From Balanoglossus misakiensis (lineage: Eukaryota > Animalia > Hemichordata), in assembly GCA_040954595.2 (NCBI GenBank), contig CM082597.2:2962265-3026264 (forward strand): DNA of 64,000 nucleotides, read 5' to 3'. Within the stretch, counting starts at the first letter, position 1; the number at the start of each line of letters is the position of its first letter. The notes under the pieces were generated by a model. That model was not told the origin of the DNA. It did not search any database and saw nothing but the letters and a program-made list of their open reading frames with translations. Below, one piece after another: positions 1 to 64,000 of the stretch. Position numbers and translations under genes: made by a program.

Positions 1-8
1 ACCTACAG

Positions 9-198
9 AGTCGTCTTCCAGTTCGCTGGATGGCAATTGAATCTATACAGAATTGCATATACACAGCCAAATCGGATGTCTGGTCTTATGGAATCGTCCT
101 CTGGGAAATTTTCACTCTGGGTAAGGATTAAACTTTGACCGACATGAAATGAATGGAGTATTCTAACATCACCGATATACAGATTTATACGACATGTC

Positions 199-229
<31 letters not shown>

Positions 230-917
230 TGTACCGTATGTACCAGTATGTATGTATGTATACCTTTACTTTTCAACAATTTTTTCTATCTGTGAAGGTG
301 ATAATCCTTATCCCGGCATGCCAATAAATGACGTCATATATGAAGTCAAACAAGGACACAGAATGGATGCACCATCTTACGCTGATGATGTTATGTGAGT
401 AAATTAACAAAATGCGCCCAGAATTCATACATGTCCTTTGGTGACTTCAGATTAATAGTGGGATCTCACAGGTAAAATAAGCATGTGTGACGCAATTTTG
501 CTTTAGGGAAGTTTAAATTCATCTAGTTTCATTTCTTGCTTTTCAAAGACCAGAACTTATACCATATTATTTAATGTTTAAAAATTGTTGTCATAGGTAC
601 GCTATAATGTGGGAGTGCTGGGTGGAGGAACCTCAGAGCCGACCATCTTTTCTGGAGATGGCCAGTATCATCGAAGTAAATTACTCGGACGCCGGGGTAA
701 TTTTTTTCTTTTGTATTTTTGGATATAAAACATGTGGGCGATTGACAGTGATTTTTAGCAAATGTACCGGTATACCGGTATATTCGCGGTGCATGTTTTG
801 ATTGATCAATTTCAAAAATTTACCTTTTTGGTTTTGATGAATAAATCGATGATTTGTTGGTTTTTCCAGAGTTATGTCAAGCTCCGTGAAAATGCATCAA
901 TCGAGGGAACGACATAG
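9..917 (+). CDS. 3' end of a receptor tyrosine kinase-family gene (kinase C-lobe; partial, begins before the window); tandem paralog of the gene at 3753-10886
   Basis: Phase-consistent GT-AG exons 9-120, 298-394, 597-696, 870-917 translate to [45 protein letters not shown]...[18 protein letters not shown]...[15 protein letters not shown]. These are tyrosine kinase subdomains VIII-XI. Catalytic motifs lie outside the window. Confidence 0.92.
200..260. repeat. (ATGT)n microsatellite, intronic
   Basis: Direct reading; explains the MYVC-repeat pseudo-ORF. Confidence 0.9.
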
Positions 918-3752
918 GCAACACCACAGATTCAGAGATACTATTCGAAAATCTGCACCTGCGAAGTCTTATTGAGTACAGAAATCCATTTACAAGTTTC
1001 CAACTGGCACAGTAACCTATCTTGAGTTCACTGCCCTCCAGAACAGTGTCTACTTGCTAGTGTAGAATCAGTGCAAATCTGAGGAGGTCACTTATCACGT
1101 GTTGTCTATCCGTGGATGGGAAAGAACTGTAAATTGAACAGAGCGACCGGACCAATATTTACCGATAGTAGAGCTGACCTTTGTCTATATTGCTTTGATC
1201 TGCCTGTTAACACGACACCCAAAGGTGGTTATAGTGTACACTTGTCATGTATAATACGACATGTCAAAGTGCCTTCAAAGGCTGATGATACTTTTATGAT
1301 TATCATTTGATCTTCACTGTGGCTCGGCATTCTCAAGAAATCACACCACAGACAGAAATATTATGCTATTTGTTTTCTAATTCCAACCAATATATTTCAA
1401 GCAGTGGCGTGACACCTAGCTGACCTTTAACATGTAATCCAGTATGAAGTACATTTCAATACGCTTGCTCTACGATGCGACTGTTACGAAAAAACAAATT
1501 AATAATCATCACTTATGGTTGAAGAACTTCTCCATTCCATGGTCAGTAAAATTAATCACATATGTAGACAACTACCGTATGTTTTATTAAATTATGTATG
1601 ATATTAACATTTTGTTCAGCTGCTGTTTTGGAATGCATATTTTTATCAAACAAAATAAACTTCCTATGATTTGTTTAAATTTAGATTTGTAGCTGCTTGT
1701 TGTGAGTGAGTGAGTGAGTCAGTGAGTGAGTTAGTCAGTCAGTCAATGTTGCTGTTGTTGCGCTTTTGCCGTGTAAACCTTGTGCCGTATGAGTGAGTGG
1801 GTGGGTGGGTTTTTCCTGGGTAGGTGACTATAGTGCGTGTGTGTGTGGACATGGCATGAAACAGGAACGGTCAAAGAAGAAATATTTATACAGAGAAAAG
1901 CGGACCAACGTACTTTTGTATAAAGTCTATGATAATAACCTTATTCTCTATGGCACGACTATTGCTGATTGCTATTTATCTAGTATGATGTCATCGAGGC
2001 GACAAGTATACTCGGGGACGATGTCGTCGCCAGTCGATTTTTGCTCCACCTATGAATTTATCACTGTGTTATCTCGTTAACCGTAGTCACCAGAGTGGTA
2101 CAGATTGTCTTATTTTTTTGCCCTGGTTTTTCCGCGTTCCTAGGTTGTCATGATAATTTATATACAGCCGTTGTATGTACTGGTGTCAGAGCAGATGCAG
2201 ACGGGCAGAACCTTTAAACTTTATCTGTCGAAAGACAGCGGGTGACACGTCGCCCTCATTGTTCAACTGTAGAATTACAATGTAAGGACACGTGTATTTA
2301 TTTTTCTTTCGCCAGTGAGGGCGAATGTTGAAAACTAAATCGAACATGGAGTAGGCCCTATACTAGGCCTATACATGTGTGCATATTTCTAGAAACAAAT
2401 AGAATCTGAGATGTAAGTGCATGGCCTATGGCAGACCTGCATGTATATACAATTGGACTAGAAATACCAAGTGTCCAAAAAGGTGACAAATTATTTAATG
2501 ACATTCTGACGTCTGAGAGCGACCATTACCACAACTTGATTTGAGTTTTCAAATTTGTGAGTGTTGAAGTTGGCTGTGCACTACAAGAGATTTATTAAAT
2601 TGCCCGCGCGGTGGCGTGTTTCAAGATGGTGTCCTGTGCATGCAGTGCACTAATTTGACCTGAAACATCTCCTACGTGTCATATGCATGGGAAATAGCTC
2701 AAAAATGACAAATTTTTGACTTTGTGAATTTTGGTCATTTTGGCATTTTCATGTCATAAGTTCTCTGCAAATTTTTCTTGACCTAGAATGTTTACCCGAG
2801 ATATGGCATAATAAGACGATGCTTCCAGACTTTTCACCATTCAATGCAGACGCCAGCAGACTTCATGCAGGAAACAGCCAATCAGTGACTCACAGTCATT
2901 CCAGTAAATTAATTAGGAAAAGGCAATTAATTATGAGAACCGCCACAATGAAACGTAGCACCCCCAATAGCAGAAGATCGATAGGTGATTTGCTTCTAAA
3001 GTACATTTGTTATGTGACATGCGCCCCCTTACTATCGATAACGCCATTTAATAAAGTCAACGTTTTCTCACCTTTTCCAACCTTTGACCACCTACTAAAA
3101 GAGTGCATGTTGACCCAAGAAGTTGCGTTATGCGTACGCGGAAACAGTAAATATAGCACGTATAAGAGTGTTTCTCTCCTGTAGACTCGCAAAAGGAAAT
3201 CAATGCAATGCAGAAGTAACAGCTGTAAAGGGTGAGTTTCTGCTTGAAGTTGTCATGGGCGGGACAACCAATCACAGCCAAAAGAGTAATAAGATTATTC
3301 AGGTTTCCTTGCCTATATTTTGTGTGAGTCAAGAATATGCAGTCCCACTGAAACTTGTCTTGTCACGTGTTACCAGAACACAGCAACATAACGGAACTGA
3401 GACCAGCACAATGTATATTCTTACAAACTAAACTCCCTGGACTTTTGTCAAAAGTAGATCAATGCTGAGTGGACGTATATTATTTTTTTTAAATGACTGT
3501 GAATGTGATCAGTATTAGTGGGTTTAAGTGACATGAATTTTACATACTTAGGTAAACCCCTAAAAGCTGACTACATGATGACTAGATGGACAGAGTGACA
3601 TATGCCGGTTTTACCAATTTCACTCAGTTTAGTTTGTTCTGATTTAATTCGATTGCATTTGACTTTTTTGATGTGTATCTTTCACAGATTTGCACGTTGA
3701 GATATCCACGCATTGATCAAAAGCCAAACGACTACGATCATTCTATTTAAAT

Positions 3753-5726
3753 ATGGTGAACGCATTTGTCATTACCGTATTTCTGATTTCTGCGCTTCTA
3801 ATAGGTGAGCAAATCAAAGTGCATGATTTTTCGACCTTCTCTTCCAATTTGAGGACTCAATATTTCTATAATGGGTTTTGATTCATCTCATTTATATTAT
3901 TCATTTTCAGGGATTGGTCGTTCCTGTGACGTAATAATACCATTTCCAGAGATAGCTGGCACGGCCGGTTACGATTCTATACTACACTGTTCATACACAA
4001 GTTGTTTATTCCATCATTATGACGTATATATTTATTGGTACAATGGGACAGATATAATTCTAAGAAAACGTTCTTGGGACGGAACAGTGGATACCAGTTC
4101 ACGTTACCCTGACCGCTTTTCAGTGGTCGGTGAAGCAAACCTGCTAATAAAAAATGTAACAACCGCAGACCAAAATACGTACATGTGTGAAGTTGAAGAA
4201 CGTCGGTATCATACTAGTGATTATGGAAAAGTAACATTCAACGTGACAGGTAAGTATATCTGCATGTAATAAATTAAAGATATTCACTAAGTGACCTCCT
4301 CCCTCGGCATTACGAAAAATGAATGTAGAATCCATGAGATTGTGAACATTTGCTCTTGACCTATTGAATGGGATAGGAAGCACATAGTATTAAATGAAGA
4401 TATTTTTCGTGCTGTACTTGTCTCCGATAGTAAAGATTATATTGTGCGATCACCCGTAAAGGTTTTGGTATAAATGCATGGGGTTTACCATGGCTATACA
4501 TGCATACACTCTGTATATCCGACACAATGAACCACACTGTAGCTCAATTGGAAGATTTTGGACAAAAACAAAATCTAGGAAAAATTACAAATATGTGAAA
4601 TCCAATATGTTTTTTATATTTTTCATAGAACCGTTTGCGCCAGAGGACATTTCAATGCACATCAACACATCAATGGTTGTTGAAGGAGACGATGTAAGTC
4701 TAAGATGTCAAGCAAACGGCGCACCTCCACCGAAATATGAATGGACATTGCAAGGACAACTTCCTGGATCAGGAAATAACAACTTGAACGAAGATGGGAG
4801 TCAGTTATCCATTACAAATATTCAAAGATATGAAAGTGGTAACTACGAATGCGTCGCCATCAATGGAGAAGGGACATTAATGACGTCATTAACTGTAGAC
4901 GTATATTGTAGGTCAATATTCCTCTCTCCACATTTCTCATCTTTAGATTGAATGGTGGTTAATTGTACACATCCTAGTTGTCTCCCAGAGGAAATGGGCC
5001 AAAACTAACACATTGTCTTGACATACCTAACATTACTATGCGAGCGTTCGTTTACGGAGTACAGGTATCCCTATCACGTGCAGTTGCATAAGTGTGTGTA
5101 CAAGTGATATATGATAATTCTTGCTTTCTTTCTTTCTCTCGTTTCTTGCTTTCTCACCTGCTTCCCCAACCCCTTCCTCACTCCCTCCCCTCAGACCCAC
5201 CTGATGAAAACTGGCCAAAATGTGGGATACTTGTGTCTACTAACGAGGAGTACATGAAGGAGGGTGACGACGCCGAACTGGTTTGTAACGCAACGGACGG
5301 CAAACCTACTCCTGAGTTACAATGGTACAAAGGCAGTTCACTCCTGGAAGGCGTTGATTCCCAAATCGGTTTGGTGACCAGGAACACATTTAGATGGGTT
5401 TTGACGTCACATGACAATGGTGCTGAGTTTCGCTGCCATGGATTTCATGACGTCACAGGGGTTTCCCGGGAGTGTATGATCACGTCACTAGACGTGAAAT
5501 GTAAGTATCATCCTTCCATCCTGGTTGTGTGTGGTATTGACTTTCATAACTCAGGGTGATTTTACTGTGTGGTATTTGCTCACCTCGGATACGCCACAGC
5601 ATAGTTGAGATGTATGGTGTAAATGAACCTAAGCCAACGCCTATTCTCAATTCCTGCGCACCCTACTAGCATATGTAATTCTTTTCGGCAAATCAAAGTG
5701 TGTTATATACCGGTACATGTATTTCT

Positions 5727-5759
<33 letters not shown>

Positions 5760-8700
5760 CCTGCCTTTATCTGTATATCTCTGTTTATATACAACACGAT
5801 TACAGACATTCCCGACTCCCCCATGTGCAGTGACGTGACATCTATAATTTACCAGGAGGGCGAGATGGCCACAGTGACGTGTGAATCTGAAGACGGGAAT
5901 CCACGTGCAAAATTACGCTGGCTAAATTCCACTGACCTCCTGAGTGAAACTGATCCACCGTACCAAACTGACGCCGCTGTGAACAATTACAGCTGGAGAG
6001 TTTCGCGAGCAGACAACCGTGGAAGTTTTCACTGCAAAGCAACGAACCTAGTCCAGCATAACCCTCTTACGTGCAACACTGGTGTTTTTAAAGTCTTATG
6101 TAAGTCACAATGATAAACAGCAAATTATTGTACTTCTACCATTCAAGTCATTGGCCAGGTTGTTTCCACACCACCACATGTTAATGGATAATATTAGCTT
6201 ACTTATGGCTTTATGTGGGTTAGTTCTAAACCGTTGCTTTCATTTACATCATATTATGCTTAGTTCCTGCGAGAGAAGCCATGCTTGCTGGGTATACTGG
6301 TCCACTGAAAGTTGGTGACCACATGGTCTTCACCTGTACAACCGGGACAAGCAACCCACAGGCTGAAATCACTTGGTTCCAAAACGGCAACGTTATTGAA
6401 GGAAGTGGTGACGAAAACATCGGCGAGGAAAGAACCCAAGATGGTGATTTTCATGGATTGGTGACCGCACAAAATCTAACTATTGGTCTTTTGCCTTCAC
6501 ATAACGGTGTTATTTATCACTGCAGAGCTAATAGTGGTGGACCGACTTCGGCTGTTTCACATTATGAGAAAATTGAAGTTTACTGTGAGTATTTCTCAAA
6601 TATGCGCTGTTGACATCTACGATAGTATACATACACACACACATGTAAGAATCTAGCCTTCACTTTGTCTGTCTGTCCCCTACCCCCTTCTCTCACCAGT
6701 TCCACCAAATCAACCCGAACAATGTCAGACTAGCATCGTTGGATACATCAACCCCATACTTGAAGGCGAGACTCTCACACTCACTTGCCGTTCGTGCAGT
6801 GCCAACCCTGTCGCAGTGATCACGTGGTTCAAGGCCAATGTCAACATCACATCAGGCGTCGACGCAACTGAGTATTCGGATGGGCATTACAATGGCAAAT
6901 TGTCGACGTCGCGTTTCAGTGAAACGGTGGCCTTTACCGATCACAAGGCAGAATACAGATGTGAAGCTGCTAACCACGTTCATTTTCCAGACAAGTATTA
7001 TCCATCCCAAACTTTGACGATACACGTCTATTGTAAGTACAGTAAATGTCATTTGTCTTATGTTAGCAATTAGATATGTTATTTAGAACAAGATATGCCT
7101 GTCTTGCTCGTCACTCATGTGAAACTTTTTTCCCATACGATGACATAACCACATTATGGCAATACTGTTGTTTCATAAAACACCTCATTTGATCAAATTT
7201 TAGTTTACTGTGGTCTTTTCCTATACATAGATGCACCCCGGATGTTTGGTGACGCCAATACAACAACGGTACATTCAGGGAAAACCGCCATGCTTGTCTG
7301 CAATGTCAACAGCAATCCCCGCTCAGTGGTCACGTGGTATGACCAAAATGGCCTTGCTATCACCAACGTCACCAGTGGTTATTTGATAATAGAGGAATGG
7401 CAAGATGCCAGTACATCCACCCGCAGTTATCTCAACATCAACGCCGTCACTGTGGACAACATCGGGAACTACACATGCCAGGCCAATAACGTGGTGGGAG
7501 AGACCGTACTTGTCATACCGGTCGACGTTACTGCCATTGGTAAGTTATGGCACCAGTATCTTGTGCACTTTTACTGGCTGGAAAACAATAATTGTTTTTC
7601 GTTCGTTGCACAGTACTGGTGAACAACAATTTCCAATGTTATTGCTAAGGCAACTTTTTGTAACTGATCAACTAACCATAGTGTTTTAACTTAATTTAGG
7701 AAACGCCCTACCAATCGTTGCAATGTCACTATCACTAGGAGGTGGCGTTTTACTGTTAGTCTTACTACCAGTGATAATTGTCTTATACAGGAGAAGGAGA
7801 AAAAAGACACCTGAGGCTAAAGGTTAGGAATTACAAATACCGAAGGTGGTGGTGGTGGTGGTGGTGATGATGATGATTTACTATTAGTATAATTGTTATT
7901 AATTCCAAATTTTTTCTTTTGACAGATGTACAGAATGAAGATGGGTAAGTATACGTAACATTATATTCTAAGCCAGTACAGCTTTCTGCGATCTTTAACC
8001 TTTTCCTTATAAACTATACAGAACCTTGTTTAAATCTTTTAAACATTTATAATGTATATTTGTGTGTAGATCAATTTACGTAGGTCTTACTAGGACAGAC
8101 GAAGGGGATTATATTAAACTTCACTTTCCTGGTAGCAATACAGGTATGTAGTAATTTCTACGGGACCACTTTCACAATCCTTGTATGTTTACGCAACAGA
8201 ACCATTCTCTCTGAAGTAGCCAATACATTCTGCAAGTTTTAATTGTTTCTTAATATCATCTTCGGATTTGTCGCCTTTCTTAAAATTGGTCGCTTGCTAT
8301 AGTGTTATGCAATACTCTTTCTCACGACAGAAACCAGTGATGGTGAAGTAAATCCCATGGGTGAGGTAAGAGAATATATCTGACTAGACAGCATCTGATT
8401 TTCAAGACTGCGAATATGTGCTCAGAACCAAACACGCAAGTTGCCTGCAGATATGCAAATTTGAGATATATTCTAGAAAATTGAGATATGTTCTTGAAGA
8501 CATAATTCTCTTAAACATCATTTAGCAAAGTTGCCATCACAACTATGATATAGCAATGTTCAGACTACCACTTAGCACAAAACACTAGCATTTAAATTTA
8601 AATGATGCAGTGATAGACAGGACTGACATAATTGCATTACATCCCACCAGGTGACCGAACAACAGGTCAGTGGTATTGACCTGTCTGACGAGATAAAACT

Positions 8701-10886
8701 CGATACGCTGACGATTATCGGTAATCTATCAACGGGACTGTTTACAAAGCTAGTCAAAGGGGAATTACCGTTGACAGAGAGAAGTAGACTTGTCGTCAGT
8801 GTGAAAATTCTAAATGACAAAGGTAAGAAAATGAGTTGCAGATAGTGTATGATAGAAAAAGTACATAAGTGTGTGTTTGACGTGTTTTCTACCTGTAATG
8901 TCAGTGTATCTTTTTAATGCCCATGATGTGTAGGGACACTTTTGAAATGCCTTTGAAGTCAGACTATATTTGTTCACCTCTAATGCTTGCAGTCGGAAAT
9001 ATCAAGAGGTGATTTGGATGCCTTGGTTGTATAGGTACTCTTTTGAAGTGAAGGGGCACTTTTTATAACTTTGTTTCATTGGCAGGTGTGGACGGGAGTG
9101 ATGTGGATAAATTTCTTTTGGATGAAATACGCTTTGTGAAGACACTACCAGAACACGAGAATATAGTGAAGCTGCTACGATGTGCCTCTTTGGAGGGTAA
9201 ATGCTGAATTGTACCATAATTACAACTGGCTCAACATCTATATAATTTTTGTTGATAATCCTAAAGGGATTAGGAGTGCAATGAAAATTCGAATGGACAA
9301 GAGAGAGAGAGAAAAATCTAATATTTTTCATCATCACAACCCATGAGCCCTCTCCCATTGCATTTGAAATGTATTATCTGGTGATCACTAAATTCAGTCA
9401 ATCGTTATATCGTTGGAACTAGAGATTATATTGGCCAATAATGATGTCACGGTATATCCATAGTGACTTGAATCACTGTTTAGACTAATTTTACTTCCAT
9501 GTATGGTTTATTTCAGCCCCGCACTGTATTGTGTATGAATATTGCCCCTACGGTACCCTGAAGGAATACCTTGGCGAGATGCGAGTTGAAGCAGAGAGAG
9601 TTGACTTGGAGGAAATAGAGGAAGAGACATTCAACAAGCTATGTACATTTGCCCTACACGTGGCCAATGGTATGGCATACCTGGAAGAAATACAGGTGAG
9701 ACAAACTCACAATCTTTTGATTTGTACATGACTGAATTCATCCCAACAATGGAAATGTTAAGATACAATCTGGTTTTATTTGCAGTGTGTTCATCGAGCC
9801 CTTACCGCCAGAACTGTTCAGGTGGGACAGAATTACGTCTGCAAGGTGTCAGAGTTCAGCTACTGTTCCACGGTCATGGACATGGGCACTTATCTCAATG
9901 TGATGGAGGTACGTTGCTTGTATACTGAACATGTGCATATAAAAATTGTTAGTCAATCTTCCTTCAATTTCCTTGTCTCTGTCAGTGATGCATCGATGTC
10001 ACTGTCACCTACATGTACTGTATGTGATGTTGCTGTCGCCTTTCTTTCTTAGCGACGTCTCCCATTACGTTGGATGCCACTAGAGTCCATTGAAAGGTGC
10101 ATATACTCGAGCAAGACGGACGTCTGGGCCTACGGTGTTGTATTGTGGGAAATATTCAGTTTTGGTAAGTGAGGGGAGAATTGAGACCGTTTTCCTTTTC
10201 GACCAAAAGAGCAGTCAAATAATATGATCCACTATACAGTGTTGTTTTGTAGGAAAGCTGAATAGGTACACAGTTAAAACCACTGATGTTTATGCTAATC
10301 ACAATATCAAAGACCTGTTTCTTCATTCTATCTGCAAGTATCATCATACATATGCAATTTCAAACTATAACCGGAGTCTTGATTTTGAATTAAGGGGACA
10401 AGCCTTACCCAAACATGTCACCGAAGGATGTTATAACCGAACTCAAGAAAGGTTACAGGATGCCCAAAGCAAAACACTCGGACGAGACCATGTAAATATT
10501 ATCATATATAGGCCTAAGTTAACTGTTTGAGTCCACATCATGTTAATTAAGGAACAGTATGAGCAATAATTAGTGTATATTTCAGCCAATCGCGTACAGT
10601 AACAAAATCTGGACCATGTGAGTCGTGTAATTTGTTGGTTTACTTTTAAAACAATATACTGTGATTATCGTCAAGGAAACCTGAAAGTCACAATAGCAAT
10701 AACGATTAACGCTAGCCATTATAAAAATGCTGCAATGATGAATGAGGCCAAACTATCACAATTTACAGTTATAAACATTGAATTCATTCTAGTGATCGTG
10801 TTATGGAAGAATGCTGGTTGGATGATCCGGAAAACAGGCCGTCATTTCAGGACATAGCAGCTTCAATTAACACTAGTCTACCGTGA
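3753..10886 (+). CDS. Ig-superfamily receptor tyrosine pseudokinase: signal peptide, 7 Ig domains (V-set plus I/C2-type), TM, juxtamembrane ITAM, degenerate kinase
   Basis: Exons: 3753-3804 ([18 protein letters not shown]); Ig exons 3911-4249, 4629-4907, 5195-5500, 5806-6099, 6264-6584, 6700-7032, 7231-7539 (all phase 1, C...W...YxC pattern); TM 7700-7822 ([32 protein letters not shown]); 7926-7944, 8070-8143, 8331-8365; kinase 8651-8822, 9086-9196, 9517-9695, 9786-9908, 10053-10164, 10395-10491, 10793-10886 (stop). Kinase motifs read NLSTGLFT / VSVK / HRALTART / EFS. Confidence 0.9.
8077..8121 (+). other. Encoded ITAM (YVGL-x7-YIKL) in the juxtamembrane segment of the pseudokinase receptor
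   Basis: Spliced translation [24 protein letters not shown] matches YxxL-x(6-8)-YxxL with acidic residues upstream of each Tyr. Confidence 0.8.
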
Positions 10887-12266
10887 CACAAAGGTAGGGG
10901 GAGGGGCAACTTCATAAGAGACTGGGCTGGAATGATTACACTGATCAGCACTCAGCTTGTGTTGTGCTGTACTCGACGGAGGGTCGCTGTACTGTAGATG
11001 TGTACAAACAGGGATCTTAACATGGGCTCGGTAAAATGACATTTGTAGACAAATTTTTGTCACCATAAATATTCACTCAGTGTCATTCCTAACTAATTAT
11101 TAAGGATCGATGTTATTGATTTCTTTACAGGGACTTGTCACTTTTGTGACTGGTGCGGTTAGCTGAGATGGGGGACTATCTACCAAACAGCTCATTTATC
11201 TTTCCTCATAATCCGTAGCTGACAAGGTCGTCTGCATTTGCCGTGGTGTTTGATTGGACGTTGTTGGCCCTACAAATAATAATTTTCACACGCTATTTAG
11301 ACCTAGTATAACAATACATTTAAATAGCCAACATGTGTTTTTTTTTTCATATCATGGAAAATAGTTGTTTCAACATTTAATTTGTTCACCAATAATTGGT
11401 GTGTCGGGAGAATTTGAACTCTGATTTCAGTAAACATTTTTGTACTGTACTTTGAATTTACTCTGCATTTTGACTCAGAGAAGTGAAGATATATATTGTC
11501 TGTGGCCTGTTTGTGTCTACCAGTTTGCATTATAATTGTATATCCATTCCTTTGTATAGTACCGACAGCTCTAACACAACAGATCCGGGTTCATAACGCC
11601 CCTTGGATCAAGAAAGGCTGACACACTTTAAGTTGAATGAACAGTGACCTCTCGATGCTGACCTCTGGTTTTTTTTCTCGTCCATATTTCCGCGTTCCAT
11701 TTTCATTTAACCAGACGCCGACACACAGAAGACTATTGTCAGAAGACTATGACACCCTATTGTTTGTCAACGCAAATCTAGTGTCTCAAAATATTACACA
11801 CAAGAAAAGTTACATCGACAAAAGAACAGTGACCATACTTTAAGATTTATTTTTGCTATTGAAACGTTCAATAAAGATTTTTACGAGTTTCGCTATATAC
11901 GTAAAGTATTTATGGCTTATTTGGCAGCTGTTAACGACTTATGAATGTTGAAGAGTTACGTCTCAAGCACGTAAGCAGTTGAAGTTTGGGGGCCAGGCAG
12001 GCAGTGGAAAGAGTTCACCAAAAGAGGGCGTATTGGTAAGAGAAGGGTCTGACCGTAAGGCCGTAGGCCTAAGAGAAGGCCAGAAGAAGAAAAAAAAATA
12101 GGCTGACCGACAACTTTATCTATCAAATCCCTGAATAAATCCATGCTGAAAGAATGGCAGCGACACTGGCCAAGAACGTTATCGCAAAGAGTGTAGTTTT
12201 CGGTTACGACAAATGTCAAGCAAACAAACGTCCAAGGTTTCATAGCTGGACCAGGAGTATGACACC

Positions 12267-16671
<4,405 letters not shown>

Positions 16672-18139
16672 TAGCCGCCGAGCTGTTGTTCTGTGACGGT
16701 AACACTGAGAAGATAGAGCAACAATTGGAACCTCGGTGTAACATATTCCACGGCTCATTAAATTATAAAATTGACATCATAAAAGTCTTGAGGACTGATG
16801 CCAGGTTTAATGAAGAAACGTTACTCTCAGTAAAAACAGCCAGCAACTAGAATGTAGAGGCAGTGTGGTTCATGAAATCTCTTATGAACTAATGTTATAC
16901 CATTTCTATTATATTTGCAGGCATAGACCTACGTGTGTAAGTTTGCTAATTAAAAAGCCACCATAGACCAGAATGAGTGAAAACCATAATTTCTTACATA
17001 ATTCACATATTGGACGCCATGCATCCTTTCACAGCTTGCCTGACAACACGTTGTCATGGACATAAATCCTGGCAAAAATGTAACAATATCGGTATAGATT
17101 TATGCGGTAACGGGCTCGTAGTTGCTTCAAGGCTTAGGTAGAAATTCACACTTAACAAATCTCCCTCTGAATATACGTTTACACCATACGTACTTTGAAT
17201 TCATTTCTTCCAGTTTTCATTTCTCCCACGTGACAAATACATCGGGTAAAAACATATGCGTTATATACCAAAACATTGTACCATTTTGTTACCATGTGCA
17301 CAGCTTGGGAACACTAAATCGTTACAGCAACTGTAACCCGGCAACTTTGCTTGGGCTAAACGGCTTTGCCTTTCATGCATGACAACCACATACCAATACT
17401 AACTGGTAAAGGGAGCCGCCTCACTTCATACAGTCGGAGTGCGAGCATGGCGAGTTGGTCGCCGTGGATCATGTTAAAATCGCGATACAATATTTGCATG
17501 TCTCAACATGCGCGTCACCATTCACAACCATCCAGCCAAATGGGGACTTGGGTCCAGCGTATACGACACACTGTTGAAGTGGGATAGTTGTCACCGATAT
17601 GAAAAGTGTCTAATTTTGAACAGCAGCTGTCGGCCGGTAAAAAAATCCGTGCCAAGGGATTATCAAGAACAGCGGATGTGAATCCACAATGATACCATTC
17701 GCACGGCAACTTGTATACAGAGGAGAGGGTTCAATACTCCTTATAAGGTCAGTATACTGTAAGTTAGCTCATGTTCAAACATATTCTTATGAATTTCTGA
17801 AAGCATAACTGCTTATATCCATGACAATGTAAACCATTATGTTATTTAGTTCTATTGTCTTCTAAAATTAAGAAGTAGCGGCCACTATGCTTTATTTGCT
17901 CTGGGAAGAACACTAATGATGAAATATACCATTTTTATACTGGTATGTATGTACATGTACAATATCCACCAAACCAACAACCACCAAAACCACCACCCAC
18001 GCCGCCACCACCAAAACCATCAACACCACCACCCACGTCGCCATCATCATCATCATGGAACAAAAGTAACAGCTTCTGGCATGTTAAACACTTTCACCCC
18101 AAGTTGCCCGAGTAGAGGTCCAACTTTGCCATATAAAAA

Positions 18140-21100
18140 AATATGTCATGTCCCCCTCCCTTTTGTTGTTTTATAACTGACAATATGTCATGTCCTCACC
18201 TAGATGTGTATTATGACTGACAATATAATATCATGCCCCCCTCCCTTTGTTCTTTTATGACTGACAATAAATTGCCAAGACCTCCCCATAGTTCTGTATT
18301 TTGACAATAAAATGTCAATACCTCCCCATAGTTCTGTACTTTGACAAATAAATTGTCAAGACCTCCCCATAGTTCTGTACTGTGACAAATAAAATGTCAA
18401 CCCCTCCCCATAGTTCTGTACTGTGACAAATAAAATGTCAAGACCTCCCCATAGTTCTGTACTTTGACAAATAAAATGTCAACCCCTCCCCATAGTTCTG
18501 TACTTTGACAAATAAATTGTCAAGACCTCCCCATAGTTCTGTACTGTGACAAATAAAATGTCAAGACCTCCCCATAGTTCTGTACTGTGACAAATAAAAT
18601 GTCAAGACCTCCCCATAGTTCTGTACTGTGACAAATAAAATGTCAAGACCTCCCCATAGTTCTGTACTGTGACAAATAAATTGTCAAGATCTCCCCATAG
18701 TTCTGTACTGTGACAAATAAAATGTCAAGACCTCCCCATAGTTCTGTACTGTGACAAATAAATTGTCAAGACCTCCCCATAGTTCTGTACTGTGACAAAT
18801 AAAATGTCAAGACCTCCCCATAGTTCTGTACTGTGACAAATAAATTGTCAAGACCTCCCCATAGTTCATAGTTCTGTACTGTGACAAATAAAATGTCAAG
18901 ACCTCCCCATAGTTCTGTACTGTGACAAATAAAATGTCAAGACCTCCCCTTAGTGCTGTACTGTGACAAATAAAATGTCAAGACCTCCCCTTAGTGCTAT
19001 ACTTTGACAAATAAAATGTCAGGACCTCCCCATAGACAAAAAAAATGCCAAGACCTCCCCATAGTTCTGTACTTTGACAAATAAAATGTCAAGACCTCCC
19101 CATAGTGCTGTACTCTGACAAATAAAATGTCAAGACCTCCCCATAGTTCTGTACTCTGACAAATAAAATGTCAACCCCTCCCCATAGTTCTGTACTGTGA
19201 CAAATAAAATGTCAAGACCTCCCCATAGTTCTGTACTCTGACAAATAAAATGTCAAGACCTCCCCATAGTTCTGTACTGTGACAAATAAATTGTCAAGAC
19301 CTCCCCATAGTTGTGTACTGTGACAAATAAAATGTCAAGACCTCCCCATAGTTCTGTACTGTGACAAATAAAATGTCAAGACCTCCCCATAGTGCTGCAC
19401 TGTGGCAAATAAAATGTCAAGACCTCCCCATAGTGCTGCACTGTGACAAATAAAATGTCAAGACCTCCCCATAGTTCTGTACTGTGACAAATAAATTGTC
19501 AAGACCTCCCCATAGTGCTGCACTGTGGCAAATAAAATGTCAAGACCTCCCCATAGTGCTGCACTGTGACAAATAAATTGTCAAGACCTCCCCATAGTTG
19601 TGTACTGTGACAAATAAATTGTCAAGACCTCCCCATAGTTCTGTACTGTGACAAATAAAATGTCAAGACCTCCCCATAGTTCTGTACTGTGACAAATAAA
19701 ATGTCAAGACCTCCCCATAGTTCTGTACTGTGACAAATAAATTGTCAAGATCTCCCCATAGTTCTGTACTGTGACAAATAAAATGTCAAGACCTCCCCAT
19801 AGTTCTGTACTGTGACAAATAAATTGTCAAGACCTCCCCATAGTTCTGTACTGTGACAAATAAAATGTCAAGACCTCCCCATAGTTCTGTACTGTGACAA
19901 ATAAATTGTCAAGACCTCCCCATAGTTCATAGTTCTGTACTGTGACAAATAAAATGTCAAGACCTCCCCATAGTTCTGTACTGTGACAAATAAAATGTCA
20001 AGACCTCCCCTTAGTGCTGTACTGTGACAAATAAAATGTCAAGACCTCCCCTTAGTGCTTTACTTTGACAAATAAAATGTCAGGACCTCCCCATAGACAA
20101 AAAAAATGCCAAGACCTCCCCATAGTTCTGTACTTTGACAAATAAAATGTCAAGACCTCCCCATAGTGCTGTACTCTGACAAATAAAATGTCAAGACCTC
20201 CCCATAGTTCTGTACTGTGACAAATAAAATGTCAAGACCTCCCCATAGTTCTGTACTTTGACAAATAAAATGTCAACCCCTCCCCATAGTTCTGTACTTT
20301 GACAAATAAATTGTCAAGACCTCCCCATAGTTCTGTACTGTGACAAATAAAATGTCAAGACCTCCCCATAGTTCTGTACTGTGACAAATAAAATGTCAAG
20401 ACCTCCCCATAGTTCTGTACTGTGACAAATAAAATGTCAAGACCTCCCCATAGTTCTGTACTGTGACAAATAAATTGTCAAGATCTCCCCATAGTTCTGT
20501 ACTGTGACAAATAAAATGTCAAGACCTCCCCATAGTTCTGTACTGTGACAAATAAATTGTCAAGACCTCCCCATAGTTCTGTACTGTGACAAATAAAATG
20601 TCAAGACCTCCCCATAGTTCTGTACTGTGACAAATAAATTGTCAAGACCTCCCCATAGTTCATAGTTCTGTACTGTGACAAATAAAATGTCAAGACCTCC
20701 CCATAGTTCTGTACTGTGACAAATAAAATGTCAAGACCTCCCCTTAGTGCTGTACTGTGACAAATAAAATGTCAAGACCTCCCCTTAGTGCTTTACTTTG
20801 ACAAATAAAATGTCAGGACCTCCCCATAGACAAAAAAAATGCCAAGACCTCCCCATAGTTCTGTACTTTGACAAATAAAATGTCAAGACCTCCCCATAGT
20901 GCTGTACTCTGACAAATAAAATGTCAAGACCTCCCCATAGTTCTGTACTCTGACAAATAAAATGTCAACCCCTCCCCATAGTTCTGTACTGTGACAAATA
21001 AAATGTCAAGACCTCCCCATAGTTCTGTACTCTGACAAATAAAATGTCAAGACCTCCCCATAGTTCTGTACTGTGACAAATAAATTGTCAAGACCTCCCC

Positions 21101-24100
21101 ATAGTTGTGTACTGTGACAAATAAAATGTCAAGACCTCCCCATAGTTCTGTACTGTGACAAATAAAATGTCAAGACCTCCCCATAGTGCTGCACTGTGGC
21201 AAATAAAATGTCAAGACCTCCCCATAGTGCTGCACTGTGACAAATAAAATGTCAAGACCTCCCCATAGTTCTGTACTGTGACAAATAAATTGTCAAGACC
21301 TCCCCATAGTGCTGCACTGTGGCAAATAAAATGTCAAGACCTCCCCATAGTGCTGCACTGTGACAAATAAATTGTCAAGACCTCCCCATAGTTGTGTACT
21401 GTGACAAATAAATTGTCAAGACCTCCCCATAGTTCTGTACTGTGACAAATAAAATGTCAAGACCTCCCCATAGTTCTGTACTGTGACAAATAAAATGTCA
21501 AGACCTCCCCATAGTTCTGTACTGTGACAAATAAATTGTCAAGATCTCCCCATAGTTCTGTACTGTGACAAATAAAATGTCAAGACCTCCCCATAGTTCT
21601 GTACTGTGACAAATAAATTGTCAAGACCTCCCCATAGTTCTGTACTGTGACAAATAAAATGTCAAGACCTCCCCATAGTTCTGTACTGTGACAAATAAAT
21701 TGTCAAGACCTCCCCATAGTTCATAGTTCTGTACTGTGACAAATAAAATGTCAAGACCTCCCCATAGTTCTGTACTGTGACAAATAAAATGTCAAGACCT
21801 CCCCTTAGTGCTGTACTGTGACAAATAAAATGTCAAGACCTCCCCTTAGTGCTTTACTTTGACAAATAAAATGTCAGGACCTCCCCATAGACAAAAAAAA
21901 TGCCAAGACCTCCCCATAGTTCTGTACTTTGACAAATAAAATGTCAAGACCTCCCCATAGTGCTGTACTCTGACAAATAAAATGTCAAGACCTCCCCATA
22001 GTTCTGTACTCTGACAAATAAAATGTCAACCCCTCCCCATAGTTCTGTACTGTGACAAATAAAATGTCAAGACCTCCCCATAGTTCTGTACTCTGACAAA
22101 TAAAATGTCAAGACCTCCCCATAGTTCTGTACTGTGACAAATAAATTGTCAAGACCTCCCCATAGTTGTGTACTGTGACAAATAAAATGTCAAGACCTCC
22201 CCATAGTTCTGTACTGTGACAAATAAAATGTCAAGACCTCCCCATAGTGCTGCACTGTGGCAAATAAAATGTCAAGACCTCCCCATAGTGCTGCACTGTG
22301 ACAAATAAAATGTCAAGACCTCCCCATAGTTCTGTACTGTGACAAATAAAATGTCAAGACCTCCCCATAGTGCTGCACTGTGACAAATAAAATGTCAAGA
22401 CCTCCCCATAGTTCTGTACTGTGACAAATAAATTGTCAAGACCTCCCCATAGTTATGTACTGTGACAAATAAATTGTCAAGACTTCCCCATAGTGCTGCA
22501 CTGTGACAAATAAAATGTCAAGACCTCCCCATAGTTCTGTACTGTGACAAATAAAATGTCAAGACTTCCCCATAGTGCTGCACTGTGACAAATAAAATGT
22601 CAAGACCTCCCCATAGTGCTGCACTGTGACAAATAAAATGTCAAGACCTCCCCATAGTTCTGTACTGTGACAAATAAAATGTCAAGACTTCCCCATAGTG
22701 CTGCACTGTGACAAATAAAATGTCAAGACCTCCCCATAGTTCTGTACTGTGACAAATAAAATGTCAAGACCTCCCCATAGTGCTGCACTGTGACAAATAA
22801 AATGTCAAGACCTCCCCATAGTTCTGTACTGTGACAAATAAATTGTCAAGACCTCCCCATAGTTATGTACTGTGACAAATAAATTGTCAAGACTTCCCCA
22901 TAGTGCTGCACTGTGACAAATAAAATGTCAAGACCTCCCCATAGTTCTGTACTGTGACAAATAAAATGTCAAGACTTCCCCATAGTGCTGCACTGTGACA
23001 AATAAAATGTCAAGACCTCCCCATAGTGCTGCACTGTGACAAATAAAATGTCAAGACCTCCCCATAGTTCTGTACTGTGACAAATAAAATGTCAAGACTT
23101 CCCCATAGTGCTGCACTGTGACAAATAAAATGTCAAGACCTCCCCATAGTTCTGTACTGTGACAAATAAAATGTCAAGACCTCCCCATAGTTCTGTACTG
23201 TGACAAATAAAATGTCAAGACCTCCCCATAGTTCTGTACTGTGACAAATAAAATGTCAAGACCTCCCCATAGTTCTGTACTGTGACAAATAAATTGTCAA
23301 GACCTCCCCATAGTTCTGTACTGTGACTGTGACAAATAAAATGTCAAGACCTCCCCATAGTTCTGTACTGTGACAAATAAATTGTCAAGACCTCCCCATA
23401 GTTCTGTACTGTGACAAATAAATTGTCAAGACCTCCCCATAGTTCTGTACTGTGACAAATAAAATGTCAAGACCTCCCCATAGTTCTGTACACTGACAAA
23501 TAAAATGTCAAGACCTCCCCATAGTTCTGTACACTGACAAATAAAATGTCAAGACCTCCCCATAGTTCTGTACTGTGACAAATAAAATGTCAAGACCTCC
23601 CCATAGTTCTGTACACTGACAAATAAAATGCCAAGACCTCCCCACAGTTCTCTACTTTGACAAATAAAATGTCAAGACCTCCCCATAGTTCTGTACTGTG
23701 ACAAATAAAATGTCAAGACCTCCCCATAGTTCTGTACACTGACAAATAAAATGCCAAGACCTCCCCACAGTTCTCTACTTTGACAAATAAAATGTCAAGA
23801 CCTCCCCATAGTTCTGTACTGTGACAAATAAATTGTCAAGATCTCCCCATAGTTCTGTACTGTGACAAATAAAATGTCAAGACTTCCCCATAGTTCTGTA
23901 CTTTGACAAATAAAATGTCAAGACCTCCCCATAGTGCTGTACTTTGACAAATAAAATGTCAAGACCTCCCCATAGTTCTGTACACTGACAAATAAAATGC
24001 CAAGACCTCCCCACAGTTCTCTACTTTGACAAATAAAATGTCAAGACCTCCCCATAGTTCTGTACTGTGACAAATAAATTGTCAAGACCTCCCCATAGTT

Positions 24101-24920
24101 GTGTACTGTGACAAATAAAATGTCAAGACCTCCCCATAGTTCTGTACACTGACAAATAAAATGCCAAGACCTCCCCACAGTTCTCTACTTTGACAAATAA
24201 AATGTCAAGACCTCCCCATAGTTCTGTACACTGACAAATAAAATGCCAAGACCTCCCCACAGTTCTCTACTTTGACAAATAAAATGTCAAGACCTCCCCA
24301 TAGTTCTGTACACTGACAAATAAAATGCCAAGACCTCCCCACAGTTCTCTACTTTGACAAATAAAATGTCAAGACCTCCCCATAGTTCTGTACACTGACA
24401 AATAAAATGCCAAGACCTCCCCACAGTTCTCTACTTTGACAAATAAATTGTCAAGACCTCCCCTAGATCTGTATAATGACTGGCAATATGTCATGCCCTC
24501 CCCTAGTTCTCTTTTATGACTGACAAAATAAAATGTCATGCCCTTCTCTAGTTTTGACTTTGATATACAATAAAATGTCATGCCCTCGCCCAGTTTCGTA
24601 TGCCCCCAAGTTCTGTACTATTCATGTATTAAATAAAATGTTAAGCTCATCCCTCGCCATGTACTTGGTAATATATTATTACTAATAGTAAAATGTCTGC
24701 CAACTCCTTGATTTATGCGATTACGTTGTACTATAATAAAATGCCCTAGTTCTGTAGGTAACTGTAGGCATTGACAATATGTCAGGCCCACCCCAACCTC
24801 TGTAACAAGACTTAATAAAATGTTGTGCCCAACTAGTATTGTAATTTTCTGCCCTGACCTAGTTCTGTCCCACGCTTCCAAACAATTCATGCCCAATCTC
24901 AATAAAATGTCATGTCTAAA
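18140..24920. repeat. 41-bp tandem satellite (~150 well-conserved copies at ~18270-24470, with degenerate monomers on both flanks)
   Basis: Consensus GACAAATAAAATGTCAAGACCTCCCCATAGTTCTGTACTGT repeated head-to-tail with few substitutions; no unique spacers and no ORFs. Confidence 0.98.
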
Positions 24921-24951
24921 ATGGTCACCCCTTGAGACTGATGCGGCATTA

Positions 24952-25470
24952 ACACTAGGACGTGTACTGATCTGAGTGAATAGCCGAAAATAGCCGAGTT
25001 TTGCACCGTACTCCTCACGGGATCTGAGTGAATCAGATCCCGTGAGGAGTACGGTGCCCAGAGTACAAATGTCCCAGTAGAAAACGCCGAGTTTTGCTAC
25101 ATCTCAGCCCCCGCCCGCCAATGTCTAGCTCTGCGTGGCATAGCAAAGGTTTTGCTCTCCGAAAAAATAGCCGAGTTTTGCACCGTACTCCTCACGGGAT
25201 CTGAGTGAATCAGATCCCGTGAGGCGTACGGTGCCCAGAGTACAAATGTCCCAGCAGAAAACGCCGAGTTTTGCTACATCTCAGCCCCCGCCCGCCAATG
25301 TCTAGCTCTGCATGGCATAGCAAAGGTTTTGCTCTCCGAAAAAATAGCCGAGTTTTGCTACATCTGCGTGGCATTTACACTAGGACGTGTACTGATCTGA
25401 GTGAATCAGATCCCGTGAGGAGTACGGTGCCCAGAGTACAAACGTCCCAGTAGAAAACGCCGAGTTTAAA
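24952..25470. repeat. ~177-bp tandem repeat (about 2.5-3 copies) containing a 25-bp-stem palindrome
   Basis: GCACCGTACTCCTCACGGGATCTGA-GTGAA-TCAGATCCCGTGAGGAGTACGGTGC at 25003-25057 (perfect) and 25180-25234 (one mismatch); right arm only at ~25395-25430. Confidence 0.9.
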
Positions 25471-26282
25471 TTGCTAAATCTGAGATCTCCCCCAACGCCC
25501 GCCAAGGTCTTGCTCTCCGAAAAATAGGAGATGTTTCGAAAGAACGAACACGTGCGAGCCGACGATGGTTTTGCTACCGTCGATGAGGCGAATTTACACA
25601 TTACACTAATAATAGTGTCTGCCACGACATCAAACCAAAACTGCCCTTCGCAGTAAATAATGAAAAACACAGATTAAATCGGCGAAGACTTTCAACAACG
25701 TGTCTTCCACACGAGGGGCCATTTTCATCTGAGAGTTTGCATACCAAAGGAGGTCACGCCTTCCAGCCTCGTTCGCGGATTACTTCCTATCGGTGTAGCG
25801 CAGCCAGCGGTGGGATTGGGGCAGGGAACCAGACTATGTAGTACTTTCAATGGAAGAAGCAGAGGAGTCTGGGTAACCGAGACGAGCCCAAGTGACACAA
25901 GCTCCGCCCCAATCATGGAAAATTGACAGTTTCTCTCGCTATAGGATTTCTCGGTCTGAGAAACAGGGAAAAATTGGATTTCCATAGTGTTGTGAAGGGC
26001 ATTGGCCTAGTATTTCCGTCACAATATATATAGAACTGCATGGAAAATTGACAATTGAACTTACAAAAGTCAATAAACAAAAAGGGGAAAAGCCATGACC
26101 TACCAGACATCATACGCCTTTCCACCTAACCATACGGCCTATAACGAGCCTGTTCAGTCATAATAATAATATTTATTTCTTTAAAAACATTAAAATTCTT
26201 AATACTCTCTCTCTCTCTCTCTCTCCCCCCCCCCCCATCATCCATCTATTGCCCACTTGTAGTTGTCACTCGTTTATCAAGT

Positions 26283-27479
26283 ATGTTGCCTCGACCATTC
26301 GCGTTCTACCTATCGATTGTCATTTTGACGGTTACAAGCGCACTTTTTCTGCTACTTACAACCAGAGACCTGTTCGTGAAGAATGACGCCAGCAACGTCC
26401 TTGCGAAGGAGTACCAAAAATTCTTGGAATCTCCGTGGCTTCCGTACGACGAACGGCGACCAAATCGCACCAAATACAAAATTCAACCCTCGGACCTTAG
26501 GAGTTTCTTTTCCAAGAGAAAGTTGAGCAGAGCTCCTGGCATGAGTATTGATAAGATATCGCGAGACTGTCTGCGTACCTTGATGGCTTTTATACACCAG
26601 GGATACACATTCGATATCAAACACGAAGACGGCGTTCTGTCCATCTGTAGGAACGTTCCCTACAATACCCTCAAATCATTAAAGGCCTACCGCTATACAA
26701 CTGCCGTCGTACCGAATATCGCCCACTACGTGTGGTTTGGCGAGCGACCCTTTCGTTTTGATCACCTCATTTCATTGCTGAGTGCTTACAAAGTCATGCG
26801 GGCTGATAGAATACTGTTTCACACGGACAGGGAACCAGGTGGCGAGTACTGGGACGAGGCACGGGGAACGATTCCCGTTCTCGAAGTCGTTCACAGAGAC
26901 CAGCCGACGAGTATTTTCGCCTACGCGATACCGAAGTCAAATTTACAACTTAAATCGCACATAGCGAGGCTGGAAGTTCTCCTGGAATACGGCGGTGTCT
27001 TCTTAGACAGTGACGTCATCGTTCTCCGGCCTCTAGAACCGCTACGTCACTACAACTTCGTCATGGGCAGCGACGACCAATCCCAACTCAGCAATGGCGT
27101 CATCATCGCGCACAACGAATCGAGGTTTTTGAAGAGGTATCACCGCGGTTTCGTGTACTACCGAGGGGCCTGCCTACACTGTAACACCGTTCTATTTCCA
27201 ACTGCCCTCGCAATCCAGTTCCCGGATGTCATCCACGTCGAGAACACATCCATTCTGTCGCCGAATGTGGCCGAAATGACGGATATTTTCCAAGGCCATT
27301 ATAACTGGTTCGACGGCCATTACACTGTGCAGACCTTCGTGGACAAGTTTTACGACTTACCTGGAAATCTTGGCCAGGAAGCCAATTACAACGCCCAGAA
27401 TATCAAAGATCTAGACACATCTTTCGGTGAAATGTGTCGATTTGTGTATTATGGCGATACAGAGTTCGGATTATCGTAG
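26283..27479 (+). CDS. Glycosyltransferase family 32 (DxD sugar-binding; A4GALT/A4GNT-related) type II membrane protein, single coding exon, 398 aa
   Basis: Uninterrupted ORF with N-terminal signal-anchor (FAFYLSIVILTVTSALFLLL), VPNIAHYVWFG, SHIARLEVLLEYGGVFLDSD (GT32 R..L..YGG.Y/FxDxD signature) and SNGVII; polypyrimidine tract plus AG acceptor just upstream (~26205-26262). Confidence 0.9.
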   Translation: MLPRPFAFYLSIVILTVTSALFLLLTTRDLFVKNDASNVLAKEYQKFLESPWLPYDERRPNRTKYKIQPSDLRSFFSKRKLSRAPGMSIDKISRDCLRTLMAFIHQGYTFDIKHEDGVLSICRNVPYNTLKSLKAYRYTTAVVPNIAHYVWFGERPFRFDHLISLLSAYKVMRADRILFHTDREPGGEYWDEARGTIPVLEVVHRDQPTSIFAYAIPKSNLQLKSHIARLEVLLEYGGVFLDSDVIVLRPLEPLRHYNFVMGSDDQSQLSNGVIIAHNESRFLKRYHRGFVYYRGACLHCNTVLFPTALAIQFPDVIHVENTSILSPNVAEMTDIFQGHYNWFDGHYTVQTFVDKFYDLPGNLGQEANYNAQNIKDLDTSFGEMCRFVYYGDTEFGLS

Positions 27480-28502
27480 TACACCCTCTGGTAAAAGGGT
27501 TCAAAGTAAGCGATAATGATGTAAACCGGTACTGGGTTTGAATCGATTCATACGCATGTAGAAAAAATACTGCTTTTTGATGTTTGCGTCTTTTTACTGA
27601 GTGTAGTATTGACAACAGCAACAAAAAGAAAATACAGAAAAAATCATTTTATTGTCATAACTTTTCAGCAGACTACAATCCCTCAAATCTAGCCCACAAA
27701 ATTCATGAGAAGTTAATTGATAAAAAGTTTCTAACTACATAAGTAATTTTCGAAATTATCTGCACCGCAAGTGGCCTGCGCAATCAACTGTGTGCAGAGC
27801 CTATATTAAAACACTTCTTTTATTTTGGAGATCAAGTAAACCACTACAAGTATTTTGTTCCTGTAAATTCGGGTACCTAAAACACCAACAGAAAATACAA
27901 TCTATATGTATTCAATAATCTCTTTAAAAATTCACATATCACCTGCTTTAGCCTACTACTCATTAATGATATACCGACTTAATTTATAACAATTAATGTA
28001 GTGAACAATCTACCGCAAAGGTCAGACTTTGACCAGAAAAAAATATGTTCAATACAAATGTATCTTTTCGCTACAGATTATATCTTCACTGATTGGTGAA
28101 AGTAGATTGATCAAATCCTTGGATAAAATAAATAAACATGAAAATGTTAATGCTGGTATTTACATTTCTAGTTCCCTATTTCGACATGGTCGTTTCAGTT
28201 TTGTACCGTCTTCGGTGCTCAAATTCAGGCTACCAAACGTTAAGGAAAAGGGTTGAAAAAAACTCACGGCCCGCAAATGTGAGTTATGGGTGGATGGACA
28301 CTTGGGATGGGAGTTCAGGCTCCATGTTTCCAGAGACGGGTCAACCATTGCAGGCTCCTGAGGTCTTCATCTCCTCAAAAGCTGGGTGAGTGTCTGTATT
28401 CATGGAAACACTGTCACAGGTCTATCACTGGCGGGGCTCGAAGACGCGCAAATACCGGTGTGCAAATTAGAAACTCCCCAGGAATCAAGGCCCGTCAAAT
28501 CG

Positions 28503-31500
28503 TCACACCCACGCGGCCTCGGTTGTGGACAACTTTTCCTCTTGTTTGTATTCTGGTGAAAGGCCATGGTCTGTGTCGAGAACGTCTTCAATTGTCTACA
28601 AGAACAATAAAATAATTCTAGCTTTAGCAACAAAAATCTCCAACCGAATGTGTGTCTTGAAAGTAGCGAGATTGTCATACACGTCAACATTTACTCTGCA
28701 AGATACTCTCGTTTTTTATACACCTTATTGACCTTGCCATAGTTGTCTGTTAGTAAATTATTGTTAGTAATGAAAGTTATTGGGAAGGAAGGTTTCTATA
28801 CATAAACACAAAGTTTTGATTCAGGTTAGAGCAATGAGGGTTGCACGCAACTGCATCATGTTTTTTTTTCTATTTATTCAAAGCAAATTTGGCATTTCCA
28901 GTGGACAACAAAATACCAGAAACCATCGCAACATACCTCCTTCAGTTTTCGGAGGTGTTTCTTCGCCCGCTGTCGAATTTTCCTAAAACAGAACAGTCAC
29001 ACAACAAACACACGTTAATTTACAAGTTGCCTTCTGTTTTCTGTATCCACAGATACGTATAGTGCTGGTGGGTCAAACTGTCCACGAGGTCAAAGTTTAA
29101 AGGTCATTAGCTTAGTTTAGTGTGGTGCATTTTAATTAATTATTTATAAGGGTGCCGTGCAAGGTATAGCGAATTGAAATAAGCGCATACTAGGTAACAC
29201 AGATGCCTAGGGACTTTTGCTTCTGCGTAGTGTGATAAAATACATTGCACTTAAGAGAGACATTGTGTTTTCTGAGCTTCACTTCCACCAATGGTAAAAC
29301 CATTATCTCGCCGAAATTTATGAACAAATGTGGCTTGTTGTCAGGGTTCGATGAAAGAACAGTACAGTTGGAAATTTGGGTAGTTAGTAAATTTTAATCG
29401 GTGGAAGGGGAGGGAGGGGTCGTCGGCAATGCACATCATGGAAATGGAAATGGAAATGATATCTTTTCCCGACTTAAATATGTCCGTAGACTACATCATC
29501 TCACTCATTCCACCCACAGGCATCGATAATATACCTGTCTGTCATCTGTAAGACCCACAGCGGCGAATGATGTCACTTTACAAGACATTTTAGAGATGCA
29601 TTATTCCCCCCCCCCCTCAAATTACTCAAGAATCTCATATTTCCTTACTAAAAACAATTAAGCCAGAATGACAACACAAAAGGTGGAAGAACAATACCTT
29701 CGTCGACTTAACCTTGTTTGGCTTTGCATATATCGGCTCCATTGCTATTTCATTTGCATTTTCTTCAATCTTTTTCGTCTCGTCCACGTTGACCTCCACA
29801 CTTTTTTCCCCTTTTGTATCTGGAATAGTTGATATGAATGGTTTAGATTGTGATACAAAGCCAGGATGCATGCAGTCATAAATACATACATACATACATA
29901 CATACATACATACATACATACATACATACATACATACATACATACATACATACATACATACATACATGCATACATACATACATAATGTTAATAGACAACA
30001 AATATTTCTATACGAATACCTGTACCATCAGGCGAAGTCCTCGACACTCCATTGTTTTCAATTCCTTCGTTTTCGACTGTTGTGAACTCAGACACCAAAG
30101 TCCTGCAAAGTTCAATTCACTTTCGATTACTTATCTGTCTGAGTTGTAAAATGTCATTGCGATGGAATGTCATATAAATACCGCAAGATAGTCTGCCTGA
30201 GTTTTAGTACATACAAAAATGAGTATGCTATGTACATGTACTGCTTTGCATCTGTGTAACACAGCCGAAAGAAGTAGTGTGTACGTTCACCCCATGATTA
30301 CCACATTTACTTTGACTTACGTTTTCGTATTCTCTTCATCAGCGGCGCCTGGAACAACAGAGGTATATAAAAGCGTAATGCAGATCACTGTTAATTGTAC
30401 AATACACTACGCTATAATACAAATACTATACAGTACAGTACTTAATGGAACACATCAAATACAATACAGTACACAACCCAACAATAAACGATAACAGTTC
30501 AAGACAACACAGCAAAATACAAAACAATGCAATGCAATAAATACGAAATATAATGTAGATACATTGACACATGTTTTTACAACGACCGACAGCACAGTCC
30601 TCCACTGAAACCAAACCAAAACAACACAGCAACATCGCATCACAACTGAACTCACCTCCAGGGACGCCATCTTTTTCGGAGCGTGGTCGGCAGCAACAGA
30701 GTATAGACACAATGACGAGAACAGTTATCACCACGATGACAGCAATGGCGATTCCGGCGATGGCACCATCTTCCAGGCCAGACTTTTCTTCAGCTGTTAA
30801 GGAGCAAGTGGTAAAGTAAACCCAAGGGTATAAGATTTTAGCATTTGGAACTTGTGAACATTTGACTGTCCTTGTATACATTATCAGTTTGTTTGATTGT
30901 ACATGTACCACTTACAATGAAAATCGTTTCAACTGCACAGGTTGAATGTACTGACCACTGAAGAAACACTGTCGGGTTTTGCCATTCAATGTGACAATGG
31001 AAAGTCACATGTGGTCTGTGATGACTTACGCGGTAATTCGGCGACCTCAATACCGTGAACGTCTCGCCCGAGGTTGTTCGAAGCCTCGCACACATAAGTC
31101 CCGAACATGTCTTCGGAGACACTCGGTATCGCCAGGGTGCTGGTGACTGTGTTGCCGTCCGTCGAGTCCGAGGCTGCCATTTCCGCGCCTGACGGACTGG
31201 TCCACGTGATGGTCGGCCGTGGACTTGCATCAGCGATGCATACTAGTTCGGCTGGTGCGTTCAGAGCAACTTGTATTTTCTCGGTAGCTTTGTTGACGAT
31301 CGCCGGAGGATCTAGAAAAATAGCGAGATTGTAATTCCACCACTGTCCATACACAAGACACTATACATGTATTAAGATAGAGTAAAGCAAACCTCAAAGC
31401 ATACATAGTTTGTACAAAAACTAACGCAGTTTCACACCTGTATATATACATGTATGTACACGCAAGGGACACAGAACGCTGTGAATTCCACAATGTACAG

Positions 31501-34500
31501 TTTCTGCCAGAATATGTTTTCAACAAGAGACAAAAGATGTAGCAATTACCTCTCCCTTCTTCCCACAACCCCCCCCCCCCCCGAAACGCATTTCTTTCAA
31601 ATGTGGTTTAATGGTATACTTAAGTCACAAGGGTACGTACATTGAACAATAACATCGACCGAGGAGCTGCTAGTCTCGCTGGTGCTTCCGTCGTAAAACT
31701 GCGTCATTGCCGCGCAGCTGTAGTCGCCACTCATCCAAGACTTCACGTCTGCGACGACGTACGAGTAGATGGCGTCGCCGCTGGCCGTTCCAACCTCGAA
31801 CGTTCCGCTAGCGTTGGTCTGATGCAAGCTAATCTGGTAAGGAGCTGGGTTTCCACCAGTTGCCATGCATTCTATCGTCAATTCAGAACCTAGCGCCACT
31901 TGCTGCTGTGGTACCATGATATAAACGTCCGATGCATCTATGTCAACAAAGCACGTCAGTCAACTTAGTAAGTGGCAATCAAGTTTCTGCAAATGTATGT
32001 ATGGTCTGTCTGTCTGTCTGTCTGTCTGTACTGTGCATACATACATGCATGTCTGTCTGTACATACATGCATGTATTCATCTTTGTCCGTTTGAGTTTCC
32101 AGTATTGTGGTTGTACTTACATTCAACAACCAATTCAAGACTCTTCTCAGTCACCATCGTGGTATTATCGAACAGAAGGTTGGTCGCCATGCACGCAAAG
32201 GAACCTGCATCTGTTTTGGCGGCGTTTCCAATGGTGTAACTTGCCCCGTCGTAAATTTTCTGTCCGTCCCTATACCAGTCCACGTCGGAAGCCAATGGGT
32301 TGGCATCTACCACACAATTCAGGGTGACGAGCTCGCCTTCTTTGGCGCGTACTACATCACTGGCAAACGTGATTTCTGGACCATCTGTAGTGAAGACGCA
32401 AACATGTGATACTAATAACTAAAAACCTAGGGGTGCAATTGTATGGTGCTTTATGACAAGTCAAGGTAAAATAAGCGATACCAATATGGCATTTTCAATA
32501 TGCATCGTTATCTACTCGAGAACCAGCATAGTGATATAATAAAATTGACGTCCATATTGATAGGTCAATATGAAAAAAATCACCATCTTATTAGGTTGGC
32601 GTGAATAAACTCTAAGTGTAAGCAATGTGAAGTTGTCTAGGTGAGCATGCTTACATTGTACGTCCAGGTCCACGTCGGCACTTCCGGTTCCTTGTGAATT
32701 GTCATAGAAAGTGTTGGTAGCCATGCACGTGTGGATACCGTTGTACTCCCGGGTGACATTAGGCAATGTCTGGATTGGTACTGGTATAACAGTCCCGTCA
32801 TTGAGGTGCCACGTGATGTTGGCGGCCATCGGATTGGCTTCGAGCAGGGTACAGTTCAGTGTCAAACTATCGCCTTCCTTGATCACTGCTGCGGGCGCTG
32901 TATAGACCATAGGAGGGTCTTATGGGAGAAACCAGACTCAAACAGTCAAAATCGTGACCATCAACCAAATGAGTCAACCACATAGGAGTACTATGATATA
33001 ACCACAGCATTTATGCTAAACATAAACTTACTACCACAAGAAACGTCAATTCAAAGGTAAAATCACATCTTTCCCATCGGTTACATCATCACTGACCTGT
33101 CCATGAGGGACTGTGACCTGTCGTTCACTTGTTTGAAGTGAACTGACCAATAGCAAACAACTTAAGAAACAGCTGTAGAATGCCTAAGTAAAAAAACTTC
33201 ATTGCGCCACCATTCCATATTTTGTAGGTCTACTCCCATTCACAATAAAACTGCATATGTGATTATTTTATCCTAGACACATAACAGAAGACACTCACAT
33301 TGTACATCTAGGTCCACGTCGGCACTTCCGGTTCCGTTTGTATTATCATAGAAAGTGTTGGTAGCCATGCACGTGTGGTGACCTGTGTATATACGCGTGA
33401 CGTCATCCAATTTTTGGATTGGCCCTGATATAACAGTTCCATCGTTGAGGTGCCATGTGATGACGGCGTCCATTGGATTGGCATCGAGCAGGGTGCAATT
33501 CAGTGTCAAACTCTCGCCTTCCTTGATCGCCGCCGAGGGAGGAGTATAGACCAATGGCTCGTCTGTTGAACAAGTATGTCAAGTTTAATGGACGCCCGAC
33601 TTAAATTTGTCTTCCTAATCCCCAGGATGGTCATCCCTTTCCATTGTTAAATAAATCCTTACATCATGACCACATGCCCGGCCCCCTTTTTTTATTGTAA
33701 ATGAGATACATATTGTGATGATCTGGAAATTGGTCTTTTACATATCGTTTGTTACTAAACAGGAAACTTAAATGTCTCTCTCTATGATACACAAACAAGG
33801 AAACTGAAACATTGTCACAAATGAAGGCACCGTCTCTCGAAGTAATTATTCACACTTACATTGTACATCCAGGTCCACGTTGGCACTTCCCGTTCCGTTT
33901 GTATTATCATAGAAGGTGTTGGTAGCCATACACGTGTGGATACCGTTATACTCCCGCGTGACATTAGGCAATGTCTGGATTGGTCCTGGTATAACAGCAC
34001 CGTCATTGAGGTGCCACGTGATGTCGCCTGTCATCGGATTGGCTTCGAGCAGTGTACAGTTCAGTGTCAAACTATCACCTTCTTTGATCACTGCTTCGGG
34101 TGCTGTATAGACCATAGGAGGGTCTTATGGGAGAGAACCAGATATACAATGTTTATGTGTGACACAAATCGTGTAGATGGCGGTCATTAACCAAATGATT
34201 CAACCACGTGGGTAACTACCACAAGGATCGACAGTTTAACATTAAATCATATAATTTCCATGGGTTATATCATTATCACACGTTTTGTATACATGTTTGA
34301 AGAGTGGCATTGACAAGATACCTGACCAGTCACAAACTACTTATAAAACCGCTTTGGGGCCCCAAATATTACATTGGACCACATTCTGCATTTTACTGTC
34401 ATTTATAAATTGCAGACAAAATTGAGAATGTGATTATTTTTATCAAAGATACATGACAGAATGCTGTGTGCTCGGTTTGGTCCTCGTGTATAACGGGTCT

Positions 34501-37500
34501 CAGATACAAATTATGCACTCACATTGTACATCCAGGTCCACGACGGCACTTCCGGTTCCGTTTGTATTATCATAGAAAGTGTTGGTAGCCATACACGTGT
34601 GGAGACCTGTGTATATACGCGAGACGTCATCCAACATCTGGATTGGTCTTGGTATAACAGTTCCGTCATTGAGGTGCCAATTGATGTTGGCGGTCATCGG
34701 ATTGGCTTCGAGGAGGGTACAGTTCAGTGTCAAACTATCGCCTTCCTTGATGATTGCTGCGGGCGCTGTAACGACGACTGGCTCATCTGTGGACAAAGTG
34801 TGTCAAGTTTAATGCATGTCCGGTTTTGTCTTTTTTACCCCCAAGGTGATCACCCCTTACCACTGCGCAATGCATTAATTGTTCCCATATGATCGCATGC
34901 CTAGGGCCAATTTAGATCTTGAATGTTATACATGGAGTGATGAAATCTGAAATTTGGTCGTTATCAAATCGTTTGTCAGCAATTGGAAACAGGTAACGTA
35001 ATGTCTCTGATACAAAAAACAAAACACAGGAAAATTGTCACAAATGAAAGCATCGTCTCTAGACTGCATATAAATGAAGATGGAGGCAATTATTCATACT
35101 TACATTGTACATCTAGGTCCACGTCGGCACTTCCAGTTCCGTTTGTATTATCATAGAAAGTGTTGGTTGCCATACACGTGTGGAGACCTGTGTATATACG
35201 TGTGACGCCATCCAATGTCTGGATTGGCCCTGGTATAACAGTTCCATCGTTGAGATGCCAGGAGATGTCGGCGTCCATAGGGTTGGCATCCAGCAGGGTG
35301 CAATTCAGTGTCAAACTCTCGCCTTCTTTGATCACTGCCTCGGGCGCTGTATAGACTTCTGGCTCGTCTGTTGACAAACGTTTCAAGTTCAGTCGACGTG
35401 AGTTTGTGTCTATGATCAGTTCGGTCTCCAAAAACGTATCAACTAGCTACCCCCCATGTAATATGATGGCATTGCATACCGAGTCGACAGTAAAGACAAT
35501 GATATGAAAACCCTGCACTTACATTGTACATCAACCATGATGGCATCCATTTGAGAAACACTACTACCATCCCAGAATTCACTGCTAGCTTGGCAAGTAT
35601 AGTTTCCGGTGTCTGCCCTAGTGGTACTGTCAATATGCAACAGGCTGCCCTCAACGTTCCCATCAGTTGTCATCCACATGAACGCCGGAGTCGGGTTCCC
35701 GTTGGCCATGCACGTGGCGTTGTATGAGTTTCCCTCGATGACCTTGCCACCGCTATCTCGACCTTCTTCAATCGTGACCCCGTCCAAATCTGTAAGTGTT
35801 ATGGATTAAACAAAACAAGAGATTGGATACTGAGGAGGAATAATTGGCCACTATAAGTAGCACAGGGAACAACCGACAAATAAAAAAATATACGAAGGCC
35901 TGCAGCCAAACTCAGATACTCAATCCGCAATCATTATTTAGAAATACTGAAGCTTTACTACAAATATACAATGTCGTTTGGGGCCTCTGCAACATCTACC
36001 ATTAAAGTGGAGGCAAGAAGCAACAAACTCACACTGAACATCCATTGTGACCATTGCACTTCCGGTGCCTGTTCTACCATCATAAAACGTGTTATTAGCG
36101 CTGCACATGTAAACGCCCGCATCCTCCCTTCCGATGCTGGCAAACTCCAGCGTCTCGCTGTTTTCTACAATGGCGCCATCTTCGTCCGACCAAGCAATGG
36201 CGTCCACGTCTGGATAAGCTTCATCCACGTGGCAAGTTGCAGTCACCATTTTTCCTTCAATTGCTGTGCCGTTAGCATGAGCTTCGCCATCAACGATGGC
36301 AGAAACAACTGGTCTATCTAAAAACAGTAAAGAAAATCGAAATTTGATGACAAGATAGAATACAATGCAGTACATCAGTGTCATTGGGAAAAATTATAAG
36401 CTCACTTACATTGTACAATAATTGCAATTTCTTCTTCACAAGTCAACAATGCTGACTGCTCTTCGCTGAGGGACCGGTGTTCTAATCTGCAATCAAACTT
36501 GGTACCATTCTCGGTCTTGTCGAGAGTTGTGGTGAGGGTGTTTATCATTCCGGTCACCCTCTGCAACTCAACGCCGTTCTTATACCAAACCAAATCGCCA
36601 AATGATGACAGCATACACTCAAGAGTGATCTCCTCGTCTACAATCGTTGTGTAGCCAGGTTGTACGCTGCACTCTGGTCCATTTTCTATGCGGGTAAACA
36701 CATGGTTACATTAATTCAACTGAGAAATGGTGTAGTGTTATTTAATGTTTCCACGTGTGAGATCGCTTCTTAGTTTTGAATAGTGTTCTAGGAAGTGATG
36801 ACAAAGAGCAAAGAGATGAGTAACACTGGTAGCTTAGGATAAGAGTGACGAAGAGTACTTCGGACCTTTAACTGTCTAACCTTTTTAATAATACAAGTAA
36901 GTGTCATGTTCTTACCGATTACAGAGAGGTTGGCTTTGGCGGAAATTGATGAGTCGAAGAAGTCCTCACACGAGTAGAGATCAGACAGATCCGGTGTCGC
37001 TCTCAACAGTTTCAAGTGAAACTCATACTGGGTGTCGTCACCAACAATTTCGTAGACGTCACTATCGTCCGCGTTGCGATCCAGGGATATCCTAGTAGTT
37101 CCTTTCATCCACACCACCGGCGAGGGCGCATTCACGAAAGAGCAGTTGAGCTGGACAGAGTCGTTAGTGTAGGCAAACGTGTCAATAGGTCGCTCCTTGA
37201 AAACATCTTGGGTGGCTATTTTTTGAAAGAACAGACAGATAAAATGTTATAAGCAAAAATCTATGCACAAGAAATACGTGGAAGTGAAAGTTGAGTGAAA
37301 GTCAATCTTCTCGAGACTGAAAGTGGAAGCCACTTGATATTAAATTTATCGACCTTGGTCGTTCACAGTTGATTACACAGTTTTAATGTAGGCTGGTGTG
37401 TTTTAAAGGGATGAAGGTTAGTGTAGAATCCAAACTCGTGTGGACTTTTTCGCTATGGTCCACACATGTTGAGCGTAACGAAAAACACACGCGGGTCTGG

Positions 37501-39174
37501 ATTCTAGACTAAATAAAAGCATGCAACAGGGACTTCCTATAGTGGCTCCGTGTGTTTTTGAGGCTTCACAGATATCTTTAGACGCATTACAATACACAAC
37601 TGGTTAAAAGGGTTGAGTTTCTCGATAAGAAATATTTTATAATTAGAAAGGACGATTTGCATGGTGCTTGAAAAAAAACAGCGATGAAAATGACTCATCA
37701 GTTTCTGCGGGTGTCACCCGCTGACACGGTGACGTCATGTTCGATGATAAAGTTCCTTGCTACAAGCTTTTACATAAAATCTGGGCAAATCAAACACATA
37801 CTTTTCTTTTCGAAAAAGAATTGCTGAGAGACGGCCAAATTCGTGAAAACGCCACATTTTGTTGAGACCCGCTCAAAATTATTTTGGCCAGACCTTGCAG
37901 TATGGCCAATAACGCATGGTGAGACTAACACCAACGGTGATGATATAAGATATCCAAGATTATGTAAGCATTCCCCTTACGAATTCGATTAATGTCCGGA
38001 CTTTGGACTGCAGTCACATTTTTACGATTTTTAAACACAAAAGAAGTGATAGAGTTACGATTCGCGTGGAATATTAAACAAATTCCATCCAAAAGTCGAA
38101 GGCTTGGTGTATATCTCACAACTTCAAGTAAATTTAGTCTACAGAGCACCGCCTGTTTGCGTAAACGACTATGAATGAAAACGTTAAATTCGGGAGCAGT
38201 TGTAAAGGCAGTTGTTGAGATAAGGATTGTAGGCCGCCGGTTAAGTAATCCAACACATCGGTGAAGATCGATCGACTGATTGGAGAAGTGTGCACCTGTG
38301 CGTGGACATTTCTTGAATTTCTGCGTAGGGGACCTGTTGATTGCATTGTGCACCGAAGAAAATCATTAAGTTGTACGCGAGATAGATAAGTTTGAAAGTC
38401 TTCTGTGAATAGTTACACATGGTTCAGTCTTGCTTGTGTTTAGTCTACTGTGTCCCTTGCGATTACTGGCGCTGTGTTAGTCCGGTAAGCTCATCAAAAG
38501 AGACGAAGAACTCGACTGACAAGCGTTTATGATCTGAAAACATGGATCCTGTACGAACGTGAAAACTAGGTTGCATTTTGCAGCTGTGAATTCTGCAAAG
38601 GAGTGAGAGGAACCGCTACTGTTCGCTCGAGATCCACAGAGCTTTGTTCAGCTACCCTTCAATTGAAATTCTTATTAAACTGTTGAAAATACAATGTGAG
38701 GAAAGCATACCGCTCGGATACGACAGTGGAGTATTCATTTTGAGGCACTGGATGCCAGATTGTAAGAAATATACTTTAAGTTGCATATGTTCGACAAGTG
38801 CGTTTTGGTGTTGGAGTCAAGGAAAATGATGCCATTCCCCAAGAAAACCTAGCAAAATACATGTATATAACTTTGAGAAGGTGGCGGGGAGTTGAGGAGA
38901 GGGGAAGGGACTCTGGAATTTGAAGGAGGGGAGAGGCGTGTACGCACAGACGCAGATTTACAAAGAATGTCTCCTCAGTATATAACTGAACAAATTAAGC
39001 AAATCTCCATGCTTCAATAATTGTATCCAGGATACTATAAGACACCAATAATTGTACAATGAGTTATTAAGCAGGTATGACTGAAGAATCTGTTTTGAAA
39101 AGTCTCCTACCTCCAGGCCGACCTAGCAACACAACGACGCCCAGAAGCAGGAGGCAGGCGAATAGTTTATCCAT
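28503..39174 (-). CDS. Type I membrane Ig-superfamily receptor A: signal peptide, 12 Ig domains (V plus 11 C2/I-type), TM, cytoplasmic tail; last exons uncertain
   Basis: Signal exon 39174-39111 (MDKLFACLLLLGVVVLLGRPG); Ig exons approx. 37215-36917, 36685-36409, 36318-36033, 35788-35524, 35368-35104, 34787-34523, 34124-33860, 33563-33299, 32918-32655, 32385-32121, 31937-31641, 31311-31030; TM 30793-30656 (AIAGIAIAVIVVITVLVIVSILCCC); tail 30348-30321, 30101-30020, 29819-29699, optional 28982-28937, probable last exon 28595-28503 (..TTEAAWV*). Confidence 0.87.
29882..29983. repeat. (ATAC)n microsatellite, intronic
   Basis: About 25 copies read directly. Confidence 0.95.
32655..35400 (-). repeat. 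Five recently duplicated, highly similar Ig exons with partly duplicated introns within receptor A
   Basis: Each exon encodes ..IKEG[DE]SLTLNCTLL[ED]ANPM..WHLNDG..HTCMATNTFYDN..GTGSA.VDLDVQ. Intron segments also recur (e.g. AAGTGTGTCAAGTTTAATG at ~33572 and ~34797; TCTTATGGGAGA at ~32918 and ~34124). Confidence 0.93.
37398..37512. mobile_element. Short MITE-like element in intron 1 of receptor A; a related partial copy lies at ~60510-60570
   Basis: Termini TTAGTGTAGAATCCA ... TGGATTCTAGACTAA are near-perfect inverted repeats (left end at ~37418). The sequence ..ACACAC..GGATTCTAGACTA recurs at ~60543-60568. Confidence 0.55.
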
Positions 39175-42054
39175 CGTCGACTTTTCTCACACAGAGTTTC
39201 CTATCTCAGACCTCTGCAGCAGTCCTGTTGGCCGATGGGTGTCTCAGCGAAGACTGACGCACCAAGGCCGGGCTGATATTGCGGTGAATTAGACTCGGCT
39301 CAAATTCACGTGGTGCTCCCAGATGCTGTGTGCGAGGGAACGTGACTGACAGGGTCACTGACCAATTCCTGAAGTTAATAAATAATTTCGGGATTAATAT
39401 CTTGGTGACCATGGCGTGGAGGGCTGAGATGTACCCGTGAATAACTTGGTAACGCAGTATTCATGAATGGAAAATCATGATTCTTAGACAAACTGCTTTA
39501 ATTTATAATTGGACAAAATGCATTTGTATTCTTCATTAACCAAGTTTGAATTAATCTGGTAAAACGCCAATATTCACCACGGACAAGATTACAGGTCGAT
39601 TCATTAGCGTTTGGCTATTTTTTTCCATTCTTGCTCTTTGTAGATGTATATCCGAGTCGACAACAGTATACATGCATTGCGTGAGTCCCTTGGTCTCGGA
39701 AAGAATATCCAATTTTTAGCTTTAGTGAGAATTGTCACTGGTGAAAACGAAGTTTACGACCAAAACTATATGATGGTTAGATTGGCACGCGGCTTATTTG
39801 TGTATGAGAAAACATACTTAACGCAGTTAGCTAATATTTGGTAAAATTAAATAGGGCTATCGTGGGTGAATTTATGACGGGGCGGTGTGTTTGGATCTGC
39901 ATTTTCCACTTTGTTTTCATTACTGTTTTCACGGCCCTTGCACGAGCGGTTGATGCATCAGTAAATTCAGTAATTAATCCTCGCTTTCCTAAATTGAATA
40001 CTTTGTTCGATCGGCTCATGCGTAACGGAATCCCGATGGGCAAACAGGGTCGAGAAGTCGACAGAGGCAACTTTACTACCACCAGAATCGAAAAAACAGG
40101 TTTGTGAAAAAATGTACAACACAGCAAAATAATTTTAGGCCCACGGAAGGTGAGGTGGAGCAATGCAAAACGGTTGTAAAAGGACTGCTCGATAACCATT
40201 TTGGCTTAGGTACATTTGTAAGTTGACACTGTTCCATTGTCCTCTGTACTACCTCGGTGTGTTTGCTCACATTTCTGTTTACAGTTATTGTATAATTCAG
40301 ACACCAAACGCTAGTCACACCAAATACACGTGGTAGCAGCAAGAAGTCAAACAGAACTTGCCTAATCTCTGACATGAATGTGTTTCAAAACCAAACAGGG
40401 CGTATTTGGGTTCGAAGTCCATAAAACGCCGTTCGTCCTCGGCGCTGGCTATTAACCCCGGTACGCGCAGCCTACTCCGTGCTCCACACATTGTTAACGG
40501 GAGGGACCCCGCAGAGTCGATCCCTTCATTACTCGCTCCGCCACACCGGACAACTGTTTATTGTTGCTTCGAGAAAGCGATCTGCTTCACCGAAGAGTCT
40601 TATACTAAAATAACGCACACAGGCCAGGACTGCTCGCAGGCCAATTACTGCCATCGCGGACCACAAAGCAACGTCATGACTATCAGTTGGCCACGCCCGC
40701 GTCAATGATAGTTATGTTGTACTTTGCAGCCACACTATTCCCTAAAAACAAAGCGATATGTCACGATTTTCCGAGGGGGAATGGATCAATGCCACCATGA
40801 AATAAGCACCAGTAGAACCATACCAAGCAATTAAACATTCAGGTGGTAATAATTAGATTTCTCGCACAGGTGTTGTGTGTGATGTTGTTTCATAACCAGC
40901 CGTACACCTAACGTATTTCCAACGTGAACGCCAGTGTAATGTTTGACCTCTGGACCTCGGCGCAAGAAGCAAAAGTTCCACACGGATATGCCGGAATTAG
41001 TGGCCGGCGTATCTTGTTCCGGGTCACCTGTGATTGTGTCACGGTGGCCAGCCTTTGACTTTTCGGCATAATCACACAATGAATAGATAATGCACGATTC
41101 TGAGAAACCGATTTGTGAAAATAGCTTAATGTTCCAGATGGTCATGACACCCCCAAATTTGCTCGGACCTACTTTGCAACATAATAGAGCTGTAGGGAAA
41201 ATACTAGTACCGATGAGACGAGTGTTTGTGTGGTAACGCACCCACCCACGCACCAGCACCAACCCATCCATGCACGCAAATAAAGCATGTGTGTTCGACT
41301 GTTTAATAACGAGGCTCGATAAGTTGCGCAATGTAACAACTTATAGGTATTGATTATAACACAGTTGTATCTATCTTTGACCAATGTGCATGTTCTGCTA
41401 TTTCTTTGTTTATTTATTGTGTTTATATTCGGATTTATGACAGGTTACCATCCCTCAAACACATATAGGCAGCCTGATTGGTTTTCGGTGACGCACAGAT
41501 ATTTTACATTTTATGGTGAATGTGACCAGAGCAGGCTCTTACATACCACCGATAATAAAACGACATTATCGAAATGACTGAGAGCAGTCTTGGTAATAAT
41601 GTGATGCAACAGAGTAAACAACGCATCACTGTGAACCGTCCAACATAAAATATGGCTCAAAGACCAACAACAGAGTTACCATCATGAGCAATGCCAGTTT
41701 GATTTTCAACCTCTGGTGATAATTATGCAAAGGTTGCCTAATGTAAGGGCGGCAGAAAGTAAAGGCCGTGAGCGTTCCTGCATTGATGAAATCCTACTCT
41801 ACTTTGGCTAGCGCCACCACAGCTTACAGTACACGATATAGCCTTCCCCAGGCTCGTACTGTCATGGCCGATTGATCACAGCTGTGATTGGGTCGACATT
41901 GACGGCTATGCCATCAGTCAAAACTTCAATGAACGGTGTCTACAGACGATAAGTACCTAATAGACTACCACTGCCACTAATTGACGTCATAGGTGACGTC
42001 TTGACCAAGACCCGAGCGTGGAAATTCTCAAAGAGTCACAAGATCAAGTCTAAG

Positions 42055-45000
42055 ATGGCAAGGCGAATCCATAACAATCAGCAGAAACACCGACTTTCAT
42101 CGGGGATGCTCCTATTTTCAGGTACGTTAACTTGACATCGGTTTCTTAGTTCTTTGTGGAATAGCCAATCTTGATTTTTAAGGTTAGTGAACGACATAAA
42201 TATCGAACGACGCAAAAAGGCGACCTGACTCGTTTCCCGCTGTGAATTTACAGCTCACTCGGTCTATGATGATTAGACAGCACTTTCACGAAATTGGTGT
42301 CCAAACCACAATTTATATATGGTCGTTTACTGTCTCACAGTAACAGAGGATTATCTTGTTCCCAAAACCTGAAATATTTTCTTATATCTGTGAAAAACTA
42401 CAGTTTAAATTATTAACACGAAATTATGTGAAGACTGTGTTGTTTGAAACAGCATCAACGACAAAAGACGTTATATTTATGAAATGTATACAACATTCCA
42501 TAGTGACACACGTCATTTTAGTTTCAGGATGGAGTATTGTGTTATATCAACTAGTAAATATATCTCTGTGGGACGTGGCAAAACTAAAAGCGACCAAGTG
42601 GGAAATAGTATGGTTTTATGAACTTATTATAATCCTATGTATATCTTCACATCAGAAAATGACTGAAACTGCTCTACTCACAAAATCAAGACAGAATCTT
42701 CCCTAGTGAGACCTACAATTATTTGTGTGTATTTTCCTGCATTTCTTTTCAGTTACTGTGTCACTTTTGGCCTTGTCGTCTGCCAATGGCGACGGAGACA
42801 TATTCAGAGAAAGGCCAACTGACACGCTAGTTCTCCTGGGTGATGACGTGCAATTAAACTGCAGCTTCAACACACCGCTTGCTTCGAGTACATGGGTTAA
42901 AGGTCAGAGAAGGGAATCCATTTCCATTGACAGGCATGTGAGTGACAGTAATAAATACGATCTTGGAAGAGACTACAATCTCCTTATTCTTAATACGACA
43001 TTGGAATCGTCGGGTGTCTATTCGTGTGAAGATATGTCCAATAACCAAACTGCAGCCAGAGCCAATCTCTATGTGATAGGTAAGACGTGAATCCAACAAA
43101 TATTTTTCGCATACACTATGTATGGATGGATGTGAATAATTGTACAAACCAAATCTTATAATCACATTTACTCAAAATTGTGCAGATGAAAATTCTATTT
43201 CTTGGCACTTCGATTGGCCCTTTGGTAATGTTTGTTATCACGTATTCCCTACGGTGACTCGACAACATAAAAACTCTCCAAAGTGGCCAGCAAACAATTA
43301 ACGTTGAAAATTGGACAAAGTTGCCGGGTTGATACCCCTACCACTCAAGTTGTATGCTCTTTCAGCCAGTGGACCAAACTGTTCCGCCGACCCCGGCTAC
43401 ACCGTGGTTGCCGGTGAGAATACGACGTTGATCTGCAGGCTGGACTTGGATGCCAACTTTCCTGGAGATCTCGTCTGGTTTATGAACGGCCAGGAGGTTT
43501 CTCGCGAGACCGGTACATTGAATGCCTGGACGACTACGTTTGCCAGAGAGGATGACGGCGCCGCTCTGAACTGTCGGCTGGAACACGACACGCTACCTGA
43601 AGACCACTGGGACATTTTGAATTGTGGTGAAGACATCGTAATTGATGTACAATGTAAGCCCCCCTTGTTATCGGTGAAAGTGACCACCATGACTGATATG
43701 AGTTAACTAGTTGTGAGTGTTGTTTGTATGATGATTATTAGAAAGGAGGTAACTCAGGGAAAGGAGGCAGTCGAACTTGAAAACAGACTGTGTTAATTTC
43801 TACTTCTTCTTGTCAGATTTCGATGGCATATCTGTTCACGAGATTAACAACCAGAAAGTGATCGAGGGGCAAACGTATAAGGTCAACTGTACAGCCCCAG
43901 CAAACCCACCGGCTGACGTATTTTGGATTTTTGTCGATGGTGTCACGGTCCATGGCCCCTATCTCACCATTGAAAACATCAGTAGAAACGACAGACGTTC
44001 CCATCATCCAATGTGCAGTGTTCGCAATGAATTCTGGGATGGCACGGTAAATACTGACCATGTCATCCTAGACATTGACGTCCAATGTAAGTACACATAC
44101 CATTTAGGTTATTAATTTGCATATATGACCAAAGTAGCTTCCACAACCACCATCTTTTTAATGCCAGCAGACGAGATATGGTCGCGGCTTGGCTAAAATT
44201 ATGCACGTATATCAACAACAACAACAATATATGTCGACATATTTACAGATGCACCCGAACTACAGCTGCAAACCATCGGCGACACTGGCAACAAATGGGT
44301 AACCAACGAAGGCGACTCACTGTCCGTTGAATGCGTGGCCAGGGCCGCCAACCCTGCCATCGACGCCGTGTTTTGGACAGATAAACAAAATTCCGTCGTC
44401 GAACATGGGCGGGTGATTCATTTCGATTCAACGACTCGACAGCGGATCGGGAACTACACGTGTACGGCGGAGAATACGTTTTGGGATGGAACCAAAGGTG
44501 TCGCATCAATTGGCATGGACGTCAATGTTCATTGTAAGTTCTCTTTGGATAACACATACTAGCATTCCTGAGAAGACTCACATGCTTATTTCAGGCGAAA
44601 CGTCATACAAGATAGAGAAAATACAAAATTACTTGGGATGTTGTTATGTTGCTTTTCTCTTTGGTTGAATGTTTGCTCCACAATATTTTTTGTTTCCATA
44701 ACAACGATGTCAGATTGGGACGGAATAACTATTCAAGATGTCAGCGGCCGAAGGGTCATAGAAGGTCAGACGTACCGCGCCAACTGCACGGCTTCGTCAA
44801 ATCCACCAGCTCGGGTATTTTGGATATTTCTAGACGGCAAGATAACAAACGGTTTCCAATTGGCGGTCGAGAATGTCGACAGGATAAACACGGTATTGAA
44901 ACAGCCAACATGTATGGCTGTGAACAGGTTTTGGGATGGGACAACCAACAACGCATACCACTCTGTAGATATTGACGTCCAGTGTAAGTACAAGTTTCAA

Positions 45001-45497
45001 GGCGGTATCAAACTTCCATGGAAACAGGCAAACGAACAGACAGCCATCAAGAGGTAGATGACAGAACGACGCGCTAACGGCTGAATAGTACATGTACAAA
45101 TATAGACAGACAGACAGACAGACAGGCGGACTGACAGACAGATGGAAATACTACTAATAATACATGTAATTTCAAATTTCAGATTGGGATAGCGTTACTG
45201 TTCAAGACAAAAGTGGCCACAAAGTTATCGAAGGACAAACCTACCACGCTAACTGCACAGCGTCATCCAACCCTGCAGCAGGCATCTTCTGGGTGTTTCT
45301 AAATGGCGTGATAAAGTTCGGCCCAGATGTGGTTGTGAGAAATGTCACACGCGGTAGTCAAGACGCGCTCCAAATCACTTGTATTGCAGGAAATCAATTC
45401 TGGGACGGAACAAGAAACAATGGACACGTCATAATAAATCTAGATGTCCAATGTGAGTATTCTAGTACGGATGGGATGCTGCTGATGATTATAGCGT

Positions 45498-45568
<71 letters not shown>

Positions 45569-48500
45569 GTTGTCTTCTGTTACAGATCCACCGGAAATTG
45601 ATATCACACATACCAATGGCTTCGTTGAAGTGGAGGGGCGATCTTACAGCGCTTATTGCAACGCAGAGGGTAACCCGGCACCCATGGTACATTGGGAGGG
45701 GCAGATGGAAGCACAGCACAGCCAGAGTCTGACCATTGATCGGGTCAGCAGAAATCACAGCGGTCGCTACACATGTTTTGCCGTCAACAATTTATGGGAT
45801 GGCTCGCAGGGCACAGACAATACTTCCTTTCAACTAGACGTTCAGTGTATGTATACAGGATACATAGTTTTATCAAATTGAAGAGCCTATAGCAAGGTAG
45901 TCCCTATGACAGTGAATAAACCAATTTCAGAATTATATTCCGACCAGAGCATTCTTGCTTACCTGAATTATTTGTTGTCGTCGAGAAATGACAGCATGTC
46001 TTTCTGCGTTGACAGATCCCCCTGATATCAGTTTTCACCGAGACTCCGTCGTGTGCAGGGAAGGTGAACGTGTCACCCTGCATTGTTATGTAAATTCCAA
46101 CCCACCTGCTCAGGCGATAAACTGGACGAGAGACAATGTCATCAAATCGTCTGATCCGACGTACACCATTACTGCCGTAAAGAAGACCGATCACGGACCA
46201 CACACCTGTATTGCTGTGAACACGTTTTACGACAAAACGGAGGGCGTCGAGAGGAACAGCATTGATGTCATAGTCCAACGTAGGCATACATACATTTTAT
46301 GAGTTACTAGTTGTACTTAAGGAACGTTGCCTGCAGACTTTTCACCAACGGAAGAAGTTTTACAATGACTGCCTGTACATTGCAAGCTTCAACAATTACT
46401 TTATCAGCAATCACAATAGACTACTAGTATTTTTGTTCTCTATTCCAGGTCTTCCCACAGTCATTATCGAAAGCCCAAAACAGCCGATCATCGAGAACAG
46501 ACCTATGTCCATAGCGTGCAGAATCGTTGACGGGCTACCAAACCCACATCGGATATCACTGATCAAATCCAGCGCTACCAGCACTGAGATAATCGAAACG
46601 CAGACAAACGCGTCCGGTTTGGCAGAGTTCAAGTACGACACGCCCGCCGCCAGGCGATGGATGAACGGCACCTACTACTGCCAGGCCACCGTGACCTTCT
46701 ACGACGGCAGCGAGGACAGTGCCACCAGCGGAGAGACTGACGTCTTGGTTCTATGTAAGTCACTCGGAAGTTGAGTTCGATAATTGGCCGAAGTTGCCGC
46801 GATGCAGTATGGCGAATGTCTGAACACAGACTATTGGCCGAAGTTGCCGCTGTACAATAAGACGAATGCCTGAATGCAGCGGCATTTCCGATTGGCCGAA
46901 GTTGCTGCGGGGCAATATGGCGAATGTCTGAACGCAGGGGCATTTTCTTTATCGTTTCAGATCCTCCAGAGCTTCTGAATGCATCAGACTCGCCAGTTAT
47001 GTCCAACCTGGACGGGAGAGCCGTCCTCACATGTGTCGTCGACGCATACCCCATCGCAGAAGTCGTGTGGACCGACGCCATTGGCAATCTCGTCGAATCG
47101 GTTGAAACCTTAGAGGGCACTGTGGTTACCAGTGAGATCGTCATTGATGACGTAGACAGGAGTAAACTCGGAACATATCAATGCAGTTTTAGAAATGAAG
47201 TCGGCAACACAACTTCGCATGAACGACAGCTGGCAAAAGTACAAAGTAAGTTGTAAATCGAATGCAAACTGCCACAATTGCAAATGAATTTTCCCTCTAA
47301 ACAGGGATATCCACGATTAAATCACTTTTAAATTTGCCTCTCATACATGGGTAAGATATTCAAGTAAATATTCGTCTATTCTGTTCTCTAGATATCTCAT
47401 TCATACTATTTTACCCCCGACAGATCCTGGCTCGTTAGAAACTGTCAATTTGGCTGGTGTCGTCATCGGAGTCATTGTAGGAGTCATCGCCCTGGCGTTT
47501 GTATTCATGCTGTGCATCGTGTTCCTTCGTAGTCGTATTTCGATTGGTGACGAGGGCACAGATGCGTCGTCGTCTATTTCAGGTGAGTTGGACCAATCGG
47601 GTGAACGATAATATTAAACAAATCACGTGACTAACGAACACGAATAAGTAGCAAGGTAGGACAAGAGAGATCTAGAGAAAACAGTTCAGTTGCAACCTGT
47701 TGTGGCAAGGAAGCATATTGAAATTGAGACATACAGACAGACAGGCAGACAGACAGCCTAAACCACAGCCAATACGGAAAGACACGAGCCATTTAATCGT
47801 CCATTTGTGGCGACAGTTTCGAAACCTTAATCATACCAAACATACGAGCCAGACCGCGCACCACACCGCTTACTTCTAATCCCTATCTTTTGTGTTGCAG
47901 ATGATCCGGAACTTATGAACCCACCAGAGTAAGTATTAGTGATTTAATAACACACTGTTATCAAATGCTACCTCAAAAAGCCATGGGGAATCTCAAGGCC
48001 GAAGCCCCATGGTTTCAGTTTCAGGTTGTGAGATCAATGAGACGATATGTGAATTACACAGTCTTTTCTTTACCATGGAAACTAAGAGTTCATACACCTT
48101 TATGCCATATTAAAACAATTTAAAAAAATTTATCACATGCGATTTTATGTTACCTTGTTTGCCTGAAATGTGGTAATGGAGTCACATACAATGTCCACTG
48201 GGATTATTGCGTGTAAGTTGTCTTTTTGTAGGAATATAGTGAGATCAGAAGGATCTGAAAATCCTGACATGATGGAAAGTGATCACGATGAGATGAGAAC
48301 AGACCCTACCCCCGAAGAATGCGGTGACCCGGACCCCTACCGAAGTATTCTTGACCCCATAGATGCCGGTAAGAGAAAAAAATGAAAAGGAGGGGGGCAG
48401 CAAATATGTATTATCTTGGGTGCCTGCTTATTTGAACCAACAACGGTGACTTGCGAATGATGTGAAGATGGTGCTTAGTCCAAAACTATTTTGAACTTTT

Positions 48501-48607
48501 TTTCTTTGTGTTTCTTTACAGAGGCCATTATGTCAGCATTGATGGCACATATTGGTGACGACGACGACATGGACGAAAGTCGATACAATATATGCACAGA
48601 AATTTGA
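42055..48607 (+). CDS. Type I membrane Ig-superfamily receptor B: signal peptide, 10 Ig domains, TM, acidic tail ending in a class I PDZ-binding-type motif (-TEI)
   Basis: Exons 42055-42121, 42753-43079 (V), 43366-43653, 43817-44086, 44249-44533, 44714-44983, 45183-45452, 45586-45846, 46016-46279, 46449-46754, 46961-47245; TM 47424-47582 (LAGVVIGVIVGVIALAFVFMLCIVFL); 47901-47928, 48232-48368, 48522-48607 (..DESRYNICTEI*). All phase-consistent. Confidence 0.9.
45498..45566. repeat. (GAT)n microsatellite, intronic
   Basis: About 23 copies between the donor after 45452 and the acceptor before 45586. Confidence 0.95.
46783..46937. repeat. Intronic ~50-58 bp minisatellite, 3 copies
   Basis: ATTGGCCGAAGTTGC[CT]GC...CGAATG[TC]CTGAA[CT] occurs three times between exons 46449-46754 and 46961-47245. 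Confidence 0.8.
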
Positions 48608-51089
48608 TGTGGCTGTCGACGTAACGAGCATGCGCTCGGTTGGATTTCGAACACTGTCCTCGAGGTCATGACATCACGCCGGGTGTCTTTAGGTCACAAT
48701 GAACTAAAACCACTTGCTATCATGATCAGTCAGATCGGATTTCTGAACGTGTACAATTAAATTGAACTGGCTTATGCAAGACTCACCGGTCGATTTTACT
48801 GAAATTCTATTTTAATATCTCATATATATTTACCAACAAACATTATGTTGCAAAAGCAAACAACAATGGTGGAATAGCAAACATTCTTTTTGAATTATTG
48901 TATTTTTCGAACTAAGGAATTATTTCATAAGTCCATTTTGGCGAGAAACGGGATAAAATATGTGAAGTGAATAAAATGCATTTACTCGCTTTGCCCGTGT
49001 CTAATTGTTTCTCTTTTTAATTATTTAATTTGAAGTATGTTGTGCATTTACACCTTCATCAATAACTGGAAATTTTTGACTATTACATCCGTGAATAGAC
49101 TGTATATTTTATATATAATATTGAAAAATATTATAGTCTTATATTTACAGTCGCCAGCAGCAAATTTAAGGTGGCCTTTTCCGGCTCACCGGCTCGGAAA
49201 GTAAACTTGGTTTCGGATATAGGCTGGGTCACCATAGGCGGTGGTCGATGCTCTGAAACACGATAGGCTATATGCCACGCAATTCATTTGTGAGTTTAGA
49301 GTTTCATTTCGTGGATAGAAAATGCGTTTTTTAAACGGACATCCCTCTGAGTGACTGGCATTCTTTCCAGCGTGGAGGCCTTGCGCTGGGGCTGGACGAA
49401 GTATATGATTCCGACATCATTGAGATCCCACGGCAATTATGGAACAAGCAAAGTTGTCGGCCATTGGCCAAGGATGACGCGGCTTTTGGAATTATGCAAA
49501 TTGAGAGTGTAGTGCACTTGCATCTTAATTACTATGGGTGGCATGTCAAAGTGATACCCAATCAACCTCAACTTCAATACATGCATAACAACAACGTTAA
49601 CACTCTCCACTAGCAGTAACACAAAATGGAGGAACAGTAGTTTGTTTTTGTTAAACCGCTGATGGCGCTATAGAAACATGTCAGGTTTAACAGATGATGG
49701 CGCTATATTAAACTTGTCAGGTCTCTGAAGAAAAAACAACATTGTGAAAACCAAAATAGCTCAAATCACCCCTACGTATATAATTTCAAATTAATTTTGT
49801 TTACTCAAGGTTACACCCAACGCGGCCTCGCAGCCGTAGAAAACAAGAATGCAATCCTGAAGAGAATTAATTTTACACAATGAAATACTATATTTGTATA
49901 TGTGTCATGTTTTGATATGCCGCTGGGCAGATGTATTTTGGTAAATTTAGAAGCATGTCATGCAGAAAGTTCATGTTCTCGCTGCGTGTCTCTGTTAAGT
50001 TTAATCTCTCGAGTCGGTTTGTGGTCTGATCAAAGTTGTTTTAACATGGGCGTTGGTCAAACGCATGTAGAAGTGTACAGTCACAAAGAAATACACCGAT
50101 TTATTACAAAAACAACCAATATCAACAGATCACATATATTCTCATATAAAATCCAATATATAGAAAACTACCGCCTACGAAAGTTGTAAAAGCACAAGGT
50201 CACCCATTGTTTTGGTTATTTAATTTAAAACCTCTTTTATGAGACATGCGTGCTGTTCAGCTCACTGAAACATGGTCTATGACCACTTGACAAAAGAAAT
50301 TATTTTTAAAAATCTACTTAAAGAGATTATAAAAATAATTTTCGACAGTGGATGACTTTGACGGGAACAGGCAAATGTCATGCATATTTTATTTCAAACT
50401 AATGCAAGCGAAAGATTACTGTTTCATATGAAAGAATCCGGAATATTTCCAGCCTGGATCGCCGACATGGATATAAATAAATTATGTGCGCAAATGTTGA
50501 ATAGGAACGTTTTCAGCTGTAAGAGTCTATCCCTACTAGAGACAGAAGCTGTCCTTGACTATAGTTTCTGCCGAAAAATTCATGAAATGTCGAAAAGAGG
50601 CTCGGAGAAGTGAAAGTGCAGAAGTTTTTCTGAAGTTTCCCCCTTCTTCTGAATGATATATGCAAGTAAACGCAAACTCAAACACAAATAAGTTACAGAA
50701 ATTAATTACATCTCACAAGATGTCAATATATGTCTGAGAAAAGTAAATCTGAATGGAAATATGCCAAAGGGGGCTAGTGGTGGTATATTGGCCAATTTCA
50801 AATTGATTAATTTCCAGAAATAACAACGATTACGCATAAAAACGAAGCATGAGCGGCCTCTCTGGACCAATTAATATGCTTTGATTTCTTCTTTACAAGC
50901 TTGGGGCATGAACATATATAGAGTGAATGATATCTTTTTGACTATACCGACGGCGGATATCAGTGAAATTAAAACTTATAAAGGAATTCAACTAATCACA
51001 CAGTCGACGGCAGTGGTCACGTTACCGATGACAGGCACCACTACTAGGATATCAACCTCACGCTAAAATTCCCGTTGACGGATGACAAT

Positions 51090-51341
51090 AATAGACCATT
51101 TTCCGAAATCTACGAGACACTGCGAGATTTCGCGTGACTAGGCAATTTGCAAGAGGGGACATTCTCACGACATAGGACAAACAACACGTGGCTAATCGTT
51201 GTGGTCAACGGCACAAAAGTTGCAAACTGTTCCTATTCTAGTTTCGTACACAGCTTGAGTACATTACTTGGCCGTCAATTCACTGCTATGGCAACTAACC
51301 AAGTCTCGTGAGATCTCGCAGTTATCGGAAAACCATCCATT
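51090..51341. mobile_element. Possible MITE abutting one candidate stop codon of receptor C
   Basis: Left end AATAGACCATTTTCCGAAATCTACGAGA and right end (reverse complement) AATGGATGGTTTTCCGATAACTGCGAGA are imperfect inverted repeats ~250 bp apart. Confidence 0.45.
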
Positions 51342-54300
51342 AAACAACGTCGGACAACTTCCTCATCCTCTCCTCCCGGTCAATATCCGCTTTCGTCTGA
51401 GGTTTGAACGTTGTCAACGTGGTTTCTGAAAAAATGAGTCCAAAGATTACAATTACCAATTGACTCGGTTGTCAGGGATACTGTGCTAAAAACTCACGCT
51501 GAAAGCCTCGTCTGATAGTACAAATAATAATACACGAATGAGCAATCATTTTTCCCTCTGCGAGAAAAAATATCTCCACATAACTACATGTATTACACAC
51601 CCATTAGGGATCACATTGCTTAACTGTCTATGCATACTGGTATTTTCTGTTAGGCTGTAATTGAGATTTCTGTGGTCGACTATTCTCATCGATGCCCTGC
51701 TGTTCGACAGCGATGGAATTACATGGACAATGCAATTCTACCCCAGGTACAATTTTAAGGCACTGGCATGATAGCAAACCTGGCAGTTCAAGTAAGGCGG
51801 ATCTCGAAACTACATTAGCTCGTTCTCCACTCCTCAAAAAGTGAGAAGGGGGAAAAGAGTAATGAAAACAACAAGCAGAGTACAACTTGAATGCAGGGCA
51901 GACTGCCACCACAACCATCTCTTTGATCGTTATTTGGGAATTGGTATTTTTGTTGTATTTAGTTTTTTTTAGGAAATATGAATTGGTACGTGTGCTTTAA
52001 TGCACAGAAACTGGCTTTGGATAGGTTTGTAATTCGATTTGAGCAGGATTTGCCCCGGAACACAAGAGAATTATGCCGTTTCTTACCATTGTTGTCACGG
52101 TCTTTTCTCAGACTTCCTGTGCCATCTGGAGCTGTTCGTACCATCCCTAAATTTTCCGTCCCTTCGCATGATCTTATTTCACTGAAATGACCAGAATGAT
52201 TATGAAATCCAATTAGCATAGGCCTAATTTGATTGTTTGACATTCTGCTGTCAAGTGATCATCATGGTCGACGTCATACATGTAATTGTTTGCATAATTA
52301 ATCATACAGTATTAATGCCAAGATCCTTCTCAAGTATGATTTCGCTGATATTACGTTGGCAGAGATGTCCAACATAGCGAAAGAGATCCGAAATAGAGTT
52401 TCACTTAGTCTAAGAGTTATTCAATTTCCACCATTTGGTGTTGTACTCCAGCGAGTCACTACAGGTCAAAGGTAAAGTCACGCCCCTGGTCTACTTACCC
52501 AGATGGGCGCTTCAATGCGGCAAGATCTGTAAAATCAAAATTCACGCCGTAAGCGGTTTAATTCTCATTGAAGCAGACAAGAAGCCGACCACTTTTGATA
52601 TTATCAGAATATTTATGGTAAAATCCGATCTCTGTATTACTTATTGAGTAATTTCTATATTTCTGATGGGTATGGCGAAACGTCTTGCATTGGCTCTGCT
52701 ATTAACATTCTCTTCTCAGTTGACATAAGTTCATAACCTTGTCAGAATTACTTCTCTTGTCAGAATTACTTCTACGCGAGGTCATAGAATTCATGTTGGT
52801 CTCCCAGCTTCTGTCACAACCACTCATTCCGTGTACCTAGTCATTGTGTATTCCCTTTCGAATCATTACATGAACAAGTCTTACCCGATACGGTCACAGG
52901 TTTCTCCTTATCCGACTTGTGTTTACAACAACAAACAATGATCAAGATAAGGATGATGATTAAGAGAAGGCCTCCGGCGATGATAGCGTATAGGATACCG
53001 GTGTTCATAAGCCATTCTAGTGACCAGGGAACTGTGATGTAAAGAAGAAATAACACCATGTTTTATGCATTCTAGTCATCAAACATGTCAACCACTACAG
53101 CTAAATCTAATTTAATGTTGGTGAGAATAGGATCAAATGTGGAGGGGTGCATGAACACTATACATGTAACACATGTGTAAAATATTCTGACCAATAAGGT
53201 GACAAGTACACGTATATCACGTGACAAGTACAATGCTTACCAACACATATCACGACATTCCTTTTGAAAGACTGGCCAATAAAAAAACAGCAATAGTAAC
53301 GACAAACTGTAAGGTGCACTCTGAACTAAACCATGGGTTGCTTACTTATAATTTTGCCTAATTTCCTTTCATGGGCAGTGTTGTTGCTGATGTCATTTGC
53401 GAAATTACACGTATACGTCCCAAGTTTGCTGTTGTCCACGTTGTCGATCACCACCTGACTGGAGACAACGGTGCCGTTTATGGTTTCCTCGGATTCGACC
53501 ACTTCGCCTTTGTCGTCGGTCCAGACGACTTCTGCGAGGGGGTAGGCATCGACGACGCACGTCAGGACTGCCTTCTCGCCTAATTTGACCTCTACCCCTG
53601 ATTTGGAGACATCTACCATCTCGGGAGGATCTGCAATATCGTAAAGAGTGACAAAATCATTTATGGGAACATGTTAATGTGTCCCTAATGCCCCACACGA
53701 TTTTTGACCAATTCTGAAACCACATTGCTGTCAGCTTGCCCCGAGAAACAAAATGATTTCAAGAAAGAAAAAAATAAAGTTCACGAGCACAAATGCACAC
53801 ATGCCAATACATATAACAATTACAGGAAGCAATTTCAAATGATCTCACATTGGACTATGAGGGGTGTTATATCGCTGGTTCTGTAACCTTCGGTGCCATC
53901 ATGAAACAGAGTCGTGATGTTGCAAAAATAGGTCCCGTTCATCCAACGCTTGGCGGCGTCTATGTCATAGGTCAGTTCCGTGACACCGGAAGTATTGGTT
54001 ACCATGGCGATTGTCTCAACATCACTTTCTCCGACTTTCATCAGCGCTATCTGGTACGGTTTCGGCGAGCCCCGAATTATATCACACGCCAGAAACGTCT
54101 GTGTGTCTTCCAGGATAGGCTGGTCAGGTCCCCAAACGAGAACATAGGGCAGATCTGAGAAAAATGAAAGTCAAGTGAGATAGGGGCAGATTTATGGCAC
54201 CTCTGACTTATCGCCTAGCGATGCACAAACATAGATGGATGGTGAAAAATTACATTAAATGACTATGACAAATATACGTGAACATAACTGCTCCATACAC

Positions 54301-57300
54301 CAGACAATAGGCCTAACTTTGTACTGTTTTTGTCTGCGAACTATTGCCTGCTTTTGGGACAAACCCACCGAATAAGATACTGAGGAGTTTTCATTAAATT
54401 TAATTCTATGCGAGTTCTTTGGCGGATGGACTCATAATGTGGAACGCCCCTAATGTAAAATGATCACACTGGGGTCATGAAAATGGGCGTGTGTGGAAAC
54501 AACATGAGCAACCATGCTGCTGCCAGTTCTGTTTCTCTCAACTCACGTTCAACCCCGACGCTAATAGTTTTTTTACTGACGCCTTCCGTGCCATCATAGA
54601 ACGTGTTGACAGCAGTACACGTGTAAAAACCGGAGTGGAAGTACTTCACATTGGCAATCGAGTGCACGGCGCCGGACGACACCTCCTCGACGCCTTTGGT
54701 CCAAGTCACCGCGTGGGCCGTTGGGTTGGCGATGACGTCACACACCAGGGTGATATTGTCACCTTCCTTGCAGAGAACATAATCACGTGGGAAGGTGATA
54801 TCGGGAACATCTGTGGAAGCAAGTCTGAATTCATTAACATGCTCCCTCTGAGCGTTGATCCAGGTGGAGCAAATTGTCGTATCGGCAAGCACGTAAGGTG
54901 CATTAGCTGCAACTTTGCAATTTGTTGACCTCCAAATATTAGTTTTCGGAAATTTTGTCCAATACCTTATTATATATTTGACATAATGGCATACAACGAA
55001 GGCTGAATTCTCCCTCTAGAAGCTGGCTCCGTTTAAAATGCTCAAATCTTAGAGATCTCACTTCAATATCACTTACATTGCACGTCCAGGGTGGTCGTAT
55101 TTGATCCCACGCCAGGGCTGCCATCATAGTATGTGTTCAAGGCAGTGCACGTGTAGGTGCCTGTCATCCCCCTCTCGACGTCCTCCAAGCTAAGGAGGAC
55201 GTCTCCCAGGTAACTACCGTCTGCCGAACTCCAAGTGACGCTGACATCTGTCGGATTAGCAGCAGTGACGTCACAGGGAATGCGGACGTTCTCGCCTTCG
55301 ATGCGTGCGACTGTGGCAGGGACAGATACTTCCGGTGGATCTGGTGGAAATAAAGAAGTAAAGCTTCTGGGTACTTGAGATCATAATGCTTGATTGAAGA
55401 AGTGGTGATTATTTGATCGACAGAATAAATAATATTGCCAATTATGTGATGTGTTCTTAAAATGTAAAAATACAGTTTGACCACAACAGTATGAGCTGTA
55501 GTAGAAGATTTGACCTCTGCCAGAGGTTACAGTAGTCTGGAATTTACGAATAAATGAACAAGCCTTTGCTTTACTCTTTTCTTGATATTTGCTTTCATCT
55601 ATCAATATGCGATATTACAACTGGATATCTTGAGAAGAATTCCTGCTATTCGTGGTTGCTTTCGCAGACGACTTCACCCATCCAGACATTCCTTCCGAGA
55701 GGAGCAGGAATGCAATATTCCATTTTGATATACAGAAATATTATACGGTCAAAAGAATGTCTGGACAGCGAACGAGAGATCGTATCTTGCATTGCAAGCG
55801 AAGAGTAGCTACAATGTAAGTAAGCGGTTTAACAGTTGGTTGAGCAGTTGGCCGGTCAGTCAGTCAGTCGGTCAGTCAGTCTTGGTCTTAGTTAGTCAAT
55901 TAGTTAGTTTGATAAGTAGGTCTACTAGGTAGGTAGGTAGGTAGATATTATAAAGGTAGGATGTAGGTCGGTAGGTGGTTTGGCTCTGCTTTATGTTACA
56001 ATAGAATATCGTGTAACGTACATTGGACGTCAAGTAGGAACGTGTTGCTATTGTTACCAAGAGACCCATCCCAGTAGGTGTTGACAGCAAAACAGTTGTA
56101 GCTCCCACTGTCTTCCCTGGCGATGCTGTCGAAGTCCAAGGTCTGGCTGCCCGTTGACTGGTCGTCGACGCCTTCCCAGTATACCTCGGGCGTGGGATTG
56201 CCCACTGCGCTGCAGAGAACGCTGTATGGTCGACCTTCGACCTCCACAAACCCGTTGGTGTCGGAGATGTCGACTGAGGGTGGATCTGGTGTAAGGAAAT
56301 ATGTGAGAAGAGAATGGGGGTCAGATAAAGCTAATTCCGAAAGTGCGAAACACAATGACGTAGCTTCATTATGCGTACCATCTGTTTAATATTGCCACCA
56401 TTGACAGTGTCGTGCATAAATGAAGTACCGATGGAAGTACTGGGTACGACCACTGTCCGTCCAGTGTCTGTGGTACAATTATCAACAGCACCAGGTGCTA
56501 TCTCCACCATGCATCCTAAATGTGACAATATCAGTGGACCGAACCAAAAGTGACAAAAATTATGTACTACTGTTTAACTAATAAGCAGTGACCAACTTCT
56601 ACTTACACTGTACCTCGACTAAAACTGTCACCGAGTCGCTGCCTTCGGTACCATCCCAGAACGTATTGCTGGCATAACAGACGCACTCTTTCCCGTTGTG
56701 CGCTACGTCAGCTGTGAAGCTGAACACCTCACTTGCCGGCGCTGAGTGCTCCCAGGTAATGACGTCAGCGTCAGGGTTCGCAGCCACAGACTCGCAGTTA
56801 AGTGAAACCGGTTGGCCGGATACCACAGTCATTGAATTGTCCTCAAATCTGGCATGACCCTGCCTCAGTACCGCCCTGACTTCCGGTTTGTCTGAAATAA
56901 CGAAAACAGATTTCATCCACAGAGACACACTACGCCAGTTTTAGCTTTTCAACACCGTGACTGTTGATTTCTTCAGGCAGACGTACTGTTGACAAGGAGA
57001 ATGTAGAACGAAAAACTCTAAATGACACACAGAACACAAAATACTTCAAAAGAACATCTGAAGTTGTATCTAATGTCCCTTCATATACTTACATTGTACG
57101 TCAATACGAACAGACTTAAATCCGTTAGTCTTTGCACCATTCCAATATTCACTGCTCCCGAAACACGTATACTGATTCGTCTGTGAGTTTGTTCGTGACA
57201 CATTCACCAACTCCAACTGAGAACTCTGCAATGTCGTATCACCAGGCAAGATCCAGTAGACCTCTGCCGGTGGGTTGGCTGATGCCAAACAGTCGGCGCG

Positions 57301-60300
57301 ATAGGTCTGACCCTCGATGACTGTCCGGTTGCTCACGTCTTGTACGTATACGCCATCCCAATCTGAGATAAAACAGATTAATATCAACAATTGATTACAT
57401 AGAAATAAGATGGCTCAATAAAAAAACGATGATCCTTGATCTCTGACCTCTCATAAAGAACGAACAACTCAAAATGTGATGCCACCATTTTATATCTATG
57501 ATACTTACAGTGTAATGCGTAAGTCGTAAATTTGTTGAAGGCATACTTTAATCAGTGGCAACGGGCGTGTAAACGTGCCGAAGAACGCGACAGAAAGAAC
57601 TTGAAATACAGAACAATTGCAATTACATTTGTATACTACATGTAGTACTAGTTCAGGAAACCATCAAACAAACCAAACAAACTACAAGCCAACCAACCTA
57701 CAAGCCAACCAACCAACCAACCAACCAACCAACCAACCGACCAATCAACCGACCAACCAACCAACCAGCAAACAAACAAATAATAAATTAATTAAATATG
57801 CCAGATCTCCTTACATTGTACGTCTACTTGGATATCGATTTCAGTGGCTCCTCTGGTGCCGTCCCAAAACGTATTTTCTGCTTTGCAATTAAAGTGCCCA
57901 CTCTCATCTCGCGAAATGTCGCTGAAATGAAGACGCTCTCCTTCGGCCGAAGCTGACTGGTTTCCTTGGAACCAAGACAAGGAATCGATCTGTGGGTTGC
58001 TGGAGTTCACTTTGCAGTTGACAGTTACTGTTTGACCTTCCACCACGGCTCCGTGGCTGGCAGCGTCTCCGATTATTTGCAAGTACAGTTCAGGTGCATC
58101 TGGAAGAGAAAACAATAACACATTTTCGTTTGTCGTCATCGCCGTCATCCTCAACCCCCTCCTCATCATCACCACCACTAAAACCACCACCAACAACAAA
58201 AACACACCATCAAATCCACCACCATTACCACCACCACCAGTGTCATCATCATGATGTCATCTCTCGCCACCTTCATTATTGGCCGATCCTAGGTACTTAT
58301 AGCAACCAGTGTGTCATCAAATACAGTGAACAGTTGAGTTTGTCAGAAACAACCTAGGGCATTCATTTCATTGAAACCAGTCCACAAATCTACTGTCATG
58401 TTTCATACATAAGTTACAGTATGTTCAAACAATATTTTGAGTCAGGTGTCTAACAAACTGCACAATACGTACATTGGACGTCGAGATCGATGCTGTCACT
58501 GTCCACGGCTGCCTGTCCAGTGTACAGTGTGTTGTTAGCCTGGCATGTATACACGGTTGCGTGCTGTTTCTCGGCCCTCTGTATAACAAGTCTGTCAAAT
58601 TCCACGTCAACATCCCGGCTGGCGAAGTCCCAGGCGACATCGGCGGTTGGATTGGCGTCCGGCAGGCAGGTCGCCTCGTATCTTTGTCCCACCACGACAG
58701 TGGCATTCGTGTCGTCCCGAATTGTCACCCGAGGCACATCTGGAAATGTCAAAGTATGACGCCATTTTTAGAAATTGGCTGAACATGACAATCGGAAAAA
58801 GACTTTTACAAATAACATTGGTCTGATTGCTGGGAATCTACTGCTGGCCCAGCTCACGTTAGAGACCAGCTGTAAGATATAGTTAAGCAATAAAACACCC
58901 CCAGCCATGGTATATCACGAGATTTTGACCAGTTCACGACATATACGCACGAGCGATAGCGAGTGCGTATATGGAGTTGAACTGGTCAAAATCGAGTGGT
59001 ATACCATGGCTGGGGGTGTTTTATTGCTATTATATTATGCCAGTATATTGAAACTTTGCATAAAACATTTTAAAAAGGCATTTTCTTTAACTATGATATA
59101 TGACTGTGGTATATGGCTAATATATCACGGTCACGTGTCGTGTCTCGACCAATCAAATAGCGTGATTTACACCATCAATATACTGGTATAATATAATATT
59201 GGCTATTACATGAAGGCCAACAAACTCAGAATTGGATTACTCACATTGCACATCGACCTGTACCTTGGCCGTACCAGTGCCATGTCTACCGTCATAGAAT
59301 GTGTTGGACATGACACAGGTGTACTCTCCGTTTTCCCGCCTGTCGATGTCGTCGATTGAAAGAGTCGGACTGTCAGATTGGTAGATGTCACCGTTTGGGC
59401 CAAGCCAGTGGACTTGTGTGATGGCCAATGGATTACCGCTCTCGGCCACTTCGCACTCGGCACGGTAACTGTCACCTTCGACAACCTGTCTTTCACTCTC
59501 GTCGGCAATTCTCACCACAGGCGAGTCTGTTGGTTCAACGGAAAACTCCAGTGTCATAGGGAATGAACAATAAATACATAAGAATATCATTCAATGATAA
59601 TAATGTATAGTAAACTAGTGTGCTAACGAATAGGAGAAATTAGTAATTACACTGAACATCCATCACGATATCATCGCCACAATTCACCAATGACCACTCC
59701 TCTCTTGGAAGCGTGTAATGCTCCAACTGACAATTCATGGTGGTTCCATTTTCACTCTGATCAAACGTCGTCGTCCATTCGCCGAGCATTCCCGTTTCGC
59801 GAGACACTTCGCGACCATCAATATACCAGACGAGATCCCCCGGTGCAGTGGCCGGTAAACTCATGTTGCAGACGAAAGTCGTGTTCTCGCCAGCCACCAC
59901 AGTGTAACCAGGGTCTGCCGAGCAGTGTGGTCCCTTGTCTGTCGAAGAAACAAACAGTAAGAGAGAATAGATGTAATGATAAATCGTTATCAATCAACAA
60001 ACCCAGCAAGTTTAGAATGTATGTATTGTTTTGAGGAAAAACTACATGTACATCAGAAACCCATGTCTGTTGACCTACATAACTTGTGTGGGGGAAATGG
60101 GGTCATACCACATAATCAAGACCAAGCTGTTTCTTACGACGATCTGTCGTCAACTTTGAGATCTGATTGCTAACATTCATTTACCTCAAACTATACACCC
60201 GTCCTCCATGGTTAAATCTCGACTGCAAGCAAGTTTCTAGTCGGCCAACTGACACTGACAACGGTCAGTAACCCAGTACTAAAACTTGGAATCTGATCAA

Positions 60301-61827
60301 CCACCATGCTGGATACCAGTATTCATATAATGTGGTTTTGTAACATAAACCATCTAATCATACAAGATACAAAATGGATTACGTGACTTCAATCATTGCA
60401 CGTGAACATAGTGCAATGGAGAAAGTCCTTTCTCGCCGAGGGTATAATGCTTATTGCCTTGCCCAAACAAAACTTTTGGCAACTTTAAACTTTTGAAATT
60501 TCGACCACTAGGCTAGACTGTGTGTGGAGTATAGCGAAACAACACACACGAGTTGGATTCTAGACTAGTTAGATAATAATATCACTCACTTAATACAATC
60601 AGCTGTGCGACAGCTGTAGGCGGAGGCGACAAATATGGTATCCTACATTGGTAGATATGCTGGAAGTCCATCGTTGCATTCTCAATGTACATGTTGTATT
60701 CACCCTCATCGTGATTTCCAAGTACACCATACTTTTTATCGAAAGGAATATTGCCACGTATGATTTCATGATCTTCGGAATTTTTACGTCTATACCATGA
60801 TAGTGGTACAAGAAGGTTCTCAGCACTGCAATTTAGCTGTGTGTTGTGTCCTTCCAGAACCAGTGTATCTACAGGGACTTCCGTGAAGCGTGGGTCTGCT
60901 AGTGAACCTACATAAACATACGATACAAAAATACAATGTAATGTTTAGATATCAAGTTTAGAGTATTATAATTAACGATGAACACGCTTCGTGCGTAAAA
61001 AAGATAAAATTAAAATCTGATAGTTACTGTTTCGTCACAGAGGATGACTCGCATATCACTTCCCTCTTTTGTGAAAAAGAGTCAATAAAAGTTGAGGAAA
61101 CAATTCAGTTTCAATACCGAACATGACGTCATTACCCACAAAAAGAAGAAAACTAAAATATACAATAATAACAACCTCAAGTCCGCCAGTCAGTGTTAAC
61201 GTCAGCTTTCATTAAAATTTACTCGAGCGCACTATGTAAAGAGTGCCTGTTAACATAAACGTCGACGAAGATGCAAAAGTTCGTGACCTCTCATTCTGCC
61301 AAGTTATGGCGAGATTGGATTTCACTGAACGAATCAGTCTGCAAGACATTCGCTATGTCAGTAACTTCGCACATATAATCGACTGTGTATGTAAGTGTGT
61401 GCTCTACTTAAAGTACAACGACTTCGAGTTAAATAACAGTCTCCATTCAAACATGCTCGAGGAATGGTACGGTGGTGCTTTTCAATTTTACACTCAGTAC
61501 AACCACTTTCACCAACAGTGAATCTTCAGCAAAAATAGTTAATCTGCGTTACACGACTCTAGCAAAGGGGAAAATTACATGTACGTACACGTCAAGAAGA
61601 AATTGAAAGTTCCATATTGTGCTTCATTCGCCCTATGTCAATTACAATGATGAGGGATTTCTCTCTGCTATAAATTAAGCACAGTCCAAGACCCTGCTTT
61701 GCACTCTCTTGTGTTGTATAGAAAGATGAACATTTTCAATGTTTGCGTGCATCACCACCCACTTACCGGCAATGATGAGATTCACCAACAGCAAGTTGTA
61801 GCAGAGTCGCTGCAAAACGTGCCTCAT
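51340..61827 (-). CDS. Type I membrane Ig-superfamily receptor C: signal peptide, 12 Ig domains, TM, cytoplasmic tail; C-terminus depends on splicing
   Basis: Signal exon 61827-61767 ([21 protein letters not shown]|gtaagt); V exon 60907-60590 (absent from the ORF track: [41 protein letters not shown]); Ig exons approx. 59938-59652, 59526-59244, 58739-58473, 58099-57815, 57362-57092, 56891-56606, 56286-56022, 55340-55076, 54810-54547, 54154-53848, 53630-53346; TM 53030-52865 ([25 protein letters not shown]); tail 52526-52499, 52181-52087, (51737-51638), 51425-51340. Confidence 0.88.
57662..57780. repeat. (AACC/AAAC)n microsatellite, intronic
   Basis: Direct reading. Confidence 0.85.
58886..59195. 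mobile_element. Palindromic non-autonomous interspersed repeat in an intron of receptor C
   Basis: 58886-59028 is a ~143-bp imperfect hairpin: AGCAATAAAACACCCCCAGCCATGGTATA..GATTTTGACCAGTTCA..CATATACGCAC / GTGCGTATATG..TGAACTGGTCAAAATC..TATACCATGGCTGGGGGTGTTTTATTGCT. A related GTGGTATATGGCTAATATATCAC motif follows at ~59106. Confidence 0.7.
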
Positions 61828-64000
61828 TCTTAACAGTTCCAATCTTCGATGGAGATCAAAGAACGAGTTCACCGAGCTCACAACTCACGGGGTACTGATA
61901 GGTTCAGAGCAGCTTCACATTCATAGACAACTCAAGAACAACTTGTAGGCATTAATCAATCGCCTTGTAGCGCCCTGTCAAACGAGGACATACTCCGGGC
62001 ACCAGACACAGATACGTCACCATAAGAAGCATAACTTCCCTGGGAAACCTGTGGGGGCGCTAACAGAAGTGTGCGCATTGGTGGCACGTTTTTCATAGTT
62101 ACCATGGAGAGCTTTAGAACAGTCCAATGCCAGATTTTCACGGGGTGGCCACGCGAAAAATGAGCGCCTCGTCATGTTCTTTAGAATACCATTAAGATGG
62201 CTATATTTAAATTAGACGGAGGTGACTGTATACCTTTAATGTAACAGCTTGGTTACCAGTGTCCAATTTTACCATTGAGCACCAATGTGATGAGATGCCT
62301 TCAACTCATACAGTAAACGCTTATCGAAATGAATTTCGAATAAATTGAGCCGATATTCCTTCCTGTCTGTCAACTGATTTAATTTTTTCATACTTGCGCG
62401 CACCCTATGGGCCTATTGACAATTTTAATTGCGTCTTCCTGGTTACTTCATCTTACCGATACTCACTTGGAAGTTCTCGACTGGAGTCAAGTAATTTTCC
62501 ACACACAAACCTAACGTATTGATTTGTGTTGACAACGCCCTCTCCCCTAGAGTGGCGATAACCACACTTTCGTTTTATACTCCGGTCGACCCATGGCCTA
62601 CATCTGGTATGGAGAAATATCATTGGTCGACGCCCATACACCATATGTTACAGAATTAGAATTATTTTTCTGACTTCGTTTTTCCGCGTTCCATTCAAAT
62701 GAGAACACATGCACTTTTGAACCTAAGCTGGCACGTACATCGCCGAGTGTCTACCACTCAACTGACTTAGGAGCTGCATGATGATGAATATCCAACCACT
62801 TTCCAACATGAGGCAAACGGGCTCCTATTCCCTTTACCTGTTGGAAAATTTATTGGTGTATTCCTAATAACATAAGTAGTGGAATTGATGATATCAGCAA
62901 ATAAAAATAATCAATGCAAATGATCAGCCCACTCCATGTACACACTTCCCAGTCTTAAAGAATTAATGTAACAAACACCTGAACGGGGAAAGGTATACGG
63001 TTTGATGTGTATAGAGCGTTTCCGCGTGTCACAACGGTTGACCTAAGAAAGACAATCAAGACCTTGGCAAGGGTAACCTAAATTCTAGCACGAATCAAGA
63101 CTTCCGCATTTGGGTTTTTTATTTGCCCAATCCTCTATTGATTTCACTAAGTATTATGGTGTGTGTTTCTGTGTGACTCACTACTGCTGTGCGGAAGTAC
63201 AGGTAAGTTAATTTTCCAGGGTCTCTTAGTTCTTGACCCGCCTTTTGTGCTGTGACGCATATGAGCTTTCACTCTCCACGCCCAATCCTGTTAGTCAGAA
63301 ACAGGTGAAGAGAGAGAGGGCGAGAGAGGGGGGAGAGACAGAGACAGGCAGAGAGAGACTGACAGACACACACAGAGGGGGAGACAGGGGCAGTCTGTCA
63401 GAATGATAACATGCCCAGAAGCAAACAAACAAATAACCAAACAGAGCGAGTAGCCTTTGTGACTTTATACACACTGAGAGTAGTACTGCCCCGGTGAAAG
63501 GCAACATTAGAAACTCCAGGAGTTTGTAATATTGTTATTTTTCTCACGAGGCCAAGAAGTCGACCGTGGTGAGCTTTGACCCTTCAAACACGATGCCCTG
63601 GAATTTGGAAGATCCTCATTTTTCTTAACTCACCACACCAGCCAGAAAATGTATTGAATGCATTAATGGCGTCCATTAGATTTATTCTTGAGCCTGGACA
63701 GTCTCCAAATGTGTCTTTAAACAAACCACTTGTAAATCCGGTCCTGACCTACAAAAAAGTCAGTCTTGCCTACGGGCACAGAAACCGGGTTGGGACTTGC
63801 GGACTGCCACTTTTATAGTGACATTATAATACCTTTCTTTTTTTTACTCTGAATTATGGCTGAAATTTAGGCAGAGCCTCTCCGCGGCATATTCATGAAA
63901 CACTATAAACAGAAAAGCCACCTGTTATCAGTAACCAATAAATATGTCAAAAAGAAATGACCCATGTGTCCAGATGGTATGACACCCACGAAATCCTTGA

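Follow-up and report, generated by a model that had tools for sequence, protein, structure and literature searches.

Can a receptor whose kinase is predicted to be dead still signal through an ITAM located in its own juxtamembrane (JM) region? This question is raised by a gene of Balanoglossus misakiensis, referred to as gene 2, in a 64-kb window (the whole stretch of 64,000 nucleotides analysed here). Syk-family kinases predate adaptive immunity and, to our knowledge, few ITAM-containing upstream receptors are known outside vertebrates, among them the oyster receptor CgIgR, Draper and, as candidates, the Hydractinia Alr proteins. As judged from titles and abstract openings, no paper was found that describes an ITAM in the JM region of a receptor tyrosine kinase (RTK) or a receptor pseudokinase. 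The existence of ancient ITAM-containing upstream receptors has been argued for (PMC5978004, available part).

Gene 2 was modelled as 19 exons on the (+) strand (3753-10886; Table 1), which are predictions from splice signals, reading frame and similarity to a paralog. The reading frame is open from the ATG at 3753 to the TGA at 10884-10886 and encodes 1123 aa, arranged as a signal peptide, seven Ig exons, a TM segment, three tiny JM exons and a kinase domain. Pfam Ig families were identified in all seven ectodomain exons, and the topology inferred from the signal peptide and the Ig ectodomain would place the JM region in the cytoplasm. Within Ig exon 2, haplotype differences are clustered at positions 4717-4769.

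Table 1. Predicted exons of gene 2 and features of the adjacent paralog gene 3 (positions refer to the window).
Feature	Position	Strand	Basis
Gene 2 exon 1, ATG and hydrophobic signal-peptide-like start	3753..3804	+	In frame to 3911, no stop; donor 7/9 consensus
Gene 2 Ig exon 1, V-set-like	3911..4249	+	Pfam V-set E 1.7e-07; splice sites
Gene 2 Ig exon 2	4629..4907	+	Pfam Ig_3 E 2.8e-18, also I-set
Gene 2 Ig exon 3	5195..5500	+	Pfam C2-set_2 E 9.1e-09
Gene 2 Ig exon 4	5806..6099	+	Pfam C2-set_2 E 7.8e-08
Gene 2 Ig exon 5	6264..6584	+	Pfam C2-set_2 E 4.3e-09
Gene 2 Ig exon 6	6700..7032	+	Pfam Ig_3 E 1.8e-09
Gene 2 Ig exon 7	7231..7539	+	Pfam Ig_3 E 8.1e-14, also I-set
Gene 2 TM exon, stop-transfer RRRRKK at end	7700..7822	+	Translation; both ends phase 1
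Gene 2 19-nt JM micro-exon, DVQNED	7926..7944	+	Acceptor 12/15 pyrimidines; donor 7/9
Gene 2 74-nt JM exon, ITAM-like pair	8070..8143	+	AG before; donor CAG/GTATGT 8/9
Gene 2 35-nt JM exon	8331..8365	+	Alone joins TM exon to first kinase exon in frame
Gene 2 kinase exon K1, degenerate glycine loop, VSVK lysine retained	8651..8822	+	Without Pfam match
Gene 2 kinase exon K2, alpha-C region, Glu retained	9086..9196	+	Model, alignment
Gene 2 kinase exon K3	9517..9695	+	Pfam PK_Tyr_Ser-Thr E 6.2e-08
Gene 2 kinase exon K4, HRA, TART, EFS for HRD, AARN, DFG	9786..9908	+	Translation, alignment
Gene 2 kinase exon K5, conserved C-lobe segment	10053..10164	+	Pfam E 8.9e-14; alignment
Gene 2 kinase exon K6	10395..10491	+	Splice sites, translation, Pfam
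Gene 2 kinase exon K7, including stop codon	10793..10886	+	Translation
Gene 3 short ectodomain stub and TM exon	12627..12809	+	Translation
Gene 3 JM exon a, contains NEYAEE	13199..13265	+	Translation
Gene 3 JM exon b, EYTKL, 12 residues, YMGL	13413..13500	+	Translation, alignment
Gene 3 kinase exons K1-K5, G-loop and DFG intact	13848..15507	+	Exon sizes parallel those of gene 2

An earlier note on this locus had described the host of the motif as an RTK-type receptor with a dead kinase. This description holds: the sequence retains neither the catalytic Asp nor the Asn of the catalytic loop nor the Asp of DFG, and alignment with the neighbouring gene 3 places HRA, TART and EFS at the positions of HRD, AARN and DFG. 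The glycine loop is degenerate, and the VAVK-type Lys and the alpha-C Glu are retained. Based on the three replacements, the gene 2 kinase domain is predicted to be a catalytically dead pseudokinase. The assignment to the RTKs follows from a tyrosine-kinase fold after the TM segment, identified by PF07714 and by PDB matches to RTK kinase domains. Matches to PK_Tyr_Ser-Thr (PF07714) were obtained for five of the seven kinase exons, with only K3 and K5 above the curated cut-off, and the two N-lobe exons had no Pfam match. The best PDB matches of K3 and K5 were FLT3, CSF1R, KIT, VEGFR1, MuSK and TIE2, and the top matches of K3 included the insulin receptor besides FLT3, CSF1R and KIT. A word-index protein search with K3 of gene 2 alone yielded nothing among 6 candidates, and the same type of search with K1 of gene 3 returned only two arthropod RET entries (E 2.5e-3 and 8e-3). 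The tree places the gene 2 kinase in a group with proteins of Ptychodera and Saccoglossus in which the Asp of HRD is missing too (support 97/93 and 100/99). Judged from this grouping, gene 2 is an old, retained receptor pseudokinase of a hemichordate clade and not a decaying copy. The proteins nearest to it are hemichordate entries annotated as “Cad96Ca-like” and “FGFR-like.”

The same note had reported a YxxL-x7-YxxL motif on a small exon of its own, preceded by an acidic NED. The motif is confirmed in the sequence: predicted exon 8070-8143, which is bounded by AG and GT (GTATGT follows) and is in frame with the 19-exon model, encodes YVGL (8077-8088, Tyr795), seven residues and YIKL (8110-8121, Tyr806). 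Its frame is set by the upstream exons, and the 19-nt exon 7926-7944 is required to place it in the ITAM frame. The NED is present as well and is supplied by this preceding exon (DVQNED). Acidic residues are found ahead of both tyrosines, with NEDGSI before Tyr795 and TDEGD before Tyr806, and the pair is located 20 residues past the RRRRKK of the predicted TM exon. Its spacing agrees with an ITAM distance of 6-8 residues as well as with the wider definitions of 6-9 or 6-12 residues. In the available parts of two sources, the ITAM is printed as Yxx[I/L]x(6-9)Yxx[L/I] (PMC9546547) and as D/ExxYxxL/I x(6-12) YxxL/I (PMC6994640), and the ITIM as [I/L/V/S]xYxx[I/V/L] (PMC9546547). SIYVGL fits the ITIM pattern and GDYIKL does not, a pattern match that says nothing on function.

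The chance frequency of the pair was determined with a strict ITAM pattern, defined as Y..[LI].{6,8}Y..[LI]. When the 75-aa JM region of gene 2 was shuffled, 0.09% of the resulting sequences contained this pattern; it appeared in 0.7% of random sequences of JM length with the composition of the gene 2 protein and in 3.7% of random sequences matched in length to the entire cytoplasmic part. Six-frame translation of the 64-kb window gave 10 matches, the gene 2 pair included. For the individual motif types, [DE]Y.KL was matched twice in the full six-frame translation (128,000 codons), both times in JM exons, those of genes 2 and 3, and two of the four matches of [IVL]Y[VMIL]G[LIV] were likewise located in JM exons of these two genes. 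ITAM-pattern matches are also produced by the E-F strands of Ig domains, as observed in the Saccoglossus protein P0161 and, under the wide pattern, in the seventh Ig domain of gene 2 itself.

The 19-nt and 74-nt JM exons add up to 93 nt and form a frame-neutral cassette, so that frame logic does not force the inclusion of 7926-7944 and 8070-8143; the TM exon followed by 8331-8365 and K1 stays in frame without them. Under lax splice thresholds, 46 alternative frame-compatible chains were obtained, one of which takes an acceptor at 8094 and thereby loses the first YxxL. All three JM exons are flanked by good splice signals and, among the top-ranked chains, a hydrophilic and acidic JM region is found only in the three-exon chain. 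As a predicted coding exon, 8070-8143 is plausible.

Comparison with relatives was based on a small set with partial gene models, whose JM regions were taken as annotated. That ITAMs are not a standard feature of RTK JM regions is borne out among the related kinases retrieved, in which such a pair is unusual: none of the 15 relatives that cover the TM, JM and G-loop segments contains the ITAM pattern. Among 41 TM-JM-kinase relatives, 26 have no YxxL/I motif in the JM region, 14 have one and a single protein has two. The earlier note had proposed conservation of both YxxL motifs and of their spacing as a check, and this fails on the spacing: the pair of gene 3 is reversed and separated by 12 residues, the relatives are without the 7-residue spacing and, among the compared sequences, this spacing is found in gene 2 only. 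The closest relative with JM sequence, P0163 of Ptychodera, has no JM Tyr pair as annotated, and the same applies to the JM regions annotated for P0088 and P0113 of the pseudokinase clade; P0140 is without an N-terminal part. In Saccoglossus P0161 and P0172/P0086, EYQDL or EYEDL is followed, after nine residues, by YMKY or YMKH directly before the kinase, and this second site is not a YxxL/I motif. Two further pattern matches were rejected. One, the only strict match close to the kinase in a near relative, is situated in P0161, where the first half of the strict match belongs to the E-F strand of a truncated Ig domain and the second half alone is juxtamembrane; the other, in P0028, lies in a hydrophobic stretch outside the JM region.

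Gene 3, the adjacent paralog with an active-type kinase, holds both motif types of gene 2 in its JM region (EYTKL and IYMGL), in reversed order and 12 residues apart, and its pair qualifies as an ITAM under the x(6-12) definition. At the protein level, the JM regions of the two genes give two equal-scoring local alignments, one pairing IYVGL with IYMGL and the other, collinear one pairing YIKL with YTKL. Compared as DNA, their JM exons show no significant alignment, as the observed score is reached in 19% of codon shuffles.

Since the motif types recur in the JM region of gene 3 and a similar pair exists in Saccoglossus, the gene 2 pair appears to consist of ordinary family JM tyrosines that stand at ITAM distance. 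It is best read as a JM docking cassette that would derive from the JM tyrosines of the family and happens to have ITAM geometry. That the two YxxL motifs serve as phosphotyrosine docking sites on a seven-Ig receptor pseudokinase and are phosphorylated in trans is the interpretation that we tentatively favour, at somewhat less than an even chance. As the gene 2 kinase is predicted to be unable to phosphorylate its own tail, another kinase would have to do so. This might be one of the Src type or an active RTK that acts as partner, and gene 3 with its intact kinase and almost no ectodomain would be an obvious candidate for such a partner. The phosphorylated pair would then recruit SH2 proteins; the seven-residue spacing would permit a tandem-SH2 reader of the Syk/Shark type, and single-SH2 readers would fit equally well. 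Coupling of the pair to Syk or Shark is a possible, and the ITAM as signalling output of a dead-kinase receptor a hypothetical, feature of gene 2. Of the earlier interpretation as a whole, the RTK-type host with a dead kinase and the unusual nature of the pair among related JM regions stand, and the conserved spacing does not.

A true ITAM, at which phosphorylation by a Src-type kinase and tandem-SH2 binding of Syk/Shark would replace the lost catalytic output, is unlikely. The pair matches the ITAM patterns as printed in the available parts of PMC9546547 and PMC6994640 and has acidic residues before both tyrosines, its host kinase is predicted to be dead, oyster Ig-domain receptors with an ITAM of their own bind Syk (PMC6994640, available part) and the gene 3 pair also qualifies under x(6-12). 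However, the 7-residue spacing is restricted to gene 2, with 12 residues and reversed order in gene 3 and nine residues and a second site other than YxxL/I in Saccoglossus, the relatives from the pseudokinase clade are without the pair, and the first motif, SIYVGL, agrees just as well with the ITIM pattern (as given in the available part of PMC9546547). No direct statement on Syk in hemichordates was found in the available text of the literature searched. More doubtful still is the far-reaching scenario of an ex-RTK hemichordate receptor that has lost catalysis and whose built-in ITAM would couple a polymorphic seven-Ig ectodomain directly to Syk/Shark.

The pair might also be without function or expression, either because two JM tyrosines left over in a lineage-specific receptor that evolves fast came to stand at this distance by chance or because the cassette is not included in the main mRNA. 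We regard this as improbable to the same degree as a true ITAM. The good splice signals around all three JM exons, the hydrophilic and acidic character that only the three-exon JM region shows among the top-ranked chains, the synonymous nature of the single haplotype difference in the exon and the presence of both motif types in the JM region of the neighbour, with hardly any match in the rest of the 128,000 translated codons, argue against it, although the 93 nt can be skipped in frame, many alternative chains exist and P0163 resembles a form without the cassette. Likewise in its favour, random tails of this length contain the pattern in 3.7% of cases, nine other matches occur in the six frames of the window, and Ig E-F strands give matches as well (P0161, and Ig7 of gene 2 under the wide pattern). 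Very unlikely is an inhibitory motif, with SIYVGL as an ITIM that, together with the second YxxL, would recruit an SHP-type tandem-SH2 phosphatase and make the pseudokinase a dampening co-receptor. SIYVGL does match the ITIM definition (PMC9546547, available part), but the second motif, GDYIKL, misses it, as does the gene 3 counterpart EIYMGL with its Glu at -2. A dead-kinase receptor that titrates or dampens its active neighbour would be mechanistically plausible. Against an inhibitory function, the known sites of tandem-SH2 phosphatases are usually spaced much more widely than seven residues.

Several known systems resemble gene 2 in part. The receptor pseudokinases PTK7/CCK4 combine seven Ig domains with an inactive kinase, and gene 2 likewise has seven Ig-like domains, a TM segment and a catalytically degenerate tyrosine-kinase domain. 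Orthology to PTK7, considered for this architecture, was rejected on the tree and on the PDB matches: no PTK7 chain was among the best 60 PDB matches of K3 or K5 (single-exon queries), and the nearest proteins are the hemichordate Cad96Ca-like and FGFR-like entries; the PTK7-like architecture of gene 2 therefore looks convergent. ErbB3, an RTK with an impaired kinase, relies on an active partner to phosphorylate its tyrosines. A similar logic may apply here, where a dead kinase with docking tyrosines adjoins the active-kinase gene 3 with almost no ectodomain, which suggests a division of labour. Unlike in ErbB proteins, with which homology is limited to the kinase fold, the docking tyrosines of gene 2 are juxtamembrane and not C-terminal, and the partnership is purely inferred. 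Class III/V RTKs (KIT, FLT3, CSF1R) carry juxtamembrane tyrosines, and gene 3 and the Saccoglossus proteins P0161 and P0172 similarly have tyrosine pairs a short way ahead of the WEFPR-type kinase start. In gene 2, by contrast, the kinase-proximal site has lost its Tyr (GEVNPMGE), and the remaining pair is located nearer to the membrane, at ITAM distance.

Among ITAM-bearing receptors of invertebrates, Drosophila Draper has an EGF-type ectodomain and an ITAM that is read by Shark. It parallels gene 2 as a receptor, although of non-immunoglobulin type, that combines an ITAM with a tandem-SH2 kinase, where gene 2 has a predicted pair; it differs in its ectodomain, its wider spacing and the lack of a kinase-like domain. 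Oyster CgIgR consists of five Ig domains, a TM segment and a cytoplasmic ITAM that binds CgSyk (PMC6994640, available part). Like gene 2, it is an invertebrate multi-Ig single-pass receptor with its own acidic YxxL-spacer-YxxL in the cytoplasmic part. As described in that portion of the source, however, the CgIgR tail is plain, without a kinase-like domain, and the binding of its ITAM to Syk was demonstrated experimentally, whereas the predicted gene 2 pair follows the membrane segment and precedes a pseudokinase domain. The Hydractinia Alr family is a cluster of genes for IgSF receptors whose divergent tails contain ITAMs or ITIMs (PMC9546547, available part). It resembles gene 2 in its polymorphic cluster of Ig-receptor genes and in cytoplasmic parts that evolve fast and carry short tyrosine motifs; the Alr proteins, as described there, are without a kinase domain.

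If real, an ITAM-geometry pair in a receptor pseudokinase would represent one route from an RTK to an immunoreceptor-like docking receptor and would provide a hemichordate Syk or Shark with a testable partner. Gene 2 would, if the ITAM were true, represent a living intermediate stage from receptor tyrosine kinase to ITAM-type immunoreceptor and a candidate member of those ITAM receptors, so far unknown, that act upstream of Syk in invertebrates. Should the tyrosines merely be ordinary JM docking sites, the locus would still be a tidy example of an old, retained hemichordate receptor pseudokinase clade, possibly with a ligand-binding pseudokinase and an ectodomain-less active kinase as neighbours.

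Haplotype differences in gene 2 were read from DNA contigs of one sample. The sole difference in exon 8070-8143 (8076 T>A) is synonymous, as are all three differences in K1, so that 4/4 differences in the cytoplasmic exons of the fully listed stretch are synonymous. In the Ig exons, 10 non-synonymous versus 6 synonymous differences are among those listed (40 of 195 gene-wide). This distribution fits a constrained cytoplasmic part. The SNP density of the fully listed stretch points the other way, being no lower for exons, with 10 SNPs within 423 nt, than for introns, with 19 within ~726 nt. Three more multi-Ig TM genes are located in the 64-kb window.

The predicted exon at 8070-8143 (+), which has AG directly 5' and GTATGT directly 3', is translated in the frame of the upstream exon as (G)[24 protein letters not shown] and contains the tyrosine pair YVGL (8077-8088) and YIKL (8110-8121), separated by a spacer of 7 residues. 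The acidic stretch ahead of it, DVQNED, is encoded by the immediately preceding 19-nt exon (7926-7944). The earlier note had read this exon as YxxL-x7-YxxL preceded by NED, and this observation is confirmed; its interpretation, in which an ITAM may serve as the signalling output of an RTK-type receptor with a dead kinase, is partly supported. A 19-exon model of this receptor gene (gene 2), built by scanning for AG/GT sites around open frames, yields a predicted coding sequence of 3372 nt (1123 aa) without internal stop, in which the pair tyrosines are Tyr795 and Tyr806. All seven Ig exons match Ig families in Pfam.

Predicted features of gene 2 and of its surroundings in the window (JM, juxtamembrane; TM, transmembrane)
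Feature	Position	Strand	Details
Gene 2 exon 1	3753-3804	+	ATG, hydrophobic start
Gene 2 Ig exons (n=7)	between exon 1 and TM exon	+	one domain each, all phase 1
Gene 2 TM exon	7700-7822	+	RRRRKK at its end
Gene 2 JM exons (n=3)	third, 8331-8365	+	19, 74 and 35 nt
Gene 2 kinase exons (n=7)	stop codon 10884-10886	+	stop codon closes last exon
Gene 3	12627-~16300	+	kinase exon pattern same as gene 2
Glycosyltransferase gene	26283-27479	+	single exon, 398 aa, DXD, Pfam Gly_transf_sug
Multi-Ig genes (n=3), large	30400-37250	-	one domain per exon; TM exons
	42700-47600	+	one domain per exon; TM exons, e.g. 47321-47582
	53300-60950	-	one domain per exon; TM exons
Microsatellites	7837-7889; 45480-45570; 29700-29900		tri-/tetranucleotide

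In alignments with relatives and with gene 3, the adjacent paralog, the gene 2 kinase exhibits HRA for HRD, TART for AARN and EFS for DFG as well as a degenerate glycine loop, while the VAVK-type lysine and the alpha-C glutamate are retained. PK_Tyr_Ser-Thr was clearly matched in Pfam at the third and fifth kinase exons (K3 and K5), and the two N-lobe exons gave no Pfam match. The motif losses and the Pfam pattern therefore make the dead kinase proposed by the earlier note a sound prediction. Relatives were collected with a profile in which the conserved K5 exons of the window's three kinase genes were combined; it retrieved 22,344 proteins at E <= 0.001, and the best 150 of these were examined. 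Local BLAST together with a maximum-likelihood phylogeny based on 22 kinase domains placed gene 2 with the Ptychodera proteins P0163 and P0140 (support 97/93), rising to 100/99 once Saccoglossus P0088 and P0113 were included; gene 3 clusters only weakly, with a starfish RTK. The HRD aspartate is absent in all four hemichordate relatives of gene 2 and the DFG aspartate in three of them. Judged from this grouping and these losses, gene 2 is therefore a member of an old, retained pseudokinase clade. The annotation names of these relatives and of Saccoglossus P0161 are “FGFR-like” and “Cad96Ca-like”; the HRD aspartate is replaced by Q in P0163, P0140 and P0161, by S in P0088 and by A in P0113, and in most of them the DFG aspartate is substituted too. 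A well-supported clade unites four of these five proteins with gene 2 and appears to represent a hemichordate receptor pseudokinase family of which no description was seen.

Gene 3 shares 36.6% identity with gene 2 (78/213 positions) and has similar kinase exon sizes (178/111/188/123/112 nt vs 172/111/179/123/112 nt), with an intact G-loop, [12 protein letters not shown] and DFG. Its JM region is split between a 67-nt and an 88-nt exon, both needed for the frame, and the latter encodes EYTKL, 12 residues and then YMGL. Among the ~128,000 translated codons of the window, [DE]Y.KL occurs twice, in the JM exons of genes 2 and 3, and two of the four occurrences of [IVL]Y[VMIL]G[LIV] lie in the same exons; this near-exclusive occurrence argues that the two motif types are shared and not accidental. 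Their order and spacing differ. A collinear alignment places YIKL of gene 2 with YTKL of gene 3 and leaves IYMGL of gene 3 opposite the tyrosine-less GEVNPMGE of gene 2, a local alignment of equal score pairs IYVGL with IYMGL, and DNA alignment of the JM exons revealed no significant similarity. The earlier note had looked to paralogs for conservation of both motifs and their spacing: in gene 3 the motifs recur, but their spacing is 12 rather than 7 residues.

The region of gene 3 (11110-16300, +) has all catalytic motifs intact and an ectodomain that is apparently almost absent; with a candidate first exon at 11110-11152, ~16 extracellular residues would precede the TM segment. It lies 2 kb 3' of gene 2 and in the same orientation. 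The near-absence of an ectodomain and this closeness suggest that a ligand-binding pseudokinase might work with an active kinase. A similarly short N-terminus is found in Ptychodera P0095. A third RTK gene (gene 1) contributes its 3' end with conserved C-lobe exons (1-~800, +); in the K5 exon gene 2 shares 65% identity with it, vs 54% with gene 3, and the JM region of gene 1 lies beyond the window.

Outside the window, P0163 as annotated has ~25 residues between a stop-transfer-like stretch and the kinase, lacks a tyrosine pair and looks like a cassette-less form. No tyrosine pair was found in the annotated JM regions of P0088 and P0113, and P0140 lacks its N-terminus. Saccoglossus P0161 and P0172/P0086, which fall outside the pseudokinase clade of gene 2, carry EYQDL or EYEDL, 9 residues and YMKY or YMKH directly ahead of the kinase, an arrangement similar to that of gene 3. 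Neither the strict ITAM pattern (Y..[LI].{6,8}Y..[LI]) nor a wider one occurred in any of the 15 TM-JM-G-loop proteins among all retrieved relatives, and YxxL/I counts across 41 TM-JM-kinase instances were none in 26, one in 14 and two in one. As the gene models are incomplete and annotation readily overlooks micro-exons, this absence is weak evidence. Strict-pattern matches in two of 197 kinase-upstream windows were both artefacts.

Splice signals are reasonable at all three JM exons, AG 8068-8069 is the first AG and lies upstream of an alternative acceptor at 8094, and the three-exon chain encodes a hydrophilic and acidic JM, whereas most alternative chains are hydrophobic nonsense. DNA contigs of a second haplotype differ from 8070-8143 at one position (8076, synonymous) and from the next intron at nine. 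On the other side, lax splice thresholds allow 46 frame-compatible chains, overall SNP density in the fully listed stretch is similar, with 10 SNPs across 423 nt of exon and 19 across ~726 nt of intron, and the TM exon, 8331-8365 and K1 stay in frame without the 19- and 74-nt exons, which are consequently a frame-neutral cassette of 93 nt. Given this mixed evidence, use of 8070-8143 as an exon stays a prediction. Shuffling the 75-aa JM, whose only tyrosines are these two, yields the strict pattern in 0.09% of cases; it also appears in 0.7% of random JM-length sequences of the protein's composition, in 3.7% of those matching the length of the whole cytoplasmic part, and ten times, this pair included, when the window is translated in all six frames. 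The pair is thus unlikely in one tail, yet within the yield of scanning many receptor tails. Ig E-F strand regions can also fit ITAM regular expressions (Y..L/I, spacer, Y..L/I), for example in Ig exon 7 of gene 2 (aa ~674-693) and in P0161 (residues ~150-165), and are a source of false matches in ITAM scans of truncated gene models.

The leading reading, held tentatively, is that the pair represents a JM phosphotyrosine docking cassette derived from the JM tyrosines of the family. Its tyrosines would be phosphorylated in trans because the gene 2 kinase is predicted to be dead, with a Src-type kinase and a catalytically active partner RTK as candidates. Gene 3, with its intact kinase and predicted ectodomain of ~16 residues, would be an attractive candidate, a pairing that we infer from adjacency and complementarity only. 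PTK7, ErbB3 and the JM tyrosines of class III RTKs are comparison systems, as is Draper-Shark among invertebrates. A true ITAM recruiting Syk or Shark and a motif that is non-functional or unexpressed are both rather unlikely, and an ITIM-like phosphatase site is more unlikely still. The tyrosine pair itself is a pattern match of 15 residues, lies in a predicted exon and has a spacing that is not conserved. According to the respective papers, the oyster receptor CgIgR combines five Ig domains with a tail ITAM binding CgSyk (PMC6994640), clustered IgSF receptors of the Hydractinia Alr genes carry ITAMs or ITIMs, with the pattern definitions printed (PMC9546547), and Syk and Shark homologs are reported from sponge, Hydra and amphioxus (PMC13344425). 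A further study reports that invertebrate Syk/Zap70 homologs co-occur with Bcl10, whose holders include hemichordates, and CARD-CC, from which its authors infer ancient ITAM-bearing upstream receptors (PMC5978004). None of the papers found by a literature search, judged by titles and abstract openings, describes an ITAM located in the JM region of an RTK or pseudokinase. Two known kinds, Ig receptors with ITAM-like motifs on the one hand and receptor pseudokinases that carry docking tyrosines on the other, would be joined here, and this unusual combination provides a concrete hypothesis for hemichordate Syk/Shark signalling.

Second-haplotype DNA contigs also revealed that, in the fully listed stretch, all four differences in cytoplasmic exons are synonymous; the TM exon shows three synonymous and three conservative non-synonymous ones. 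Among the differences listed for the Ig exons, at least 10 are non-synonymous and at least six synonymous. This tentatively suggests a variable ectodomain above a constrained cytoplasmic part. Within ~50 nt of Ig exon 2 (4717-4769), eight single-base differences, five of them non-synonymous, and a 3-nt insertion occur, which may mark a hotspot where ectodomain polymorphism or gene conversion is concentrated.

No kinase motifs turned up in the three multi-Ig genes, whose domains each show a recurring F/Y-W/Y-D-G motif near their end; Ig domains of this type also make up the ectodomain of the kinase-bearing Saccoglossus proteins P0161 and P0172. All ten database matches of the glycosyltransferase are hemichordate (Glandiceps, Saccoglossus, Ptychodera; 37-50% identity), which makes the source animal a probable hemichordate that is not close to these three. 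The microsatellites comprise (GGT)n/(GAT)n, at which the DNA-run contigs break, in the intron that follows the TM exon, an extended (ATG)n stretch and a (TATG/TGTA)n repeat.
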